A DNA stretch of 64,000 nt from Gemmatimonadales bacterium (GTDB lineage Bacteria; Gemmatimonadota; Gemmatimonadetes; Gemmatimonadales; GWC2-71-9). Location of the stretch: positions 5,403 through 69,402 of the forward strand of contig DATICZ010000103.1 of assembly GCA_035456525.1 (NCBI GenBank), given 5' to 3'. Below are positions 1 through 64,000 of the stretch, in pieces. Below the pieces are notes generated by a model. The model was not told the DNA's origin, made no database searches, and saw only the letters and a program-made list of their open reading frames with translations. Both the position numbers and the translations under genes were made by a program. Numbering within the stretch: position 1 is the first letter of the stretch; each line of letters begins with the position of its first letter.

Positions 1-2323
1 AGCGGCCGCTGGCGGCGAAGGGCTCGGCGTACAACTCGAGCGTCAGGTCGGGCGTGAGCGTGTAGGTCATGCGTAGCTGCGCCGACAGCGTGCTCCGATC
101 GATGACGCCGAACAGGTAGCGCTGGCCGTAGGTGGCAGGCCCGCCGGAATCGAGTGTCGTGATGTACTGACGGGAAGAGATCTCGCGTGAATAACCGGGC
201 GAGACCGACAGCTCGATCCGGTTGGCGGGCCGGATCGATAGCCTGCCGCTCAGCCGGGATGCCTCCCCGCCCAGCGCGTCCGTGCCGTAACTCACCCGGA
301 CGTTCCAGGAGGTCTTCGCACCGAAGCTGTTGCCGACGCGGATGCCGGTGCCCCACGAGTACGGAGTGGCCATGAGCGGCCCGCCGCGCGTCAGCCCGTG
401 GTCGAGCGAGGGCCAGGACTGGTACAGGTACGCGTTGACCGACCAGTAGTTCTTGAAGGTGAGGTCGGCGTTTTGCTGGGTCTGCGCGAACTGCCGGATC
501 CCGCCGAAGTCCCATTCGGCGTCGCCGGAGACATTCAGGCCGAAGCTCTGGTACCACCGCCCCGGATGGGTCTCCCGATAGCCCAGGCTCGCAAAGCCGG
601 TCCGCCCGTCGGCGTTGAACAGCCGGCCCGCATCGTTGAGCTCGAACCCCGGCGACTCGATGCCGAACCCCGCGTCGTAGCGCCAGTGCCCACCACCGGT
701 CTTGCCAAAATCGAGGCCGAGCGTATAGCCGTTCAGCGCAGTCCGCGTGGAATCGAGCCGGATGTAGCCGGCGTCGGGCCGCTGATAGAAATGCGCCGGG
801 CTCGATTGGATGCCGATCAGCGCGGGAGCATCACCCCGCACCGCACTGAATCCCGCATACCCACTCACCTGATAGACCCCGCCGGCCCATCGGATCACCC
901 CGTCCAACCCGCCGGTGAACGCCTGGCGATCCAGCAGCGAGTCGAGCGTCGATCCCGATGCCAGGTCGCGTCGCACGCCGGTGAGGGTGAGGCCGATCGT
1001 CGAGCCGTCGGCGCCGAATTGCTGCTGCGCCCGCACCACGCCGTATCCGGTGGACGGTGCAACCTCGAGACGATGGAAGGTTGCCGTCGCCGTGTCGTAG
1101 GTGCGGGCGAACTCGCGGGCGGTCACCGCCGCGAGCGTCCCCACCGAGAAGCCGCCCGCCGTCCGCCCCGTCACCTTGCCCGCGGCGAGGATCGTGGAGT
1201 TTGACGGATAGTCGACGAAATCGCCCGCCGCGCTCCCGCGCGGCGGTGCGCCGATACGGCGCGAGTAGAAGTAGTTGGGCCCGTTCCCCCGCAGCAGGTG
1301 GCTCCCTTCCAGGAAGAAGGGCCGCTTCTCGTCGAAGAACACCTCGAACGCCGAGAGGTTGACCACCGCCGGATCCGCCTCCACCTGGCCGAAATCGGGG
1401 TTGACGGTCGCGTCGAGCGTGAGGTTCGGCCCCAATCCCATCTTGAGGTCGGTGCCGGCGCGCCCCTCGAGATTCCGGCCGTCGTCGAACGGGTCGGCCG
1501 CGTCGCGCGTGCCGGTGAGCGTGGCGCTCCCCGCCGTGTAGGGCAGCAGCTCGAGCCGCCGCGACGGCGCGATGTCCCGGATTCCCAGCAGCTCGCCCAT
1601 CCACGAGCTCCAGCCGGTGCGGTTCTGGGGTACGGGAATCCAGAAGACGTCCTCGTTGCGTGACGGAATCCAGTGGTCGGCGTTGAACCCCCAGACCTGC
1701 ACGTCGCCGCGGCTGAAGCGGAGCTGGGAAAACGGGATCCGCATCTCGGTGGTCCAGCCCAGGCTGTCGATGACCGCCTTCGCCTCCCACACAGGATCGA
1801 AGGTGGGATCGATGTCGTATTCGTGATCCCGGGGGTGATACCAGTCCATCCGCACGCCGGTCGCCGTCACGCCGAACGAGTAGGCGGTGCGCCGATCGTG
1901 ATAGGTGTCGAAGGACACCCACAGATGCTCGGCCTGCGACGTGTTGTCGCGGCGGCTGAGCGGCGCTTGAATGTGGGACGGGTCGTGGGAATACATCCGG
2001 GCCCCGACATACAGGGCGTGATCGTCGTACACGATGGCGAGCCGCATGCTGTCGGTCGGCGTCCCGCCCTCGACCGGCATCTTCGCGACGAAGTCGTCGA
2101 TCCAGCGGGCCGCGAGCCAGACCGAATCGTCGAGCCGGCCGTCCATCCGGACGGCTCCAGGCGGCACCCGCGCCGCCGTGGCCTGCTTGTGGGGAGGCTC
2201 GGCGTAGGGCCGCGGAGCCGCGGGCGCCTGCGCGCCGAGGCGAGCGACCGCGAGGCCCGCGAGCGCGGGCAGCCAGCCGAGCGAGCGGTAGGCCGTCAGG
2301 GCTGCTTGCGCACGACGCGCCAC
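1..2323 (-). CDS. DUF5916 / carbohydrate-binding-family-9-like outer-membrane-associated protein, partial (C-terminus beyond the left edge)
   Basis: Absent from the ORF track because the frame runs off the window. Manual minus-strand translation gives a signal-peptide-like N-terminus (ARRAQAALTAYRSLGWLPALAGLAVARLGAQA). It continues as natural-looking sequence (DGRLDDSVWLAARWIDDF, NPDFGQVEADPAVVNLSAFEVFFDEKRPFFLEG) down to position 1. The GTG start near 2323 is uncertain. The track ORFs 831..2459(-) and 398..1204(+) are Arg/Gly/Pro-rich shadows. Confidence 0.7.
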   Translation of the reverse strand, partial: MARRAQAALTAYRSLGWLPALAGLAVARLGAQAPAAPRPYAEPPHKQATAARVPPGAVRMDGRLDDSVWLAARWIDDFVAKMPVEGGTPTDSMRLAIVYDDHALYVGARMYSHDPSHIQAPLSRRDNTSQAEHLWVSFDTYHDRRTAYSFGVTATGVRMDWYHPRDHEYDIDPTFDPVWEAKAVIDSLGWTTEMRIPFSQLRFSRGDVQVWGFNADHWIPSRNEDVFWIPVPQNRTGWSSWMGELLGIRDIAPSRRLELLPYTAGSATLTGTRDAADPFDDGRNLEGRAGTDLKMGLGPNLTLDATVNPDFGQVEADPAVVNLSAFEVFFDEKRPFFLEGSHLLRGNGPNYFYSRRIGAPPRGSAAGDFVDYPSNSTILAAGKVTGRTAGGFSVGTLAAVTAREFARTYDTATATFHRLEVAPSTGYGVVRAQQQFGADGSTIGLTLTGVRRDLASGSTLDSLLDRQAFTGGLDGVIRWAGGVYQVSGYAGFSAVRGDAPALIGIQSSPAHFYQRPDAGYIRLDSTRTALNGYTLGLDFGKTGGGHWRYDAGFGIESPGFELNDAGRLFNADGRTGFASLGYRETHPGRWYQSFGLNVSGDAEWDFGGIRQFAQTQQNADLTFKNYWSVNAYLYQSWPSLDHGLTRGGPLMATPYSWGTGIRVGNSFGAKTSWNVRVSYGTDALGGEASRLSGRLSIRPANRIELSVSPGYSREISSRQYITTLDSGGPATYGQRYLFGVIDRSTLSAQLRMTYTLTPDLTLELYAEPFAASGR

Positions 2324-2799
2324 CGTCCCTTCTGGACATCGCGCGTCTGTTCGTGCACGGAGGAGTAGCTCCCCTGCAACGTGTCACCCTGCAGCCGGCC
2401 CACGAACGTCGTGTGGAGCGTGCAGCCGCAATTCGGGTCGGGGTACGGCTCCAGGGCACCGCTCACCTGCCCTCCCGAGACCCGCACGAAGGAAATAGTC
2501 AGCGGCTGCGAGAGGGGTTGCGTGGTGGGTCCGGGTTGCGTGTTGCCGCCCCCCTGACGCGTGAGCCACTGCGGCGTCATGAAGACCTCACCCGTCGCGC
2601 TGTCGGATCCGGCGACGAGCTTGAACACGATGCTCCCGCTCCGGCCGGATTCCACGCTCGAGTAGTCACCGGACCACTCGCCGGCGAGGAGAGAGACGTC
2701 GACTTCACGGCCGACCACCGGCACGGGGGACTGCGAACCACCACAGCCCAGGAGCGTGCCGGCAATCACGACTGCGGGAAGTAACGAGCGTTGGGTCAT
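2296..2799 (-). CDS. hypothetical lipoprotein
   Basis: 167-aa ORF with an ATG start. It has a lipobox-type signal (AVVIAGTLLGC-GGS) and natural composition. It overlaps the downstream gene start by about 27 nt. Confidence 0.7.
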   Translation of the reverse strand: MTQRSLLPAVVIAGTLLGCGGSQSPVPVVGREVDVSLLAGEWSGDYSSVESGRSGSIVFKLVAGSDSATGEVFMTPQWLTRQGGGNTQPGPTTQPLSQPLTISFVRVSGGQVSGALEPYPDPNCGCTLHTTFVGRLQGDTLQGSYSSVHEQTRDVQKGRWRVVRKQP

Positions 2800-2902
2800 G
2801 GGTAGCCTCGAACCGTGGCGGTCTCGCTTCTAGACGCTTGCCGCGCGGCGAAGGTTGCACTCTGATGGTGCGGAGGAATCGCGTCCCGTGCCAGCGTCCG
2901 AG

Positions 2903-3484
2903 CTACCTCTGACCGAACCCGGACGCCTGAAGTACCTGTCGGGCCTGCCACAGATGCCGGCGGTCGTGGGCCGCAAGGAAAGCCAGGTAGCCCCCCAGCG
3001 GCAGGCGGAACAGCCGCATGGCGGGCGACACGACGATCGCCCGCTTGAGGTCCACGCCGGCCGCCACCCGCGTCCGCTCGAGCAGTCGATCTCGCGATTC
3101 GGCAAGCGCGCGCGCCACCGCTCCCCCTCGCATCGCGGTCGCGGGCGGCTCGAAGATGCGAAATGTGCGCATGCGGAACGCCGGGGGTGGCTCCATCGAA
3201 CGGACGTTCCAGCGCGTGAACCACCCGTAGTGGTACGGTCCGCAGGCCGTCCACCCGTGCACCTGAGCCCGTTCGATGGCCAGGTCGAGCGCAGGTAGCG
3301 CGGCGTCCGTACTGGTCGCCAGGTGCAACAGACACTCCCCGATCGACCATCGGCCCGGCGCCGGCCGCCAGTTGACCTGGGCATCGGTCAGAGAAGCCAC
3401 GAGCTCGGCGGCCTCGTGCTTGGTGGACTCGAACTGCCGCACTGCCGCTTCCAGTCCGCCGAACACATCGACTCGTTCCGGCAA
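2903..3484 (-). CDS. DinB family protein
   Basis: The C-terminal ~190 aa of track ORF 2903..3841 read as a DinB-like four-helix protein (WRPAPGRWSIGECLLHLATS ... LAAHDRRHLWQARQVL). The upstream part of the ORF is Arg-rich junk. The in-frame TTG at 3484 (MPERVDVFGGLEAAV) is my proposed start and is uncertain. Confidence 0.7.
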   Translation of the reverse strand: MPERVDVFGGLEAAVRQFESTKHEAAELVASLTDAQVNWRPAPGRWSIGECLLHLATSTDAALPALDLAIERAQVHGWTACGPYHYGWFTRWNVRSMEPPPAFRMRTFRIFEPPATAMRGGAVARALAESRDRLLERTRVAAGVDLKRAIVVSPAMRLFRLPLGGYLAFLAAHDRRHLWQARQVLQASGFGQR

Positions 3485-3539
3485 CGTCCACCCCCATCGG
3501 GTTCCTGGCGAAAGATAAGCAGTGTGGTAGGTTTGCCCC

Positions 3540-3941
3540 GTGTTGACCTCCGTCCGACCGGTGCTGCGGGCGATCGGCGTGACCGTGGTGCCGGAGGCGA
3601 CGCGCCTCGACGAGGCCGGATGGGCGGCGATCGAGGACACCGTCGCCGCCGCCCTCGCCTCCCGGCCCGCCACGCTCCAACGGCAGGTCCTCCTCTTCCT
3701 CCGCGTCGTCGAATGGCTGCCCCTGGTGCGATTCGGGCGCCGGTTCACGCGACTCGATCCGGCCCGCCGTGCGCGCGTTCTGAAGAGCCTGCTGGATGCC
3801 CCGTTGCTCCTGGTGCGGCGCGGCATGTGGGGGCTGCGCACGCTGCTGCTGATGGGCTACTACGGGCGGCCGGAGGTCCGGGATGAGATCGGCTATCGCG
3901 CCCACCCCGGCGGCTGGAACGCGCGCCGGAGGGTGTCGTGA
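3540..3941 (+). CDS. gluconate 2-dehydrogenase subunit 3-like small subunit
   Basis: 133-aa ORF with a GTG start. Its stop overlaps the GMC oxidoreductase start (3938). Both sequence and position are typical of the small partner subunit of membrane-associated GMC flavoprotein dehydrogenases. Confidence 0.65.
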   Translation: MLTSVRPVLRAIGVTVVPEATRLDEAGWAAIEDTVAAALASRPATLQRQVLLFLRVVEWLPLVRFGRRFTRLDPARRARVLKSLLDAPLLLVRRGMWGLRTLLLMGYYGRPEVRDEIGYRAHPGGWNARRRVS

Positions 3942-5449
3942 CTCCCACCCCGCGATCCTACGACGTGGTGGTCGTCGGCTCCGGAGCAGGCGGCGGCACG
4001 GTGGCTCAGGCCCTGGCGCCGCTGGCCCAGGCGGGCCGGCGGGTGCTGGTGCTCGAGCAGGGGCCGCGCTTCGGGAACGACGAGTTCACCGGCCGCGAGC
4101 TCGAGATGGCCGGCGCGCTCTACCACGACGGCGGCGGTTTCCTCAGCGCCGACGGCACGATGACGCTCGCCTTCGCGCACGGCTACGGCGGTTCGACCAT
4201 CGTCTACACCGGCACCTCGCTCAGCGCGCCGGCACGTGTCATCGAACGCTGGGCCGTGCCGGGGCTGGACCATGCCGACGTGCTCCACCGCTCCCAGCGC
4301 TATCTCGGCGAGAACAACGTCCATCGCCTTCCGGCCGAGGAGCTCAACGACAACAATCGTCTGTTCGAAGCGGGAGCCCGCAAGGCCGGGTACGCCGTGG
4401 AGCAGTTCCCCGTGAACGTGAAGGGTTGCCGGGGCTCGTCCCTGTGCAACCTGGGATGTCCCAACCAGGCGAAGCAGGGAACGAATCGCGTGCAGCTCCC
4501 CGCCGCCGAACGCGGTGGCGTCGAAGTCGTCACCCGGGCCGAAGTGCTACGGATCGCGCCGGACCGTTCCCTCACCGTGCGGGTGAGCGAGCGACCCGCC
4601 GGCGCGAAGGGCCTGCCCTCCGAATGGCCGCCGGGGGAATACCGCGTGGCGGCGAAGATCGTCGTCTGTGCGGCAGGCGCGCTGGGAACCCCGCCACTGT
4701 TGCTCCGCTCCCCGCTCCCCGCCCCCCGCTCCCTGGGCGAGGGCTTCACGTGCCACCCGGCGTTGATCCTGGTGGCCGAGCATGGGACGCCGATCACGAA
4801 CGACGTCGGTCACCCCAAGAGCTTCTTCGTGGATCGTGCGGCGGAGGAGCGGTTCGTGCTCGAGACGTGCATGTACTTCCCCTTCACCACCGCCAAGGCG
4901 CTGAACGGGTTCGGTCCCGAGCACAGCGCCCTGATGCGGGCCTTTCCGCGACAGCAGCAGATCCTCGTCTTGGCCATCGACCGGGCCGCGGACGGCAATC
5001 GCGTCGGGATCGACCGGGACGGCAACCCGGTCGTCCACTACGCGTATTCACCCGAGACGGTGACGGGTCTGGTGCAGGGCAATCGCGCCGCCGCTCGCAT
5101 CTTCTTCGCCGCCGGTGCAGTGCGGGTGCACGCGCCGTTCGCGGAGCCTCCGACCATCGAGGCCCGCGATGCCGGCCGGCTGGATGCGCTGATCGATGCG
5201 CGACATTGGAAGCCCGGGAAGCAGGCGATCAGCTCGGCCCACCTCATGGGCGGGTGCCGGATGGGAACGTCCACCGCCGACTCGGTGACCGACGCCTGGG
5301 GCCGAGTGCACGGCATCCCCTGGTTGTTCGTCGCCGACGCCTCGCTCTTCCCTGACGCCCTCGAGATCAACCCCTACGTGACCATCATGGCGCTGGCCGA
5401 CCGCGTGGCGGAGGCAGTCCTGGGTGACGCCCCGCAGTTCCTAGGCTGA
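3938..5449 (+). CDS. GMC family FAD-dependent oxidoreductase
   Basis: 503 aa. It has the N-terminal dinucleotide-binding motif YDVVVVGSGAGGGTVAQALA and a conserved C-terminal GMC region (SAHLMGGCRMG ... LFVADASLFP). Confidence 0.9.
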   Translation: MTPTPRSYDVVVVGSGAGGGTVAQALAPLAQAGRRVLVLEQGPRFGNDEFTGRELEMAGALYHDGGGFLSADGTMTLAFAHGYGGSTIVYTGTSLSAPARVIERWAVPGLDHADVLHRSQRYLGENNVHRLPAEELNDNNRLFEAGARKAGYAVEQFPVNVKGCRGSSLCNLGCPNQAKQGTNRVQLPAAERGGVEVVTRAEVLRIAPDRSLTVRVSERPAGAKGLPSEWPPGEYRVAAKIVVCAAGALGTPPLLLRSPLPAPRSLGEGFTCHPALILVAEHGTPITNDVGHPKSFFVDRAAEERFVLETCMYFPFTTAKALNGFGPEHSALMRAFPRQQQILVLAIDRAADGNRVGIDRDGNPVVHYAYSPETVTGLVQGNRAAARIFFAAGAVRVHAPFAEPPTIEARDAGRLDALIDARHWKPGKQAISSAHLMGGCRMGTSTADSVTDAWGRVHGIPWLFVADASLFPDALEINPYVTIMALADRVAEAVLGDAPQFLG

Positions 5450-6358
5450 CAGCGGCGGCACGCTGGGCCGCCATTCCCGGTAGAACAGTTCCTGCTCGAT
5501 GCCGGAAATACGTGCCGCGGGACGCGCCGGGGATCGCTCCGGAGTCCCGAGAAACTCCACCACCTGGGCCACGACCTCGGGGCTCCGCACGAGCGGCGAG
5601 TGCCCCAATCCGCGCGTCGTGACGAACCGGCTGCCGGGCCAGGCGCCGACGATGGCTGCGCCCTCCATCCAGGGGACCACGTCATCCGTGGCGTCGTGGA
5701 TCACGAGGAGCGGAGTTGTGCGGCGGCGGGCCATCGCCACGACGTCGAGCTCATCCCACGAGAAGGCGATGCGGCGCTCGGTGGCCGCTCGCATCTGCGC
5801 CACCACGTCGGGCCGCAGGCCGAGCCGTTGCGCCCAGCGCAGGGTATGCGCGATGGGGTCCGCATTAGGCGCGAGGAAAGCGGCGCGCGACACCGGCAAT
5901 CCCCATTCCATGGCGAGCGTCGCCACCACGGCGCCGAGCGAGTGCGCGATCACCGCGTGCGCCGGACCTACGGCCTCGGCGAGGGCGGCGAGCGTACGCG
6001 CCAGTTGCGGTGCCGAGCTCAATTGCCCTTCCGACGCGCCGTGCCCGATGCCGTCGAAGGCGATCACCCGGAACCCGGCGGCCTGGAGCGGCCGCACATA
6101 GGCCGTGAGCCGGCCGCCACGTGATCCCCAGCCGTGCACCAGATACGCAATGGGCCCGCCGGCCGGGCCCCAGGACCAGCAGGCGACGCGGTGGCCCTCC
6201 ACCCGCACGGTGAACGGCCTGCCCCGCTCCAGCTCGGCGCGCATGGCGGGCGTCAGCTGCGAGCGGGGTGGGGTGAAGAACAACCGCTCGGCCAGTGCGG
6301 CCGCCCGGGATGGAGACACCGCCTGCAAGGAACGAAAGCCGAGTCGGAGCAGTCGCAT
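5441..6358 (-). CDS. alpha/beta hydrolase
   Basis: 305 aa. Oxyanion-type HGWGS motif, nucleophile elbow AHSLG, and a C-terminal GLGHS histidine region. Confidence 0.85.
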   Translation of the reverse strand: MRLLRLGFRSLQAVSPSRAAALAERLFFTPPRSQLTPAMRAELERGRPFTVRVEGHRVACWSWGPAGGPIAYLVHGWGSRGGRLTAYVRPLQAAGFRVIAFDGIGHGASEGQLSSAPQLARTLAALAEAVGPAHAVIAHSLGAVVATLAMEWGLPVSRAAFLAPNADPIAHTLRWAQRLGLRPDVVAQMRAATERRIAFSWDELDVVAMARRRTTPLLVIHDATDDVVPWMEGAAIVGAWPGSRFVTTRGLGHSPLVRSPEVVAQVVEFLGTPERSPARPAARISGIEQELFYREWRPSVPPLSA

Positions 6359-6375
6359 CGGTAATCAACCTCTGT

Positions 6376-6972
6376 TCAGTGAGCCGCGCGTGCGCCCGAG
6401 AGCAACGTCTCGAACGCGCGCCGAGCACGCGTTTCGGCCTGGGGGTCACGCAGCAGACGCGACGCGTGGTGATAGGCCAACATCACTCCGTACACGTCAT
6501 GCGCGAATTGTTCCGGGTCGGCACGGTCATGAAACGCCCCGGCCTCAACTCCCTTTTGCAGCGACGTTGCGATAACGCCGAGCCATTGTCGCTGGATCCC
6601 GACAAGGTGCTCGCGAACCGAACCCGGACGATCGTCGAGCTCGACCGACGCCTGGACGAACAGGCACCCGCCCGGCAGTGGACTGGATTGCGACCAGTCG
6701 AGCCAGCGCTCGAACAACGCCCGCAGCCTCGGCTCGCCGCGGGGCTCGGCGAGCGCGGGACGGATCACGTGCTCGACGAACTGCGCCGCGGCATGCTCGA
6801 GCACCTGGAGCTGGAGCGCTTCCTTCGAGTGGAAGTGCGCGAAGAGGCCGCTCTTGGACAGCTCCAACTCGGCGGCGAGCGCGCCGATCGTGACGCCCTC
6901 GAGGCCGGCTTTGCTCGCGAGCCCGGTCGCGCGCGCGAGAATCGCCTGTCGAGTGAGGTCGCCCTTGCGCAT
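6376..6972 (-). CDS. TetR/AcrR family transcriptional regulator
   Basis: 198 aa. N-terminal TetR HTH (ILARATGLASKAGLEGVTIGALAAELELSKSGLFAHFHSKEAL). Confidence 0.9.
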   Translation of the reverse strand: MRKGDLTRQAILARATGLASKAGLEGVTIGALAAELELSKSGLFAHFHSKEALQLQVLEHAAAQFVEHVIRPALAEPRGEPRLRALFERWLDWSQSSPLPGGCLFVQASVELDDRPGSVREHLVGIQRQWLGVIATSLQKGVEAGAFHDRADPEQFAHDVYGVMLAYHHASRLLRDPQAETRARRAFETLLSGARAAH

Positions 6973-6985
6973 CCACTAGATTAGC

Positions 6986-6997
6986 ACGAACGTTCGT
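6986..6997. promoter_or_regulatory. 12-bp perfect palindrome ACGAACGTTCGT, candidate TetR operator
   Basis: Read directly from the sequence. It lies 14 nt upstream of the TetR start (6972) and 65 nt upstream of the divergent ORF at 7062. Confidence 0.5.
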
Positions 6998-7061
6998 TTT
7001 CTGCAACCCAGTCCCGTAACACGCTGTAGCACAGTAACTTCTCGATTGTGGAGCACACCAC

Positions 7062-7280
7062 ATGACGGAGGTATTCGATCGTGCTGGAGCGGGGCCCGTA
7101 ATGCTCGCCGCCCTTCGGGACGAGCTGGCTCCGCTGCACAACTTGGGCGACGTGCTCACCTGGGCACGCACCCTCCATCCGCCGGTGACCGCACCGGCGG
7201 TCGTCACGCAGGACGAATACACGCACGATGTGCTGGTGCCGTGGCGCGATGGGCTCACCCTCGCGTTCGACGTCACCTGA
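7062..7280 (+). CDS. hypothetical small protein, as delimited by the first TGA
   Basis: 72-aa ATG ORF with natural composition (MTEVFDRAGAGPVMLAALRDELAPLHNLGDVLTWARTL...). It is divergent from tetR. The TGA at 7278-7280 may not be the true end; see the next two features. Confidence 0.6.
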   Translation: MTEVFDRAGAGPVMLAALRDELAPLHNLGDVLTWARTLHPPVTAPAVVTQDEYTHDVLVPWRDGLTLAFDVT

Positions 7281-7442
7281 CTGGGCGCCCTGACGGCGGT
7301 CGCCGTCTGGGATCATCGCCCCGCCGACCGGGAGCTGCTCGACGCGCGGCTGGAACGGGGCTGGCGCCCCACGCCCAGCCTGCTCAAAGGAGGTGCGAAA
7401 GTGCTCGGATACGCCGCCTGCATCTTTAGCCGTCATGCCTGA
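7281..7442 (+). other. in-frame coding-like extension after the TGA (53 codons), i.e. a candidate Sec-recoded or nonsense-interrupted C-terminal half
   Basis: The 7062 frame stays open from 7281 to the TGA at 7440-7442, which overlaps the ATG at 7435 of the next gene. It translates as LGALTAVAVWDHRPADRELLDARLERGWRPTPSLLKGG... There is no ATG, GTG or TTG in this frame between 7281 and 7400. Hand-counted codon-position GC over 7281-7385 is about 89/57/91 percent, in phase with the upstream ORF. Confidence 0.4.
7288..7311 (+). promoter_or_regulatory. SECIS-like hairpin downstream of the UGA
   Basis: GACGGC (7292-7297) pairs with GCCGTC (7302-7307) around the loop GGTC (7298-7301). The stem is extended by CCC/GGG (7288-7290 / 7309-7311) across a T-T mismatch. 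Loop G and U fall at +22/+23 counted from the U of UGA. Confidence 0.35.
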
Positions 7443-9543
7443 CCTCGAGCCAATCCTGCGACCGCGCTCCGTCGCCGTCATCGGCGCGTCGCGGCGTCCC
7501 GACACCATCGGCAACGAGATCCTCGCCAACATCGTGCGTTACGGCTTCACCGGCGCCGTGTTCCCCGTCAATCCCAAGGCCGCCACCGTCCACTCGATCA
7601 AGTCCTACCCGTCGGTCCTGGAGATCCCCGACCCGATCGACATGGCGGTGATCGTCGTTCCCCGGGAGCACGTGGCGGCGGTCGCCGAGCAGTGCGGGGA
7701 GAAGCGCGTCCGCGGCCTGGTGGTGATCTCAGCCGGCTTCAAGGAAGTCGGGGAGGCGGGCGCCGCGGCCGAACGACAACTGGTCGAGATCGTGCACCGC
7801 CACCGCATGCGGATGGTCGGGCCGAACTGCATGGGCGTGTTGAACGCGGACCCGGCGGTGTCGCTCAATGCGACCTTCGCCCCCTCGATGCCGCCGTTCG
7901 GGGCGGCGGCGTTCGTGTCGCAGTCGGGGGCGTTGGGTATGAGTGTCCTCGACTACGCCAAGGAATACGGCATCGGGATCTCGCAGTTCGTTTCGGTGGG
8001 CAACAAGCCCGACGTGAGCGGCAACGATCTGCTGCTCCATTGGGAGCACGACGACGCGGTCAAGGTGATCCTGATGTACGTGGAGAATTTCGGCAACCCG
8101 CGCCGGTTTCTGGAGATCGCCTCCCGCATCGCGAAGCAGAAGCCGATCATCGCCCTGAAGTCGGGTCGCTCCAAGGTCGGTGCGCGGGCCGCCCTCTCGC
8201 ATACCGGCGCCCTGGCCGCGAGCGACGCGGCGGTGGACGCGTTGCTCACCCAGGCCGGGGTGTTACGGGCCACCTCGATGGAAGAGCTGTTCGACATGGC
8301 GATGGCGTTCAACGGCCCGCCGCTGCCCCGCTCCCGGCGCACGGCAGTGCTCACCAATTCCGGTGGCCCCGGCATTCTCATCGCGGACGCACTCGAGCCC
8401 CAGGGACTGGAGCTCGTGGACCTCACGCCGGAGACCATCGAGCGGCTGCGGCCGCTGTTCCCGCCCGAAGCGAGCCTGCGCAACCCGGTCGACATGATCG
8501 CCTCGGCGACCGCGGCCGACTACCGGGCGGCGCTCGACGCCGTGCTGGCCGACGGCCACGTAGACTCGGCCGTCGCCATCTTCGTGCCTCCGCTCGGTAT
8601 TCGCGCCGAGGACGTCGCCGAGTCGATCGCGGCCGCAGCGCGCGAGCACCCGACCAAGCCGGTCATGGCCGTCCTGATGGGTCGTGAAGGACTCCAGGAA
8701 GGAAAGGCCGAGCTGCACCGCGCCGGTATCCCCACCTTCATCTTCCCCGAATCCGCGGCCCGGGCGCTGGGCGCCCTGCGGCGACTCCGGGGATGGCGCG
8801 CCCGCCCGGAGACCGTGTACAAACCGCTGCCGGTGGATCACGACCGCGCCGCCCGGTTGTTCGCCCAGGCCCGCGGCGCAGGCCGTCAGAAGCTTTCGGA
8901 GCTCGAGGTGCTGGGCGTGCTCACGGCCTACGGCATTCCGACGGCGCCCTCGCAGCTGGCGCGCGACCCCCGCGACGCCGCCCGCGCCGCCACCGAGATC
9001 GGCTACCCGGTGGTGCTCAAGGTCGTCTCGCCGCAGATCGTCCACAAAACCGAGGTCGGCGGCGTCCGCACCAACCTGGCGACCGCCGTGGAGGTGCAGG
9101 AGGCGTGTGCGGAGATGCTGAACGGCGTCGCCCGCGCGGCGCCCCAGGCCAGGATCGACGGGGTCCTGGTACAACGCATGGTTCCGGGCGGACGGGAGAC
9201 CATCGCCGGCGTGAGCCGCGACCGCGCGTTCGGCCCCCTCGTGATGTTCGGACTGGGCGGGATCTACGTCGAGGCGTTGCGCGACGTCGTCTTCCGCATC
9301 CCTCCCATCGGTCCGCTCGAGGCGCACGACATGCTGAAGGGGATCAAGAGCGTGGCGATCCTGGACGGCGTACGTGGCGCCCCCCCGGTCGATTTCGCGG
9401 CGCTGGGCGAGGCGCTGCAGCGGGTGGCCCAGCTGGCGACCGATTTCGAGGAAATCGTCGAGCTGGACATCAACCCGCTGCTGGCGTTCCCGTACGGGGC
9501 CACGGCAGTGGACGCCCGGATCCTGCTCGCGCCTACGCCCTGA
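7435..9543 (+). CDS. ADP-forming acetyl-CoA synthetase family protein (CoA-binding + succinyl-CoA-ligase-like + ATP-grasp domains)
   Basis: The N-terminus MPDLEPILRPRSVAVIGASRRPDTIGNEIL is a typical CoA-binding start. The C-terminal ATP-grasp part includes YPVVLKVVSPQIVHKTEVGGV. The track ORF starts at GTG 7393; I consider ATG 7435 more likely. Confidence 0.9.
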   Translation: MPDLEPILRPRSVAVIGASRRPDTIGNEILANIVRYGFTGAVFPVNPKAATVHSIKSYPSVLEIPDPIDMAVIVVPREHVAAVAEQCGEKRVRGLVVISAGFKEVGEAGAAAERQLVEIVHRHRMRMVGPNCMGVLNADPAVSLNATFAPSMPPFGAAAFVSQSGALGMSVLDYAKEYGIGISQFVSVGNKPDVSGNDLLLHWEHDDAVKVILMYVENFGNPRRFLEIASRIAKQKPIIALKSGRSKVGARAALSHTGALAASDAAVDALLTQAGVLRATSMEELFDMAMAFNGPPLPRSRRTAVLTNSGGPGILIADALEPQGLELVDLTPETIERLRPLFPPEASLRNPVDMIASATAADYRAALDAVLADGHVDSAVAIFVPPLGIRAEDVAESIAAAAREHPTKPVMAVLMGREGLQEGKAELHRAGIPTFIFPESAARALGALRRLRGWRARPETVYKPLPVDHDRAARLFAQARGAGRQKLSELEVLGVLTAYGIPTAPSQLARDPRDAARAATEIGYPVVLKVVSPQIVHKTEVGGVRTNLATAVEVQEACAEMLNGVARAAPQARIDGVLVQRMVPGGRETIAGVSRDRAFGPLVMFGLGGIYVEALRDVVFRIPPIGPLEAHDMLKGIKSVAILDGVRGAPPVDFAALGEALQRVAQLATDFEEIVELDINPLLAFPYGATAVDARILLAPTP

Positions 9544-9552
9544 GCCCCGCTG

Positions 9553-11631
9553 CTAGTTCGACGACGACGTCGCGGCCGCCGCTGCCTGCTGGCCGCCGTG
9601 CTTCTGGTACCAGCTCATCATGTAGAGCTGGGTGCGCATGAAGTTGGACGGCTTGGAGCCCGTCCCGTGGTACTCCCCGTTGAACCGCAGCATCACGGTC
9701 TCGACGCCACGGTATTTCAGCGCCGAGTAGTACTCCTCCGTTTGCGGCATCGGCGTGCGCAGGTCGAGCTCTCCCGTCATGAGCAGCGTCGGCGTGGTCA
9801 CGTTGCCCACGTACATCAGCGACGACTGCTTGAGCCACTGGTCCGGCTTCTCCCAGAACGGGGCGTCGAAGAAGTTGTAGGTGAACAGCGGGATGTCGGT
9901 CTGCCCCGCCATGCTGATCCAGTCGATCACCGGGCAGCGCACTGCCGCGGCGGCGAACCGGCGCGTGTGCCCGATCACCCACGAGGAGAGCACGCCCCCG
10001 CCGGAGCAGCCGGACACGTACAGGCGCGTGGTGTCGACGAAGCCGCGCCCAATCACCGTATCCACGCCGGCCATGAGATCGTCGTAGTCCACGCTCGGGT
10101 AGGCGTGGAAGATTGCGTTGCCGAACGCCGACCCGTACCCCGTGCTGCCGCGCGGATTGACGTACAGCACCACGTAACCGTTCGCCGCGAAGTTCTGGAA
10201 CATGTAATTGAAGCCGACGCCGTACATCCCGTGCGGCCCGCCGTGGATCTCGAGGATGAGCGGATACTTGCGGGCGGGGTCGAACGATGGCGGCTTCACG
10301 ATCCACCCCTGAATCCGCGCCCCACCGCTCGAGCCGTACCAGACCTCTTCGACCTTGGCCAGGCGAATGCGCTCCAGCACGTCGGCGTTGACGTTGGTGA
10401 GCCGGAGCCCCGCGTCGGGGCGTCGCAGATTGTAGCGCACCACGTCCGGCGGGTTCGTCGGATCGCTCCGGACGCCGACGGCGTTCAGGGTACGATCGAG
10501 CGAGGTGAGCGACTGCATGTGCGTCCCGCTGGTGAGCTGGCGTGGACCGCCGCCCGCCAGCGCGGCGAACCAGACGTTCTGCGTCCCGCGGTCGCCGGCG
10601 GTGAAGTAGAGGCCGCTCCCGTCGGGAGCCCAGCGCAGGCCGCCGGGATCCCGGTCCAGGTCGCCCGAGACCTTCCGCATCCCGCCGCCGTCGAGTCCGA
10701 TCACCCACAGATCTTCCGCCCGGTAGCTGACGTCGGCGGAGTCATAGCCGGTGAAGGCGACGCTGCGCCCGTCCGGCGAGACGACCGGGTCGTTCCACGT
10801 TCCGGGACGCGTCGTGAGCTGGCGGATCGCGCCGCTCGCGACGTCCACGACGTAGAGGCGCGAAGCACGGTAGTTGCGGTCGGCGCCCGGGTCCTTGAAC
10901 CCATCCACCACGATGGACTTGCCGTCGGGCGTCCAGCTGTAGCCGACGCCCGAAGAGAGGCCGTCGAAACGCGCCCCCACGTTCCAGTCGCCACTCGTGA
11001 GCTGGCGCGGGGTGCCGCCGTCGGCGGGAACGAGAAACAGGTGCAGGTAGCCGTCCTCCATGAAGCCGCGCCGGTCCTGCCGGTAGTGCAGCCGGTCCAC
11101 CACCCGCGGCGCCGCGGTCCAGTTGGCCCCGGTCGGCGCGGCCGGCATGCTGATGGTCCAGGGCGTCGTGTGCCGCACCAGCATCGCGAACGAGAGCGAT
11201 TTCCCGTCCGGCGACCAGCGCAGCTCACTCGGCGACTCGGTGACCCGCGTGATCTGGGAGGTGGCGCCTTCGGCGTCCATCCAGCGGACGAACACCTGCG
11301 TCCCCTTGGGCTCCCCGTCGGCGAAGTAGGCGAGGCGGCCGCCGTCGGGCGACCAGCGCGCGCTCGAGCCCTTGGTCAGGAACCGCGCCTTCGAGCCGTC
11401 GGCGTTCATGATCCACAGGGCCGATTCCCAGCGGTCCTCCAGCCGGTTCACCCACGTCCGCGTGTACACGATGTGCGACCCGTCGGGCGAGAGCTGCGGG
11501 TCGCTGACCTGCTCCCAGTCCAGGTAGTGGTTGACGGTGAGCAGCGTGTCGGACGCGGTCTCCTGGGCCCTGATCGACGCAGGAAGCACCGCGACCAGTG
11601 CCACGATCGCCAATGACGAGTAGGTCTTCAT
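9553..11631 (-). CDS. S9 family serine peptidase with an N-terminal beta-propeller (acylaminoacyl-peptidase-like), secreted
   Basis: 692 aa. Signal peptide MKTYSSLAIVALVAVLPASIRAQ, TolB-like propeller repeats (SPDG...), and a catalytic region VSGCSGGGVLS. A purine-rich SD precedes the ATG. Confidence 0.9.
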   Translation of the reverse strand: MKTYSSLAIVALVAVLPASIRAQETASDTLLTVNHYLDWEQVSDPQLSPDGSHIVYTRTWVNRLEDRWESALWIMNADGSKARFLTKGSSARWSPDGGRLAYFADGEPKGTQVFVRWMDAEGATSQITRVTESPSELRWSPDGKSLSFAMLVRHTTPWTISMPAAPTGANWTAAPRVVDRLHYRQDRRGFMEDGYLHLFLVPADGGTPRQLTSGDWNVGARFDGLSSGVGYSWTPDGKSIVVDGFKDPGADRNYRASRLYVVDVASGAIRQLTTRPGTWNDPVVSPDGRSVAFTGYDSADVSYRAEDLWVIGLDGGGMRKVSGDLDRDPGGLRWAPDGSGLYFTAGDRGTQNVWFAALAGGGPRQLTSGTHMQSLTSLDRTLNAVGVRSDPTNPPDVVRYNLRRPDAGLRLTNVNADVLERIRLAKVEEVWYGSSGGARIQGWIVKPPSFDPARKYPLILEIHGGPHGMYGVGFNYMFQNFAANGYVVLYVNPRGSTGYGSAFGNAIFHAYPSVDYDDLMAGVDTVIGRGFVDTTRLYVSGCSGGGVLSSWVIGHTRRFAAAAVRCPVIDWISMAGQTDIPLFTYNFFDAPFWEKPDQWLKQSSLMYVGNVTTPTLLMTGELDLRTPMPQTEEYYSALKYRGVETVMLRFNGEYHGTGSKPSNFMRTQLYMMSWYQKHGGQQAAAAATSSSN

Positions 11632-11650
11632 GAGTCTCCCCCTCTCCTCA

Positions 11651-11685
11651 GCTGATAGCTGACGGCTGATAGCTGATAGCTGATA
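11651..11685. repeat. heptanucleotide tandem repeat GCTGATA x5 (second copy GCTGACG)
   Basis: Read directly: gctgata gctgacg gctgata gctgata gctgata. It sits in the 60-nt spacer between the M55 stop (11692) and the S9 start (11631), immediately upstream of the S9 ribosome-binding site. Confidence 0.9.
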
Positions 11686-11691
11686 GCGCCT

Positions 11692-12723
11692 CTATGGTTT
11701 CAAAACAATCCACTCGATCTCGTTGAGCACGTTGCCGACGGCTTCCGCCGAGTCGGTGCGATAGGTGAAGCAACGGCCGGTGGAATCGCCCACCATCCGC
11801 TCCACCCCGGCGAGTTTCGCCGTAGCCTCGGGCACCCACGGTTGGTATGTCGAACGCGTGCAGAAGGCCACGGTGTACGGGCGTTCGATGCGCAGCGGCT
11901 TGATGCGGCCCGCCCGCACGCCCCGCACCGCGCGGGCCGCGGCAGCGCGGATCTGGCGCTGCACCACGGCCGGCGGGAACACGGCCGCTGCGCTGCGACT
12001 CTCGGCGATCTTCGTCGTGACCGTCTCGAGGTCGCCCACCATCCCGCGCGTCTCGGCGGTGAGCACGTTGTCCCCCGCGGCGAGCGCCAGGGGCACGCCC
12101 ATCTCCCCGCCGATGAACGCGGCGATCCCGGCCTCGTTCAGCACGTGGCCGTTCACGGTGAAGGAGTCGAACGCGTAGCTGTGGGCGATGATCCCCGGCG
12201 TGCCCGCGTTCGCATGGGCGCCGATGATGAACAGCGCGTCCACTTTCGGGTTCAGTCCGGTCTCCATCACGTTGGGCTTGGGGTAGCCGCGCACCAGGAT
12301 CGCTTCGGGGTCCAGGTCTTCGGGATGGATGTTGCGGAACAGCGTCCCGCCGTGGCCTTCGTTCACGACGAACTGGGTGGCGCCGGCGAGCCGCGCCCCG
12401 GCGATCGCCGCGTTGACTTCGTCCGCCAGCTCCTTGCGGAAGGCCTCGTGCGTCGCGTCGTGCCCGCCGCGCGCCTCGGGACGCATCTCGGTGGCGTTGC
12501 GCACCACGCCGGCGAGCCCTTCCATGTCGGCGATGATGTACACCGTGAAGCCGGTGGGCTGCATCAGCGCTTCGAGCTTGGCGCGGGCCTGCTGGTATTC
12601 GGTGACCCCGTAGTACGCCGCGGGGGGCGTGGTGTCGCGCGGGGGAGCCTGCTGCTGTTGCTGCCCGGCGGCCAGCGCCGGCGCCATGCTGACGGCCAGG
12701 AGACCGAGGAGGCGCGCGCTCAC
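11692..12723 (-). CDS. M55 family metallopeptidase (DppA-type D-aminopeptidase-like), secreted
   Basis: 343 aa. Signal peptide followed by a QQQQQ tract. Motifs YIIADMEGLAGV, NEGHGG and AHANAGTPGIIAHS. GTG start overlapping the upstream stop (GTGA). Confidence 0.85.
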   Translation of the reverse strand: MSARLLGLLAVSMAPALAAGQQQQQAPPRDTTPPAAYYGVTEYQQARAKLEALMQPTGFTVYIIADMEGLAGVVRNATEMRPEARGGHDATHEAFRKELADEVNAAIAGARLAGATQFVVNEGHGGTLFRNIHPEDLDPEAILVRGYPKPNVMETGLNPKVDALFIIGAHANAGTPGIIAHSYAFDSFTVNGHVLNEAGIAAFIGGEMGVPLALAAGDNVLTAETRGMVGDLETVTTKIAESRSAAAVFPPAVVQRQIRAAAARAVRGVRAGRIKPLRIERPYTVAFCTRSTYQPWVPEATAKLAGVERMVGDSTGRCFTYRTDSAEAVGNVLNEIEWIVLKP

Positions 12724-13691
12724 CGCAGCACCACTCGTTCGATCGCGTCGAGCAGATACCCCATCTGCCGCGCGTCGCCGGTCGTCAGGCGGTAGGAGCG
12801 TTCGCCGGTCTTCTCGAGCCCGGTCCAGTTGAGCGAGTCCACACGGGCCACCACCACCTCCGGGTAGCTGCGGCGGAGGGCGAAGGCGACGTGGTAGGGC
12901 TTGTCGAGCCGGAACGGCTTGAACTCGCCCCGCATGGCGCGGCGCACCGCGACCGCGGCCGAGTCGCGCAGCCAGCGCCGGACCCGGGTGGGGCTGAACG
13001 TGATCGCGGCCATGCGGCCCACCGCGTACTTCGTGACGATCCCGATGAACCCGGTCCCCAGGATCGCCCGCGTCTCCGCGATCTCAGCGTCGTCGCCCGA
13101 AACGAGGGAGACCGCGACGCCGTACTCGCTCGCGATCAACGCGTTGATCCCGACTTCGTTCAGGCTCTTCCCGTTCACCGTGAAGGTGTCGAAGGCGAAG
13201 TTGTGCGCCAGGATGCCGGGATGCCCGGGCCCGGCATGGGCGCCGGTGAACATCAGCGTCCCCACCGTCGAGTCGATGCCGGTCACCATGATCAGGGGTT
13301 TGGGAAACCCGCGGATGAGAATCGCGCCGGTGTCGAGGTCCCAGGGAATGATGTTGGCGAACAGGTTGCCGCCGTGCCCTTCGTTCACGACGAAGGAGCG
13401 CGCCCCCGCCAGCCGCGCGCCGGCAATCGTGGCGTTCACCTCGCGCGTCAGCAGATCCCGAAAATGATCCCAGTAGTCGGGGCTCGTCAGCGTCCGGTAC
13501 TGCTCTCCTTCGTTGCCGGCGATCACCTCGTGGATGTCCACCGCGCTCCCCATGCCTTCCATATCGGGGACGATGAAGACGCGGAAGCCGTTCGGCGGCG
13601 GGAGGTGAGGCGGCGTATACGGTGTGGCCTGAGCGGTGAGCAGGGAACCCGGAGCACAGAGCAGGACGGCGAGCAAACCGATTCGCGGCAT
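12720..13691 (-). CDS. M55 family metallopeptidase, tandem paralogue, secreted
   Basis: 323 aa. Signal peptide MPRIGLLAVLLCAPGSLLTAQA. Motifs FIVPDMEGMGSAV, NEGHGG and AHAGPGHPGILAHN. Confidence 0.85.
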   Translation of the reverse strand: MPRIGLLAVLLCAPGSLLTAQATPYTPPHLPPPNGFRVFIVPDMEGMGSAVDIHEVIAGNEGEQYRTLTSPDYWDHFRDLLTREVNATIAGARLAGARSFVVNEGHGGNLFANIIPWDLDTGAILIRGFPKPLIMVTGIDSTVGTLMFTGAHAGPGHPGILAHNFAFDTFTVNGKSLNEVGINALIASEYGVAVSLVSGDDAEIAETRAILGTGFIGIVTKYAVGRMAAITFSPTRVRRWLRDSAAVAVRRAMRGEFKPFRLDKPYHVAFALRRSYPEVVVARVDSLNWTGLEKTGERSYRLTTGDARQMGYLLDAIERVVLR

Positions 13692-13770
13692 GACGGCCCT
13701 CGAGCGCGGGGAGCTGAGGGTGGAAAGCTGCAGGTTGCGCGTGTGTCCCGCTAGCTCGGAGCCTGGTCGC

Positions 13771-14889
13771 CTAGTCGAGGTGCACGTTGATCAACGGCAG
13801 CACGCGCAGGATGCCCCGGTTGTTCCGCGCGTTATTGATGAGACCGAGCTGTACGCCGTGCAGCTGCTTCGCGTAGTTGTAGATCCCGATCGTGAGGCCG
13901 CGTTGCCCGCCCTTGATGCGGTTGTAGCCCGCGATCGACACGCCGGTCATGTCCCAGGTTCGCGTCCGGATGGGCGAGATGGCCAACCCCTCGATCCACC
14001 TCCCCTCCACGTGCACGCCACCGATCGCCACCCCACGCAACCCCTGGCCGCCGACCACGGCCAGTCCGGCGACCGCCAGCCCCGTCATGGTCTGGTCCGT
14101 GACGACGGCGAGTCCCGCCGCGCTGATCCCGCGCACTCGTCCGTTCCCCACCACCGCCAGGCCCGCAACACTCACACCGTCCACCGCGCCGTCGGACACG
14201 ACCGCGAGACCACCGGCGGTGATCCCCCACACCCCGCGGTTCCCCACGACGGCCAGGCCGCCCACGCTCACACCACCCAACACGCCGTTGGCGACCGTGC
14301 CGAGGCCCGAGACGTTGATCCCTCCCAGGTCGCCGTCGGCGACGACGCCCAGGCCCGCCAGGTTCAGACCGCGCATCGAGCGGTTGGCAACGGTCCCGAG
14401 TCCCGACACGTTGATCCCCGTCATGTCGCCGTTCGACACCACGCCCAACCCGGCGACGGTGAGGCCCCGGGTGTCACCGTTGGAGACCGCTCCCAGGCCG
14501 GCGAGCGTCACCCCGTGGAAGCCCCGTTCCGCCACGGCCCCGATCCCCCCTATGGTCACGCCGTTGAATGTCCCGCCCACGGGGCCCGCGATGCCGACGG
14601 CCACACCGTTCAACACCATCGTTTCATTGTGCTGCGGGGCCCAGATCGTGAGGTTGAGCCCGTTCACCTGTTCGACGGCGTTATCCCGGAAGTTGATCCG
14701 CAGGCCGGTCCAGCGACGCGAGTTGCCGATGCTCAGACCCACGCCGTGCACGCCGAGATTCAGGGCGCGGTACCCCGGGCGGTCACTGGCAGGGGGGGCC
14801 TGACCGGAGTCGGCCTGTGCGAACAGGCCGGCCGGTAGCGCAGCGGCCAGCACGGCGGTGAACGCGACGGCGAACGTGACCCGCCTCAT
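13771..14889 (-). CDS. secreted repeat protein with about 12 tandem 16-residue Gly/Val/Leu-rich repeats
   Basis: The true start is MRRVTFAVAFTAVLAAALPAGLFAQ at 14889; the upstream 85 codons of the track ORF look non-coding. The repeats read GVTLAGLGAVSNGDTR / GLTVAGLGVVSNGDMT / GINVSGLGTVANRSMR and so on. The C-terminus is GVQLGLINNARNNRGILRVLPLINVHLD. Confidence 0.8.
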   Translation of the reverse strand: MRRVTFAVAFTAVLAAALPAGLFAQADSGQAPPASDRPGYRALNLGVHGVGLSIGNSRRWTGLRINFRDNAVEQVNGLNLTIWAPQHNETMVLNGVAVGIAGPVGGTFNGVTIGGIGAVAERGFHGVTLAGLGAVSNGDTRGLTVAGLGVVSNGDMTGINVSGLGTVANRSMRGLNLAGLGVVADGDLGGINVSGLGTVANGVLGGVSVGGLAVVGNRGVWGITAGGLAVVSDGAVDGVSVAGLAVVGNGRVRGISAAGLAVVTDQTMTGLAVAGLAVVGGQGLRGVAIGGVHVEGRWIEGLAISPIRTRTWDMTGVSIAGYNRIKGGQRGLTIGIYNYAKQLHGVQLGLINNARNNRGILRVLPLINVHLD

Positions 14890-15019
14890 CGGCGTCCTCG
14901 GGTGGAGGGAGAATGCGGCTAGTACGGGATCGCCACGCATCGGGTTCCATGCGCGGGAGCGGATGGACGGCGTGCATCTTGCCAGGCCGAGCCGGGAGGA
15001 CCACGTTTCTGGGCGCGCG

Positions 15020-15904
15020 ATGACCACACGACGAGCGGTACTCGCCAAGCTGAGGCTGTGGTTCGACACGGCGGCGACGCCCGCCGGAGGGAATCCGGCC
15101 GAGCACCGGGTGGATTGGGTGCGCGTGTTGCCGTTCGTCGCCATGCATCTCGCCTGCCTGGGGGTGATCTGGGTGGGGGCGAGCCGGGCGGCGGTGGGCG
15201 TCGCGGCCGGCCTCTACGTGATGCGCATGTTCTTCGTGACCGCGTTCTACCATCGCTACTTCTCCCACCGCACCTTCGAGACCACGCGCCCCGCCCAATT
15301 CGCCTTCGCGGTGCTGGGCGCGACCTGCGTGCAGCGAGGGCCGCTCTGGTGGGCGGCTCACCACCGCAAGCACCACCGGCACGCGGACACGCCGGACGAC
15401 GTGCACAGCCCGCGCCAGCACGGCTTCTGGTGGAGCCACATGGGGTGGATCACCTCGCCGGAGAATTTCCCCACCGACCTGCAGCAGGTGCCGGATTTGG
15501 CCAAGTATCCCGAGCTCCGCTTCCTCGACCGCTTCGACATCGTCGTCCCGTTGCTGCTGGCCCTGGTCCTGTTCCTGATCGGCGGCGCGCAGTGGCTGGT
15601 GTGGGGGTTCTTCATCAGTACGGTCGTGTTGTTCCACTGCAGCTGCTTCATCAACTCGCTGGCCCATCAGCTGGGGCGCCGCCGCTACCCCACCCCCGAC
15701 GACAGCAAGAACAGCCTGATCCTCTCGCTCATCACGTTCGGCGAGGGGTGGCACAACAACCACCACTGGTATCCCGGGGCCGCGCGCCAGGGGTTCTTCT
15801 GGTGGGAGGTGGACCTGACCTACTACGGGCTGTGGCTACTCGCCCGCATCCGGATCATCCGGAACCTCCACCCCGTGCCGGCCAGAGTCCTGGAGCGCAG
15901 CTGA
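15020..15904 (+). CDS. acyl-CoA (stearoyl-CoA type, delta-9-like) fatty acid desaturase
   Basis: Three histidine boxes are present: HRYFSH, HHRKHHRHAD and HNNHH. The protein is polytopic. The start MTTRRAV at 15020 lies within track ORF 14858..15904. Confidence 0.9.
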   Translation: MTTRRAVLAKLRLWFDTAATPAGGNPAEHRVDWVRVLPFVAMHLACLGVIWVGASRAAVGVAAGLYVMRMFFVTAFYHRYFSHRTFETTRPAQFAFAVLGATCVQRGPLWWAAHHRKHHRHADTPDDVHSPRQHGFWWSHMGWITSPENFPTDLQQVPDLAKYPELRFLDRFDIVVPLLLALVLFLIGGAQWLVWGFFISTVVLFHCSCFINSLAHQLGRRRYPTPDDSKNSLILSLITFGEGWHNNHHWYPGAARQGFFWWEVDLTYYGLWLLARIRIIRNLHPVPARVLERS

Positions 15905-15906
15905 AC

Positions 15907-17106
15907 GTGGCGTCCGCCCTCGACCTGCTTTCCCGCGGCCTGCTGCTCGACCGGCTGGCGCGCCTGACATCTGGCCGCCTCGTCCTGGACGAAGGCGCCG
16001 AATCATTGCGGTTCGGTCCCGGCCCCGAGCCGGCAGCCCACCTGATCGTCCACGATCCACGCTTCTATCGGGCGATCGTCCTGGGAGGGCACCTGGGGGC
16101 CGTCGAAGCGTACCTGGATGGCTGGTGGGATACCGACGACCTGACCGCGCTCGTGCGGATGATGGTGCAGAACCGCGACGTGCTGGACAGTTTCGAAACG
16201 GGATGGGCACGGCTCGCCTCGCCGGTGCGCCGGGCGTGGCATGCCTGGCGGCGCAATTCGCACGGCGGCAGCCGGCGCAACATCGCCGCGCACTACGACC
16301 TCGGGAACGCCTTCTTCGCCGAATTCCTCGACGACACACTCACGTACTCGTGCGGCGTCTTCGAGCGGCCCGACTCGAGCCTGCGCGAGGCGTCCCTGGC
16401 CAAGTACGAGCGCTTGTGCCGCAAACTGGAGCTCGGGCCCGCGGACCACGTGCTGGAGATCGGCAGCGGGTGGGGCGGTTTCGCGCTGCACGCCGCCGGG
16501 ACGCACGGCTGCCGCGTCACCACGACAACGATCTCCCGGGAGCAGCACCGCCTGGCCGTCGAGCGCGTGGCGGCCGCCGGTCTCGCTTCGCGCGTCACCG
16601 TGCTGTTGCAGGACTATCGCGACCTGACGGGCCGGTACGACAAGCTCATCTCGATCGAGATGATCGAGGCGGTGGGACATGCGTTCTACCGCACGTTCTT
16701 CCGCAAGTGCGCCGAGCTGCTCGAGCCCGGCGGTCGGATGGCGCTGCAGGCGATCACCATCGACCCGCGTTTCTATCATCGGGCGCGACGCGATGTGGAT
16801 TTCATCAAGCGCTACATCTTCCCCGGCTCCAACATCCCCTCCGTCCCGGTGCTGCGCGACGCGGCCGAGCGCACCGCCGGGTTCGCACTCGTCCACCTCG
16901 AGGACATCACGCCGCACTACGCCGAGACGCTGAAGCGCTGGCGCGAAAACTTCCTCGCTCACTGGGACCGCGTGCGCGCGCTCGGCTTCTCCGAGCAATT
17001 CCGCCGCCTGTGGGAGTTCTATTTCTGCTATTGCGAAGGCGGATTCCGCGAGCGCTTCCTGGGAGACGTGCAGATGCTGTTCGTGCGGGAACCGTCGCCG
17101 GCCTGA
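15907..17106 (+). CDS. cyclopropane-fatty-acyl-phospholipid synthase family SAM-dependent methyltransferase
   Basis: SAM motif VLEIGSGWGGFALHAA, plus family motifs HYDLGNAFFAEFLD, SIEMIEAVGH and WEFYFCYCEGGF. The GTG start lies 2 nt after the desaturase stop. The first 283 codons of track ORF 15058..17106 are an out-of-frame overlap with the desaturase. Confidence 0.85.
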   Translation: MASALDLLSRGLLLDRLARLTSGRLVLDEGAESLRFGPGPEPAAHLIVHDPRFYRAIVLGGHLGAVEAYLDGWWDTDDLTALVRMMVQNRDVLDSFETGWARLASPVRRAWHAWRRNSHGGSRRNIAAHYDLGNAFFAEFLDDTLTYSCGVFERPDSSLREASLAKYERLCRKLELGPADHVLEIGSGWGGFALHAAGTHGCRVTTTTISREQHRLAVERVAAAGLASRVTVLLQDYRDLTGRYDKLISIEMIEAVGHAFYRTFFRKCAELLEPGGRMALQAITIDPRFYHRARRDVDFIKRYIFPGSNIPSVPVLRDAAERTAGFALVHLEDITPHYAETLKRWRENFLAHWDRVRALGFSEQFRRLWEFYFCYCEGGFRERFLGDVQMLFVREPSPA

Positions 17107-17193
17107 TCCGGCTTCCTCCGCTGGGCGCGGTCGAGCTTGCGGGTCCGCGCCGTCGACCGCAGTTTCACGCCACCTCTCACCCTCACCGTGATC

Positions 17194-18591
17194 ATGCGAA
17201 TCCTGCGCTCCTGCGCCGTGCTGCTGTGCTGCGCCGCCCCCGTCGTCGCCCAGGCGCCGCCTCAGCTGAACTGGGACTCCATCGCCGCCGAGGCGGTCCG
17301 CAACCTCTCGGCCTACCTGGCGATCAACACGACCAACCCGCCGGGCAACGAGCTCGCGGCCGCCCGGTTTCTGCAGCAGCTCTTGGCCCGCGACGGGATA
17401 GAAGCGCAGATCCTCGATACGGCGGAGCTTGGCGCCGGACGGGCCAATCTCTACGCCCGGCTGCGCTCCAGCGGCACCAAGAAGGCCATCGCGCTCGTGA
17501 ATCACCTGGACGTCGTGCCCGTGACCCCGCAATTCTGGTCGGTGGATCCGTTCTCGGGGGCGGTGCGCGACGGCTACGTGTGGGGGCGCGGCGCGCTCGA
17601 CATGAAGGGCGAGGGGCTGGTGCAGCTCATGGCGCTGGTCGCGCTCAAGCGCAGCGGCGTGACCCTCGACCGCGACATCGTGTTCATCGCCAACGCCGAC
17701 GAGGAGCTGGGCGGAACCGGCGCGGAAGTGTTCGTGCAACGCCACGCCGACCTGTTGCGCGACGTGGAGTTCCTGATGACCGAGGGCGGCGACAACCTCG
17801 TCGACAACGGACGACTCGCCTACTACGGGGTCGGGGTCGCGGAGAAGCGCACATTCTGGCAGCGCGTCACGGTCCATGGGACTCCCTCCCACGGCTCGCG
17901 GCCCACCAAGCTGAACCCCGTTCCCCACCTCGTGGACGCACTGTCCCGCCTGGCGCACTACGAGACCCCGCTGCACGTCACCCCCGGGGTCGCCAAGTAT
18001 TTCCACGACATCGCCCCGCAATACAGCGGCCAGCAACGCGCGTGGCTCACGGACGTCGCGGCGGCCGTCACGGACCCCGCGGCGCGCGCGTGGATCACCG
18101 GCAACGTCTACTGGAACGCGATCCTCCGGAATACGATTTCGCTCACCGTTCTGAGCGCGTCGAACAAGACGAACGTCATCCCCGCCGAGGCGACGGCCGA
18201 GGTCGACATCCGCCTCCTCCCCGACCAGGACACGGCGGCGGTGCGCGCCGATCTGGTGCGCGTCGTGGGAGACACGGCGGTGCACTGGCACACCATCTAT
18301 CCCCCCAAGACGCCGCTCGAGAGCCCCATCGACACCGACCTGTTCCGGGCCATCGAGCGGGCGGCCCGCGAGCGTGACCCGGGCGTGAAGGTGACGACGC
18401 CCATGCTCACCGGGGCCACCGACCGCCCTACCTACCGGGCGCTCGGAATCGTGACCTACGGCTTCGACCCCTTCAGGACCGACAAGGCGGACGCGCAGCG
18501 CGGCGTCCACGGCAACGACGAGCGGGTGAGCGTCGCCAACGTGGGGTTCGGCGTGCGCTTCCTGTACGACGTGCTGCGCTACGCGCAGTAG
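17194..18591 (+). CDS. M20 family metallopeptidase, secreted
   Basis: Signal peptide MRILRSCAVLLCCAAPVVAQA. Motifs ALVNHLDVVPV, GRGALDMKG and NADEELGG. Confidence 0.85.
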   Translation: MRILRSCAVLLCCAAPVVAQAPPQLNWDSIAAEAVRNLSAYLAINTTNPPGNELAAARFLQQLLARDGIEAQILDTAELGAGRANLYARLRSSGTKKAIALVNHLDVVPVTPQFWSVDPFSGAVRDGYVWGRGALDMKGEGLVQLMALVALKRSGVTLDRDIVFIANADEELGGTGAEVFVQRHADLLRDVEFLMTEGGDNLVDNGRLAYYGVGVAEKRTFWQRVTVHGTPSHGSRPTKLNPVPHLVDALSRLAHYETPLHVTPGVAKYFHDIAPQYSGQQRAWLTDVAAAVTDPAARAWITGNVYWNAILRNTISLTVLSASNKTNVIPAEATAEVDIRLLPDQDTAAVRADLVRVVGDTAVHWHTIYPPKTPLESPIDTDLFRAIERAARERDPGVKVTTPMLTGATDRPTYRALGIVTYGFDPFRTDKADAQRGVHGNDERVSVANVGFGVRFLYDVLRYAQ

Positions 18592-18599
18592 GAGTCACC

Positions 18600-19924
<1,325 letters not shown>

Positions 19925-19928
<4 letters not shown>

Positions 19929-21136
19929 GCACCCGGAGCGACCACCGCCCCGCCGCCCTGGCCGGATTCCTCGGCTGGACCCTCGACGCGTTCGACTTCT
20001 TCCTCGTCGTGATGACCCTCACGGCGATCGCCGCTGAGTTCGGCCGGTCGGACAAGGACATCGCCTTCACGCTCCTGCTCACCCTCGCGTTCCGCCCGGT
20101 GGGCGCTTTCATCTTCGGCTTGATGGCGGATCGCTACGGCCGCCGCCTGCCCCTGATGATCGATCTGGTGTTCTACTCGATCGTCGAGGTGCTCTCCGGT
20201 CTCGCGCCCAACTACGTGACGTTCTGCGTCCTCCGGGCGTTGTTCGGCATCGGCATGGGCGCCGAATGGGGCGTGGGTGCCTCGCTGGTGATGGAGAAGG
20301 TCCCGGTCGGCCGGCGCGGGCTCTGGTCGGGACTGTTACAGCAGGGCTACGCGTTGGGCTACCTGCTTGCCGCGCTGTGCTACTTCGTGGTCTTCCCGCG
20401 CTGGGGCTGGCGGCCCCTGTTCTTCATCGGCGGACTGCCGGCGCTGCTCGCGCTGTACGTACGCTCGCAGGTCTCGGAGTCCGAGGTGTGGCAGCGGTCG
20501 CGGGCGACCTCCTGGAGCCACCTCGGCCGGGTGCTCCTCGCCAACTGGAAGACGTTCGCGTACCTCGTGGTGCTCATGGCGCTGATGAACGGCGTGTCAC
20601 ACGGCACGCAGGACCTCTACCCCACGCTGTTGAAGCGTGACTGGGGATTCCAGACCCCACGGGTGGTCGGTTTGACGGCGATCTCCATGGCCGGCGCTTT
20701 GATCGGTGGGGTCCTGGCCGGCCACTACTCCGACCGGGTGGGGCGCCGCCGCACCATCGTGCTGGCGCTGTGCGGCGCCCTGCTGCTCATCCCTCTGTGG
20801 GCGTTCTCCCCGAACGTCTTCCTGCTCGCGATCGGGGCCTTCCTCATGCAGGTGATGGTGCAGGGAGCCTGGGGGGTAATCCCCGCGCACATCACCGAGC
20901 TGTCTCCAGACGCGGCACGAGGAGTCCTGCCGGGATTCGCCTACCAGTGCGGCGCCGCTATCTCCGGGGTGATGCCGTACCTGGGGACCCTCATTGCCGC
21001 CCAGACCGGGTACGCCAAAGCCATGGCGCTGACGGCCGGCGTGGTCTTCGTGCTGTGTGCCATCGCCGCTTGGTTCGGCCCCGAACGGCGCGGCATCGTC
21101 TACGGCGCCGGCCGGGAGATCAGCGACCCGGTGTGA
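19925..21136 (+). CDS. MFS transporter
   Basis: The ATG overlaps the aminotransferase stop (ATGA). About 12 hydrophobic segments, with the MFS signature [14 protein letters not shown]. The upstream part of track ORF 18641..21136 is an out-of-frame shadow. Confidence 0.85.
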
Positions 21137-22214
21137 AGTCCTGGAGATCGCCCAGCTCCTGGGCGATGCAGGCGCGACAGGAGCGGCGCAGCGCGTCGAA
21201 CCCGAGCAGCTCGACCCGGGGCGCGAGGTAGTCGGACCGCACCGGCTCCTCCTGCAGTAGCCCGGTGCTGAGGTACTTCTTGTTGTCGTCCGGGAAGACG
21301 GTGACCACGACGGCGTCCGGTCCCAGCTCCTCCTGGACCAGCAGCGCCCCGAGGAAGTTCGCTCCGGAGGAGATCCCCACGCCCAATCCCAGGCGGGACG
21401 CGAGCTCCTGCGCCATCAGGATGGCGTCGCCGTCCGACACCGCGATCACGCTGTCGAGCTGCGCCAGGTCGACGACGGCCGGGATGAACTCGTCGGACAT
21501 CCCCTGGATGCGATGCCGTCCCACTTTGTGGCCGGTGCTCAAGGTAGGCGACTCGGCGGGCTCGATCGGGTGCACCCGCGCTTCGGCCCGTCGCGCGCGC
21601 AGGAAGCGCCCGACCCCCATCACCGTTCCCCCGGTGCCCACCCCTGACGTGAATGCATCCGGCACGAGCCCTGCCGTTTCCAGCTGCCACCAGATCTCAG
21701 GCGCCGTGGTGCGCTCGTGCGCCGTCACGTTGGCCGTATTCTCGAATTGCCGCGGCAGGAACACATGCGGCTGACGCGTCGCCAGCGCCTCGGCCCTCTG
21801 GATGCTGCCCAAAAACCCGCCTTCCTCGCGACTCACCGTCACGACGGACGCACCGAGCGAACGGATCAGCTCGTGCCGCTCGCGACTCATCCATTCCGGC
21901 ATGAAGATCGTCACCGGATGGCCGAGCGCCCGTCCCAGCGCGGCGAACGCGATCCCGGTGTTACCGCTGGTCGCTTCCGCGATGGTGTCGCCGGGCTGCA
22001 GGACGCCTGATCCGTAGGCGGTTGCGAGAATGTGCAACGCCATCCGGTCCTTGATGCTACCGGTCAGGTTCAGGTGCTCGGCCTTGGCGTAGATCAGGCG
22101 CTCGCGGCCGCGGAAGCGGCATCGGATGGCGAGCAACGGCGTGTTGCCGATGGCGCGACCCAGCCCCCGCAGCAGGGTGGCCGCGGCCATGACGGGGGCA
22201 GCGGTTGTCGGCAT
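21120..22214 (-). CDS. PLP-dependent cysteine synthase family protein with a ~50-aa C-terminal extension
   Basis: Motifs [14 protein letters not shown] (PLP lysine), [10 protein letters not shown] and [10 protein letters not shown]. The extra tail ends ...[22 protein letters not shown]. The gene converges on the MFS gene with a 17-nt overlap. Confidence 0.85.
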
Positions 22215-22268
22215 GGGTCGAGAGTGGCGCCGCTGCCATGAAGCTCCCGTGAGGCGAAGATGAAGGCC

Positions 22269-22481
22269 CTAAGGGGCGGGCACGAAGAGCCGCGAGAACG
22301 TCACGTCGGCGTCCTCGATGTGGGCGGTCCGCCAGCGCGCGACGAACGTGTCGTATTTCAGGTCCGGCACGAGCAGGGCCCGCGATGTCATGGCGGCGAG
22401 CCCGCCGTCGTGCGACACGATCTTGTGCCCCCGATAGTCTCGCAGGGACCATCCCAAGAGCGGTTGCAGGAAATCATCGGC
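22269..22481 (-). pseudogene. remnant of a serine hydrolase / beta-lactamase-family gene
   Basis: The open frame is only ~70 codons (ADDFLQPLLGWSLRDYRGHKIVSHDGGLAAMTSRALLVPDL-KYDTFVARWRTAHIEDADVTFS). It resembles the C-terminal part of class-C-type serine hydrolases joined to their C-terminal accessory domain, with the catalytic N-terminus missing. Confidence 0.5.
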
Positions 22482-23000
22482 CTATCCCCGGCGCAACAGC
22501 GCCCGAACCGTCAGCACCCCGAGTGCAATGGCGCCGGCGGCGAGGAGGGTCACCACGACGCCGACGGTGAGGAGCCAGCCGCGGCCGGCGCGACGCGCGG
22601 CCGTCGGTTCGGCCACGTGACGCTCGAGCAGCGCGACGTTCCGGAGATTGGCTTTCCACGCGAAATCGAACACATCGCCGGCGACGGGAATCGCGCCGAT
22701 CAGCGCATCGATCACCACGTTGGTGAGCATCCGCACCAGCGTGCTCGCGGGCGCGCCGAGGCGCGCCGCTTCGAGTACGAGCCACCCTGTGACGCCCGCG
22801 GCGAGCGCGTCCCCGGCGCCGGGGATGAGTCCCAGCAGCGGGTCGAGCCCGATGGAGAACGGCGTGCCGGGGATTCGGATGATGCCATCCCACAGGCGCG
22901 CCACTCGCTGCGCGCGCGCGAGACGTTGTTCAGCCGTCAGGACGCTCATACGCACTTTCGGGTAATCCTCGTCGGCACGCGGCCGACTTCCCCCTCCCAC
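22482..23000 (-). CDS. DUF4112-like membrane protein
   Basis: 172 aa. Duplicated motif IPGAGDALAAG ... IPVAGDVFDFAWKANLRNV and a C-terminal TM segment. The true start may be the internal MSVLTAEQ at 22949. Confidence 0.7.
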   Translation of the reverse strand: MGGGSRPRADEDYPKVRMSVLTAEQRLARAQRVARLWDGIIRIPGTPFSIGLDPLLGLIPGAGDALAAGVTGWLVLEAARLGAPASTLVRMLTNVVIDALIGAIPVAGDVFDFAWKANLRNVALLERHVAEPTAARRAGRGWLLTVGVVVTLLAAGAIALGVLTVRALLRRG

Positions 23001-23063
23001 ACGAGGGTTTCTAGATATCGCTCCCCCGCATAGAGTCCGTCAGTCCCCTTCGAGGAGCGGTGC

Positions 23064-25751
23064 ATGGGCCCTGCAACGTCGGTCTTCTCCCTCCTGATCC
23101 TGATCCAGTCGCCGGGTGCTCCTCCCCCACGCGACACGACCGCCGCCGATACGCTCGCTTCGCGGGCGAGCCGCACCGTGCTGTCGCGGCGAATGCTCCA
23201 GGCCCTGCCCGGCGATGATCCACGTGCGAGCCTGATCCTGGTCCCCGGCGCGGCGCTCCGCGGCAACACCGTAGGCATCGGCAGCGGCTCCAGCCTGTCG
23301 CTCCGGCTCGGGTCACCCGGCGGAGCGAGCGTCTACATCGACGGCGCGCCTGCGCGATTCTTGATCAGCGGCGTGCAGGGCGTGACCCTCGCGACCGGCG
23401 CCGTGGAGACCGTGGCGGTCACGACCGGGCTGCCCGACCCGGGGATCCTGGACGGGCGCGGCGGTGTCATCGAGTACGCGACGCCGACCGGCGGAGCGCG
23501 CCTCGCGGGGCGGCTGCTGGCGCACACCGACGCGCCGTTCGGCGACGGCTCGAGCGTGGGATTCAACCGGTTCGAGGGATCCGCGGGCGGCCCGCTTGGC
23601 ACGCGACTCTCCTGGTTCGCGGCCGGCGAGCTCGCCGGTCAACGCTCCGCGTACCGTGGCCTGGGAGCGGCCGAACAACCCGCATTCCTCTGGGGCGCTC
23701 CGGACACGACGGCGGATACGGTGACGATCCCGACGTTCGTCCAGTCGTCGGAATTGCGGCGGCCGCTGGACTGGCTCACCAGCAGACGCGCACTGGCGAA
23801 GCTCGCCTACCGGTATGGCCAGGGCGGATCGGTGGCGCTGACCGGGATCCTGAGCGACCTCCAGCAGCGCTTCTATCCGGGAGCCGACATCGGCAACCCG
23901 TCGCTGTTCTCGGGCGCGCGGCAATGGTCGCGGCTCGCAGTGCTCAACTTGTCGCATTCCCTTGGCGCGGCGCGTCCACTGGACCTGCACGCGACCATAT
24001 CCCTGGCGCAGGACCGCGCCAGCGCGGGTTTGCTGACGCCGGCATCCGAGTCCTCCTCGCGCGATCCCCGTCTCGGCATCGCCTGGTCGGCGCTCGAATT
24101 CACCGGCAGCGACAGCATCCCCTTGCCCCTCACCGACCGGATCGTGCGCAACATCCGCTCCAACAGCGGCCTCCGCGTGCCGTTCCTCAATCGCGTGGAT
24201 CTGCGGAACGTGCAGCCGTTTCGCCTGAATCCCTATGGCCTCGCGAGCGGGTGGCCGACCCAGGGCAGCGACGGCACGCTGTCGGCGCTGTCCGAGCGGC
24301 GGACGGACATCCGCGCCTGGGTGGCATGGAGCCCGCTTGCCACGCACCTGGCGCGGTTCGGCATCGAGTACGAGCGCGCGTCGCAGACGTTCTACCGGGC
24401 CGACTTGCTGTCACAAGTCGGCGAGGATGCCTGGATCGCGGAGCCTCGGCGCTGGGGTGCGTTTGCGGCCGATCGCATCTCGTGGCACCGGCTGAGCCTC
24501 GAGGTGGGCGCGCGCGTGGACCGGTTCACCGCCGGCGGGGACCTCCCGAACGTCCCGGGTCGCATCTTCACCAATCCGAGCTGGAGTCCAAACACGGGCA
24601 CCGACGATACCGCCTATGCGAATTCCCTGGCGCGGGTCTTCGCTCCGGTGGCGAGCCACACGGCATTCTCCCCGCAGGTGCGGGCCGAATACGCCGTTGC
24701 TGCCAACACGCTGGTCTGGGCCGATCTGGGCCAGGTCGCCCAGCCCCCGACATCCGCCGAGGTGTTCGGCGGCTCCAACGCCGACCTGGCCTTCTCGGCC
24801 GCGCGCGACCCGCACGGCGGCGACGCCGGCGTGCTCAAATCGACCATGGGGGAGCTCGGGGTGCGCCAGGCAATCGGCACATCACTGTCGCTCGAGGCGA
24901 GCGGGTACCTGGAACGCCTCGGTCTGTACGCGTTCCGCCTCGGCCGCTACGACGATCCCGCGAACCCGGGGATCGTCCTGAACGTGGGTGTGACGACTCC
25001 GCTGGACAGTGCGGGCATCTGGGGCGTGAACGGAGCGCTCACCTGGCGCCCCTCGACCATCGCGAACGTGCGCGCGGTGTACGGCCACACCCGCTCGTCG
25101 GGAATGGCGTTCCAGTCCATCGCCGCACTCGCGACGCTGCGCACGCCGGCGACGTGGGCGTTGCGGGACATTTCCGCCACGATCCTGGTGCGCGCCGCCA
25201 GCGGACTGGCATACCTCCCCCTCCCCAACCAGGGATTCGGGGAGACCACCACCGGGTTCGTGCCATTCGCCAACACGCTCCCGCTCACCGCGCTTCCCTG
25301 GACCAAGAGCGTCGACGCGCGCCTCGACCGGGCGCTGCACCTGGGCGGCGTACGCGGCACAGTGTACGCCGATTTCCGCAACCTCCTGAATCTGCGCAAC
25401 GTGCTGGGCGTCTTCCCGGAAACCGGTGGGGAAACCAATCCGCTGTACGAAGCCAGCGTGCTGAGCCCCGAGCTGACGCTGCTCCACTTGGAGGCCCAGA
25501 ACAACGGGCGCCTGCTCGCCAACAGCGCAGTGGATCTGCGACCCGATTGCGCCGGCTGGACGAACGGCGGCGGTCCGGTCAACTGCGTGGTGCTGCGCCG
25601 CGTGGAGCAGCGCTTCGGCGACGGAGACGGGGTCTACGACCTGGGCGAGCAGACGACGGCGCTCAATACGTACTACCAGTCCTTCTATGGCGAATGGCGG
25701 TTCAGGGAGCCGGGGAGGACGGCGCGGGTAGGCCTGGCGCTGGAGTTCTGA
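23064..25751 (+). CDS. TonB-dependent-receptor-like outer membrane protein
   Basis: 895 aa. GGAG SD 7 nt upstream. Plug-like N-terminal region, long beta-rich body, C-terminal ...ARVGLALEF ending in Phe. The signal peptide is short or atypical. Confidence 0.7.
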   Translation: MGPATSVFSLLILIQSPGAPPPRDTTAADTLASRASRTVLSRRMLQALPGDDPRASLILVPGAALRGNTVGIGSGSSLSLRLGSPGGASVYIDGAPARFLISGVQGVTLATGAVETVAVTTGLPDPGILDGRGGVIEYATPTGGARLAGRLLAHTDAPFGDGSSVGFNRFEGSAGGPLGTRLSWFAAGELAGQRSAYRGLGAAEQPAFLWGAPDTTADTVTIPTFVQSSELRRPLDWLTSRRALAKLAYRYGQGGSVALTGILSDLQQRFYPGADIGNPSLFSGARQWSRLAVLNLSHSLGAARPLDLHATISLAQDRASAGLLTPASESSSRDPRLGIAWSALEFTGSDSIPLPLTDRIVRNIRSNSGLRVPFLNRVDLRNVQPFRLNPYGLASGWPTQGSDGTLSALSERRTDIRAWVAWSPLATHLARFGIEYERASQTFYRADLLSQVGEDAWIAEPRRWGAFAADRISWHRLSLEVGARVDRFTAGGDLPNVPGRIFTNPSWSPNTGTDDTAYANSLARVFAPVASHTAFSPQVRAEYAVAANTLVWADLGQVAQPPTSAEVFGGSNADLAFSAARDPHGGDAGVLKSTMGELGVRQAIGTSLSLEASGYLERLGLYAFRLGRYDDPANPGIVLNVGVTTPLDSAGIWGVNGALTWRPSTIANVRAVYGHTRSSGMAFQSIAALATLRTPATWALRDISATILVRAASGLAYLPLPNQGFGETTTGFVPFANTLPLTALPWTKSVDARLDRALHLGGVRGTVYADFRNLLNLRNVLGVFPETGGETNPLYEASVLSPELTLLHLEAQNNGRLLANSAVDLRPDCAGWTNGGGPVNCVVLRRVEQRFGDGDGVYDLGEQTTALNTYYQSFYGEWRFREPGRTARVGLALEF

Positions 25752-25768
25752 CTGAAGGCTACGGGGGA

Positions 25769-25806
25769 CGGAGCGGTACCCGACCGGATCGTCGGGTACC
25801 GCTCCG
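25769..25806. terminator. 16-bp perfect inverted repeat with a 6-nt loop between convergent receptor genes (bidirectional terminator candidate)
   Basis: Read directly: CGGAGCGGTACCCGAC cggatc GTCGGGTACCGCTCCG. It lies 18 nt after the stop at 25751 and 36 nt before the stop at 25842. There is no U-tract. Confidence 0.55.
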
Positions 25807-25841
25807 CGCCGGCTACTCAGGCAGGCGCCATCGGTAGCGGC

Positions 25842-28616
25842 TCAGCGGTTCAATTGAATCGTGGCGCGCGTGTACAGGTACCGGCCGTTGTACCCGAAGG
25901 GGGACGCCGCCGCCCACGGAAACGTATTGTCGTTGTTGTTGAACTCCGCCCGCATCTGGTCCGGATAGGTGTCCAGGAGATTCCGGGCCCCGATCGACAC
26001 ATCGACCTGATTGAATTGAAACCCGATTTCCGCGTCGATCAGGGTCTTCCCGCCGTAATGCTCCTCATCGGTGAAGCTGGGCTGCGCCGAGGAGAAGCCG
26101 CCGTAGTAGGACGCGCGGCCGAGCGCGTGGAACCGGCCACTGGTGTACTGGGCGGTGAGCGTACCCCGCCAGTCGGGGCGCTCCTCCTCGATGGCGAGCC
26201 GGTTCGTCACATCGATGATGCTCGTCAGGTCGGTCGCCGTCCCCTGGAGGATCTGCGGCAACGGGTCCAGCCGGGTGATCCGGTTGCGGACGTAGTTGGC
26301 GGCCGCCGTGAACTGGAGGGTGCCCTGCCCCGCGGGCACCCGCAGGTCTGCGGTGAGGTCGAGGCCGTCCGTCTTGGTGTCCAGACCGTTGGTGAAGAAC
26401 TGCACACCGCCGATGTTGGAGAACCCGGAATCGGCGAGAATCCGCTGCGCCACGGTGTCGGCGAAGTTGGCCGTGAGCAGGATGCGATGGTCGATCTTGA
26501 TGTGGAAGTAGTCGACCGTGACCGTGAGGTTGTCCCGCGGCGTGTACGCGAATCCTCCGCTGAGGTTGAGCGAAGTCTCTTCCTGCAGCGGCTTCGCTCC
26601 AAAGATGCGCGACGCCCGGTGGTCCACCGGGAAATTGCCGATCTCGATCAGCTGGCCGCCGATGAAATTCGTGGTCGTGTGGCTGAAGAAGCTCTGACTC
26701 AAGCCGGGGGCGCGAAATCCCGTGCTGGCCGAGCCGCGGAGGACGAACCGTCGCGTCGGCTGGTAGCGGAGCGCGAGCTTGCCGGTGAGTCGCTGGCCGA
26801 AGTCGCTGTAACTCTCGAACCTTCCCGCGATGTCCGCCAGCACCTGTGAGCCCAGGTTGCTCTCGAGATCGACGTAGGCTCCGACGTTGGTCCGGTTGTG
26901 GTCGCTCGCGTCGCTGGGAGAGAAGCCGGGGAATACCGAGGAGCCGGCTGGGGCCAGGTTGCCCGGGTTCGTCGCACTGTCCTGGGCGAGGTGCCCGCCG
27001 TTGATCCACGAGGCGGTTTCTCCAGCTTCGATCTTGTAGCTCTCCCGCCGAAACTGGGCGCCGAGGGCGACGTTCACAGGCGAAGGCAGGCCCAGCTCCA
27101 GGCGCTTCGCCAGCGTCAGCGCGGTGCCGAACTCGCCCCGCTGCAGTCGTCCCGCGTCAAACGCGAGCTGGTTGGGAATTCCAGGATCGTCGCTGGTGCC
27201 CAGCACGCCATCCGCACCCGGCGCGCACGGCACGTCCAGGCAGGGTCCGAGCGAAGCATTGTTGGTGTTTCGCAGATCGTAGGCGAACCGGTTCAGGCCG
27301 TACGAGGCGCCGAGGTCCACGGCCCAGCCGCCGACAGTCGCTCGGACTCCCCCGGCCGCCGAGTAATCATTGACCTTCGGTTTGAACTCCGGCAGGAAGC
27401 CCTGCGGGTAGAGCTCCGGCCAGTTCCTCGCGCTGTCGAAGTAGCGCCAGAAGCCGTTTCCGGTGCCGACGCGGTGACTGTAGCCCCCGAAGGCGTAGAC
27501 CTCGCTCGAGCCTTCGGCGTTCAACGGCATCCGGAAGTTCGCGAACGTCATCGCGTCCTTCTCGAGCCCGTCTCCCCAGTGGAGGTTCGGCTGCGCAAGC
27601 GAGTTGCGCTTCTGGAGGATCTTCCCGGTCGCCGGATCGATCAGGTCTCCCACGCCATTGACGTCCACGAGGAACGAATCGGCCCAAGCCCGGTTCGTCG
27701 GATCACGCTGTTGGAACTCCCCGAACACATTCACGAAGCCACGACCGAGCCCGATCCCCACACCGCCGTTGACGTCCACGGTCGTTCCATCGTCCGGGTA
27801 GTCCGCTGTCACGTAGCGGCCGGCATCGACGTTCACGTACGGGGAGAACTCGCCCTCCCGCATGACGAGGTTGACGACGCCGGCAATGGCGTCCGATCCG
27901 TATTGGGCGGACGCCCCGTCCCGCAACACTTCGATGCGCTCGATGGCGCCCCCGGGAATGGCGTTCATGTCCACCCCGCTCGAGCCCCAGGCCATCCCGT
28001 ACGGGAACGTGTTCACCACGGCGGATTGATGCCGGCGCCACCCATTCACCAGGACCAGGGTCTGGTCCGGGCTCAGGCCGCGCAGCGTGAAGGGGCGGAC
28101 GATGTCGTTCGCGTCGGTGACGCTCTGGCGGGGGAAGTTCACCGACGGGGCGAGCTGCTGCAGCATCTGGCTCGTTTCGCGGGTCCCCTGTCGGGCGAGC
28201 ACTTCCGCGGGGAAGACGTCCACCGGCACCGCCAGCTCCTCGGCCGCCGTGTGCCGCGCTCGGGACCCGACGGTCACATCGACGGGAGCCAGCCCGATAG
28301 GCTGGGCTCGCAACGCGAAGTCCTGCTGCGTGGCCTGACCTTCCCCGACCGTGACGCGCAGAACCTGGGGAACGAACCCCAGCAGTCGCGCACGCACCGA
28401 GTACGTCCCGGCCGGAACGCCCCGCAGCTCGTACCTGCCCTGTTCGTCCGTGGAGGCCCGGGCCCCGACGGCCTCGATGGTGACCATCGCGTGGGCCAGG
28501 GGAGCCCCCGCCGTGTCGAGCACGCGCCCGACGACGGATCCCCCTTGCGCCGCGACCGGACGAGCGACGGCGCACGTGAGAACGGCCGGAACGATCAGAC
28601 CGAAAAGGCGTCGCAT
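25842..28616 (-). CDS. TonB-dependent receptor with an N-terminal carboxypeptidase-regulatory-like domain
   Basis: 924 aa. Signal peptide, then GSVVGRVLDTAGAPLAHAMVTIE...GRYELRGVPAGTYSV. Plug motifs LRGLSPDQTLVLVNG and IEVLRDGASAQYGSDAIAGVVNLV. C-terminal aromatic-rich barrel. Confidence 0.9.
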   Translation of the reverse strand: MRRLFGLIVPAVLTCAVARPVAAQGGSVVGRVLDTAGAPLAHAMVTIEAVGARASTDEQGRYELRGVPAGTYSVRARLLGFVPQVLRVTVGEGQATQQDFALRAQPIGLAPVDVTVGSRARHTAAEELAVPVDVFPAEVLARQGTRETSQMLQQLAPSVNFPRQSVTDANDIVRPFTLRGLSPDQTLVLVNGWRRHQSAVVNTFPYGMAWGSSGVDMNAIPGGAIERIEVLRDGASAQYGSDAIAGVVNLVMREGEFSPYVNVDAGRYVTADYPDDGTTVDVNGGVGIGLGRGFVNVFGEFQQRDPTNRAWADSFLVDVNGVGDLIDPATGKILQKRNSLAQPNLHWGDGLEKDAMTFANFRMPLNAEGSSEVYAFGGYSHRVGTGNGFWRYFDSARNWPELYPQGFLPEFKPKVNDYSAAGGVRATVGGWAVDLGASYGLNRFAYDLRNTNNASLGPCLDVPCAPGADGVLGTSDDPGIPNQLAFDAGRLQRGEFGTALTLAKRLELGLPSPVNVALGAQFRRESYKIEAGETASWINGGHLAQDSATNPGNLAPAGSSVFPGFSPSDASDHNRTNVGAYVDLESNLGSQVLADIAGRFESYSDFGQRLTGKLALRYQPTRRFVLRGSASTGFRAPGLSQSFFSHTTTNFIGGQLIEIGNFPVDHRASRIFGAKPLQEETSLNLSGGFAYTPRDNLTVTVDYFHIKIDHRILLTANFADTVAQRILADSGFSNIGGVQFFTNGLDTKTDGLDLTADLRVPAGQGTLQFTAAANYVRNRITRLDPLPQILQGTATDLTSIIDVTNRLAIEEERPDWRGTLTAQYTSGRFHALGRASYYGGFSSAQPSFTDEEHYGGKTLIDAEIGFQFNQVDVSIGARNLLDTYPDQMRAEFNNNDNTFPWAAASPFGYNGRYLYTRATIQLNR

Positions 28617-28695
28617 GGGCCCTCCTTGGCTCGCGTCATGGTGAACTGCCGCATCTCGCTATTGTGCCCCCGTTCAGGGCCGTGTGCAAGCCGCC

Positions 28696-30330
28696 TCAGG
28701 GCGCCGTCAGGTCCGCCGTGGCCGGGAAGCGCGGCGCCCGCCGCGGCCGCACCGCCTGCTCGTAGGCAAAGGCGAGCCGGATGAGCGTCGGCTCACTCCA
28801 CGCCGTTCCAATAAAGGACATCCCCACCGGCAGCCCATGGACGTAGCCGACCGGCACCGACACGCTCGGGTACCCGGACACCGCGGCCGGCGTCGACGAC
28901 GCCCCCAGGAAGTGGTCTCCGTTCACGAGGTCGGTGGTCCAGGGCGGGCTTCCCGTCGGGGCTACGATGGCGTCGAGCTTCTCCCTGGAGAACACGACGT
29001 CGAGGCCCTCGCTGCGCGACAGCCGCCGGCAGTGAGCCAGGGCCTCGATGTAGGCGTCGTCCGAGAGCGGTCCCTTCTCCTGGGCCATGGTGAAGATCTC
29101 CTGGCCGAAGTAGGGCAGCTCTCGATCGCGGGTCTGGTCGTTGAAGGCGATCAGGTCGGCGAGCGACTTGTGCGGCGCCCCCTCACCGAGCCCGCCGAGA
29201 TACGCGTTCAGGTCGGCCTTGAACTCGTACAGCAGGACGGTGAACTCGGCGTCGTCGTACTCGCCGCTATGGGGGATGTCGGCGGGATCGACGATCACCG
29301 CCCCGGCCCGCTTCATGGCGTCGAGCGCCGCCTCGACCAGTCTGTCGGCAGTCGCGCTGTAGCCGAAGAACTTGGCCCGGGCCACACCGATCCGCGCTCC
29401 CCGCAGGCCATCGGGATCGAGGAACTTGGTGTAGTCGCTCTCCACGCGCGCCGCTGCCGTCGCCGGGTCCTCGGGATCCGTTCCCGCGAGCACGCTCAGC
29501 AACGCCGCCGCGTCCGCGACGGTGCGCGCCATGGGACCGGCCGTATCCTGGGAATGCGCGATGGGGACGATGCCACGGCGCGACACGAGCCCGAGCGTCG
29601 GTTTGATGCCCACCAGCGAGTTCGCGGAGGAGGGGCAGACGATCGAGCCGTCGGTCTCGGTCCCCACGCCCACCACCGCGAGGTTCGCAGAGATCGCCGC
29701 ACCGGTGCCCGAGCTCGAGCCGCAGGGGTTGCGGTCCAGGGCGTAAGGATTGCGGCACAGGCCGCCGCGCCCGCTCCAGCCGCTCACTGAATGCGTCGAG
29801 CGAAAGTTGGCCCATTCCGAGAGGTTCGTCTTACCGAGCAGGATCGCACCCGCGTCGCGCAGCCGGCGGGCCACCGTCGCGTCGCGCGGGGCCGGCCGGT
29901 CGGCGAGCGCGAGCGAGCCCGCGGTCGTTTTCATCTTGTCGCCCGTAGCGATGTTGTCCTTGATGACGACCGGAATGCCGTGCAGCGGTCCCCGCACGCG
30001 GCCGGCCCGGCGCTCGGCGTCCGCCGCGTCGGCCAGGGCGAGCACATCGGGATTGGTCTCGATCATCGAGCGGAGCGCGCCGCGCCGGTCGATCTCGTCG
30101 ATGCGGGCGAGGTACAACTGGCACAGCCGTCGGGAGGTGTACTTCCCGCTCCTCAGTCCCTCCTGCAGCTGCGCGATCGTGGCTTCTTCGAGCTCGAATG
30201 GCGCGGAAGCGATGGCCGCAGGAGGGACGGCGCCAGGGACGGAGGCGCTGCCCGCCGCGGGCCGCACGACGCCAGCGAGTGTGCCGAGCCCCGCATACTC
30301 AATGAACTCTCGACGAGACAGATACGGCAT
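28696..30330 (-). CDS. amidase (amidase-signature family), probably exported
   Basis: 544 aa. Tat-like N-terminus SRREFIEYAGLGTLAG. Signature residues VVIKDN and GSSSGTGAAISA, and GTETDGSIVCPSS. Confidence 0.9.
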   Translation of the reverse strand: MPYLSRREFIEYAGLGTLAGVVRPAAGSASVPGAVPPAAIASAPFELEEATIAQLQEGLRSGKYTSRRLCQLYLARIDEIDRRGALRSMIETNPDVLALADAADAERRAGRVRGPLHGIPVVIKDNIATGDKMKTTAGSLALADRPAPRDATVARRLRDAGAILLGKTNLSEWANFRSTHSVSGWSGRGGLCRNPYALDRNPCGSSSGTGAAISANLAVVGVGTETDGSIVCPSSANSLVGIKPTLGLVSRRGIVPIAHSQDTAGPMARTVADAAALLSVLAGTDPEDPATAAARVESDYTKFLDPDGLRGARIGVARAKFFGYSATADRLVEAALDAMKRAGAVIVDPADIPHSGEYDDAEFTVLLYEFKADLNAYLGGLGEGAPHKSLADLIAFNDQTRDRELPYFGQEIFTMAQEKGPLSDDAYIEALAHCRRLSRSEGLDVVFSREKLDAIVAPTGSPPWTTDLVNGDHFLGASSTPAAVSGYPSVSVPVGYVHGLPVGMSFIGTAWSEPTLIRLAFAYEQAVRPRRAPRFPATADLTAP

Positions 30331-30396
30331 GACGCGCTCCGGATGGTCGAATGATCCGGAGGAATGTGCAGGGCATTGCCGCGTCCGGCTACGCGG

Positions 30397-31797
30397 TCAG
30401 GAGACGCTGTCCGCCGCGGCTTCCCCCGCGGGATGGTCCATGACGACCCGCGGGAGCGGGCCGCGCAGGCGCCGCCGCACACGGACCACCAGGACCGCAG
30501 CCATGACCGCGAGTCCCACGACGAGTCCCCACCACATCCCCGCCGGCCCGGCCGCCGTGTGCAACCCGAGCCAGGTCGCCAGCGGCAAGGCGATCGCCCA
30601 GTATCCGAGGACGTGCACGATGAGCGGGGTGCGGGTATCTCCCGTGCCACGCAGGATGCCGATGGAGACGACCTGCGTCCCGTCGAATACCTGGAAGGCT
30701 CCCGCGACCGGGATCAGCGTCACGGCAATGGCTGCCACCGACGGGTCGATCGTGTAGATGCGGGCGAGGAGCCCGGGGAAGGCGAGCATCAGCATCCCGC
30801 TCGCCGCCATGAAACCCACCCCGCAGACCAGGGCCGCGGATCCAGTACGGCGCGCCTCGGCCGTGTCCCCGCGCCCAACCGCCTGGCCCACGAGGACCGC
30901 CGCCGCCATCGAGACCCCGAGCGGCACCATGAACGTCATGGATACGATGTTCAGCGCCACCTGGTTCGCCGCCATGGGAGCGGCGCCGAGCTGTCCCATC
31001 AGGATCCCGACCAGGCTGAAGATTCCGAGCTCGACTTCGTACTGCAGACCGATCGGCGCTCCGAGCGCGAGGATGCGGGCCAGCGGTCCGACGGCGAGCG
31101 CCTCCGGGCGCAGCGGCAACAGGCGGTGGCGCAGCCGCGGCCAGGCGAAGGCGATCATGAAGGCGGCCAGCAACCAGCGCGACAGCGTCGTGGCCCAGCT
31201 CGACCCGATGGCGCCCAGCGCGGGCACGCCGAAGTGCCCGAACACCAGGACCCAGTTCAGCGCCAGGTTCAGAAGATTCGCCGCCAGGGTCGCCCAGACC
31301 ATTGACGCGACCTCGCCGGTCGCCTGCATCACGGAGCGTATCAGCACCACGAGCAGGAACGGCAGCACTCCGCCCACGGCGATCCGGACATAGGCCGCCG
31401 CGGTGGGAACGATCTCCGCAGGCTGGCGCAGGGCGGCGAAGAGCGGCTCGGCCGGAAGCAGCACGACGCTGCAGAGCACCGTCAGGAGCACGACCAGCAG
31501 CAATCCCCGCTGCAGCGCGCGGGCGACGGCCGCCTCCTCCCCCGCTCCGACCGCCTGGGCGACGATCGGGTCGAGTCCCATGAGCACGCCCATGCCGAAG
31601 ATCGAGACGGCCAGGAACCACAGATTGCCGAGCGCGACCGCCGCCATCGCATCGGCTGAGACGTGGCCGACGACGATCGTGTCCACGACGCCCATCGCCA
31701 TCCAGCCCAGCTGGATGGCGACGACCGGGAGGGCGAGGCGCACCATGCGACGCAGGGTGGTGCGGAACCGTTGGGAAACGCGACCGGTCGGCGACAT
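30397..31797 (-). CDS. MATE family efflux transporter
   Basis: 466 aa from MSPTGRVSQRFRTTLRRMVRLALPVVAIQLG. About 12 TM segments. The first 106 codons of the track ORF are Arg-rich junk. Confidence 0.9.
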   Translation of the reverse strand: MSPTGRVSQRFRTTLRRMVRLALPVVAIQLGWMAMGVVDTIVVGHVSADAMAAVALGNLWFLAVSIFGMGVLMGLDPIVAQAVGAGEEAAVARALQRGLLLVVLLTVLCSVVLLPAEPLFAALRQPAEIVPTAAAYVRIAVGGVLPFLLVVLIRSVMQATGEVASMVWATLAANLLNLALNWVLVFGHFGVPALGAIGSSWATTLSRWLLAAFMIAFAWPRLRHRLLPLRPEALAVGPLARILALGAPIGLQYEVELGIFSLVGILMGQLGAAPMAANQVALNIVSMTFMVPLGVSMAAAVLVGQAVGRGDTAEARRTGSAALVCGVGFMAASGMLMLAFPGLLARIYTIDPSVAAIAVTLIPVAGAFQVFDGTQVVSIGILRGTGDTRTPLIVHVLGYWAIALPLATWLGLHTAAGPAGMWWGLVVGLAVMAAVLVVRVRRRLRGPLPRVVMDHPAGEAAADSVS

Positions 31798-31871
31798 CCC
31801 GGAAATTACCGTCGCGCGACATGCGCGCCGAGGCCACGGGGCCCGGCGCGCGTGCGGAAACGATGAAGCCG

Positions 31872-32687
31872 CTACCGAGCCCTGCGAATCGTCAGGGGGC
31901 CGTTCGTGGTGACGACGCGAATCGGCGCCCCGCCCGCTCCGAGCGTGGTCCGAATGCGGTCCGTCACGCGTCCCTGCAGCGTCACGGTGAGCGGGAAGCT
32001 CACGTCCATCGGGCCGTTCACGGTCCCCGTCTCCAGCTGCGCGTTGTAGCGCTCGGGGATCGCCAGGTCGACCGGACCGTTCCGCGCTTCGGCATCGAGT
32101 CCGGCGCCTTCCCACCCGGTGCCGGACAACCTGACCGTCAGCGGTCCGTTCTGCACCCGGGCGGTGATGTCACCGCCCACGCCGGTGAGCGACACGGGAC
32201 CGTTCTGCGCGCGCAGATTCATAGTCCCCGTCACGTCCGCGATCGAAATCGGGCCGTTCTCGGTGGTCAACGCGAGATCGGTGTGCCGGGGAACGTACAC
32301 ATCGAAACTCACCGACCACTGCTGCCGCCACCCGGTCTCCGGTCCGGACGCGCGGATCGACGTGCCCGCCGCGGCGATGCGCACCGCGTCGGCGAGCTGC
32401 TGTGCGTCTTCCTCGCTCCGCGCACCGGCCTGGATCTTCGCCACCACGGCGATCGAATCCCGGTCCCAACCGTAAATGGCGATGGCGCCGTTTTCCCCCG
32501 GCTCCACCGTCAGGGCGCCACCCGCCGGCCGCATCCCGGTCTCTCGGATGCGGCAGACATGGGGCCGCTCGTTCCAGTGTCGGCTCTGGCACTGCGCCAG
32601 CCATGCGTCGGCGTCGGACTGGGCGGCCAACGCCGGAGCCGTAAGGGCAAGGGACACCAGCATCGCGCTGCCACGGCCGATCTTCAT
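31872..32687 (-). CDS. DUF4097-like beta-strand-repeat protein, secreted
   Basis: The start MKIGRGSAMLVSLALTAPALAAQ lies at 32687. Repeated NGP(I/V/L)(S/T/D) strands are present (ENGPISIADV, QNGPVSLTGV, QNGPLTVRLS, RNGPVDLAIP, TNGPLTIRR). Confidence 0.75.
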   Translation of the reverse strand: MKIGRGSAMLVSLALTAPALAAQSDADAWLAQCQSRHWNERPHVCRIRETGMRPAGGALTVEPGENGAIAIYGWDRDSIAVVAKIQAGARSEEDAQQLADAVRIAAAGTSIRASGPETGWRQQWSVSFDVYVPRHTDLALTTENGPISIADVTGTMNLRAQNGPVSLTGVGGDITARVQNGPLTVRLSGTGWEGAGLDAEARNGPVDLAIPERYNAQLETGTVNGPMDVSFPLTVTLQGRVTDRIRTTLGAGGAPIRVVTTNGPLTIRRAR

Positions 32688-32884
32688 GGATGTCTCGTCG
32701 CGGAGGTCCCCCCTTGGACACGGCGCCGGGCCGGATGGTTGCCGCGCCGTGGTCCAGGCCGGCCGGAAGCGGTGAGCGGGCTCACAACCCATTTGGGCGC
32801 TTGGCGTTCCACCGTCGCGGCCGGGCACCCTACTTGCGGTTGGCAGGATGGGGTGAATCATTCAACGATTGGCCTGGGGACTGG

Positions 32885-34594
32885 ATGCGACTGAGCAACC
32901 TGGAACAATCGATTTCCAAGCACTCCCGGACGCTGCATCTCGACAGCATCCGGAGTCGCATTCTGCTGTTCGCCGTCCTGGCGACCCTCATCCCGTCCAT
33001 CGCCACCGCCTGGATCGCCTACTCCCATTTGCAGCAATCCCTGACCGACAAGGTCACGCGGGAGGTGTCCGGGGCGAGCAAGCAGAGCGGCCACGCCGTC
33101 GCGCAGTGGCTGAAGGACCGGGTCTACGACCTGCGCGTCTTCGCCAGCTCCTACGTGGTGACCGAGAATCTCGAGGAGATGGGACGGCCCGGGCCAGCCG
33201 ATCCGCGGGTGCGCCGCCTCAACGAATACCTCGCGTCGGTGCGCGAGCGCTTCGGGGACTATGTGGAGTTGATGGTCGTGGACCCGCAGGGCCGCGTCCT
33301 GGCGACGAGCGGGCGGCAGATCCGGACCGTGAAGATGCCGCCGCGCTGGATCGACGACCTGAGCTCGGAGAATTCGTCCTTCGGCGACCCGTATCGCGAC
33401 GAGGCCCTCGGCGCGACCCTCGTCGTCGCCGCGGTCCCCGTGCACGTCCCCAGCGGCCGGTTCCTCGGCGCCCTGGTCGCCAAGATCAGCCTGGGATCCG
33501 TCGACCAGATCTTTCGCCAGTACGCGCCCGAAGATTCCGGCCGCATCTTCCTCATCACCACCGATACCAGCGCGGGCTTCACCGGCACCATCGTGACCGG
33601 ACGCGGCTCGGGCACGCGGCTCTTGACGAAGTCGTTCGACCAGCTGGCCGGACGGGACAGCGGGATCGCGCGCTACGTCAGCTTCGACGGAGAAGAGGTC
33701 CTCGGCAGCCTGTCCCGCGACCCGGAAGTTCGCTGGGGGGTCGTCGCCGAAACGCCGGCCTCAGCGGCATTCCGGCAGGTGACCCGGTTGCGCCGCCTCA
33801 TGGTCCTCCTGCCCGGGGCTCTGCTGGCCGGGATCGGCCTGATCGGGTACTTCCTGGGCCAGCTCATCGTGCGGCCGCTGGATCGGCTCGCCAAGGGCGC
33901 CGCCAAGGTCGCAGCCGGCAATCTCGACGTGGACCTGCCGGTCATCTCCGCAGGCGAGGTCGGCTATCTCACCCAGGTTTTCAACCACATGGTGGTGCGT
34001 CTGCGCGAGGGCCGCGAGGCACTCGACGCGGCGAACGAGACGCTCCGCCGGAAGAACGAGGAGCTCGAGCGGGTCTCGGTGACCGACGGGCTGACGGGAC
34101 TCTACAATCGGCGCCGGCTCATGGAAGTCTTGAGCGACGAAACGCGGCGCTCTCAGCGGCTGAAGCACACGTTCGCCGCGTTGATGGTGGACGTGGATCA
34201 TTTCAAGAAGTACAACGACACCTTCGGGCACCTGGAGGGCGACGGCGTGCTGACTCGGGTGGCCACGATGCTGCGCGAGGCGACGCGCGAGGTGGACTTC
34301 GTGGCGCGCTACGGAGGAGAGGAGTTCCTGGTCATGCTGCCCGAGACCGCGATGCCGGAGGCCCAGGAGATCGCCGAGCGGATCCGGAGCCGGATCGCCG
34401 AGGAGTCCTTCTCGGGCCGGCGTATCACGGTGAGCATCGGCGTCGCGGAATTCCCGCTGCACGGCCAGACGCCCGAGCAGGTGATCGCCGCGGCCGACGA
34501 GGCGCTCTACGAAGCCAAGCGCGAAGGGCGCGACCGGGTGCGGCGGGCGGGGTTGAAGCTGGTCCGGCCCAAGGCCAAGGAACGCGCCGGCTAA
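32885..34594 (+). CDS. diguanylate cyclase with a periplasmic Cache-like sensor, HAMP and GGDEF domains
   Basis: Starts at MRLSNLEQ. Two TM segments flank a ~270-aa sensor. The HAMP region reads RPLDRLAKGAAKVAAGNLDVDLP. The GGDEF domain has an intact RYGGEEF. Confidence 0.9.
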   Translation: MRLSNLEQSISKHSRTLHLDSIRSRILLFAVLATLIPSIATAWIAYSHLQQSLTDKVTREVSGASKQSGHAVAQWLKDRVYDLRVFASSYVVTENLEEMGRPGPADPRVRRLNEYLASVRERFGDYVELMVVDPQGRVLATSGRQIRTVKMPPRWIDDLSSENSSFGDPYRDEALGATLVVAAVPVHVPSGRFLGALVAKISLGSVDQIFRQYAPEDSGRIFLITTDTSAGFTGTIVTGRGSGTRLLTKSFDQLAGRDSGIARYVSFDGEEVLGSLSRDPEVRWGVVAETPASAAFRQVTRLRRLMVLLPGALLAGIGLIGYFLGQLIVRPLDRLAKGAAKVAAGNLDVDLPVISAGEVGYLTQVFNHMVVRLREGREALDAANETLRRKNEELERVSVTDGLTGLYNRRRLMEVLSDETRRSQRLKHTFAALMVDVDHFKKYNDTFGHLEGDGVLTRVATMLREATREVDFVARYGGEEFLVMLPETAMPEAQEIAERIRSRIAEESFSGRRITVSIGVAEFPLHGQTPEQVIAAADEALYEAKREGRDRVRRAGLKLVRPKAKERAG

Positions 34595-35373
34595 CGACCC
34601 GGGGCGGCGACGGCGCCGCCGGCGTCCCCACGTTTCTGCACCAGGGTCCAGAACACCCACCCCTCACGCCCGTTGTCGTCGACGACCCGCATCCACTGAT
34701 CCGCGTAGGAGATGCCGGTGAGCTGGACGCCGCCGTCCAGCGTCGCGAGGACCTTGAACGTCGACCCGGGACCGTCCCGGAGATTGCAGCGGCCGGTGGT
34801 GCGGAGCGCCAGCGGAACGGCGAACATGCTCTCGCCCGGACGCACCGCCGACGGGTCGCCGTTCCCCTCCGAGACCCGACGGCGACCCACGGTGGCCTGG
34901 CCCTTCGCCTGGTTCGCGAGGTAGAGCGCCCCGCCGTAATTCTGGTGATCGAACTCGCTGGCTGCGTCGCTCAACATCTTCGTCGCCCGGGCGAGCTCCG
35001 GGGTGGCGCTTCCCCGCGCCGTGCGCCGCAACGTCTGCAGGACGATCTGGGCCTCCGCCATGCCCGAGGCGGCTTCGGCGCGCGTCGCCAGGGTCTGGAC
35101 CTTCGCCATCGAGCGCACCGCGTCCCGACTCGCCGCGTCAAGCCGCGCCTGCAGATCCTCGACCAGCGCATCCCGGTCGAGCAGCTGCAGCTGCAACCGG
35201 GCGACGCGCTGCTCCAGATCGCGATCCCGCACCGTGACGGTTTCCGTGACGACACGCACCGGGAGCGGAGCGTGGTTGTTGGGTGTGGGGACCTGTTCCG
35301 GCGCGCTGTGAGAGCACGCGGCGAGCGCCAGCGCGGCGGCGCTGGCGAGGAGGACCGGGTAGCACGACGCCAT
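34591..35373 (-). CDS. lipoprotein with a coiled-coil segment and a C-terminal SH3-like domain
   Basis: Starts MASCYPVLLASAAALALAACS (lipobox). A heptad-like LEQRVARLQLQLLDRDALVEDLQARL is present. The C-terminal CNLRDGPGSTFKVLATLDGGVQLTGISYADQWMRVVDDNGREGWV resembles a bacterial SH3 domain. Confidence 0.7.
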   Translation of the reverse strand: MASCYPVLLASAAALALAACSHSAPEQVPTPNNHAPLPVRVVTETVTVRDRDLEQRVARLQLQLLDRDALVEDLQARLDAASRDAVRSMAKVQTLATRAEAASGMAEAQIVLQTLRRTARGSATPELARATKMLSDAASEFDHQNYGGALYLANQAKGQATVGRRRVSEGNGDPSAVRPGESMFAVPLALRTTGRCNLRDGPGSTFKVLATLDGGVQLTGISYADQWMRVVDDNGREGWVFWTLVQKRGDAGGAVAAPGR

Positions 35374-35523
35374 GGCAGGAGACTGGGATGGCAAACGTGG
35401 GGCCAACGGAGCGCCGACGGACAACTCGTTGTCGTACAATGATTTACTTTCTATTGGCCCGGCAGGACCCGGGGCACACACGCCCCCAGCCTCTCACTAC
35501 GCCAGAATCTTGGCGATTCCCCG

Positions 35524-35616
35524 CTACCGCACCGTCAGGGCGGCCAGAGCGGCGAGAACGGCGAGGGCAAGCAGCGGGGCGAGGATCTCGCGTACGGCGA
35601 AGCGGGGCGCCGGCAT
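35524..35616 (-). CDS. possible 30-aa hydrophobic micro-protein
   Basis: Manual translation gives MPAPRFAVREILAPLLALAVLAALAALTVR. It is below the ORF-track size cutoff. GC3 is high (about 27 of 30 codons by hand count). It lies in an otherwise unassigned ~300-nt gap, and the SD is weak. Confidence 0.25.
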   Translation of the reverse strand: MPAPRFAVREILAPLLALAVLAALAALTVR

Positions 35617-35680
35617 ACCCTAATTCTGGGCCGGCGTCGCGCGGCGTGCGGTGACCTGTGTTACGGGATCGCGGTGACCC

Positions 35681-37057
35681 TCAGGTCACGGACTCCTGAA
35701 GCTGCCCCTTGGCCTGATACAGGTCCCGGTCGGCCGCCGCCAGCAGGGTCGCCACCGTCTCCCCGTCGCGGGGATACAACGCCAGCCCCGCACTCACGCT
35801 CACGGGCGGGGACTCATGGTCCGCCGCCAGCCGCTGGGCGATGCGGCCCACCACCTGCCGCGCCTCCGTCTCCCCCGTCTCCGGCAGCACGACCGCGAAC
35901 TCGTCGCCGCCGTATCGCGCCGGCGTGTCGATGGACCGGCACGAGGCCCGCAACGCCTCCCCCACCCGGCAGATCGCCCGGCTCCCCACGAGGTGCCCGT
36001 GGTGGTCGTTGATGCGCTTCAGGCGATCGAGATCCAGGAACAGCACCGCGAACGAGCGCCCGGTGCGCACGGAACGGTTGATCTCGGCGACGAGCACGCT
36101 GATCAGCTGCCGGTAGTTGGCCAGGCCGGTCAGCGGATCGGTCACCGACATCAGGCGCAGCCGATCCGCCGTCCGGCGCCGCGCCGAGACGACGGCGGCC
36201 ACGGTCAGCGTCATCAGGGAGACGACTCCCAGGAACGCCTGCAGCAGCAGCAGCGACTCGTTCTGGCTGCCGCGCACGAACGGCCCATATCCCCAGAGCG
36301 AGCCCCGCACGGCGATTCCGGCGACCAGGAGCAGCGCGGCCGCGGCCGCGCGCGGCTCGAAGCGCAGGGCCGCCCACAGCAGGAACGGGATGCAGAGAAA
36401 GTCGAGCGGGTAGTTCTTGTCCGGGAACAGCCCCCCGAACACCAGCTGGCTCACGACCACCAGCGACGCCAGCAGCACGGCGGTTTCGAGCAGGTGGCCG
36501 CGGTGCCAGCCGCGCAGCGACGGCCGGCTCCACAGGACGAGCACGGGCGTCACGACGAGGTCGGCCGCGGCGTCGCCGAGCCACCAGGTCAGCCAGATCG
36601 ACCCGTACTCGACCCAGTGGGCGGACCCGGTCAGCGAGAGGGTGGTGGCGCCCCAGGTGGCGCTGATGGTCGCGCTCATGACGGCGACGAGCCCGGCGAA
36701 CCGGAAGATGTTCCCCGGCCGGTCGAAGCAATCCCGGCCACCGGCGTAGCGGTTGACCAGGTACGCGCCGACCACCCCTTCGAGGGTGTTGCCGATGGCG
36801 ATCGCGGCGGAGCTGGCGAGCGAGCCGGCCGTGGTGATGTTGACGAAGAAGGCACCGAGCAGAATGGCGGGCCATACCCGGTAGCCCAGAACCAGGAGCG
36901 CCGCGAGCCCGATCCCGGCCGACGGCCACACGGGCGTCGCGCTGGCGTTCACGAACGCCAGCCGCAGCCCGAGCTTTCCGGCCACGAAGTACACCGCCGC
37001 CAGCCCGGCCAGCAGGACCAGGTCGCTCGTGGTGCGGGACAGGGTGACGGTCTTCAT
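35681..37057 (-). CDS. MASE1-domain diguanylate cyclase
   Basis: Starts at MKTVTLSR. Polytopic N-terminal MASE1-like region (PVWPSAGIGLAALLVLG...). GGDEF domain with RYGGDEFAVV. Confidence 0.85.
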   Translation of the reverse strand: MKTVTLSRTTSDLVLLAGLAAVYFVAGKLGLRLAFVNASATPVWPSAGIGLAALLVLGYRVWPAILLGAFFVNITTAGSLASSAAIAIGNTLEGVVGAYLVNRYAGGRDCFDRPGNIFRFAGLVAVMSATISATWGATTLSLTGSAHWVEYGSIWLTWWLGDAAADLVVTPVLVLWSRPSLRGWHRGHLLETAVLLASLVVVSQLVFGGLFPDKNYPLDFLCIPFLLWAALRFEPRAAAAALLLVAGIAVRGSLWGYGPFVRGSQNESLLLLQAFLGVVSLMTLTVAAVVSARRRTADRLRLMSVTDPLTGLANYRQLISVLVAEINRSVRTGRSFAVLFLDLDRLKRINDHHGHLVGSRAICRVGEALRASCRSIDTPARYGGDEFAVVLPETGETEARQVVGRIAQRLAADHESPPVSVSAGLALYPRDGETVATLLAAADRDLYQAKGQLQESVT

Positions 37058-37146
37058 GGGCCCTACCATAGCCGCTGGCGGGCGATTGCCGGGTGATGCC
37101 GGTCACGCAGTCCCCGGACGGGACGCGATCCGGTGCCGGGCCCGGC

Positions 37147-40100
37147 TCACTCCGCGGGAACGATGCCGGGCAGCGCCACCGGGGAAGACGCGGCAGCGCG
37201 GCGGCGTCCGAGGCGCCGCTGCAATGCGTCGAGGTAGGTATAGAACACCGGGGTGACGTACAGGGTGACGATCTGGGAAAACGCCAGGCCGCCCACGACG
37301 GCGAGACCCAGCGGGCGCCGCGATTCCGCCCCCGAACCCCAGCCGATGGCGATCGGCAGCGTCCCCATCAAGGCCGCCATCGTGGTCATCATGATGGGGC
37401 GGAACCGCACGCTGCACGCCTCGACGATGGCGTCCCGTGCCGGCTTCCCGTCTCGCCGCTCGGCCTCGATGGCGAAGTCGATCATCATGATCGCGTTCTT
37501 CTTCACCAGGCCGACGAGCATGATGATGCCCACGAACGCGTAGATGCTGAGCTCCGTGCGGAACACGAGCAGCGTCAGCAACGCGCCGAAGCCCGCGAAC
37601 GGCAGCCCGGAGAGAATAGTCAGGGGGTGGATGAAGCTCTCATACAGCACGCCGAGCACGATATAGATCACGAGCACCGCGAGGATCAGCAGGAACGCCA
37701 GCCCCTGCTGGCTGGCCTGGAAGGCCTGCGCCGTCCCCGCGAACCCGGTCGAAATGTTCTCCGGCAGCGTCTGGCGCGCCAGCCGCTCCACCGCATTCAC
37801 CGCCTCCCCGAGCGACGCGCCCGGGGCCAGGTTGAACGACAGCGTGACCGACGGCAGCTGGCCGGAATGGTTGACGCTGAGCGGACCGACGGCCGACGTC
37901 ACCGTGGCGAGGGTGGAGAGCGGCACCAGGGCCCCTCGCGGGGAGCGGATGTGGAGCATGTTGAGCGCGGACAGATCCTGCTGGTATTGCGGCAGCAGCT
38001 CGAGCACCACCCAGTACTGGTTGTTGGGCGTGAGGATCGTGGAGACCTGATGGGAGCCGTACGCGTCATACAGCGCCTGCTCCACCTGTTCCACGGTCAG
38101 ACCGAGCGCGGCCACCCGGTCGCGGTCGATGTGCACCTCGACCTGGGGATTCTTGATCTGCAGGTCGCTGGTCACGTCGTGCAGGATCGGGACCTCACGC
38201 AGCCGCGCCTCGAGCGCGGCGGCGTTGGTGTACAGCGCCTGGATATCGGCGCTCTGCAGGGTGAACTGGTACTGCGTCTTGGTCGGACGTCCCCCGATAC
38301 GGATCACGGGAGGGATCTGTAGATAGGTCCGGATGCCGGGGATCGCGGCGAGCTTCGGTCCGAGCTCGCGCGCGACCTCCTCGGCGCTCAGGCGACGCTC
38401 GTTGCGCGGTTTCAGCCGGATGCTGATACGGCCCTGATTCATCGTCCCGCCGCCCACCGACGACATGTAGTGCGCGACGTTGGGATCGGCGCCCACCACG
38501 GCGGCGACCTGCTGCTGGTGCGCGACCATCGATTCGAAGGAGCTGCCCTCGAGCGTCTCCGTCGTCCCCTGGATGAACCCCGTGTCCTCGGTGGGGATGA
38601 AGCCCTTGGGCACGAGCACGAACAGCCCGACCGTGCCCACGAGGATCGCCGCCGAGAACGCCAGCGCCACCCGCCGGTGGTCCATGACCCAGTTCAGCGT
38701 CCGCTCGTAGAACCCCAGGACGCGCCGATACACGCGCTCGGTGGCGTCGTAGAAGCGCCCGTGGTGCTGCTCGCGTGGGGGGCGCAGGAACCGGCTCGAG
38801 AGCATCGGCGTGAGCGTGAGGGACACGAACCCCGAGACGAGGATCGCGATCCCGATCGTCACCGCGAACTCGTGGAACAACCGCCCGATGATCCCGCCCA
38901 TGAAGAGCACCGGGATGAACACCGCGGTGAGCGAGAGGGTCATGGACAGAATCGTGAATCCGATTTCCCGCGATCCGTCGAGCGCCGCCTGCAGCGGACG
39001 CTTGCCCATCTCCATATGCCGGACGATGTTCTCGAGCATCACGATCGCATCGTCCACCACGAACCCCACCGACAGTGTCAGCGCCATCAGCGACAGGTTG
39101 TCGAGGCTGTAGCCCAGCAGGAACATCGCTGCGAATGTGCCGACGATCGAGAGCGGCAGGGCCAGGCTGGGGATTACGGTTGCCGAGAGGTTGCGCAGGA
39201 ACAGGAAGATGACGAGGACCACGAGGCAGAGCGTGATGAACAGCGTCACCTTGACGTCGTTCACCGAGTCGTTGATCGACAGCGAGCGGTCGTACAGCGT
39301 CTGGATGCGCACGGAGGCCGGGAGCATGGGGGTGAGCGCCTCCACCGCCCGCTTCACCGCGGTCGCCACCGCCACGGTGTTGGTGCCGGGCTGGCGTTGC
39401 ACCGCCAGCACGATGGCGCGCGACCCGTCGAACCAGCTCGCCGTCCGGTTGTCCTGCACGTCGTCCAGCACCCGCGCCACGTCCTGCAGGCGCACCGGCG
39501 CCCCGTCCTTGTAGACGACCACGAGCCGCCGGAACTCGGGCGCGCTCTGGATCTGGCCGTCCGACAGCACGGTGTAGGCGCGGTGCGGACCCCACAACGT
39601 GCCCGTCGGCACGTTCGGATTGCCCGCGTCGACCGCAGCCGCCACCTCGTCGATGCCGATACCCCGCGCCACCAGCGCCTGCGGATCCACCTGGACCCGC
39701 ACCGCGTATTTCTGCGACCCGAAGACCGACACCTGCGCCACCCCGTCCACGGTCGACATGCGCTGGGCGAGGAACGTCTCGGCGTACTCGTCCAGCGCCG
39801 ACAGGGACAGCGTCGGCGAGCTCACGGCGAGGAATAGAATCGGCGAGTCGGCGGGGTTCGCCTTGCGGAAGGACGGGGGCAGCATGTCCCGCGGCAGCTG
39901 GCGCTGGACCCGCGAAAGCGCCGCCTGTACGTCCTGCGCCGCCGCGTCGATGTTGCGGGACAGGGTGAACTGCAGCGTGATGTTCGTGCTTCCCTGGGAA
40001 CTCGTCGACGTCATCGCGTCGATGCCCGCGATCGTCGAAAACTGCTTCTCGAGCGGCGTCGCGACCGCCGAGGCCATCGTCTCCGGGTTGGCCCCCGGGA

Positions 40101-40251
40101 GGCCGGCCGACACGGTGATCGTGGGGAAGTCCACGTTCGGCAGGTCGCTCACCGGCAGCAGCCGGTAGCCCATCACGCCGAACAACAGAATCGCCAGCAT
40201 CACGAGCGTCGTGGCGACCGGACGGCGTATGAACAATCCCGAGAGGTTCAC
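37147..40251 (-). CDS. RND efflux transporter permease (AcrB-like, HAE1-type)
   Basis: 1034 aa. The N-terminus MNLSGLFIRRPVATTLVMLAILLFG is canonical, and the protein has 12 TM segments and two large loops. Confidence 0.95.
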   Translation of the reverse strand: MNLSGLFIRRPVATTLVMLAILLFGVMGYRLLPVSDLPNVDFPTITVSAGLPGANPETMASAVATPLEKQFSTIAGIDAMTSTSSQGSTNITLQFTLSRNIDAAAQDVQAALSRVQRQLPRDMLPPSFRKANPADSPILFLAVSSPTLSLSALDEYAETFLAQRMSTVDGVAQVSVFGSQKYAVRVQVDPQALVARGIGIDEVAAAVDAGNPNVPTGTLWGPHRAYTVLSDGQIQSAPEFRRLVVVYKDGAPVRLQDVARVLDDVQDNRTASWFDGSRAIVLAVQRQPGTNTVAVATAVKRAVEALTPMLPASVRIQTLYDRSLSINDSVNDVKVTLFITLCLVVLVIFLFLRNLSATVIPSLALPLSIVGTFAAMFLLGYSLDNLSLMALTLSVGFVVDDAIVMLENIVRHMEMGKRPLQAALDGSREIGFTILSMTLSLTAVFIPVLFMGGIIGRLFHEFAVTIGIAILVSGFVSLTLTPMLSSRFLRPPREQHHGRFYDATERVYRRVLGFYERTLNWVMDHRRVALAFSAAILVGTVGLFVLVPKGFIPTEDTGFIQGTTETLEGSSFESMVAHQQQVAAVVGADPNVAHYMSSVGGGTMNQGRISIRLKPRNERRLSAEEVARELGPKLAAIPGIRTYLQIPPVIRIGGRPTKTQYQFTLQSADIQALYTNAAALEARLREVPILHDVTSDLQIKNPQVEVHIDRDRVAALGLTVEQVEQALYDAYGSHQVSTILTPNNQYWVVLELLPQYQQDLSALNMLHIRSPRGALVPLSTLATVTSAVGPLSVNHSGQLPSVTLSFNLAPGASLGEAVNAVERLARQTLPENISTGFAGTAQAFQASQQGLAFLLILAVLVIYIVLGVLYESFIHPLTILSGLPFAGFGALLTLLVFRTELSIYAFVGIIMLVGLVKKNAIMMIDFAIEAERRDGKPARDAIVEACSVRFRPIMMTTMAALMGTLPIAIGWGSGAESRRPLGLAVVGGLAFSQIVTLYVTPVFYTYLDALQRRLGRRRAAASSPVALPGIVPAE

Positions 40252-41387
40252 TGGCGGCCCTCCCCCGGCGGGTCCGCTTCGGTCCGGGGCCCGCCGCGGA
40301 TCTCGACCCGGGCATCCGGCGTGAGGCGCAGCTGCCCGTCGGTCACTACGAGCATCCCCGGCTCGAGGCCGGCGTCGATCACCGCCAGGCTATCCGCCCG
40401 GCGCCGCACGGTCACCGGCCGCTGCTTGGCGGTCCCGTCGGGGTCGACTACGAACACGAACGTCCCCTGCTGCGCGTTGAGCACCGCCTGCTCCGGAATC
40501 ACCAGCGCGTCCGTCTGGACGTCGAGCACCAGCGTCACGGCGACGAACGCCCCCGGCCACAGCCGTCCTTCGCGGTTGGGGAACCGCCCCTTGAGCAGCA
40601 CGGTGCCGGTACTCGAGTCCACGTGATTGTCCACGAACGATAGCTCGCCCGCGAACGTCGTCGAATCCTGCGCCGGCCGCGCCTCCACGCGCAGTGCCTT
40701 GCCGGCGTGCCGCTGCACCTCGGGAAGGTCGGTCGCTGGCACGGCGAACCGCACCAGAATGGGCCGCAGCTGGTTGATGGTGACGAGCGGGGCCGCCTGG
40801 TTGGCGACCACCTGGTTCCCCTCGTGCACCAGCAGCCCCCCGGTGCGCCCGGTGATCGGGGCCCGGATGGTCGCGTAGGAGAGGTTGAGCCGGGCCACCG
40901 TCAGGGCCGCCGAATCCGCCCGCACCGTCGCCGTCAGCGCGTCGGCGGTGGCCTGCCGCGCCTGATAGTCCTCTTCCGTCACGAACCGGTCCTTCACGAG
41001 CGCCTGGTAGCGCGCGGCCTCCCGGATCGCGTTCTCCGCCTGGGCGACGTCCCGGCTCAGGTTGGCCTCGGCCTGCTGCAGCGCCGCGGCGAAGGGCCGG
41101 GAGTCGACTTCGAACAAGACCTTCCCCTCGGCGACCTCCTCACCCTCGGCGAAGCGCACGCGCTGCAGCATGCCGCCCACGCGGGACGTCACCGTGACGG
41201 TCCGCATCGGCTCGACCGTGCCGGTGGCCTGGATCTCGTAGGGAACGGCCCGGCGCTCGACGCGGGCGACGCTCACGGGAATTCGGGCCGGCCCTCCCTC
41301 GGGACGCGACGAGCAGGCGAGCGCCAGCACGGCCACCGGCAGCGAGCACAGCAGAACAGACTGGAATCGGGACACGGGCGTATGCAC
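40248..41387 (-). CDS. RND efflux periplasmic adaptor (membrane fusion protein)
   Basis: 379 aa. Lipoprotein-like N-terminus (ALACSS), then a hairpin coiled coil and beta-barrel motifs. It overlaps the permease start by 4 nt. Confidence 0.9.
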   Translation of the reverse strand: MHTPVSRFQSVLLCSLPVAVLALACSSRPEGGPARIPVSVARVERRAVPYEIQATGTVEPMRTVTVTSRVGGMLQRVRFAEGEEVAEGKVLFEVDSRPFAAALQQAEANLSRDVAQAENAIREAARYQALVKDRFVTEEDYQARQATADALTATVRADSAALTVARLNLSYATIRAPITGRTGGLLVHEGNQVVANQAAPLVTINQLRPILVRFAVPATDLPEVQRHAGKALRVEARPAQDSTTFAGELSFVDNHVDSSTGTVLLKGRFPNREGRLWPGAFVAVTLVLDVQTDALVIPEQAVLNAQQGTFVFVVDPDGTAKQRPVTVRRRADSLAVIDAGLEPGMLVVTDGQLRLTPDARVEIRGGPRTEADPPGEGRQ

Positions 41388-41505
41388 ATCCCTGACGCAG
41401 GGTGAGTCGCGACGGCGACCGTATGCTTACGCACAACCCGGCCCCCGCGTGGAAGCAGACGCGGGCCCGGGAAGCGGCTAATCGCTGCAAGATACCGGGT
41501 CTGGC

Positions 41506-42363
41506 CTACGGCCGCGCCAGGGCCTGCACCCGTGCCGCGTCCTGCTTGGTCAGGACGTCCTGGGTGCTGAGCGCCGCGTAGGCGGTCACCTGTCGGCCGG
41601 CGACCATCGCGGTGGGCGTGCCCGAGACCCGGTCGCGCCGCAGCAGGAACGTCCCCTCCTGCCCCACGGCGTACCGGGGCATGGTGCGCCAGGCGACGTC
41701 GAGAGACCCCGGGAATCGCACGACGACGCGCTGGTCGGCAGGGGCGGCGCCCTTGATCATCGTCTCGACGACCACGACCGCCTCCTGCCAGGCAGGATCG
41801 TGCTCCGTGACCCGGCGGCGCCCCCCGGGCGTCGCGGCCAGCGACGCGGGACGGATGGTCTCGACGCGTCCGACGACGACCAGGTCCGCAGCCCGGATAC
41901 GCGCCTGCAGGGTCGAGTCGCTCACCTGGCGCCGCACCCGTGACACGGAGTCCCGCAGGGGCACCAGCGCCGCCGCCGACCGGCGCGTCGCCAACGTCTC
42001 ATGGCCGACCTCCTGGGCAGCGATACCACGCCCGAACAGCCATGCCCGAGTATAGAAGATGGCCTGCTTCCCCAGCGCGAGCACCCCGGGAGCTTCCGCC
42101 TCGACCGTCACGGTGTCGCCCGCCCCCAGCCGCACCGCCGCCGACTTCTCGAGCACGGCGTCGACTCTGACTGATAGAGTCCGCTGGGACACGGGGACGC
42201 CGGCCATCGATGCCGTCCCGACCGCAGTGACGGTCCCGACGAAGATCAGGTCCGCCTGACGCATCATAGCATGCCGGGTGCGCTGCGCTTCGAGGCGCAC
42301 GGGCATGTGGAGCAACAGCCCGGCCATCCCCATTCGCACCAGATCGAGAAAGCCCGTTCTCAT
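41506..42363 (-). CDS. hypothetical secreted protein with two related halves
   Basis: 285 aa. Both halves begin ADL(I/V)(F/V)VG(T/R)V. The start overlaps the upstream BNR gene stop (ATGA). Confidence 0.6.
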   Translation of the reverse strand: MRTGFLDLVRMGMAGLLLHMPVRLEAQRTRHAMMRQADLIFVGTVTAVGTASMAGVPVSQRTLSVRVDAVLEKSAAVRLGAGDTVTVEAEAPGVLALGKQAIFYTRAWLFGRGIAAQEVGHETLATRRSAAALVPLRDSVSRVRRQVSDSTLQARIRAADLVVVGRVETIRPASLAATPGGRRRVTEHDPAWQEAVVVVETMIKGAAPADQRVVVRFPGSLDVAWRTMPRYAVGQEGTFLLRRDRVSGTPTAMVAGRQVTAYAALSTQDVLTKQDAARVQALARP

Positions 42364-43820
42364 GGCAAGACCGGCACGCTGAAGTAGAACGGATCGATGG
42401 AAACGGCGACGACCGCGCCGCCGCCGTCCAGGAGGCGGTGGCTGGCGAAATCCGCGCTCCGTTGATACACCACGCCCTGGGGGAAGGAAGTGGAGTCCGG
42501 CGTGTTGTTCGCCGAGAAGACCCCGCGCAGCTCGCCACTCACCGCCAGCAAGCCGGCGTAGTCGCCCAGATACGGAAGGAAATCGACGGTCGGCGTATTC
42601 GCCGGCACGGTCGCCAGCACGAGATCGCTGGTCGTGACGAAGCCGTCCTTGGACCGCTCGAGGTGCGTCACCCAGCGACTCGCGGCGCCGCTGCCGCTGA
42701 GCTGCTGATACAGGAATCCCACGGTCCCGTTGTCGGCCACCGCGAGCGCGGCGTTGGTCGCGTTGACCACGGTACGGATGTCGCCACTCCAGGTGGCTCC
42801 GCGGTCGGCCGAGCGCCGCAGATGGATGGTGTAGATGTCCCCGGAGCCGACCCGGTCCGCCCAGGCGACGTAGACCACCGCGCTGTGATTGGGATCGACG
42901 GCGAGGGCGAGCGTGGATCCGATCCGCTCCTGGCCGAGGGTGGGTGCATTGGACCAGGGGATCGACACGCTGTGCGCCACGATCCGGCCCGGGAGGCCGT
43001 CACCCGGATCGACCAGGCTCCGGAACGGATTACCGCCGGCGGCGCCGGAATCGTCCCGCACCACGACCACGTCGCTCGTCGCCACGTTGCCGTCGAAACT
43101 CCGCCACCCGAAATACGCGACGTACACGGTGCGATCGACGGCGACGCTGGGTCGAATGGACGGACCGTCCTGGTCGGCGGTGTTGCGCGACTCAATGCGG
43201 GCCGAGGTGTAGCTCGCCCCGCCGTTCTGGGACACGTCCACCGTGGCCGTTCGCCCCGCGGGCGCGTCGAAATCGTTCATGCCGATGTAGACGCGGTCGG
43301 CGGTGCCGACGGTGGTGGCGCGCACGAACGGCTGATCCACGTTGTCCCGGGAGGCCTGCACGCTCATCGGCGTCGGCGAGAAGACATCACCCGTCTTGAG
43401 CTCGTCGAGCGCCAGAGTCCCCGACAGCGACAGGATGCCCGCGTAGAGGTCGCCGCCGCCACCGTCGAAGGCTTCGGTGATATCAGCTGTCGTCACATCG
43501 CTGGGGACGGTCGCCCGCAGCGCCCACGTGCGGCCGCTGTCCTGCGTGACGAAGATGGGGGCGGTCGTACTGGAAGGGCCAGCGGGATTGGGCGTGAATG
43601 CCGAGGCCGCCATGATCGCGGAGTTCCCGGCGAGCACCGCCAAGAATGGCTCGGCATCCTGAGCAGTCTCGCCACTCAAGGAGGCGGGGATCATGTTCAC
43701 GACGCGCGTGCCGGGCTGCACCTCCCCCCCGTCTCCACCTCCATCGCCTCCTCCACCTCCACCGCTTCCATCACAGCCTGCGGCGACGACGACGGCGAGA
43801 AGAACCGCTCCGATCCGCAT
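42360..43820 (-). CDS. BNR/Asp-box repeat (sialidase-fold-like beta-propeller) lipoprotein
   Basis: Lipobox VVAAGC followed by a Gly/Asp-rich linker. Asp-box motifs TQDSGRTW, SQNGGASY and SADRGATW. Confidence 0.8.
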   Translation of the reverse strand: MRIGAVLLAVVVAAGCDGSGGGGGGDGGGDGGEVQPGTRVVNMIPASLSGETAQDAEPFLAVLAGNSAIMAASAFTPNPAGPSSTTAPIFVTQDSGRTWALRATVPSDVTTADITEAFDGGGGDLYAGILSLSGTLALDELKTGDVFSPTPMSVQASRDNVDQPFVRATTVGTADRVYIGMNDFDAPAGRTATVDVSQNGGASYTSARIESRNTADQDGPSIRPSVAVDRTVYVAYFGWRSFDGNVATSDVVVVRDDSGAAGGNPFRSLVDPGDGLPGRIVAHSVSIPWSNAPTLGQERIGSTLALAVDPNHSAVVYVAWADRVGSGDIYTIHLRRSADRGATWSGDIRTVVNATNAALAVADNGTVGFLYQQLSGSGAASRWVTHLERSKDGFVTTSDLVLATVPANTPTVDFLPYLGDYAGLLAVSGELRGVFSANNTPDSTSFPQGVVYQRSADFASHRLLDGGGAVVAVSIDPFYFSVPVLP

Positions 43821-43875
43821 GATCGTCCTCGGGGGCGCGAGCCAGCGCGCAAGTTGCGCGGCCGCCCGCCGGCGC

Positions 43876-45579
43876 TCAAGGGGTCATATCACCGGGCGCC
43901 AGGTCAGCGCCCCGCGACAGCACCCGCATCGCGGCGCGCGGGGGCCGCAGCGCGCGCCATTGCGGGAATTCCCTCGCCCGGCTGGAGCCGTAGACGAGGC
44001 CGGTATACGCTCCGAACTCCGACCCCAGCCAGCGGTCGAAGATCCCCCAGCGTGCGATGCCGTAGCCTGCGGGCTCGAGCAGCGCAAACACCAGGCGCCC
44101 GAGCGGCTGTGCCGTCGTCACGTAGAAGCTGCCGGCCGGCAGGGTCCGGCGCTCCCGGGCATACTGTCCCGTTACCTGGAGCAGGTGGTGCCCCTGGAAC
44201 TCCCGCGGGCCCCAGTTGAGCTGGGTGATCCCGAGGGCCTCGACCGTGTCGGACCAGGACTCGGCGAGACGCGCCACCTGCACGCCGTGCAGCCGCAGCA
44301 ACCGCACGATCCCGCCGGCCGACGGCGGCAGGAAATAGCCCGCCGGCAGCGTCTGCGTGAGCGAATCGACGAAGCGGTCGTTGACGGGAAGCCGGTAGGT
44401 CCGCAGCTCGCCGGTCGGCAGGAAGCGCGGGCGCTCAGCCCCGCGCGCCGAGTCGGGATTGGGGCGCATCACCTCGAGCACCACCGGCTCCTCCCCACGA
44501 CCCGCGAGCCGGTAGGCGGTGGCGAGTGCCGGCCGTGGGCGCTGCCCCGCACCCTCGAGCGTGGTCTGGCGATCAGCGTCCCGCTCCAGGCGGCGAATGT
44601 CGTCCGCGTGCTGCGCCGCATACTCCAGCGTTTCCACGACGAAGTCGTGCGTCACCTGGATCCGGGTTTTGAAGTCGGCGTGGGAATACGCTTCGGAGAG
44701 GATGCCGATCCGCCCCCGCAGCCCCACGTAATTGGTGCCGTACCAGCCGAGCGGGGCGTAGGTGTCCCAGCTCTTGGGCGCGAGGGGGTCGTCCACGTTG
44801 CCGTAATCGAAGATCGGCTCGTGATAGCGGTCCTGGAGCGTCTTCCGGATGGCGGGGAGCATCTGGTCCCGGGCGTACTGCGTCGGTCCCGGCGGGCCCA
44901 CCGGATCGAGCGGCGGTGCGTAGGTGAGGAGGTACCCGTGGAGGGTCCCGTCGGTGGTGTGGAGGTCCATCATCACCGCCGGGTCCCAGGAGGCGTACAC
45001 GCGCGCGAGTGAGGCCTGGGTCTCGGGCGCCTCCGCCTTGAAGTAATCGCGGTTGAGGTCGAGGTTCAGCCCGTCGGGCCGGCGGCCCACCTGCTCGGGA
45101 CCGTTCTGCTCCGATCGGTTTACCGCCTGCGGGCCCAGCGCATCGTTGCCGTCGGGGTTGTAGTCGGGCACCACGAGGATCACCAGGCGGTCGAGTAAGG
45201 CATGGCGCGGCCCGGCGATCTCGCGCAACAGCGCCAGCACGGCCTCTTTTCCCTCCACCTCGCCGCCGTGGATGTTCGCCTGGACGTACACCACAAGCTT
45301 GCCCGACGCGGCCGCTTCCGCAGGGGATGTCACGGCCGGGTCGGAGGCGATCACGAGGTAGAGCGGCTTGCCGAGTGCGCTGACGCCCATGTCGGTGACG
45401 GTGATGGGCGCGCCGGCGCGCTGCAGGCTGTCGAGAAACGCACCGACCTCCGCGTGGGTGGACGTAGCGGCGTAGTTCGTCCGCTCGGGCGTCGTCCGCG
45501 GCAGCTGTTGGGCGGCCAGCGGAGATACCACGAACACCAGCCAGCGCAGGGTCTGGCGCAGAAGCCACCGCATCGTCAT
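43876..45579 (-). CDS. M14 family zinc carboxypeptidase, secreted
   Basis: Starts MTMRWLLRQTLRWLVFVVSPLAAQQ. The zinc motif is NIHGGEVEGKE. NRDY and MMDLHTTDG follow downstream. Confidence 0.85.
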   Translation of the reverse strand: MTMRWLLRQTLRWLVFVVSPLAAQQLPRTTPERTNYAATSTHAEVGAFLDSLQRAGAPITVTDMGVSALGKPLYLVIASDPAVTSPAEAAASGKLVVYVQANIHGGEVEGKEAVLALLREIAGPRHALLDRLVILVVPDYNPDGNDALGPQAVNRSEQNGPEQVGRRPDGLNLDLNRDYFKAEAPETQASLARVYASWDPAVMMDLHTTDGTLHGYLLTYAPPLDPVGPPGPTQYARDQMLPAIRKTLQDRYHEPIFDYGNVDDPLAPKSWDTYAPLGWYGTNYVGLRGRIGILSEAYSHADFKTRIQVTHDFVVETLEYAAQHADDIRRLERDADRQTTLEGAGQRPRPALATAYRLAGRGEEPVVLEVMRPNPDSARGAERPRFLPTGELRTYRLPVNDRFVDSLTQTLPAGYFLPPSAGGIVRLLRLHGVQVARLAESWSDTVEALGITQLNWGPREFQGHHLLQVTGQYARERRTLPAGSFYVTTAQPLGRLVFALLEPAGYGIARWGIFDRWLGSEFGAYTGLVYGSSRAREFPQWRALRPPRAAMRVLSRGADLAPGDMTP

Positions 45580-45620
45580 CCTCGTGGGTCGGAATCCGGC
45601 GAATCTACGCGGGAGTCCCT

Positions 45621-46310
45621 GTGTCCGCTGAACCGAGGCCCACCGCCGCACCGCAGCGCCGCTGGCCCATCTCGTCCGTGGTGCTCGTCACCGCCAATGT
45701 CATTCCGTTGCTCGGCGTGCTGGCCCACCACTGGACCGTGTTCGCGGTGGTGTTGCTCTACTGGTGCGAGAACGTGGTGGTGGGTGTGTTCAACGTGCTG
45801 CGGATGCTGTGGGCCCGGCCTCCGGACCCGGTGGCGCAGGCAGGGAAGATCTTTCTCGTACCTTTCTTTTGCGTGCACTACGGCGGATTCGCCTTCGTAC
45901 ACGGGGTGTTCGTGTTCGCCCTGTTCGGCGGCGATTTCAAGCAGGGCGGACTCGGATTCACCCCGCACATCGTGCTCACGGCCATCCGGCAGTCCGGTCT
46001 CGGCTGGGCCCTGGCCGCGCTGGTCGCGAGCCACGGGTTTTCCTTCCTTCACAACTACCTGGCGGGGGGCGAGTACCGCCGGGTAGGGTTGAGTCAGCTC
46101 ATGACGCAACCCTACGCCAGGGTGATGGTGCTCCACGTCGCGATCATCGGCGGGGCCTTCCTCGTGCAGGCCCTCGGCTCCGCCGTGCCAGCACTCGCGC
46201 TGCTCATCCTTCTCAAGACTGCGATCGATCTCGGCGCCCACATGGCCGAACGACGCAGGCTCGGCACGCTGCCTCCCGATCAGGCCGTCTTGGCGACGAC
46301 CTCCTCCTGA
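45621..46310 (+). CDS. polytopic membrane protein (DUF6498-like by memory)
   Basis: 229 aa with a GTG start and about 6 hydrophobic segments (VLLYWCENVVVGVFNVLRMLW...). It is divergent from the M14 gene, with only about 40 nt between the two starts. Confidence 0.65.
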   Translation: MSAEPRPTAAPQRRWPISSVVLVTANVIPLLGVLAHHWTVFAVVLLYWCENVVVGVFNVLRMLWARPPDPVAQAGKIFLVPFFCVHYGGFAFVHGVFVFALFGGDFKQGGLGFTPHIVLTAIRQSGLGWALAALVASHGFSFLHNYLAGGEYRRVGLSQLMTQPYARVMVLHVAIIGGAFLVQALGSAVPALALLILLKTAIDLGAHMAERRRLGTLPPDQAVLATTSS

Positions 46311-48919
46311 CGGAGCTGGGCCAGAGCCTCGCGCACCTGGTCGGTGACGTCTCGCTCCTCGCGCAGCGTATCGATCAGCGCTTCGGCCCGCTTGGCGTGC
46401 AGCTCCAGCGACGCCACGGTCCCGCTGACCTGGTCCACCACGGCCTTCTGGCCGTGCAGCAGCTCGAGATTCGACTGGACGTCGGCGAGCAGCGTCTCCA
46501 CCCGCCCGAGCCGTTCCTCCGCCTGCTCGATCTGCCGCTTGCGGTGGTCGAGCGTGCCGGCTGCTTCCTGCACGTCCCCGGCGAGCGACACGATGCGCTC
46601 GAGGGTTTGCCGCGTGACGGTGATCTCTTCCTTGGCGTCGGCGATGGCGCGGACGTCGTTCGTCGTCCGCTCGGCCAGGTCGAACAGTCGCTGCATGTCC
46701 GCGGCCAGCGCGTCGAGCGTCGAGCGCCGATCCACCACCTGCTCCAGACCGCGGGTGAGGGACGCCTCCAGCACCTCCCACCTGGTCAGCCGCTCCTCGA
46801 ACTGCGACATCCGCTTCTGCACCAACCGGAGTCCGCCGGCGCGCCCATCGAGCTCGTCCAGCGCCGCCGTGATCTCGCCCATCCGGCTGCCCGCCGTCCC
46901 GAGCGCACCGCTGAGCCGATCGCTCCGCTCTTCCAGCTGCTGCGCCGCGTTGACGGCCTGCTCCCGCAGGCGTGACGCCTCCGCGAGGTGCTCGGCGGCC
47001 TTGTCGAGTGCGGCCTGACGGCGATCGAGCTCCTGACCCAGCGCGTTGGTGCGATCCGCCAGATGTTCCACGCTCTGCGTGCGCGCCTCGACCGACGCGA
47101 GCGTCGCATCCACGTCCGCCACGCGCCGCTCGACCCGCTCCACCGTCGCGACCGCGGCCGGTACCAGCTGCTCGATGCGTCCCGCTTCCTCGGCGTGCGC
47201 CGCCAGGGCGAGGAACCGCTCGTCGGCCCCGTTCAACCGGCCCAGCAGCGTGTGGGTCCGCTCCTCGATCTGCGCCCCGCGGCCGGCGAGGTCGGCGAGC
47301 TTCGCGTTGAGCTCCTCCACCAGCTGCCGGCGCGCCTCCAACTCGCCCACCGACTGGGCCAGCCGGCTCGCCTCGTTCTTGACCACCTCGACCGTGGGAC
47401 GCAGGTCCTCGACCTCCTCGAGCTCCTCCCGCAAGGCGTCCACCGATGCGGTCACGCCGGCAAGCCACGCCTTCGTACCGGCCTGGCCCTCGCGGGCCCG
47501 CGCGAGGTCGGCCTCGGCCGCCTGAAGCTGCTCGAGCGCGTCCTTGACGGTTTCATGCGTGCCCCGCAAGCTCGCGACGTCGTGCAGCACCGCCTCGACC
47601 ACTGGCTTCGACTGCTCCAGGCGCGCCGTGCGTTGGGCCACGCCCTCCACCGTTTCCTGGAGCCGGACGGCGGTGGCCTCGATGGCCCGAACTCGCTCGG
47701 CCTGCTGCTCCAGCTCCCCGACGTCCTCGGCCACATCGTCCAGCTGTACCCGCAGCCCCTCGGTCCGCGCCTGCACCTCGGAGATCCGCTGGCTCGCCTC
47801 GTCGAGCGACCGCACGCGACCTTCCAGCTCCGTCAGGCCGCCGCGCAGATCCTGGATGCGCTGCCCCACGGAGTCGAGGCCCTGGTTCTCCAGCTCGAAG
47901 CGCTTGACGGTGCGCTCCACGTCATCCCGCAGCGTGGCGAGACGGCCGCGCAGTTCCTCGTCTCCACGCCTGAGCTCCTCGTGCTGCGTCTGCACCTGCA
48001 TCGAGCCCGAGAGGACCGACTCATGGGCGGCCTGCAGCTCGGCGAGCTTCGCTTCCATCGCGCCGAGACGCTTGGCGCCCTCTTCCTGGGCGCGCGTCCG
48101 CTCTTCGAGCTCCCGGTCGAGCTCGAGCAGACGCGTCATCTGGGCGGAGGTGCGCTCCACGACTTCACGCTGCTGCTCGATGGCCGTGACCTTCTGGGAG
48201 ACCGCGTCGGTGAGGGATTTCAGAGATCCGAGCTGACGCGCACTCTGCGCGGCGTCGGCGGCCACCTGCGTCAGGTGGGTAAGGGTACGTTCCAGGCCGG
48301 CGACGCGTGCCTCGGCGGCGACCACGCCGCCCTGAGCGTCCTGTTGCCGTTCCTCGAACGCGTTGAGCCGCTGCGCGGCCGACTCGCTCGCGCGGCGCAG
48401 CTCCTCCTGGCGCTCGCGCACCCGGTCGTAGCTCTGCGTCACTTCGCGGAGCTGCGTCAGGGCGGAGTCCGCGTCACCGCGAAGCTTGCTCAGCTCCGCG
48501 GCGCGCTCCAGAAAGGCGCCCAGCTCGCTCTTGAGCGCGAGCGCCTGCTCGAGCTGACCGCGCAACTCCTGGATCTCGCCGCGCAGCCGCTTGGCATCGT
48601 CGGAGGAGTGCCCCAGCTGCGTCTCCATGCGCCGCTGCAGCTTCGCGACCCCTTCGGTTTGCTCGTCGAGCGTGGCGAGCACGGGGACAACCCGTTCGAG
48701 CGCCTTGACGCGCGATTGCACCTCGCTCACCGAGCGGCGCGTCTCCTCCAGCGGCTGGACGATCTGATTGAGCTGCTGGGCGGATTCCTGCGCGCGGGTA
48801 TGCAGCGCTTCGAAGGCGGCGCGCTCCTGGCGCATCTGCGCCAGAATGGCGCGCAGCTCGGCGGGGAGCTCGGCGGTGTCGGATTGGTGACCGAAGAACT
48901 TGTTGAGCGAGACGGCCAT
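46280..48919 (-). CDS. 879-aa coiled-coil-rich protein with no recognisable enzymatic or membrane domain
   Basis: The E/A/L/Q/R-rich sequence is heptad-like from end to end. I saw no Walker motifs, TM segment or signal peptide. ATG 48919 (MAVSLNKFFG) is preferred over TTG 48937. The 661-aa plus-strand ORF 46988..48973 is its L/R/G-rich antisense shadow. Confidence 0.8.
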   Translation of the reverse strand: MAVSLNKFFGHQSDTAELPAELRAILAQMRQERAAFEALHTRAQESAQQLNQIVQPLEETRRSVSEVQSRVKALERVVPVLATLDEQTEGVAKLQRRMETQLGHSSDDAKRLRGEIQELRGQLEQALALKSELGAFLERAAELSKLRGDADSALTQLREVTQSYDRVRERQEELRRASESAAQRLNAFEERQQDAQGGVVAAEARVAGLERTLTHLTQVAADAAQSARQLGSLKSLTDAVSQKVTAIEQQREVVERTSAQMTRLLELDRELEERTRAQEEGAKRLGAMEAKLAELQAAHESVLSGSMQVQTQHEELRRGDEELRGRLATLRDDVERTVKRFELENQGLDSVGQRIQDLRGGLTELEGRVRSLDEASQRISEVQARTEGLRVQLDDVAEDVGELEQQAERVRAIEATAVRLQETVEGVAQRTARLEQSKPVVEAVLHDVASLRGTHETVKDALEQLQAAEADLARAREGQAGTKAWLAGVTASVDALREELEEVEDLRPTVEVVKNEASRLAQSVGELEARRQLVEELNAKLADLAGRGAQIEERTHTLLGRLNGADERFLALAAHAEEAGRIEQLVPAAVATVERVERRVADVDATLASVEARTQSVEHLADRTNALGQELDRRQAALDKAAEHLAEASRLREQAVNAAQQLEERSDRLSGALGTAGSRMGEITAALDELDGRAGGLRLVQKRMSQFEERLTRWEVLEASLTRGLEQVVDRRSTLDALAADMQRLFDLAERTTNDVRAIADAKEEITVTRQTLERIVSLAGDVQEAAGTLDHRKRQIEQAEERLGRVETLLADVQSNLELLHGQKAVVDQVSGTVASLELHAKRAEALIDTLREERDVTDQVREALAQLRQEEVVAKTA

Positions 48920-49131
48920 GGCGCGATCCCCGGGCAATGGGTCGGTGCGGCAACGCTTCTGGAAGGGCGCTGATGCAGGCGCCGGGTGAGGTAGGAACGC
49001 AACAGATATGCCGTGTCCGTCGGGGTGTCGCTACTACTTTGGCTGATTGAGGTTAGACTGTCGGGTGGTCTACTCCATCGTAGGCCTGCTCTCGCCTCGC
49101 GCAGGCGAAACTGCAAAATACCGCAAAACCC

Positions 49132-51303
49132 CTAAGGGGACCCATAGCGCAGCGCGCGCCTGCGCCATTCCGCGACGATCGCCGGCCATGCACGCGCAAA
49201 CAGCCGTGTCATATTCGCTTGGAGCTCCGCTCCAACGCCGGCAATGTACAGCTGCTTCACCGCCTCCATGCCACCCCGCTCGTAGACCATCTGCACGAAG
49301 ACCGCGCCGGCCGGATAATACTGCTCCCGAAAGCGCCCCGAGAGAATCGAGTCGAGCGTCACGGCCGGATGTTCCGCCAGAAAGGATGCCAGCCCGCGAG
49401 CAGCCGTGCGAAAGTCCGTCCCGGTCGTTCCACCCAGCCAGGTGGGCACGCCTTCCGAGACGAGATACGATGTGTTTCCCATCAAGGGCAGGAGCACCAT
49501 GTGCGCCAGCTCGTGACGGTAGTTCTCGCCCACCGCCGGGATACCCGAGAAGAGCTGGTGGTTCGTCGGCTGCGCGACGCCGCCCACCGGACCCCAGGTG
49601 ATGTCCGTCTCGAGTCCCATGATGCGGTACACCTGGTCCACCGACGTCGTCAGGTAGTAGGTCAGCGCTTCGAGACGAGGCACGCCGAACGTCGTGGCGA
49701 CGGAATCGATGAATGCGACGGCGCCCTCGGCACGGCCGCGGTCGAACGGGTAGCCGGGCTCCATGACGTAGGTGATGGGACCGACCGTCTCCTGACGCCA
49801 GGTGCTGGTGAGACGCGGCAGGGCGTTGGAGAAGACCCATCCGTCTCCGGAACGGACCGCGAAGACGGTCATCCTCACGCTGGGTGAGCGCATCGGGCTC
49901 GTGGCGCTGTCCTCGTCGAAGCGCGTGACGACGCGGTACACACTGTCCGAGACCGGCTCGATGGTGAGCACTTCCGGCCTGGCGCTGTCCGGCAGGTACG
50001 CCATGGCGAGGGCGTACACGCGCCACTGTCGTTGCTCGGCCGGTTGCCAGTAGGGTGATGGCTGCCAGGAGCCCAGGTGCCAGTACGGCGCCTTGGACTC
50101 CAGATACCGAAGCCACGTCCGGCGGATCTCCGCTTCCCGCGCGGCGGCGAAGTCAGGCCGGAATGCAGCGGCGGTCCTCGCGAGGTGCCGCCGCCATCGC
50201 GCGTCGAGCTGATCCTTCGGCACGCCGAGCAGGCGCGCGGCCGCGCCAAGCACCGAGTCCGGTTCCGCTCCTGCCTGCAGCCAGTCGCGCAGCGCCGCGA
50301 CTCCGCCGGCTGCGGCGATCATGTCGCACAGCACGGCGAACCCGTCGTAGCCGACGTCCAGCGTACCGACACGGGGCGGCGGCGCTTCCATGATGTCCCG
50401 GAGGGTGAGCCCCGGATGCGCCGCGACGTGGGCCGCGAGGTCAGGCAACAGGTCCTGGAAATCGAGGCCCGCCGAGCCCCCGGCCCACGTCATCAGACCT
50501 TCCATGACCAGGCCGGCGGTGCGACCCCGGCCGAGCAGGGGCTGGAGGACGACGTGGGCGAGCTCGTGGCGGTAGTCTTCGCCCCTCGACGACGAGCCGA
50601 TGAAGACGAGCCGGTCGGAGGTGTTCGAGCGGCCACCCACCGTGTCGGCGCCCAGCGGGAAGAATTCGAGACCGAGGGCCCGGAACGTCTCGATCAGATC
50701 GTCGGTGAAGTAGTAGCCGATCTGCGGCACCGGCAGGGCGAACGCGTGAGCCAGCGAATCGACGAATCGGGCGGCGCTCGTGGCGCGTGTGCGGTCGAAC
50801 GCGCGGGTCGGCGGATACACGAAGGTCACGGGGTCGATCGTGTCGTGGCGCCAATCCCGCGTCATCCGCGGCAGGGCGTTGGCGAGCACCCAGCGCCCCG
50901 CCTCGCGCACGGCGTAGACCCGAAACAGCGCCAGCGGCCGGACCGCCCCCGTCGAATCATCCACCGACGAGATCAGGGTGCGGATGAGGAAGGTGCTGTC
51001 GAGGCCGGGGGCGGGAGCGAGATGCACGACCGTGAAAGCGGAGAAGCCCTGATAGATGTAGCTGCCCAGCAGATCGAAGGCCGGCCACCGTCGCTGCTCG
51101 ACCGTCGCCCAATCGGGATGGGGGCGGATCGTATCCTGACGATGCGTGAGGTAATGGCGGTACAGTGCGAGAATCTCCCGTTCGGGCGATCGGGCGGTAT
51201 CGACCCCGAAGCCGAGCGCCAACCGGATCGGGGACTCTGGGGTCTGGGCACGCGCCCCAGCGCCGGCGGCGATGCCCAGGAGGAGAAGCGCGGCCCGTTT
51301 CAC
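49132..51303 (-). CDS. secreted protein made of two tandem ~350-aa modules, each with an HExxH...E (gluzincin-like) motif
   Basis: Signal peptide MKRAALLLLGIAAGAGARAQ. GEDYRHELAHVVLQPLLG...VMEGLMTW sits at residues 241-272 and GENYRHELAHMVLLPLMG...VSEGVPTW at 592-622, an offset of 351 residues. Other blocks also repeat, for example RVYAVREAGRWVLANALPRMTRDWRHDT against TVFAVRSGDGWVFSNALPRLTSTWRQET. Confidence 0.75.
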   Translation of the reverse strand: MKRAALLLLGIAAGAGARAQTPESPIRLALGFGVDTARSPEREILALYRHYLTHRQDTIRPHPDWATVEQRRWPAFDLLGSYIYQGFSAFTVVHLAPAPGLDSTFLIRTLISSVDDSTGAVRPLALFRVYAVREAGRWVLANALPRMTRDWRHDTIDPVTFVYPPTRAFDRTRATSAARFVDSLAHAFALPVPQIGYYFTDDLIETFRALGLEFFPLGADTVGGRSNTSDRLVFIGSSSRGEDYRHELAHVVLQPLLGRGRTAGLVMEGLMTWAGGSAGLDFQDLLPDLAAHVAAHPGLTLRDIMEAPPPRVGTLDVGYDGFAVLCDMIAAAGGVAALRDWLQAGAEPDSVLGAAARLLGVPKDQLDARWRRHLARTAAAFRPDFAAAREAEIRRTWLRYLESKAPYWHLGSWQPSPYWQPAEQRQWRVYALAMAYLPDSARPEVLTIEPVSDSVYRVVTRFDEDSATSPMRSPSVRMTVFAVRSGDGWVFSNALPRLTSTWRQETVGPITYVMEPGYPFDRGRAEGAVAFIDSVATTFGVPRLEALTYYLTTSVDQVYRIMGLETDITWGPVGGVAQPTNHQLFSGIPAVGENYRHELAHMVLLPLMGNTSYLVSEGVPTWLGGTTGTDFRTAARGLASFLAEHPAVTLDSILSGRFREQYYPAGAVFVQMVYERGGMEAVKQLYIAGVGAELQANMTRLFARAWPAIVAEWRRRALRYGSP

Positions 51304-51524
51304 CCCTGCTCCGCGTCCTTGAGGTGTCCGAAGCGGGAGTCATTCCCCAACAGCTGCTCGTCGAACCAGCGGTCGATGACGCTGCGGCGAAAGCGCCACT
51401 CCTTCCCCAGCTTCACCGCCGGGATGCGCTTCTCCTGCGCCCACTTGTAGATCGTCTGGGGCGTGAGCCGCAGGTAGGCGGCGACCTCGTCGATGGTGAG
51501 GATCTCGGGAGGTGTGCCGCTCAT
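51300..51524 (-). CDS. 74-aa helix-turn-helix DNA-binding protein (excisionase/MerR-type HTH)
   Basis: MSGTPPEILTIDEVAAYLRLTPQTIYKWAQEKRIPAVKLGKEWRFRRSVIDRWFDEQ. The start overlaps the upstream stop (ATGA), and the stop overlaps the downstream GTG start (GTGA). Confidence 0.75.
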   Translation of the reverse strand: MSGTPPEILTIDEVAAYLRLTPQTIYKWAQEKRIPAVKLGKEWRFRRSVIDRWFDEQLLGNDSRFGHLKDAEQG

Positions 51525-52327
51525 GGCCGGCGCAGTCGGGCGGTATCGACCGGTGAGGTCGTGAAGGGCAGGCTGTCGGTCACGCCCGGGCGGCGCCGTG
51601 TAGCCGGCTGGTCTTCCCCGCTGAACAACTTGTTGACCGCGTAGATCACGGCCGTGTAGAAGTTGCCCTGGTAGCTCCCGAAGACGCGGAACGGTTGATT
51701 GCGGTCGCCCAGGAAGGGCCGGAGGTTCCAGGCGAGCTGCACGCCCACGAACGCGAACAACAGCACCCAGGCCCGCATGATGGTCAGCGCCTTGCGCGGA
51801 TAGACGCCGCGCTTGTCGCACACTACGGCGAGGCCTTCGTGCAGCGCGTACATCCCGTACGCGCCGGCGATTCCCGCGATGGCGATGTTGAGCAGATGCT
51901 GGAAGTAGTAGTTCGCGCCGGTGAGCAGGAAGAATGCGATGACGGGCACGAACGCCGCGAGCAGGATCGAGGTGAGCGACAGCGCGCCGAACACCAGCAC
52001 GACCACCTGCGGCAGCCGCAACCGCGACCCGACCAGCACCTGCACCACGAAGAACGCCGGGAAGCAGATCACGAAGGTCGCGAAGAACAGCAGCGGCAGC
52101 TTGATCCCTGCCGAGATCGCCTGGGCGGGGCCGGAATACGCACCCGCCACGAGACCGAAAAAGCCCGCGAGGGCAACGACGGTCAGCGTGCTGTGCAGGA
52201 GCTTCTTGCCGAGCCCGGTCCCGTCCACCACCTCTTCGAAGAATTGTTCCCGGTTACTGAGCAGCGCGGCAAGGAAGTCCCGGTAGCTGGTGATGGGGGC
52301 GGCGCGTTCGGCCATAGGAGGCTCCAA
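51521..52327 (-). CDS. polytopic membrane protein of unknown function (5-6 TM)
   Basis: 268 aa. The TTG start at 52327 has GGAGG 6 nt upstream. An alternative ATG lies at 52315 (MAERAAPITSYRDFL). The hydrophobic core is followed by a conserved-looking LAWNLRPFLGDRNQPFRVFGSYQGNFYTAV. Confidence 0.7.
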   Translation of the reverse strand: MEPPMAERAAPITSYRDFLAALLSNREQFFEEVVDGTGLGKKLLHSTLTVVALAGFFGLVAGAYSGPAQAISAGIKLPLLFFATFVICFPAFFVVQVLVGSRLRLPQVVVLVFGALSLTSILLAAFVPVIAFFLLTGANYYFQHLLNIAIAGIAGAYGMYALHEGLAVVCDKRGVYPRKALTIMRAWVLLFAFVGVQLAWNLRPFLGDRNQPFRVFGSYQGNFYTAVIYAVNKLFSGEDQPATRRRPGVTDSLPFTTSPVDTARLRRP

Positions 52328-52391
52328 GGAGGACCTCCTATGATGAACAACTACTACTGTTTCGTCAAGTTTGTTGCTGTTTATAGATGAT
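52328..52391 (-). promoter_or_regulatory. AT-rich intergenic island, likely promoter/leader of the 52327 operon
   Basis: About 39 percent GC by hand count, in otherwise very GC-rich DNA. On the minus strand it contains TATAAA, then TTGACG, and 17 nt after that CATCAT, then GGAGG and the TTG start. Confidence 0.4.
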
Positions 52392-55046
52392 TTATTCGGT
52401 CCTGAGCACTCCCGCCGGATCAGCCCGGCTGGCCCGCAGCGCCGGGAGCCAGGAGGCGATCAACGCGGTGAGCGCCAACAAGACGGAAACGGTGACGAAA
52501 GTCGTCGGGTCACGTGGTGGCACCTCATAGAGGAGAGTGCGGATCGCCCGCGCACCGGCCAGCGCCCCCGACAAACCCAGCGCGAGCCCCACGCCGACCA
52601 CCTGGAGGCCGTGCCGGACGACGAGCCACTGTACCTGTGGAGCGCGCGCGCCGAGCGCCAGCCGAATGCCCATCTCGCGGGTGCGCCGGCGGCCCAGCTG
52701 CGTCATCACGCCGTAGACACCCACCAGGGCGAGCAGCACGCCGGTCACGGCGAAGATCAACAGCAGGCACATGAGGAATCGCCGATCCGCGATGGAGCGT
52801 GCCTGCATGCCTTCCAGCGGCCGCACCAGATCGGGCGCCAGGTCCCGGTCGAGCCCGCTGACGACTCGGCGGACGGCGGGCGCGAGCGCCGCTGCTTCGT
52901 TTTCGGCCCGCACGAACAGCGTCATGTAGCTGTTGGCGTTCTGCGCCGCCGGCTCGTACGCCTCGATCAGCGGCTCGATCGACAGGCCACGTTGCCGCAC
53001 ATCCCCGACGACCCCGACGATGGTGCGCCACACCGACGTCGAATCGGGGATCTTGTCGAAGGTGATCCGCTGTCCGATCGGATCCTCGCCCCGGAAGTAC
53101 CGGCGTGCCAGCGCCTCGTTGATGATCGTCACCGGCACCGAGCCCGACCGGTCGGCGGGCGTGAAGTACCGTCCCGCGCGCAGCGGAATCCGCAGCGTCC
53201 GGAAATAGTCGGGCGTCACGAAATCGTGCCCCACCTCGGTGCCGTAGTCGTTCGCCGGCCGACCCGCGATGTGGAAGTCGCTGGTGTACGCCACGCCGCT
53301 GCCCGCAAAGGGCGCGACGACCGCCTCGGCCGCCCCCACGACGCCAGGGAGGGCGCGCACTCGCTCCTCCAGTGCCTCGTAGAATGCGTGCTGGCTGGCG
53401 GCGCTGTCGTATCCTCGCGAAAGCTCGATGCCGACCGCGAGCACGCCGTGGGCGTCGAGCCCGACCGGAACGCGCTGCAGTCGCCAGAAGCTGCGAACCA
53501 GCAGCCCCGCGCCCACCGTCAGGATCAGCGCCAGTGCGACCTCCCCCGCCACCAGCGTGTCGGCCCACGTCCGCAGACGCCGGCTCGTGCCGGTCCGCTC
53601 TCCCTCCTTCAGTACTTCGGCCGGGACGCGGCGCGCGCTCCACAGGACCGGCGCCGACCCGAAGAGCAATCCGGTGAGCGTCGTGAGGGCGACCATCGCC
53701 GCGAGTACCGACACGTCCATCGGCACATGCGCAACGGGCAGCATGCCGGGTGGCTGCAGTACGGCGAGCGCCCGCGTCCCGTACCACCCCAACGCCACTC
53801 CGGCCAGTCCGCCAAGCGCGGAGAGCACCAGGCTCTCGGTGAGCGCCTGCCGCGCGAGGCGGCCTCGCCCCGCGCCCAGCGCGAGCCGCAGGGCAGCCTC
53901 CCGCTCCCGGCCGAGCGCGTGGGCCAGGAGCAGATTGGCCACGTTCGCGCAGGCGATCAGCAGCAGCAGGCCGACGGCGGCCTGCAGGAAGAGCAGCGCC
54001 AATCGCACGTCGCCCACGAGGAATTCGTGCAGCGGCACGAGATCCGCGCCCATCACCCGGTTGGTGACCGGATACTCGTTCTGCAGCTGACGCACGACCG
54101 TCTGGAATTCCGCGTCGGCCGCCCGCGGGGTCACGCCGGGCTTCAACCGGGCCACCACGCGCAGCCAATGGGCGCGCCGGAAGAAGTCCTGCGACCGGAG
54201 CTGGGGATCCCAGCGCATGGGACGCCACAGGTCGAAGGAATCGGCCGCGAAGGTGAAATCCGCAGGCATGACGCCCACGATCTCGGTGAGCGTGCCGTCG
54301 AGCGAGATGGTGCGGCCGACGGCGCGTTCGTCGCCGCCGAACAGGTCCCGTGCCAGGCGATGGCTGACGACGGCGACGGGAGTTCCCCCGCTCCAAGTCT
54401 CGGCGTCCACAAACACCCGACCGGCCTCCGGACGGACCTGGAGCACGGCGAAGTAGTTGCCCGTCACCGCCCGCTCGCGCACGCGCCGCGGGATGTCCAG
54501 GCCACTCAGAGTGGTGCCTCCCCCGGGAGCGTACGCCGCGACGTCTTCGAAGGCCTGGACCCGCTCCTTCCAGTCGAGGTAGTTGGCCGGGGCGGCGACC
54601 TGCCGGCGCCACCCCTTCTCGGGGTTGTCCTCCGAGAGCATCACGAGGCGTTCCGCATGTGGGAACGGCAATGGGCGCAGGATGACCGCGTTGACGGCGG
54701 AGAAGATTGCGGTGTTGGCGCCGATGCCGAGGGCGAGGGTCAGGATGGCGGCGCCGCTCAAGGCCGGATTGTGTCGCAGCGTCCGCAGGGCGAAGCGCGC
54801 GTCGGCGACGGCATCCTCCAGCCAGCGCACACCGCGTCCGTCGCGATGCGCCTCCTTCACCACTTCCACTCCGCCGAAGCGCACCAGCGCCGCCCGGCGT
54901 GCTTCGTCGGGGGCGAGTCCCCGCGCCCGATTCTTTTCGGCCTCGAGCTCCAGGTGGTGGCGGATCTCATCGTCCAGCTCCTGCTCGGTCGCGGCACGCC
55001 GGAACAGCGCGCGCCACCGCAGCAGCACCCCGCGCACGAATCCCAT
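52392..55046 (-). CDS. ADOP-type duplicated FtsX-domain ABC permease (MacB-like)
   Basis: Starts MGFVRGVLLRWRALFRRAATEQELDDEIRHHLE, the characteristic permease prefix. Two FtsX-like four-TM modules are separated by large periplasmic domains. The first 83 codons of the track ORF are junk. Confidence 0.9.
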   Translation of the reverse strand: MGFVRGVLLRWRALFRRAATEQELDDEIRHHLELEAEKNRARGLAPDEARRAALVRFGGVEVVKEAHRDGRGVRWLEDAVADARFALRTLRHNPALSGAAILTLALGIGANTAIFSAVNAVILRPLPFPHAERLVMLSEDNPEKGWRRQVAAPANYLDWKERVQAFEDVAAYAPGGGTTLSGLDIPRRVRERAVTGNYFAVLQVRPEAGRVFVDAETWSGGTPVAVVSHRLARDLFGGDERAVGRTISLDGTLTEIVGVMPADFTFAADSFDLWRPMRWDPQLRSQDFFRRAHWLRVVARLKPGVTPRAADAEFQTVVRQLQNEYPVTNRVMGADLVPLHEFLVGDVRLALLFLQAAVGLLLLIACANVANLLLAHALGREREAALRLALGAGRGRLARQALTESLVLSALGGLAGVALGWYGTRALAVLQPPGMLPVAHVPMDVSVLAAMVALTTLTGLLFGSAPVLWSARRVPAEVLKEGERTGTSRRLRTWADTLVAGEVALALILTVGAGLLVRSFWRLQRVPVGLDAHGVLAVGIELSRGYDSAASQHAFYEALEERVRALPGVVGAAEAVVAPFAGSGVAYTSDFHIAGRPANDYGTEVGHDFVTPDYFRTLRIPLRAGRYFTPADRSGSVPVTIINEALARRYFRGEDPIGQRITFDKIPDSTSVWRTIVGVVGDVRQRGLSIEPLIEAYEPAAQNANSYMTLFVRAENEAAALAPAVRRVVSGLDRDLAPDLVRPLEGMQARSIADRRFLMCLLLIFAVTGVLLALVGVYGVMTQLGRRRTREMGIRLALGARAPQVQWLVVRHGLQVVGVGLALGLSGALAGARAIRTLLYEVPPRDPTTFVTVSVLLALTALIASWLPALRASRADPAGVLRTE

Positions 55047-55378
55047 CAGGCGCTCTCCAAGATGCAGTCGACCGCGGACACGTAGCGCCGCCAGCCCTCG
55101 GTCTCGGTCCCCAGCGCCCGCCGGCCCTGCGGCGTCAGCCGGTAGTACCGGGCCCGGCGGTTGTGATCGCTGGTGCGCCACTCGCTGTCGATCCAGCCCT
55201 TGAGCTCGAGCCGCTGCAGCGCCGGGTAGAGCGAGCCCTGGTTCACGTCCAGCACGCCACGCGAGATCTGTTCGATGCGCTGGCTGATGCCCCACCCGTG
55301 CATCGGCTCGAGCGTCAGGGTCTTCAGGATCAGGAGATCGAGGGTGCCGCGCAAAACGTCGGTGGACGAGGTGGCCAT
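55046..55378 (-). CDS. PadR family transcriptional regulator
   Basis: 110 aa. LRGTLDLLILKTLTLEPMHGWGISQRIEQISRGVLDVNQGSLYPALQRLELKGWI. The stop overlaps the ADOP start by 1 nt (TGATG). Confidence 0.9.
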   Translation of the reverse strand: MATSSTDVLRGTLDLLILKTLTLEPMHGWGISQRIEQISRGVLDVNQGSLYPALQRLELKGWIDSEWRTSDHNRRARYYRLTPQGRRALGTETEGWRRYVSAVDCILESA

Positions 55379-55492
55379 GGATCGCTTGTGTCGAGTTCCG
55401 ACAAATAGGGCGCCGCTCCTGTCGAAAGTCAAGAGGAGCGACCGCCGGTTGCCGCCCGTGATGCCGGGTGTAGTTTCGCTGCGCACTGGACG

Positions 55493-56257
55493 GTGACGAT
55501 GACCGGATCAGCCGGGCAGCAGATACGGTTCCTGATCGGCGTGGACGACACCGACGACCCCGAGAGCCGCGGCACCGGATTCCACGCCCGGGAGCTCGGG
55601 CGCCGGCTCGAGGCGGCGGGCATCGCCTTGCCTGGGGGCATCACCCGTCACCAGCTGCTCGTCGACCCCCGCATCCGTTACACGTCCCACAACAGCGCCG
55701 CCTGTCTCACCGTACGCGCGCGGCCCGACGCCGAGGCGGCGCTCGCGGTCGCATGCCGCGAGTTCCTGGTCGCCGAGAGCGCCCCCGGCGCGGACGCCGG
55801 GTTGTGCATCATCCCGTTCGATGCGGCGGGTGCCGAGATCCAGGCGTTCGGACAGCGCGCCAAGCGCGCCGTGCTGGAGCGCCGCGACGCCGAGCGGCTC
55901 GCCGGCCGCGTGGTGCTCGAGGGCCTCACAGGAGACGGGGGCGGTGTGATCGGCGCACTCGCCGCCGTCGGCTTGCGCGCGAGCGGCAGCGATGGGCGGT
56001 TTCTCTGGCTCCCGGGCCTGCGGGAAGCCGCGGACCGGCGCTACCGCGTCGCCGACCTCGCGGCGGCAACCGGCATCGAACGGGTGCAGACGGTGAACGG
56101 CACGCCGATCGAGCGCGACGAGGCGCTGGTCGATCTCGGGCCCTGGCCGCGCGCCGTGCTGATCGACGGTCGAGCGGTCCTCCTCGTGGAAAGGGCGGAT
56201 CATGACGAACCGGATTCCTGGCGAGCCGCTCCCAAGGAGCTCGTCAAACGCTATTGA
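55493..56257 (+). CDS. TiaS N-terminal (kinase-like) domain homologue, function unknown
   Basis: 254 aa. Motifs IGVDDTDDPESRGTG, HQLLVDPRIRYTSHNSAACL and GGGVIGALAAVG resemble, from memory, the IGIDDTDS, RLNPN..KTRGNGA and GLIGALAAVG motifs of archaeal tRNA(Ile2) agmatidine synthetase. I saw no OB-fold or zinc-ribbon part. The start could instead be the ATG two codons in. Confidence 0.55.
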   Translation: MTMTGSAGQQIRFLIGVDDTDDPESRGTGFHARELGRRLEAAGIALPGGITRHQLLVDPRIRYTSHNSAACLTVRARPDAEAALAVACREFLVAESAPGADAGLCIIPFDAAGAEIQAFGQRAKRAVLERRDAERLAGRVVLEGLTGDGGGVIGALAAVGLRASGSDGRFLWLPGLREAADRRYRVADLAAATGIERVQTVNGTPIERDEALVDLGPWPRAVLIDGRAVLLVERADHDEPDSWRAAPKELVKRY

Positions 56258-56783
56258 GGCCGGCGCGCGCCTCGACTGGGCGCGCGTGACCCTGCTATTG
56301 CTGACCGGGGGCGCGGCCGCCGCGCTTCACGCGGCGACCCGGGGCCACCTGCACCTGCCCGGACACCAGGGACTGTTCTGGATGGCGCTGCTCGGCGCCG
56401 TGCGCGGCGCCACCGGGTCCGGCTGGAGCGCCTCCATCACGGGGGTGGGCGCCGGCGCCGCTGCGACCCTGCCGCTCCTGAGGTTTCACGAGCCGCTCTC
56501 CGTGACCGCGTACCTCGTGTCCGGCCTGGCGTTCGACGCACTCATGAACATCACCCCGGCCATCCGCTACCAGAGCCTCCGCGCCGGTGCGCTCGCCGCG
56601 ATTGCCTTTGCTACGAAGCCGTTGCTCCAGGGGCTCGCGACGATCGCCCTGGGATGGCGTACGCCCGTCGCCACGCGAGGGCTCTTTTATCCTCTGGCGA
56701 CGCACCTCGTCTTCGGATTCGCGGGCGGTCTCATCGGCACCTGGCTGTGGCTGCGATTCGCAAAAGCGCGGCGCCCTTCGTAA
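56202..56783 (+). CDS. polytopic membrane protein (5-6 TM), unknown function
   Basis: 193-aa ORF overlapping the upstream gene by 56 nt. An alternative GTG start at 56286 gives MTLLLLTGGAAAALHAA. The stop overlaps the receptor start (TAATG). Confidence 0.6.
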   Translation: MTNRIPGEPLPRSSSNAIEAGARLDWARVTLLLLTGGAAAALHAATRGHLHLPGHQGLFWMALLGAVRGATGSGWSASITGVGAGAAATLPLLRFHEPLSVTAYLVSGLAFDALMNITPAIRYQSLRAGALAAIAFATKPLLQGLATIALGWRTPVATRGLFYPLATHLVFGFAGGLIGTWLWLRFAKARRPS

Positions 56784-58825
56784 TGCGCGCCGCGACGTGC
56801 CCGTGGCTGACAGCCGCCGGACTGCTTGGGCTGATGGCTCCCGTGTCTCCCGCTGCCGGGCAACAGGGAGACGTGTACGAGCTGGGCCCCATCGTGGTCA
56901 CGGCTCCCGCCGCGGGCGTCGTGTCAGCCGCCGTCGTGAGCGAGCAAGACATCGCTCGCCGCGGGGCGCGGACGCTGGACGAAGCCCTGGCGCTCCTGCC
57001 GGGAGTCTCGATCCATACCGGCGCCGACGGCACGCCGCGCATCGACGTGCGCGGCTTGCGCCCGCGACAGGTGCGCGTGCTCGTCAATGGCGTTCCGCTG
57101 AACTCCACTTACGACGGCCAATTCGACCCCACGATGATCCCGACCGAGGACATCGCGGCGATCACGCTCACGACCGCGGCGAGCTCCGTGCTGTACGGCG
57201 GCGGGGGCGAGGTGGGTGGCGTCATCAACATCCGCACCCGCCGCGGCGCCGGAGCCCTCCGCATCACGCAGGGGGGCGTGGAGGCGGGCGCCGGGGATGC
57301 CCTCCGGGGGTGGACGGCCGCGGGGGGCGGGAGTCGCACGGTCGACGTGTTCGTCAGCACGAGCAGCAGCCGGCGCGACGGGTTCCCCCTCTCCGGCGGT
57401 TTCTCCGCGACCGGCGCCCAGGCCCCGGGGCTGCGCGAGAACTCGTTTCGCCGGCGTGAGGCGGTGTACGCGAACGCCGGGTACCGGCCATCAGCCGCCT
57501 GGCAGCTGGGCGCCGCGCTGAACCACGTCGTGGGGAGCCAGGGGATCCCGCCCAGCGCGATCAGCGATCCCGCCGATCCCTTTGCCGCCACGCCGCGCTT
57601 CGAGCGGTACCCCTGGCAACGCAGCGACGCGGTGCAGCTCGCCGCCGCCTTCGCTCCCCCCGGCGCCTGGCAGGCGCGCGGCTGGGCGTACGGCACCGAC
57701 GCGGCCGAGGACGACGATCGCTACGATGACGCGACCTACACCTCGATGGACGACTCCACCGTGCGTGGCACGTTCCGGCTCCACTCCACGCTGGACATCG
57801 CCGGGGTGCACCTCGAGCCGCGCCGCTCGCTCGGCGGCGCGGGCACCATCGCGCTGGCCATCGACTGGGAGCGCAACCGGTGGAACCAGACCGGCGTGAT
57901 TCGGGACGTGGCGGTGGGCGGAGGAGGCGGAGGTGGTGGAGGTGGTGGAGGTGGAGGAGGCGCCGCGACGTTCTATCGGGTGCGCAGCGTCGACCAGCAG
58001 CGGCTGATCCGCCTGGGCGGCGCAGGGATCGAGTACACCGGAACCCCCTTCGCGAAGCTGGGGATCACCGCGGGGTACCGGACGCAGTGGCAGTCGCCCT
58101 TCGGGCTCACCACGCAGCGCGCCGACCTCGCCATGCTGGGCGCGCGTTACGACATCGGCGCGCGCACGCGGGTGCGCGCCGCGGCCGCGAGACGCGCCCG
58201 CTTCCCCTCCATCCGCCAGCTGTACGACGCCAGCACAGGCGATTCGACCCTGGCGCCCGAGCGCGCAAACACATTCGAGCTCGGCATCGAGCGGTCGCTG
58301 GGCTCACGAACCTCGGTCGGCGTCACCCTGTTCCAGAACGACGTCCACGACTACATCGAGGTCGACGAGATCACCCGCCGGTCGACGAATTTCCCCCACT
58401 ACCGGTTCCGGGGCGTGGAGGTCGCGGCCGAGACCGCTCCCTGGACGCTACTGCAGCTGCGCCTCGGCTACGGTTACCTCCACGCCAGGGACCTGTCCCC
58501 GGGCGCGGCGACGACGGCGCTCCAATATCGCCCGCGTCACCGCGCCACCCTCGACGCAACGCTGCGGCCCGGCGCGGGGTTCACGGGCAGCGTGTCGATC
58601 CTGTACGCGGGGGGCCAACAGTACTTTTCGAGGACCCTGCCGCTGCTCGGCGCCGCGCTCCCCGATTACGCGGTGGTCGACTCGCGCTGGTCGCGCGATT
58701 TCACGCGCCCCCGCGTGTCCCTCTACCTGGGCGTGCGGAATCTCCTCGACCGCCGCTACGAGACGAGCTACGGGTTCCCGGAGCCGGGGCGGATCTGGTA
58801 CGGCGGCGCGGCGCTCGCCCCTTGA
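56783..58825 (+). CDS. TonB-dependent receptor
   Basis: Starts MRAATCPWLTAAGLLGLMAPVSPAAGQQ. Plug motifs TLDEALALLPGVSI, DVRGLRPRQVRVLVNGVPLN and LYGGGGEVGGVINIRT. C-terminal barrel. Confidence 0.85.
   Translation: MRAATCPWLTAAGLLGLMAPVSPAAGQQGDVYELGPIVVTAPAAGVVSAAVVSEQDIARRGARTLDEALALLPGVSIHTGADGTPRIDVRGLRPRQVRVLVNGVPLNSTYDGQFDPTMIPTEDIAAITLTTAASSVLYGGGGEVGGVINIRTRRGAGALRITQGGVEAGAGDALRGWTAAGGGSRTVDVFVSTSSSRRDGFPLSGGFSATGAQAPGLRENSFRRREAVYANAGYRPSAAWQLGAALNHVVGSQGIPPSAISDPADPFAATPRFERYPWQRSDAVQLAAAFAPPGAWQARGWAYGTDAAEDDDRYDDATYTSMDDSTVRGTFRLHSTLDIAGVHLEPRRSLGGAGTIALAIDWERNRWNQTGVIRDVAVGGGGGGGGGGGGGGGAATFYRVRSVDQQRLIRLGGAGIEYTGTPFAKLGITAGYRTQWQSPFGLTTQRADLAMLGARYDIGARTRVRAAAARRARFPSIRQLYDASTGDSTLAPERANTFELGIERSLGSRTSVGVTLFQNDVHDYIEVDEITRRSTNFPHYRFRGVEVAAETAPWTLLQLRLGYGYLHARDLSPGAATTALQYRPRHRATLDATLRPGAGFTGSVSILYAGGQQYFSRTLPLLGAALPDYAVVDSRWSRDFTRPRVSLYLGVRNLLDRRYETSYGFPEPGRIWYGGAALAP
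57917..57961 (+). repeat. (GGN)15 tract encoding 15 consecutive glycines inside the receptor
   Basis: Read directly: ggc gga gga ggc gga ggt ggt gga ggt ggt gga ggt gga gga ggc. Protein context VAV-G15-AATFYRV. Confidence 0.9.
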
Positions 58826-58838
58826 GCCCGCGCCGGTT

Positions 58839-59039
58839 CTAGCTGGCGGGTCGCTTCGCGAGATCGACGGCCGGGTGATAGATGATCCGGTAGGAGCTGG
58901 TGTCTCCCCGAAGCGGGTTGACCGCCTCCGAGGCGGCCAGCGCGGCCCGCTCCTCGGGAGTCGGCGCGGCGGGCTGTGCGCACGCGACCGCCAGCGCCGT
59001 CCCGGCAAGCAGCAGCACTACCCCAGCACCAGTGCGCAT
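58839..59039 (-). CDS. small lipoprotein (66 aa), hypothetical
   Basis: Internal start MRTGAGVVLLLAGTALAVAC-AQ (lipobox) within track ORF 58839..59102. Confidence 0.5.
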   Translation of the reverse strand: MRTGAGVVLLLAGTALAVACAQPAAPTPEERAALAASEAVNPLRGDTSSYRIIYHPAVDLAKRPAS

Positions 59040-59053
59040 GGACCCTCCTTGAT

Positions 59054-59407
59054 TCATTCCTCGCGGCGCGCGTCGTCGGACGGCGCGCCCTGAGCCAGCC
59101 AATTGCGAAACGATTCCGCGTCATGGGCGAGGCGCCATTCATCGAAGATCGAAAGCGCCATTGCCCGGACGCCGCCTTCCGCCTCGCCGGCCGCCCGGCA
59201 TTCCTCGAGCAGCCATGCCTCGAACGCGTCCGGTTCGGGATCGGCGACGACGGCGCGCTCCAGCAGATCGCGCTTGATGGCCAGCCCGATCGCGTCGGGG
59301 GTCGTGTTGCGCTTGCGGCGCTTGCGGCGTCCCTCGGAGGCTTCGAGGGCCGCGAGCAGCTCCCGGCACACCTCGCTGGGGCGGGACAACCGGATCTCGT
59401 CGGTCAC
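59054..59407 (-). CDS. hypothetical 117-aa protein coupled to fdhE
   Basis: The GTG start overlaps the fdhE stop (GTGA). Sequence MTDEIRLSRPSEVCRELLAALEASEGRRKRRKRNTTPDAIGLAIKRDLLERAVV...FDEWRLAHDAESFRNWLAQG. The rest of track ORF 59054..60133 is a shadow of fdhE. Confidence 0.55.
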   Translation of the reverse strand: MTDEIRLSRPSEVCRELLAALEASEGRRKRRKRNTTPDAIGLAIKRDLLERAVVADPEPDAFEAWLLEECRAAGEAEGGVRAMALSIFDEWRLAHDAESFRNWLAQGAPSDDARREE

Positions 59408-60279
59408 CGCTCCACCACCCGGGCCTCGAGGGAGTACGCGGTCCGCTCGGGACGGTGGTAGCCCCGGTCCAGCGCGGCGACGTCCAACGCCACGGTGGTC
59501 AGATCGTCCAGCAGGACCTCCCACGACCGCAGGGGGCGCACGGTCGATTCCGCCTTGACGTAGCCCTTGCAGCTGTCGCAGACCTCGGCCTTCCGCGTCG
59601 GCTCGCCCTCCCCGGGTGCCAAGTAGCCGAGGTTCTCGTGATTCGTCTCGTCGCAGAACGGACACCGCAACCAGGAGACTTCCCAACCCGTGCCGCACCG
59701 CCCGCAGCGGAGCCACCGCTTGTGCTCGAGCCCGCGGAATTCCGCGAGCGTCGGCCAGGCGCCGCACATGGGGCAGTAGCCTTCCCACCACGTGGACGGC
59801 ACCTCGGACCCGAGTTTCCGGCCGCAGGCCTGCAACAGGGGCAGCGCCGCCATCTGGGCGACGACGCGCAGCGCCGGAGTCGCGGAGGCCGGGGCGCCGG
59901 CGGTCGTGGCGAGCGCGTCCACCCGCGCGTCGTCCTGGCACACGGCCGCCTCCAGCAGTGCCACCGCATCCAGACGGCCCGGGTCGAGACTTTCCAGAGC
60001 CGGAGCATCGAGCTCGAGCAGCCGGCGCACCCAGCGCCGTGCCGCGCGGCCGGCCACGGTCATGCGCGATCGATGCAGCAGCGGCGCCCGCGCGGGCCGG
60101 TCGGCCGGCGTCGCGGGAACCGCCGCCTCCCACACGCCGTCGTTCTCACTCTCCGCGAGGGCCGCCGCGACCAGTCCGAGCCACGTTTCGGATTCCGGGT
60201 GCTTCCGCCGACCTTCGGCGAGTCGCTGGGCGAGCTCCGGATCGGCTACGACCCGGGAGCGGGCATGGGGCCAGAGCAT
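59404..60279 (-). CDS. fdhE: formate dehydrogenase accessory protein FdhE
   Basis: 291 aa with four Cys pairs: CPMCG, CGRCG, CPFCD and CDSCKGY. The spacing and genomic context are typical of FdhE. Confidence 0.9.
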   Translation of the reverse strand: MLWPHARSRVVADPELAQRLAEGRRKHPESETWLGLVAAALAESENDGVWEAAVPATPADRPARAPLLHRSRMTVAGRAARRWVRRLLELDAPALESLDPGRLDAVALLEAAVCQDDARVDALATTAGAPASATPALRVVAQMAALPLLQACGRKLGSEVPSTWWEGYCPMCGAWPTLAEFRGLEHKRWLRCGRCGTGWEVSWLRCPFCDETNHENLGYLAPGEGEPTRKAEVCDSCKGYVKAESTVRPLRSWEVLLDDLTTVALDVAALDRGYHRPERTAYSLEARVVER

Positions 60280-60473
60280 TTCACCTTGGGCGTTCGGCAG
60301 GGCGTCCGGTTGTAGATCTTGGCCCCCGCGTGAATTCGCACCACCGCACCGTGGTTACCCGGATCGCCGCCCGGACCCCCGCCCCGTTGCCGCGCCGCCT
60401 CCGGGCTCGTGCATGCCGCAATCCCGGCCGCGAGGGCGAGCCACACGATCCGTCGGACAGGGTGCCTCGTCAT
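60246..60473 (-). CDS. possible 75-aa lipoprotein coupled to the NrfD-type subunit
   Basis: This is the C-terminal part of junk track ORF 60246..61475: MTRHPVRRIVWLALAAGIAAC-TSPEAARQRGGGPGG... The ATG overlaps the nrfD-like stop (ATGA). GC3 is high. The tail overlaps the fdhE start by 34 nt. Confidence 0.4.
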   Translation of the reverse strand: MTRHPVRRIVWLALAAGIAACTSPEAARQRGGGPGGDPGNHGAVVRIHAGAKIYNRTPCRTPKVKCSGPMPAPGS

Positions 60474-61384
60474 CGCATCGCCCCCTCCGCTACGCGGTGG
60501 AACTCGATCCCGCTCGAGGCGAGGATCGTGACCGCGCGCAGCAGGAATCCCCCGACCAGAACGAGCAGCGCCGCGTTGACGGCGCCCGCTGGTTTCGCGT
60601 GCAGCCGCAGCGGCCAAAGAATCCCCACGCCGACCACACCGAGCAGGAGCAACACCCCCCAGACGCTCAGCCAGACTCTCGCCACCGAGCCCAACGACAC
60701 CATGAACGCGATCAGGATCACGAGCTCGAAGACCAGCGCCCGGCTGTCGAAGGACGCGAGCCACTTGAGGGATCGCTCGCTCGCCCCACGCCCGGGCCCG
60801 AGCAGGGTCAGCAGCGCCGCGCCGGTGGACGCGCCGGACACGAGGAACAGCGCTCCCAGCCAGGGACTGTCGGCCCAGATCGGGCGGTTCGTGACGGCCA
60901 GCAGCACGCCCGTGTACCCGGCCACGAAGAACCCGAACAGGCCCCCGACGCCCGCCACCAGCTTGCCCAGGACCGTCCCGCCGCTCAGGGCCTTCGCGAG
61001 CGCTCCCTGCGACCGCCCCTCCTCGGCACGGGCGCCGAGCATCGACAATGCCGCGCACGCTCCGAAGAGGAGAATCGCCCAGGCCCCGAACGAGATCGGT
61101 GACCAGGATTTGAACATGAGGTGCGGGAAGCGCTCCGACTGGAACAACATGTGCCAGAAGCGCAGCGGCCGTCCGAGATCGAGGGTGAGCAGGAGACCGC
61201 TCACGATGGCGCCCCAGAAGGCCACGGAGTAGCCCGTCCGCACCACGGGCCGGTCTTCCGGCCGGCCGAACCACTCGACCAGCGCGGCGAGGAAGTACGC
61301 GCCGCCGGCCAGGCCCCCGATGAAGAAGTAGGGAATGATGAACCAGGTCCAATGCGGGGAGGCCGTGAAGAAGGTGTCGGACAT
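60470..61384 (-). CDS. NrfD/PsrC-family polytopic membrane anchor subunit
   Basis: 304 aa from MSDTFFTASPHWTWFIIPYFFIGGLAGGAYFLAAL, with about 8 TM segments. The start overlaps the Fe-S subunit stop by 1 nt (TAATG). Confidence 0.85.
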   Translation of the reverse strand: MSDTFFTASPHWTWFIIPYFFIGGLAGGAYFLAALVEWFGRPEDRPVVRTGYSVAFWGAIVSGLLLTLDLGRPLRFWHMLFQSERFPHLMFKSWSPISFGAWAILLFGACAALSMLGARAEEGRSQGALAKALSGGTVLGKLVAGVGGLFGFFVAGYTGVLLAVTNRPIWADSPWLGALFLVSGASTGAALLTLLGPGRGASERSLKWLASFDSRALVFELVILIAFMVSLGSVARVWLSVWGVLLLLGVVGVGILWPLRLHAKPAGAVNAALLVLVGGFLLRAVTILASSGIEFHRVAEGAMR

Positions 61385-62190
61385 TAGGCGGTCCCTCCCG
61401 AAGTCGTGCCGGCCATATCGTCCATGCGTTGCTTGCGCAGCCCCACGAGCGCCAGCAGGCCGAGCACCGCGGCACTGGCGGCAGAGAGGGCTCCGGCGGG
61501 CTTCAGGTTCCGAGTCGGGAGTCGTGGGCTCTCCGGCAGACCGTAGACACCCGGCTTGTCCACCAGGAGATAGAAGGAGTTCAGCCCGCCCAACGGCCCG
61601 CCGGGATCGGCGCCGTACAGGTAGGCGTCGACACCCTGGGACTTGAGCTGCTCGACGCGTTTCTGGCCGCGCGCGCGCAACTCCGCGATGGTGCCGAACT
61701 GGATCGAATCGGTCGGGCAGGCCTTGGAGCAGGCCGGCTCGAGCCCGACCTGCAGCCGGTCGTAGCACAGCGTGCATTTCTGCGCCGTGCCCGACACGTG
61801 ATTGATGTCGATGACCCCGAAGGGACAGGCGGCGATGCAGTCGCGGCACCCGTTGCACACGTCCGACTGGATGACGACGGTGTCGAACTCGGTGCGGATG
61901 ATGGCGCCGGTGGGGCAGACTTCGAGGCACGGCGCCTGCACGCAGTGCTTGCACACGTCGCTCATCATCAGCCAGCGGCCTTCGTAGGCCCCGTGGAACT
62001 GCTCGATGAACCGGACGTGCCGCCAGTGAATGCCGTCGAGCCGTCGCGTGTTGTCGTAGCTGTCGCCGCTCAGCTCCCGCAACCCGCCGTCCTCCGAGGG
62101 GAGCTCATTCCAGTTCTTGCACGCGACTTCGCACGCCTTGCACCCGATGCACACCGTGGTGTCGGTGAAGAATCCCATGGCCTCGGGCAT
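61384..62190 (-). CDS. fdnH: formate dehydrogenase iron-sulfur (beta) subunit, FdnH-like
   Basis: Four ferredoxin-type Cys clusters: CIGCKACEVAC, CKHCVQAPCLEVCP, CNGCRDCIAACP and CTLCYDR...EPACSKACP. It has a C-terminal TM helix as in E. coli FdnH. The start MPEAMGFF lies at 62190. Confidence 0.9.
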   Translation of the reverse strand: MPEAMGFFTDTTVCIGCKACEVACKNWNELPSEDGGLRELSGDSYDNTRRLDGIHWRHVRFIEQFHGAYEGRWLMMSDVCKHCVQAPCLEVCPTGAIIRTEFDTVVIQSDVCNGCRDCIAACPFGVIDINHVSGTAQKCTLCYDRLQVGLEPACSKACPTDSIQFGTIAELRARGQKRVEQLKSQGVDAYLYGADPGGPLGGLNSFYLLVDKPGVYGLPESPRLPTRNLKPAGALSAASAAVLGLLALVGLRKQRMDDMAGTTSGGTA

Positions 62191-62192
62191 GG

Positions 62193-64000
62193 TCAGGCCC
62201 TTTCCACGTTGCACACGAAGGCCTTGCCTTCGTGGATCGACACATTGGGATCACCGACCCAGGCGGTGAGATCGTTGACCACCGCGCCGGTCGAGAGCCC
62301 CGCCCAGCCCCAGTGCCACGGCATCCCCACGTGGTGGATGCGTTTCCCGGCGACGTTCATCACGCCGATCCGGTCGGTGACGAGCGCCTTGGCCCGGATC
62401 TGCCCGCGCGGGCTCGAGACGACCACCCAGTCGAGGTTCTTGATGCCCTTCTCCTGGGCCAGCCCGGTGCCGATCTCGATGAACAGCTCGGGTTGCAGCT
62501 CGGCGAGCCACGGCAGCCAGCGGCTCATCGCGCCTGCCAGGTAGTGCTCCACCAGACGGTACGTGGTGATGATGTAGGGGAACTTCGGGTCGCCGAAGGC
62601 CGCGAGCGGATTCCACTCCTTTCCGGCCGCCCACACCTTGTGCACCGGGCTCATCTGCTGCTTGTAGAGCAGATTCTCGATCGGCGACTCGTGCGGCTCG
62701 TAATGCGTCGGGAATGGACCATCCACGAGGCCGGCCGGCACGAATATCCAGCCGCGCCCATCCCCCTTCATGATGAACGCGTCGGTGCCGGACAGCGCGT
62801 CCAGGCCGATGCCGTCGGGCTTGGGTTTCGCGTCGGGGGCCTTGTTCGCCCCGAAGTCGGGCACGTCGTACCCGACCCACTTGCCGCGCGGCGTCGCCGC
62901 CCCGGTTTTGGGGTCGGGCGGATTGACGAAGTTCGGATCCCACCAGATCCAGCGTTTCCGCTCGCTCCACGGGTTGCCCTGCAGGTCCGCGGACGCGCGG
63001 TTGTACATGACGCGACGGTTGGCCGGCCACGCCCAGCCCCACTTGAGGTGGGCACCGGGCACGCCGGGCGGATCGGGCTCGCGCCGCGCCGTGAGGTTCT
63101 GATCCCAGGCGGGGTAACACCCACAGTAGATCCACGACGCGCACGTCGTCGAGCCGTCGTCCTTCAAGGCCGCGAATCCCGGCAGGTGCTGCGCCGGGTT
63201 GCCCGTCACGTAGCCGTTGATCTCCCGCAGCACTTTGCGCGCGCTGATCTCGCCCGGATACAGCGGCTCCTCGCCTGCGTCGGGATCGAAGTCCCACGTC
63301 ACATTCTTCCAGCCCTGGTCGCGGGGCTGCGTGCTGTCCGCGTACGCCTTCTTGAGGCGCTTCGCCAGGTTGTGGTAGAACCACGAATCGGTGCGGCAGT
63401 CGCCCGGCGCCTTGGCAGCGTAGGAATGCCACTGCAGCATGCGCTGGGTGTTGGTGTAGCTGCCGTCGTATTCGGCGATCTGCGTGGAGGGGAAGAAGAA
63501 CACCTCGGTCTTGATGTCCGCGACCTTGACCTCGCCGCTCTTCACCTCCGGCGCCTGATACCAGTACGTGGCGGATTCGGTGAGCCAGTTGTCCTTGACG
63601 ACCAGCCAGTCGAGCTGGCGCAACGCCCGGCGTGTCGCCGTGCCGTTGAGCGACGTCGCCGGATTCTGCCCGACGACCACCGTCCCCTTGATCTTTCCGT
63701 CGTTCATGGCGGAGAACATCGCCATGTGCGAGTGATCACCCAGGATCTTGGGGTGCCAGTCGTAGCCGAAATCGTTCTCCGCGGTGGCGGCGTCGCCGTA
63801 CACCGACTTGAGGTAGGAGACCATGAACTTGGGGAAGTTGCCCCAATAGCCGGTCGGCGTCGTCTCGGCCGCCAGGTAGTCCCGCAGCGAATCGTGCGGC
63901 CGCAGCGCCGACGGCGCGTTCATGTAGCCGTGGATCGAGTGGTACAGGGTCGGCACGTCGGTCGACCCCTGGATGGCCGCGTGGCCGCGCAGCGCCATGA
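62193..64000 (-). CDS. fdnG: formate dehydrogenase catalytic (alpha, molybdopterin) subunit, FdnG/FdoG-like, partial (N-terminus beyond the right edge)
   Basis: Collinear with my recollection of the E. coli FdnG C-terminal two thirds: ALRGHAAIQGSTD, WGNFPKF, YGDAATAENDFGYDW, GWAWPANRRVMYNRASAD, GPFPTHYEP, TTYRLVEH and KAFVCNVERA. The region that would hold the Sec/Cys active-site residue is outside the window. Confidence 0.9.
   Translation of the reverse strand, partial: MALRGHAAIQGSTDVPTLYHSIHGYMNAPSALRPHDSLRDYLAAETTPTGYWGNFPKFMVSYLKSVYGDAATAENDFGYDWHPKILGDHSHMAMFSAMNDGKIKGTVVVGQNPATSLNGTATRRALRQLDWLVVKDNWLTESATYWYQAPEVKSGEVKVADIKTEVFFFPSTQIAEYDGSYTNTQRMLQWHSYAAKAPGDCRTDSWFYHNLAKRLKKAYADSTQPRDQGWKNVTWDFDPDAGEEPLYPGEISARKVLREINGYVTGNPAQHLPGFAALKDDGSTTCASWIYCGCYPAWDQNLTARREPDPPGVPGAHLKWGWAWPANRRVMYNRASADLQGNPWSERKRWIWWDPNFVNPPDPKTGAATPRGKWVGYDVPDFGANKAPDAKPKPDGIGLDALSGTDAFIMKGDGRGWIFVPAGLVDGPFPTHYEPHESPIENLLYKQQMSPVHKVWAAGKEWNPLAAFGDPKFPYIITTYRLVEHYLAGAMSRWLPWLAELQPELFIEIGTGLAQEKGIKNLDWVVVSSPRGQIRAKALVTDRIGVMNVAGKRIHHVGMPWHWGWAGLSTGAVVNDLTAWVGDPNVSIHEGKAFVCNVERA

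What the first reader, a model, noticed from the sequence alone, without database searches (positions are those of the whole stretch)
49132..52327. Tightly overlapped triad of polytopic membrane protein, 74-aa HTH and secreted double-gluzincin-like protein: candidate uncharacterised module
Three genes with very different predicted locations are chained by 4-nt overlaps: ATGA at 51521-51524 and GTGA at 51300-51303. The first product is inner-membrane, the second cytoplasmic and DNA-binding, the third exported. They sit behind an AT-rich promoter island with a consensus SD. A small excisionase/MerR-type HTH embedded between a membrane protein and an exported HExxH protein is an unusual arrangement. 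It suggests stoichiometric co-production, for example a membrane-tethered or membrane-gated regulator controlling or sensing an extracytoplasmic peptidase. I cannot match the triad to a described system. There is no integrase or phage context to explain the HTH.
Basis: inference. Interest (0 to 1): 0.55.

Follow-up and report, generated by a model that had tools for sequence, protein, structure and literature searches.

The report
Membrane protein–small regulator pair with repeat operator
The three overlapping genes are real, but only the first two (a five-helix membrane protein and a tiny BldC-like DNA-binding protein) form a conserved unit, found across several bacterial phyla and always preceded by 10-bp AAACA repeats that look like the regulator's own binding site; the exported double zinc-peptidase is lineage-specific cargo.

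Summary
Observation confirmed: three minus-strand genes are chained by ATGA and GTGA overlaps behind an AT-rich promoter. Homologues put the first gene's start at ATG 52315, not TTG 52327.

The triad interpretation is not supported. In 86 related loci the HTH gene follows the membrane gene in all 84 assessable cases, with a 4-nt overlap in 73 of 81. The HExxH protein follows in only about 9. Conversely, only 18 of about 70 assessable peptidase loci sit next to the pair. Other lineages carry unrelated genes in the third slot.

The conserved unit is a two-gene cassette plus a cis element. Three to five direct 10-bp repeats (AAACA[G/T]TAnn) overlap the -35 box. They occur in 65 of 78 upstream regions, nowhere else in 1.24 Mb of flanks, and not upstream of HTH-less paralogues. 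The HTH is a single-domain protein whose nearest solved relative is BldC, which binds direct repeats head-to-tail.

Best explanation: an autoregulated operon whose HTH binds the array, possibly gated by its membrane partner (inferred). The membrane protein has no Pfam or NCBIfam family and no PDB fold match. The 723-aa protein is a fusion of two paralogous gluzincin modules.

No description of the cassette turned up in the family libraries or the four literature searches run. Chondrinema litorale, a cultured species, carries it.

The parts
52353..52392 (-). Array of four direct 10-bp repeats: AATCATCTAT, AAACAGCAAC, AAACTTGACG, AAACAGTAGT. Candidate operator of the HTH protein.
   Evidence: This is the only match to (AAACA-N5)x2-AAAC with up to 2 mismatches in the 64-kb window (0.01 expected). 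The same array, at a strict 10-bp period, is present in 65 of 78 orthologous upstream regions and absent from 1.24 Mb of the remaining locus sequence. Unit consensus AAACA[G/T]TAnn.
52340..52368 (-). Sigma-70-like promoter: -35 TTGACG (52368-52363), 17-nt spacer, -10 CATCAT (52345-52340). The -35 lies inside repeat 3 and repeat 4 lies in the spacer.
   Evidence: Consensus scan. The TTGAC sits at a conserved position within the array across loci.
52316..52339 (-). Short leader with the GGAG Shine-Dalgarno 6 nt before ATG 52315. It can form a hairpin that includes the SD.
   Evidence: Sequence and folds. The folding energy is not significantly better than shuffles (z -0.6 to -1.5), so the hairpin is only noted.
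51521..52315 (-). Polytopic membrane protein gene (264 aa from ATG 52315; the ORF extends to TTG 52327). Five long TM helices, two short N-terminal helices and a C-terminal amphipathic helix plus a disordered basic tail. The family has no Pfam or NCBIfam model.
   Evidence: 1821 cluster representatives at E<=1e-3; AF2 pLDDT 88, pTM 0.84; no PDB fold match, best E 1.6.
51300..51524 (-). 74-aa single-domain winged-HTH protein (HTH_17/excisionase-type, BldC-like). Its start overlaps the membrane gene's stop (ATGA).
   Evidence: Pfam HTH_17 at E 2.6e-18. Nearest solved structures are BldC 6AMK/6AMA at E 0.003. Orthologues in the fetched loci are 64-99% identical by tblastn, including a conserved C-terminal tail. 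The 4-nt overlap is kept in 73 of 81 loci.
49132..51303 (-). 723-aa exported protein made of two fused paralogous gluzincin-like modules (N module about 50176-51303, C module 49132-50175), each with HELAH...E. This is lineage-specific cargo appended to the operon through a GTGA overlap.
   Evidence: most homologues are single modules of about 400 aa in two subtypes, with H246, E247, H250 and E268 invariant. AF2 pLDDT 86.6. Foldseek hits to M1 peptidase 6A8Z at E 9e-6, LTA4H and M9 collagenases; linkage to the pair is facultative.

Best explanation
The locus is an autoregulated two-gene cassette with a passenger gene. A sigma-70-type promoter is embedded in an array of four direct 10-bp repeats (AAACA[G/T]TAnn). 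It drives a 5-TM membrane protein gene and, translationally coupled through ATGA, a 74-aa single-domain winged-HTH protein of the BldC/excisionase (HTH_17) type.

I propose that the HTH protein binds the repeat array as a head-to-tail multimer, one protomer per repeat as BldC does, and so controls its own operon by covering the -35 box.

The obligatory, stoichiometric co-production with the membrane protein suggests that the membrane protein is either the regulated product or the input device. In the second case it would hold or release the effector-domain-less HTH at the membrane.

In this lineage a fused double gluzincin peptidase has been appended to the operon, so it is co-expressed. It is not part of the conserved system.

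Shown here: gene structure, coupling, phylogenetic linkage of pair and array, absence of the array where the HTH is absent, the folds, and the non-conservation of the third gene. Inferred: that the HTH is what binds the array, the direction of regulation, and any physical contact with the membrane protein.
For: 1. Linkage. The HTH directly follows the membrane gene in 84 of 86 loci, and the other 2 are contig ends. Record titles name Gemmatimonadales, Longimicrobiales, Eisenbacteria, Fermentibacteria, Acidobacteriota, Limnocylindrales and Planctomycetaceae MAGs. Linkage persists at 40% and 32% identity and in cultured Chondrinema litorale, Bacteroidota.

2. Coupling. An (A/G/T)TGA 4-nt overlap is present in 73 of 81 loci.

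3. Array. Three AAACA cores at an exact 10-bp period (>=13 of 15 matches) occur in 65 of 78 unique upstream regions. There are no hits at periods 8, 9 or 11 (one at period 12), none in shuffles, and none in the remaining 1.24 Mb of the loci on both strands. The window has a single site against 0.01 expected. An independent set of loci shows the array only upstream of the pair.

4. The array tracks the HTH rather than the membrane family. It is present in GC-rich and AT-rich lineages that have the HTH. It is absent upstream of the four HTH-less paralogues whose DNA was read (L090-L092, L175).

5. BldC analogy. BldC is the nearest solved structure. BldC binds 9-bp AT-rich direct repeats head-to-tail at 2:1 to 4:1 stoichiometry through F21, W31 and L43, and reads a G through R30 (PMC5859096). 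The aligned residues here are L, W, L and K/R, and they are conserved across the orthologues.

6. The HTH has a conserved C-terminal tail (DRWLDEQ.L..SGF.HL) beyond the DNA-binding fold. HTH-linked membrane proteins share a loop motif, CE(K/Q)RGVYP(K/R), that is largely missing from the distant members of alignment A1, including all those found to lack an HTH partner. Both are candidate contact surfaces.
Against: There is no direct evidence that this HTH binds the array. 10-bp-phased A-rich repeats upstream of -35 can act as curved or UP-like DNA. OmpR/PhoB-type response regulators also bind TAAACA-like direct repeats.

The protein scores only 28.4 bits on NCBIfam HTH_BldC against a cut-off of 77. 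It scores higher on the defence-associated MAD1 model, at 72.9 against a cut-off of 80.

Topology by the positive-inside rule puts the membrane protein's N-terminus and loops 2 and 4 in the cytoplasm, but leaves the basic C-tail ambiguous. No interaction surface is therefore established.

Only about 4 kb on either side of the pair in each locus, plus 64 kb here, were scanned. A wider regulon cannot be assessed.
Confidence: 0.6

Rival explanations
1. One reading: all three genes form one functional system in which a membrane-tethered or membrane-gated HTH senses or controls the exported HExxH peptidase.
For: In this window the three genes are chained by 4-nt overlaps, so they are co-transcribed. 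In 18 metagenomic loci and about 8 MAG loci a homologous peptidase sits immediately after the HTH, for example with a 1-nt gap in L123.
Against: The peptidase family has only 34 clusters against more than 1200 for the membrane protein. Linkage is about 10% in one direction and about 25% in the other. L001 keeps the flanking synteny but lacks the peptidase. The third slot holds unrelated genes elsewhere. Stand-alone peptidase genes never carry the AAACA array.
Confidence: 0.05
2. The pair is a toxin-antitoxin-like or anti-phage defence module. The membrane protein would be the toxin or effector and the HTH an autoregulating antitoxin or a MAD1-like defence regulator.
For: The layout resembles reverse-order type II TA loci: a larger gene first, a small HTH second with a 4-nt overlap, and an operator at the promoter. 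The HTH scores 72.9 bits on NCBIfam antiphage_MADS1 and E 5.9e-10 on PADLOC mad1.
Against: The MAD1 score is below its cut-off of 80, and no other MADS or PADLOC component is present. The membrane protein has no PADLOC hit. The pair shows high identity across whole phyla (HTH orthologues 64-99% identical by tblastn), only one copy was seen in the window and in each fetched locus, and no mobile-element genes were seen nearby. GC content at the locus is close to that of the rest of the window. There are no matches in 50,697 phage records and one in 72,556 plasmids, on a non-mobilizable 162-kb replicon.
Confidence: 0.1
3. The AAACA array is not the HTH's site. It is intrinsically curved or UP-like promoter DNA, or the target of another conserved regulator such as an OmpR/PhoB-type response regulator. 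The HTH acts elsewhere, or acts architecturally like Xis or RacA.
For: A-rich tracts phased at 10 bp bend DNA, and PhoP-type boxes read TAAACA on one strand (both from established knowledge, not tested here). No binding data exist.
Against: The C at position 4 and the A at position 5 are about 90% conserved, which goes beyond an A-tract requirement. The period is exactly 10 bp, not 11. The array travels with the HTH gene through genomes of 37% to 70% GC and across several phyla, and is missing where the HTH is missing. A trans-acting regulator encoded elsewhere would have to be equally conserved in all of these lineages.
Confidence: 0.2

Closest known systems
BldC of Streptomyces (founding member of the BldC family of single-domain MerR-like wHTH regulators; PDB 6AMA/6AMK; PMC5859096)
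   Same: Both are proteins of about 70 aa that consist only of a winged HTH, with no effector or dimerisation domain. BldC is the nearest solved structure. The hydrophobic head-to-tail residues (BldC F21, W31, L43) align with L, W and L, and the base-reading R30 aligns with K/R. BldC operators are 2-4 AT-rich direct repeats of 9 bp. Here there are 3-5 AT-rich direct repeats of 10 bp at the protein's own promoter.
   Different: Sequence similarity is weak (E 0.003; NCBIfam HTH_BldC 28.4 bits against a cut-off of 77). The repeat unit is AAACA[G/T]TAnn with a 10-bp period rather than AATTXXXX(C). This protein has a conserved extra C-terminal tail. It is always encoded behind, and translationally coupled to, a polytopic membrane protein. 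The two BldC papers consulted, and a text search for 'BldC-like' with 'membrane protein', mention no such partner.
Excisionases / recombination directionality factors (lambda Xis, TorI; Pfam HTH_17, TIGR01764)
   Same: Same domain family (HTH_17 at E 2.6e-18; TIGR01764 at 57.5 bits, above its cut-off). Xis also binds direct repeats head-to-tail.
   Different: There is no integrase, att site or prophage context in the window or in any inspected locus. The gene is vertically conserved with a membrane-protein partner.
Membrane sequestration of transcription factors by polytopic membrane proteins (for example Mlc by PtsG, or anti-sigma factors); also transporter-then-MerR-type regulator operons such as bmr-bmrR
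   Same: These share the logic that a cytoplasmic DNA-binding protein lacking its own sensor is controlled by, or co-expressed with, a membrane protein (established knowledge; analogy only).
   Different: There is no sequence or structural relationship, and no interaction has been shown here. The partner family is uncharacterised.
Yip1-domain membrane proteins (Pfam PF04893)
   Same: Similar size and five-TM layout with a cytoplasmic N-terminal segment. Three of 37 distant family members give weak PF04893 hits (best E 1e-4).
   Different: The window protein itself gives no hit. No solved structure matched. No function can be transferred.
Gluzincin (clan MA) metallopeptidases: two-domain M1 peptidase of Deinococcus (6A8Z), LTA4H, M9 collagenase catalytic domain
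   Same: HExxH plus a downstream Glu are invariant. The predicted fold matches at Foldseek probability 1.0 and E 9e-6 to 6e-4.
   Different: There is no Pfam or NCBIfam peptidase hit. The M1 GxMEN exopeptidase motif is absent (sequence). TM-scores are only 0.3-0.4. The N-terminal beta-rich domain and the tandem fusion of two paralogous modules are specific to this small family.

Membership tests
BldC family (single-domain MerR-like wHTH regulators) | The protein consists only of a wHTH of about 70 aa, with no coiled-coil or effector domain | tested here: met
   74 aa. The HTH_17 match covers residues 9-57 and no other domain is found.
BldC family (single-domain MerR-like wHTH regulators) | Score above the NCBIfam HTH_BldC (NF033787) cut-off | tested here: not met
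   28.4 bits against a cut-off of 77. The phmmer match to BldC chains is E 0.003-0.008.
BldC family (single-domain MerR-like wHTH regulators) | Hydrophobic residues at the head-to-tail interface (BldC F21, W31, L43), which are charged or polar in classical MerR proteins | tested here: met
   The alignment places L, W and L at these positions. All three are conserved across 81 orthologues. The criterion comes from PMC5859096. BldC residue numbering was assigned from my recollection of its sequence.
BldC family (single-domain MerR-like wHTH regulators) | Cooperative head-to-tail binding to AT-rich direct repeats | not testable with these tools
   A suitable array of 3-5 direct 10-bp repeats is conserved at the protein's own promoter. 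Binding itself was not measured.
Excisionase / recombination directionality factor | Encoded with a cognate integrase on a prophage or integrative element | tested here: not met
   No integrase or phage genes are present in the window neighbours or in any inspected locus.
MADS defence system protein MAD1 | Score above the NF047737 cut-off, with the other MADS genes adjacent | tested here: not met
   72.9 bits against a cut-off of 80. The neighbours have no PADLOC hits and no methyltransferase or other MADS genes are seen.
Yip1 domain family (PF04893) | Significant match to the Pfam model | tested here: inconclusive
   The window protein gives no hit at E<=1. Three of 37 distant relatives hit weakly, best E 1e-4.
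Type II toxin-antitoxin module | Patchy, mobile distribution with a toxin of a recognised family | tested here: not met
   The pair is conserved across several phyla. There are no phage hits and one plasmid hit. No toxin family matches. Toxicity itself was not testable.
Gluzincin metallopeptidases (clan MA) | HExxH zinc motif plus a third-ligand Glu about 15-25 residues downstream | tested here: met
   HELAH-x17-E in module 1 and HELAH-x15-E in module 2 (counted in the sequence). H246, E247, H250 and E268 are invariant in 21 sequences.
Gluzincin metallopeptidases (clan MA) | Thermolysin-like catalytic fold | tested here: met
   AF2 pLDDT 86.6. Foldseek hits to M1 and M9 catalytic domains at probability 1.0 and E down to 9e-6.
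M1 aminopeptidase family | GxMEN exopeptidase motif and a Pfam Peptidase_M1 match | tested here: not met
   No 'MEN' motif in the sequence and no Pfam peptidase hit at E<=1.

The most novel reading that the evidence does not exclude
The 5-TM protein and the BldC-like HTH together form a previously unrecognised kind of transmembrane signalling unit, found mainly in Gemmatimonadota and FCB-group lineages (Eisenbacteria, Fermentibacteria, Bacteroidota). The membrane protein would sense an envelope or membrane cue and reversibly hold the effector-less HTH, perhaps through its cytoplasmic CE(K/Q)RGVYP loop and the HTH's SGFxHL tail. That would set how many protomers polymerise head-to-tail on the AAACA repeat array, and so the expression of the operon and of whatever cargo gene each lineage has appended to it.
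Probability: 0.3. Interest if true: 0.7.

Novelty: new variant of a known kind. Interest (0 to 1): 0.55.

Why it matters
BldC-type regulators have no sensor domain. BldC is the only member whose DNA-binding mechanism I found described in the papers consulted. An obligatory, translationally coupled membrane partner would offer one answer to how such minimal regulators receive signals.

The cassette consists of a promoter array, a membrane gene and an HTH gene. It is compact and sharply defined. It is conserved in poorly studied soil phyla (Gemmatimonadota, Eisenbacteria). It is also present in a cultured Bacteroidota species, Chondrinema litorale WSW3-B12 (WP_284688992.1 and WP_284688991.1), so it can be tested directly.

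The analysis also defines a large membrane-protein family with no Pfam or NCBIfam model and no solved structural analogue (more than 1800 clusters at 50% identity). It shows that the third position of the operon is a slot where lineages plug in varied genes, several of them predicted exported or membrane proteins.

For annotation, it corrects the tempting reading that the double peptidase belongs to the system.

Tried and rejected
1. Triad co-occurrence was tested in both directions and rejected.

2. Pfam, NCBIfam and PADLOC scans of the membrane protein and the 723-aa protein gave only spurious sub-threshold hits (holin, SpoVAE, salactin).

3. A sequence search of the PDB with the 723-aa protein found nothing useful.

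4. A Foldseek search of the PDB with the confident membrane-protein model gave no match better than E 1.6, so no function can be transferred by fold.

5. The longer family members (320-413 aa) were checked for a fused HTH. None has one. One MAG locus, L021, encodes an in-frame membrane-HTH fusion. A single case in a MAG could be a 1-nt assembly error and was not used as evidence.

7. The first attempt at a genome scan with the very diverse alignment failed because it had no conserved stretch. It was repeated with closer sequences.

8. The leader hairpin that covers the SD folds no better than shuffled sequence, so it was not claimed as a regulatory element.

9. Literature searches found no description of the pair. 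The terms were the NCBI product name 'actin-binding WH2 domain-containing protein', 'BldC-like' with 'membrane protein', and excisionase-family HTH with translational coupling and membrane protein.

10. The NCBI product name 'actin-binding WH2 domain-containing protein' on two orthologues is probably a motif-level artefact of the N-terminal G.GL.KKL segment. That explanation is my inference.


Full report
**1. What is in the window**

Three ORFs lie head-to-tail on the minus strand. A 268-aa hydrophobic protein spans 51521-52327. A 74-aa protein spans 51300-51524. A 723-aa protein spans 49132-51303.

Upstream lies an AT-rich stretch in an otherwise 65-73% GC window. It contains a TTGACG-17-CATCAT promoter-like site at 52368-52340.

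More than 100 homologues of the first protein start four residues downstream of the TTG, at MAERA.... The real start is therefore most likely ATG 52315, preceded by GGAG.

The neighbours are a MacB/FtsX-type permease with a PadR regulator upstream, and a long coiled-coil protein plus DUF6498 downstream. There is no integrase or phage gene.

**2. Identity of the three products**

*The 74-aa protein.* It is an HTH_17/excisionase-type winged HTH (Pfam E 2.6e-18; TIGR01764 57.5 bits). It falls below the cut-offs of the MAD1 model (72.9 against 80) and the BldC model (28.4 against 77). Its nearest solved relatives are the two BldC structures 6AMK and 6AMA (E 0.003-0.008).

*The membrane protein.* It has no Pfam, NCBIfam or PADLOC family. 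It nevertheless belongs to a large family, with 1821 representatives of 50%-identity clusters at E<=1e-3. AF2 gives a confident model (pLDDT 88, pTM 0.84). The model has two short N-terminal helices, five long transmembrane helices, a conserved loop, an amphipathic helix and a disordered basic tail. No PDB structure resembles it (best Foldseek E 1.6). Three of 37 distant members hit Yip1 weakly.

*The 723-aa protein.* It has a signal-peptide-like N-terminus and two paralogous modules of about 360 aa. Most of its 34 homologous clusters are single modules of about 400 aa. They fall into two subtypes that match the N and C halves respectively. H-E-x-x-H and a downstream Glu within EG..TW.GG are invariant. 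The AF2 model of the N module (pLDDT 86.6) matches M1-type and M9-type gluzincin catalytic domains (E down to 9e-6, probability 1.0). 'Double gluzincin-like' is therefore correct. It is not an M1 family member: it has no GxMEN motif and no Pfam hit.

**3. Test of the triad**

I fetched 80 genome loci and 6 metagenome loci that encode relatives of the membrane protein at 55-92% identity. A tblastn search with the three window proteins gave these results:
- The HTH lies immediately downstream in 84 of 86 loci. The two exceptions end at the contig edge.
- A peptidase homologue lies downstream in only 8 loci, and upstream on the other strand in 1.

For the reverse test I fetched 80 metagenome loci through the peptidase. 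Of these, 18 have the pair directly upstream, 52 have room for it but lack it, and the rest are too short to judge.

L001 is 83% identical in the membrane protein. It keeps the downstream coiled-coil and DUF6498 genes but has a CsbD gene where the peptidase is.

Clustering of the genes that follow the HTH shows a variable slot:
- the HExxH protein (7 loci);
- a beta-lactamase-family hydrolase (5 loci, 4-nt overlap);
- an M28 peptidase (3 near-identical loci);
- a TMEM260/PMT_2-like glycosyltransferase, a SnoaL/DUF4440 protein and a CDGSH protein (each with a 4-nt overlap);
- many singletons.

The three-gene system is not conserved. The peptidase is cargo.

**4. The conserved unit**

In 73 of 81 loci the HTH start overlaps the membrane gene's stop by 4 nt, as ATGA, GTGA or TTGA. 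Linkage persists in several more distant cases:
- relatives at 40% identity, whose neighbours carry Por_Secre_tail domains;
- an AT-rich relative at 32% identity;
- the cultured Bacteroidota species Chondrinema litorale, on a 162-kb non-mobilizable replicon.

Other relatives at about 30-36% identity (225-256 aa) have no HTH next to them.

The HTH orthologues are strikingly conserved, at 64-99% identity by tblastn across the fetched loci. The shared pattern is EILT.EEVA.YLRL.PQTIYKWAQE.RIPA.KLGKEWRFR.S..D.W. It includes a C-terminal tail (Q.L...SGF.HL) outside the DNA-binding fold.

**5. A conserved direct-repeat array**

Aligning the upstream regions by eye revealed tandem repeats of AAACA with a 10-bp period that end at or overlap the -35 TTGAC.

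Quantified, three AAACA cores at exactly 10-bp spacing with at least 13 of 15 matches occur as follows:
- 65 of 78 unique upstream regions;
- no upstream region at periods 8, 9 or 11, and one at period 12;
- no mononucleotide shuffle;
- no position in the remaining 1.24 Mb of the loci, on either strand.

The window has one such site, 52353-52392, with four units, against 0.01 expected. The unit consensus from 202 units is AAACA[G/T]TAnn. Positions 1-5 are about 90-99% conserved.

The array is also present in the relatives at 40% and 32% identity and in C. litorale, in genomes as low as 37% GC. It is absent upstream of the four HTH-less paralogues whose DNA was read. In the independent peptidase-centred loci (473 kb) it occurs only upstream of the pair, never before a stand-alone peptidase gene.

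The array therefore travels with the HTH gene.

**6. Mechanism**

BldC is a single-domain MerR-like wHTH. It binds 9-bp AT-rich direct repeats as head-to-tail multimers at 2:1 to 4:1. The hydrophobic contacts are F21, W31 and L43, and R30 reads a G (PMC5859096). In the alignment with BldC the corresponding residues here are L, W, L and K/R, and they are conserved in the orthologues.

The simplest reading is that the 74-aa protein polymerises on the 3-5 repeats at its own promoter and autoregulates the operon. Because the array covers the -35 box and, in Gemmatimonadales, the spacer, repression is the more likely direction. BldC-like distortion could also activate.

The invariant translational coupling to the membrane protein has two possible meanings. 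The membrane protein may be the regulated product. Alternatively, it may supply the input that the effector-less HTH lacks, for example by sequestering it. Candidate surfaces are the loop-4 motif CE(K/Q)RGVYP(K/R), which is shared by HTH-linked members, and the HTH tail.

This last step is inference.

**7. Rivals**

*Toxin-antitoxin or defence module.* This fits the layout and the sub-threshold MAD1 similarity. It does not fit the high conservation across several phyla, the lack of mobile-element genes near the pair, the absence from 50,697 phage records, or the single hit among 72,556 plasmids.

*Array as curved or UP-like DNA, or as a response-regulator site.* This cannot be excluded without binding data. 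It is disfavoured by the strict 10-bp register, the conserved C at position 4, and the co-inheritance with the HTH.

*Xis-like role in recombination.* This lacks any integrase context.

**8. Novelty and verdict**

No Pfam, NCBIfam or PADLOC model, no solved structure, and no paper among the four text searches run covers the membrane protein or the pair. The DNA-binding partner belongs to a known kind, the BldC/excisionase-type wHTH that binds direct repeats. The obligatory membrane partner and the conserved self-operator make it a new variant of that kind.

Its triad interpretation fails its own refutation test. Its underlying suspicion of an uncharacterised membrane-linked HTH module is upheld and sharpened. 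Interest is moderate (0.55).

Noticed in passing
window 52316-52345 (- strand); L001, L007-L019 leaders: The short leader can form a hairpin whose 3' arm is the GGAG Shine-Dalgarno (CUCC-N2-3-GGAG with flanking pairs). Related loci keep a hairpin with different stem sequences. Folding energies are not better than shuffles (z -0.6 to -1.5), so this may be chance.
   Followed up: partly
L021 3986-4942: One Gemmatimonadetes MAG encodes the membrane protein and the HTH as a single in-frame 318-aa ORF with no stop at the usual GTGA. This could be a natural fusion, which would argue that the C-tail is cytoplasmic, or a 1-nt assembly error.
   Followed up: partly
L054-L060, L011, L069, L067, L004-L006 (gene after the HTH): The position after the HTH is a variable slot. 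It holds a beta-lactamase-family hydrolase, a TMEM260/PMT_2-like glycosyltransferase, a SnoaL/DUF4440 protein, a CDGSH iron-sulfur protein or an M28 peptidase. Several of these overlap the HTH stop by 4 nt, and several look exported or membrane-bound.
   Followed up: partly
window 49132-51303; L120, L123, L151: The 723-aa protein is a fusion of two paralogous gluzincin modules. In some relatives an A-type gene is followed by a short separate stretch that resembles the B-type module. Only a small clade (P0121-P0125) has the fused form.
   Followed up: partly
window 52392-55486 (- strand): A PadR regulator (55046-55486) precedes a 967-aa MacB_PCD/FtsX permease ORF (52392-55295). The two ORF calls overlap by about 250 nt, so the permease probably starts at an internal codon. 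This pairing recurs upstream of the cassette in L001 only as a short FtsX gene.
   Followed up: no
window 45621-48937; L001 7813-11021: An 885-aa coiled-coil protein and a convergent DUF6498 membrane protein lie downstream of the operon. They are syntenic in L001, which shows that the peptidase gene sits between the HTH gene and this conserved block.
   Followed up: partly
P0108, P0328 (orthologues of the membrane protein): NCBI names two orthologues 'actin-binding WH2 domain-containing protein'. No such domain was found by Pfam or NCBIfam here. The name probably reflects the N-terminal G.GL.KKL motif and should not be propagated.
   Followed up: partly
membrane protein residues C84 and C166 (window 51521-52315): Two cysteines are invariant in the HTH-linked subfamily. 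C166 lies in the cytoplasmic loop-4 motif, which is largely missing from the distant family members, including those that lack an HTH partner. A redox-sensing role is conceivable but untested.
   Followed up: no
L177 (Chondrinema litorale NZ_CP111057.1, 51388-52459): A cultured Bacteroidota strain carries the cassette on a 162-kb non-mobilizable replicon: membrane protein WP_284688992.1, HTH WP_284688991.1 and an AAACA x3 array upstream. This offers an experimental system.
   Followed up: yes

Follow-up and report, generated by a model that had tools for sequence, protein, structure and literature searches.

The window, i.e., the whole stretch of 64,000 nucleotides from a Gemmatimonadales bacterium that was analysed, carries a three-gene operon (55493-58825) followed by a convergent molybdo-/tungsto-enzyme operon. 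The features concerned are (+, forward strand; −, reverse strand):

55379-55492, no strand: intergenic region from the probable PadR start to gene 1, holding an imperfect inverted repeat
55493-56257, +: gene 1, 254-aa cytoplasmic protein, GTG start
56202-56783, +: gene 2, inner-membrane protein of 193 aa, six helices predicted
56783-58825, +: gene 3, 680-aa TonB-dependent outer-membrane receptor
59404-60279, −: FdhE-like formate dehydrogenase accessory protein (Pfam FdhE_C, E = 8.5e-9)
60470-61387, −: NrfD-type membrane subunit of an oxidoreductase (Pfam NrfD, E = 4e-25)
61384-62214, −: 4Fe-4S dicluster (FdnH/HybA-like) electron-transfer subunit (Pfam Fer4_11, E = 4e-26)
62193-63998, −: molybdopterin (bis-PGD) oxidoreductase catalytic subunit, formate dehydrogenase type (Pfam Molydop_binding, E = 3e-13), cut by the window end

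Gene 2 starts 56 nt inside the end of gene 1, in the +1 frame, and it ends in a TAA whose last base is also the first base of the gene 3 ATG (TAATG, 56781-56785); an alternative ATG start of gene 1 at 55499, used by gene callers, gives a 252-aa form. An earlier note on this DNA had read the locus in much the same way, with gene 1 overlapping or abutting a protein of 5-6 transmembrane segments, the stop of the latter overlapping the start of a TonB-dependent receptor, and the operon diverging from a PadR-ADOP pair, and our analysis agrees on each point. The divergent pair upstream (PadR and an ADOP-type MacB/FtsX permease) is nonetheless incidental to the operon, since it is missing upstream of the gene 1 copy of a closely related genome (L090), where the genes further upstream are otherwise syntenic with the window, and since the neighbour clusters that recur in the other loci do not include it. 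The imperfect inverted repeat of the intergenic region (CGCTCCTGTCGA-aag-TCAAGAGGAGCG, 55414-55440) could be, judging from its letters, an operator or a 5'-UTR hairpin. The regulatory RNA or metal box that the note proposed to look for in 55379-55492 did not turn up: Rfam searches, both at the gathering score and relaxed to E ≤ 1, gave nothing but one chance miRNA match, neither a ModE box nor a Moco riboswitch was detected upstream of the operon, and the window and 11 related loci yielded no Rfam match, cobalamin riboswitch included. A consensus scan of the same region returned neither a sigma-70-like promoter nor a terminator.

The motifs of gene 1 had been likened in the note to the N-terminal domain of TiaS, the archaeal tRNA(Ile2) agmatidine synthetase, and profiles and structures bear this out. 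A single-sequence phmmer search of the PDB matches TiaS at E = 0.002, a profile of the gene 1 family (82 sequences) retrieves four TiaS chains (E = 3e-8 to 5e-7), and the NCBIfam TiaS model is matched at E = 4.9e-6 (25.4 bits). As Pfam PF22641 (TiaS_TCKD) scores the window protein at 12.8 bits (E = 0.12), i.e., under its gathering threshold of 27 bits, the homology rests on profile and fold; 72 of the 82 family members match TiaS_TCKD at E ≤ 1 (best 5.6e-7), and the family is a divergent branch barely reached by the Pfam model. The AlphaFold model of gene 1 (pLDDT 94) aligns in Foldseek to TiaS structures 3amt, 3amu, 5xob and 4rvz with E ~ 1e-9 and an rmsd of 2.2-2.5 Å, over about 155 columns at 23-26% identity. 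Gene 1 is thus genuinely homologous to the kinase domain of TiaS (TCKD), and the resemblance is not due to chance.

The family alignment locates what has been conserved. Three segments stand out in gene 1, namely residues 15-29 (IGVDDTDDPESRGTG), 59-68 (PRIRYTSHNS) and 149-160 (GGGVIGALAAVG), and the invariant positions are D18 D19 T20 D21, G27 T28 G29, R52 H53 Q54, T64 H66 N67 S68, D101 and G151xIG154, with C71, C88 and C105 nearly invariant. D18, D19, T20, D21 and T28 align to D8, D9, T10, D11 and T18 of TiaS, so that the conservation of the catalytic Asp residues, which the note had asked about, is complete, and the Thr aligned to Thr18, the residue autophosphorylated in TiaS, is invariant in the 82 sequences. 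Because the DDTD motif, this Thr and the GxxGxIGALAA segment are all kept, gene 1 likely performs ATP-dependent phosphoryl chemistry.

Only residues ~10-160 of gene 1, i.e., the TCKD kinase-like domain, match TiaS (a ~150-residue domain in 3amt, 3au7, 4rvz and 5xob), while residues ~165-254 form a beta-rich domain without recognised relative, which differs from the C-terminal part of TiaS. Whereas TiaS (~400-440 aa) possesses ferredoxin-like, OB and zinc-ribbon domains, neither Pfam nor the Foldseek alignment finds an OB or zinc-ribbon part in gene 1, as the note had stated, and no further Pfam domain beyond TCKD occurs across the 82 family members. Moreover, gene 1 is bacterial and TiaS archaeal, RHQ and YTSHNS motifs and the three conserved Cys stand in place of TiaS segments, and gene 1 is partnered by a membrane protein and by genes for metal uptake, instead of a tRNA. 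With all RNA-binding domains missing, gene 1 is not TiaS. One could still regard it as a bacterial tRNA- or RNA-modifying enzyme with coincidental neighbours, given its homologous kinase domain and the annotation of some homologues as TiaS by JGI, but we consider this highly improbable: the domains that hold the tRNA are those that are lacking, the 25.4 bits compare with an NCBIfam equivalog cutoff of 600 bits, the residues at the TiaS KTRGNG segment differ, and the neighbourhood is kept across at least eight phyla, never involving translation genes. Insofar as it can be read from gene content, this context argues against an agmatinylation of C34 of tRNA(Ile2) by gene 1. The best NCBIfam match of gene 1 is methanogenesis marker protein 11 (TIGR03280, E = 5e-10), to which it does not belong either (38.9 bits, the cutoff being 255.8, over model positions 134-284 only); that protein is archaeal, carries no assigned function in NCBIfam and has an extra N-terminal region of ~130 residues, and the match of gene 1 to its C-terminal half indicates that TIGR03280 is another non-TiaS TCKD protein.

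Gene 2 has no annotated family in Pfam or NCBIfam, and a sequence-level relative was not found in the PDB. Its model (pLDDT 91) has six transmembrane helices, with both termini predicted to be cytoplasmic from the positive-inside rule. The most conserved motif, RxPLxLPGHHG, lies in the first external loop, which carries on average 1.7 Lys+Arg, 1.2 His and 0.07 acidic residues per sequence; further motifs are YLLPGxxxD in TM4, KP in TM5 and YPxxxHxxFGxxGG in TM6, and D112, K139 and H168 are conserved polar residues within the membrane. The top fold match is the S component of an ECF transporter (YkoE, 5edl; probability 1.0, TM 0.58), a weak one by Foldseek E-value (0.048), followed by PanT and RibU. 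In size (~190 aa) and in the number of modelled helices gene 2 would be similar to these S components, and in the models the conserved external loop appears to occupy the position of the S-component lid. BioY and BtuM are, by analogy, further S components of the solitary kind. In contrast to S components, gene 2 shows no sequence similarity to them and no EcfT/EcfA partner genes, its partner being a kinase-fold protein and its putative ligand not a vitamin but an inorganic oxyanion.

Gene 3 can be assigned from its sequence to the TonB-dependent receptors, as in the earlier reading: a signal peptide and a TonB-box-like YELGPIVVTA are apparent in the translation, Plug (E = 5e-22) and beta-barrel (OMP_b-brl_3, E = 4e-4) domains are detected, and NCBIfam TonB families match down to E = 2e-35, covering both ends. 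It also carries a run of 15 glycines (residues 379-393; 57917-57961).

To follow the gene pairing, related loci were compared, 87 in number and spread over at least eight phyla. In 75 of them gene 1 is followed by gene 2, which starts 44-62 nt inside it in the +1 frame in 71 of the 75, and a related TonB-dependent receptor adjoins gene 1/gene 2 in 47/87; the recurrent linkage to transport genes that the earlier note suggested checking is therefore real, and it extends to ABC importers. The receptor is absent from the loci of Anaerolineae/Chloroflexi, a lineage generally regarded as devoid of an outer membrane. In one related locus, a protein with a TonB C-terminal domain is encoded just after the receptor.

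Genomic context provides a strong link between the module and molybdenum/tungsten. In the window itself, the formate dehydrogenase-type operon, of which the FdhE-like gene is the last, lies 0.6 kb downstream of gene 3. The NrfD ORF extends to 61954, the domain spanning residues 200-478 of the long ORF, and this position together with the upstream gene boundary places the gene start near 61387. The 4Fe-4S subunit clusters with FeS subunits beside gene 1 in six gammaproteobacterial loci, and the catalytic subunit with 961-aa formate dehydrogenase alpha-like genes beside gene 1 in gammaproteobacterial loci, the member in L028 matching NCBIfam Fdh-alpha at E = 1.9e-139; the order gene 1-gene 2-receptor...FdhE is repeated in a related Gemmatimonadales contig (L091). 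The convergent operon is a probable part of the client pathway of the module. The earlier note had missed this Mo/W neighbourhood.

Elsewhere, the module adjoins formate dehydrogenase operons in 7 loci, and other flanks contain a Mo-hydroxylase gene cluster with XdhC or sulfite-oxidase-type genes. TupA homologues lie beside gene 2 in 17 loci (PDB 5my5, 3lr1; E = 1e-60 to 1e-67), WtpA-like genes occur in five loci (WtpA exceeding its NCBIfam cutoff in L067), and in the Anabaena locus ModB, over its cutoff, is fused to ModC, while nearby regulators have a ModE N-domain (9 loci) or an HTH+PBP_like architecture (17 loci). When five Mo/W probe families were counted within 6 kb, at least one was present in 38 of 80 species-level loci; the other 42, with none of the five in the flank, include many short contigs and stand-alone receptor operons. 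The ABC ATPases and permeases checked in the flanks are parts of Tup/Mod/Wtp-type or Pst-like importers of oxyanions, and annotation of the flanks revealed no EcfT-like (or EcfA) genes. In one locus, L095, a PstS-like, PstSCAB-like system is found in place of a Mo/W importer, which makes another tetrahedral oxyanion possible in some lineages.

These neighbours, i.e., the Tup/Wtp/Mod transporters, the regulators, a storage-protein homologue (see below) and the molybdoenzyme operons, narrow the cargo to molybdate/tungstate. At roughly even odds (probability about 0.5), the operon is a previously undescribed module for the acquisition of molybdate and/or tungstate, probably supplying the neighbouring formate dehydrogenase-type enzyme and other molybdo-/tungsto-enzymes. 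The receptor would concentrate the scarce oxyanion, or its chelate, across the outer membrane. Gene 2, acting like a solitary S component (the substrate-binding part of an ECF transporter), would bind the oxyanion at its conserved outward-facing loop, which is cationic and contains His/Arg, and pass the cargo inward. Gene 1, which the conserved 44-62 nt overlap may keep in fixed ratio with gene 2 and which would contact it, could use ATP at its TiaS-like Asp/Thr active site to render uptake irreversible, through ATP-dependent trapping or activation: it might either drive gene 2 or turn the oxyanion into a species that is bound or activated (phospho- or adenylyl-) and destined for cofactor insertion or storage. 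The general idea of the earlier note, uptake components combined with an ATP-using enzyme acting on the import, thereby appears to be the best reading.

Gene 1 is also found without gene 2, and in four such loci it is immediately followed by a homologue of the molybdenum storage protein beta (PDB 2ogx_B, E = 4e-76), so that the main role of gene 1 may lie outside transport proper. Likewise, in L088, gene 1 comes directly after XdhC, annotated as a cofactor-insertion chaperone family, and the operons of Anaerolineae and of some of the Proteobacteria hold, besides the module, a full TupABC or WtpABC importer (ModBC occurring as well), which implies that gene 2 is not simply a replacement inner-membrane transporter. 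Such loci would suit a gene 1 that is a cytoplasmic Mo/W trafficking enzyme (e.g., one that loads storage proteins at the expense of ATP, selects the metal or passes it on to MoeA-type cofactor insertion), its three nearly invariant cysteines potentially binding metal, and a gene 2 that serves only to anchor it in the membrane next to where an ABC importer releases its cargo, all transport being left to the receptor and the ABC systems. We nevertheless hold this to be rather unlikely, since a passive anchor would not be expected to show peaks of conservation in an external cationic loop and at the intramembrane residues D112, K139 and H168, beyond the side that faces the cytoplasm, and since many proteobacterial operons consist of receptor, gene 1 and gene 2 alone, with no ABC importer within 6-8 kb.

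A cargo of organic nature, in line with the general hypothesis of the earlier note, is more doubtful still. The module would then import a Mo/W-binding metallophore or salvage a pterin or molybdenum-cofactor precursor, in a vitamin-like uptake through the receptor and an S-component-like permease, after which gene 1 would use ATP to modify it for trapping or metal release. Chelates and vitamins are the typical cargo of TonB-dependent receptors and S components, and the best NCBIfam family matches of gene 3 are B12 and siderophore receptors, yet it falls far beneath the cutoffs of both (for BtuB, the vitamin B12 receptor, 122.5 bits against 599.7, which, with the lack of a cobalamin riboswitch, discards this assignment). 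The module is also associated with dedicated surface or extracytoplasmic lipoproteins, which form a family of 305 aa in Bacteroidales, its gene placed between gene 2 and the receptor gene, and another of 154 aa in Chloroflexi and Planctomycetes, but the accompanying binding proteins belong to oxyanion-specific classes (TupA, WtpA, ModA/B). In favour of an organic substrate, TiaS, to our knowledge the only characterised TCKD, phosphorylates an organic carbonyl oxygen. Against it, metallophore biosynthesis genes (NRPS or NIS type) are absent from all flanks examined, as are Moco and cobalamin riboswitches from the regions searched.

The molybdate/tungstate module that we favour differs from known systems. 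It has its metals, and often its operon, in common with the ModABC/TupABC/WtpABC importers, but the folds of its core proteins are unrelated to theirs, and none of their three parts (binding protein, ABC permease, ABC ATPase) is encoded in the window operon; no importer gene of these types was found among the window ORFs examined (25.8-64 kb). MosA/MosB of Azotobacter vinelandii (PDB 2ogx) also handles molybdate/tungstate in the cytoplasm at the expense of ATP, but with an amino-acid-kinase fold instead of a TCKD, and it is not encoded in the window. BtuB-type and Bacteroidetes receptor-lipoprotein uptake operons similarly couple a Plug and barrel receptor translationally to inner-membrane and cytoplasmic components, the module differing from them by its Mo/W context, the low scores of its receptor against the BtuB and siderophore-receptor models and the lack of a cobalamin riboswitch.

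In agreement with the earlier note, which knew of no such system, we found no characterised function for the gene 1 family in Pfam, NCBIfam, RefSeq naming or the literature searched, where neither the module nor a dedicated outer-membrane step for Mo/W is described. About 11% of Mo-using microbes are without Mod homologues, and other uptake systems are expected (review, PMC11484787). In diderm bacteria, the module would add a dedicated outer-membrane step to what ModABC/TupABC/WtpABC importers provide, and this widespread, unstudied gene trio is probably a missing part of bacterial Mo/W acquisition.

The interval 55493–58825 is filled by three co-directional open reading frames (ORFs) of coding-type composition (GC3 0.85–0.87), in a window of 69% G+C whose nearest protein relatives belong to Gemmatimonadales genomes. 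ORFs, overlaps and domain matches confirm the three-gene operon described in the earlier note (a TiaS-like protein, a membrane protein and a TonB-dependent receptor), and the motifs quoted there for the first protein are present exactly in the translation of 55493–56257. That note did not mention the formate dehydrogenase-type operon at 59404–63998, which is key to the molybdenum/tungsten (Mo/W) interpretation. The features of the region are:

52392–55486 (−): PadR and ADOP-type MacB/FtsX permease genes, which appear to overlap by one base at about 55046
55493–56257 (+): gene 1, TiaS kinase-type protein, 254 aa from GTG or 252 aa from the ATG at 55499
56202–56783 (+): gene 2, membrane protein, 193 aa, starting 56 nt inside gene 1 in the +1 frame
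56783–58825 (+): gene 3, TonB-dependent receptor, 680 aa, ATG within TAATG, with signal peptide, TonB-box-like YELGPIVVTA and Plug domain
58839–59102 (−): lipoprotein-like ORF (LAVAC signal), 87 aa, no family match, between the receptor gene and FdhE
59404–63998 (−): formate dehydrogenase-type operon (catalytic subunit cut by the window end, FeS subunit, NrfD subunit, FdhE), convergent, 0.6 kb past gene 3
59404–60279 (−): FdhE, the gene of that operon nearest to gene 3

The divergent PadR–ADOP pair reported previously is indeed found upstream (PadR: TIGR03433, E = 1.5e-43; MacB/FtsX "ADOP" permease). As a regulator of the operon it was rejected: L090, a close relative that is otherwise syntenic, with an M14 peptidase, DUF6498 and a long unannotated ORF farther upstream that match the window, does not have it upstream of gene 1, and the neighbour clusters that recur in related loci do not include it. 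We therefore regard the divergent arrangement as incidental, and the discrepancy between the window and L090 appears to be an indel with no bearing on the operon. The search for a regulatory RNA in 55379–55492, which had been proposed as a check, recognised no riboswitch with Rfam, either in the whole window or in the 5′ region at a relaxed threshold; Moco and cobalamin riboswitches were likewise lacking in 11 related loci, the sole Rfam matches being to a miRNA, by chance, and, in one related locus (L034), to an unrelated SAM riboswitch. A promoter/terminator scan of 55300–55560 found nothing, and the 114-nt stretch upstream of gene 1 has no sigma-70 consensus. Between the divergent PadR and gene 1, the promoter region contains an imperfect 12-nt inverted repeat (CGCTCCTGTCGA / TCAAGAGGAGCG, 3-nt spacer, 55414–55440), which could be an operator or a leader hairpin. 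Elsewhere in the window (25842–28616, 37147–41387 and 46280–48937) lie another TonB-dependent receptor (N-domain CarboxypepD_reg), an AcrB-type RND pump accompanied by its membrane-fusion protein, and an 884-aa ORF, none of them linked to the operon; the Pfam matches of the 884-aa ORF, all below cutoff and all to eukaryotic families, suggest a coiled-coil or low-complexity protein.

Taken as a single sequence, gene 1 offers modest evidence of kinship with TiaS, the archaeal tRNA(Ile2) agmatidine synthetase (Pfam TiaS_TCKD: E = 0.12, below threshold; NCBIfam TiaS: E = 4.9e-6; PDB TiaS: E = 0.002). Compared with the PDB, a profile built from 82 family sequences matches only TiaS chains (E = 3e-8 to 5e-7), and 72 of the 82 members touch the Pfam model of TCKD, i.e., the N-terminal kinase domain of TiaS, no further Pfam domain being found among them. 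The AlphaFold model of gene 1 is very confident (pLDDT 94, pTM 0.91) and superposes on four TiaS structures with an rmsd of 2.2–2.5 Å over about 155 columns (23–26% identity, E ~ 1e-9), so that profile and model both uphold the similarity to the TiaS N-terminal domain that had been noted from motifs. Its presumed catalytic aspartates (D18, D19 and D21) are invariant in the family, as are T20 and T28, and these residues align with D8, D9, T10, D11 and Thr18 of TiaS. In the archaeal enzyme, the acidic residues of the DDTD region bind Mg-ATP and Thr18 is autophosphorylated; ATP is converted to AMP and PPi, and the gamma-phosphate is moved onto the C2 oxygen of C34. Alignment and model together show a putative TiaS-type ATP-using active site in gene 1. 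Other invariant residues (R52-H53-Q54, T64, H66-N67-S68, D101, R169, R177 and R220) are specific to the family and replace TiaS-specific segments, and C71, C88 and C105 are nearly invariant. The protein ends after a beta-rich domain of about 90 residues, for which no structural match was found; the OB and zinc-ribbon parts are absent, as had been noticed, and so is the ferredoxin-like domain. The best NCBIfam match is to the C-terminal half of methanogenesis marker protein 11 (E = 5e-10, far under cutoff). As judged from sequence and model, gene 1 is a genuine homologue of the TiaS kinase domain; it is not TiaS, since it lacks the domains that define that enzyme and scores below the cutoff. 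A role in tRNA modification, i.e., that of the archaeal homologue, was rejected given the missing domains and an unsuited genomic context, and we give it almost no credence. PDB entry 3u02, considered as a stand-alone TCKD protein, was also discarded, its title being that of a P. furiosus TiaS structure.

The genome neighbourhoods of gene 1 homologues, which the earlier note had proposed to search for transport linkage, do show such a linkage across 87 loci, namely the window, 80 species-level genomes and six loci retrieved through an exact look-up of the protein: gene 2 directly follows gene 1 in 75 of them, and a receptor related to gene 3 adjoins the pair in 47. The ATG of gene 2 lies 44–62 nt inside the 3′ end of gene 1 in 71 of these 75 loci, always in the +1 frame and in at least eight phyla, and independent gene callers give the same start. 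Far longer than the usual coupling overlaps of 1–4 nt, this dual-coded stretch (56202–56257 in the window) specifies both the conserved C-terminus of gene 1 (W..APK..IKRY) and the conserved N-tail of gene 2 (M....G...K..S), whose nearly invariant Ser15 could, as a speculation from conservation, be a phospho-acceptor. Co-translation of the two genes looks obligate. Gene 2 has no sequence relative in Pfam, NCBIfam or PDB, even with a 45-sequence profile, and its database homologues are "hypothetical proteins" of 184–193 aa. Its model (pLDDT 91) consists of six long helices, and Lys+Arg counts predict that the N-tail, loops 2 and 4 and the C-tail are cytoplasmic. In this topology, the most conserved motif (RxPLxLPGHHG) sits in the first external loop, which is cationic and almost devoid of acidic residues, and conserved polar residues (D112, K139-P140, Y163-P164 and H168) lie within the membrane. 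Gene 2 is modelled as an S-component-like membrane protein with a conserved external cationic loop. The operon has no EcfT/A module and is no demonstrable ECF system.

Gene 3 has a Plug domain (E = 5e-22) and matches TonB-receptor families at both ends; its residues 379–393 (57917–57961) are encoded by 15 straight glycine codons (mixed GGC/GGA/GGT), presumably in a barrel loop. The receptors of Proteobacteria, Gemmatimonadota and Acidobacteriota, where complete, typically match gene 3 at E about 1e-90 or better, and the receptor of Bacteroidales is more distant. The loci of Anaerolineae/Chloroflexi, which are generally regarded as lacking an outer membrane, have no gene 3-type receptor. A dedicated TonB-dependent receptor accompanies the pair in diderm lineages, and in one locus a TonB C-terminal domain gene comes directly after it. 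The best NCBIfam family for gene 3 is the B12 receptor, yet a B12 receptor (BtuB) was rejected, the match being far under cutoff, without a riboswitch and in a Mo/W context. An organic cargo of another kind, i.e., a metallophore or salvaged pterin, appears quite improbable to us. Two lipoprotein families were also observed. In Bacteroidales (L027, L040–L043, L046, L053, L059, L060, L064, L066, L069, L077, L078, L082, L083 and L086), a 305-aa family with no known domain stands between gene 2 and the receptor, an arrangement reminiscent of Bacteroidetes receptors and their surface-lipoprotein partners. Just upstream of gene 1 in about 21 loci (L014, L017, L020, L026, L052 and others) from Chloroflexi, Planctomycetes and a few other groups, a 140–165-aa family without Pfam match carries the conserved motif EEGPxLxDVLxxAGV...TLTGxDG...ILDFNNxG; iterated search ties it to a 504-aa protein (L067:6799–8310), part of which matches the Oxidored_molyb domain, and from sequence it may be an extracytoplasmic capture protein.

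When all flanking ORFs were clustered and the clusters submitted to family searches, Mo/W genes emerged repeatedly. In Anaerolineae, the operon order is an HTH+PBP_like regulator, a 154-aa lipoprotein, gene 1, gene 2, TupA, TupB and TupC, in 13 loci with TupA that are phylogenetically close; against TupA proteins of solved structure, the binding protein scores E = 1e-60 to 1e-67 (NCBIfam TupA: 1e-70), and WtpA-like genes occur in five of these loci, the single one tested exceeding its NCBIfam cutoff (290.9 vs. 242.75 bits). TupA-like proteins adjoin the module in two proteobacterial loci (L080 and L085) and, more distantly, in L071, and in Anabaena the pair adjoins a ModB (above cutoff) fused to ModC. 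A regulator with a ModE N-domain (TIGR00637, E = 5e-24) lies just upstream in nine loci of Bacteroidales and Betaproteobacteria, and the regulator of L089 combines ModE-N with PBP_like; a DNA-binding domain plus PF12727 is the architecture of the tungstate-responsive regulator TunR. Enzyme genes recur as well. Formate dehydrogenase genes are found in seven loci besides the window, and in six gammaproteobacterial loci those for the alpha, FeS and cytochrome b subunits immediately precede the pair, whereas the window has an NrfD-type membrane subunit; the order gene 1–gene 2–receptor...FdhE is kept in a related Gemmatimonadales contig (L091). The pair also comes after a Mo-hydroxylase gene cluster ending in XdhC (L088) and lies near Mo-hydroxylase or sulfite-oxidase-type genes in four loci (L089, L030, L092 and L067). 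Altogether, a Mo/W gene of five probe families lies at most 6 kb away in 38 of the 80 species-level loci and, as Mo/W genes occupy few sites per genome, this represents a very large enrichment; the other 42 show none of the five probes, many being short contigs or stand-alone receptor–gene 1–gene 2 operons. In L095 (9375–13661), the genes after the pair encode a distantly related binding protein of the PstS family, two permeases and an ATPase, in a PstSCAB-like order, instead of Tup, Wtp or Mod, and in some lineages the pair may serve another tetrahedral oxyanion. An inositol-monophosphatase (CysQ-like) neighbour was dropped as a lead, being present in only two loci. We estimate the probability that the module has a Mo/W role of some kind at about 0.8.

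Every functional statement on the module derives from homology and context. The scheme that we infer is one of uptake plus trapping: the receptor would concentrate molybdate/tungstate, or a complex thereof, in the periplasm; gene 2 would bind the oxyanion and pass it inward; gene 1 would spend ATP on an irreversible step, either driving gene 2 or turning the metalate into a bound or activated species that goes to cofactor insertion or storage. On this full scheme we are evenly divided. Tempering a transport reading, complete ABC importers share operons with the module, which is itself no ABC oxyanion importer, and gene 1 can pair with a storage protein. Indeed, in four loci (L005, L006, L057 and L084), gene 2 is missing and a molybdenum-storage-protein homologue of about 276 aa (amino-acid-kinase family) directly follows gene 1 after a 16–32-nt gap; the L005 homologue, the one tested, is a strong match to subunit beta (2ogx_B; E = 3.7e-76), and each flank holds a single such gene, in contrast to the alpha and beta subunits of the Azotobacter protein. 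The shared operons and the pairing with a storage protein both fit a variant in which gene 1 would be a cytoplasmic Mo/W trafficking enzyme and gene 2 its membrane dock, a reading that we deem unlikely. More tentatively still than the uptake-plus-trapping scheme as such, genes 1 and 2 might constitute a new class of inner-membrane uptake machine, in which a TiaS-type kinase domain, rather than an ABC or ECF ATPase, would energise an S-component-like carrier or trap the cargo chemically, yielding phosphorylated or adenylylated tungstate/molybdate for cofactor insertion or storage, with the receptor as a dedicated TonB-dependent gate. We know of no earlier dedicated outer-membrane gate of this type for molybdate/tungstate. 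In our literature search, neither the pair nor bacterial TiaS-like proteins turned up, nor did methanogenesis marker 11 or a TonB-dependent Mo/W receptor; a Cupriavidus paper naming both tungstate and a TonB receptor proved irrelevant. A 2024 study gives an estimate of about 11% for the Mo-users without ModABC and states that uptake systems beyond Mod must exist (PMC11484787). We rate the module as outside every described kind of Mo/W system.

The gene 1 family comprises more than 2,400 90%-identity clusters at E ≤ 1e-3 (word-indexed search) and 403 clusters at 50% identity and E ≤ 1e-30 (exhaustive search), from at least eight phyla (Gemmatimonadota, Alpha-, Beta- and Gammaproteobacteria, Acidobacteriota, Chloroflexota, Bacteroidota, Planctomycetota, Latescibacterota and Cyanobacteria). 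A plasmid search gave one match, labelled "hypothetical protein", and RefSeq/JGI names are "hypothetical" or, wrongly, "TiaS". Some variants of 300–316 aa, e.g., P0245 (316 aa) and P0259 (301 aa), have a differing C-terminal region that ends in a Cys-rich CFNC...RRW...C tail, and one relative (P0285, 428 aa) bears an unrelated N-terminal extension of about 209 residues; no Pfam domain was found in these extra parts. One Gemmatimonadales metagenome-assembled genome (DATGDT01) has two gene 1 copies (L007 and L090), 84% and 89% identical to the window protein, one with the full gene 2–receptor set and the other followed, near a contig end, by a 90-aa call that Pfam oddly labels DHHA1 and that may be a truncated gene 2.

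Nitrate reduction, formate/CO2 interconversion, nitrogen fixation and a large share of anaerobic metabolism are driven by enzymes that contain Mo or W. The module touches four questions, i.e., the scavenging of nanomolar/picomolar Mo/W, the crossing of the outer membrane, the discrimination between Mo and W, and life without ModABC, and this two-gene module, with roughly 400 50%-identity clusters in at least eight phyla, would be a new testable player in all of them. Its cultured carriers (Bradyrhizobium, Methylobacterium, Herminiimonas, Oxalicibacterium, Lentisalinibacter and Anabaena) make it open to genetics. To our knowledge, the TCKD kinase fold is known solely from the archaeal tRNA enzyme; a Mo/W role would give it a second biological role and correct the bacterial "TiaS" annotations.
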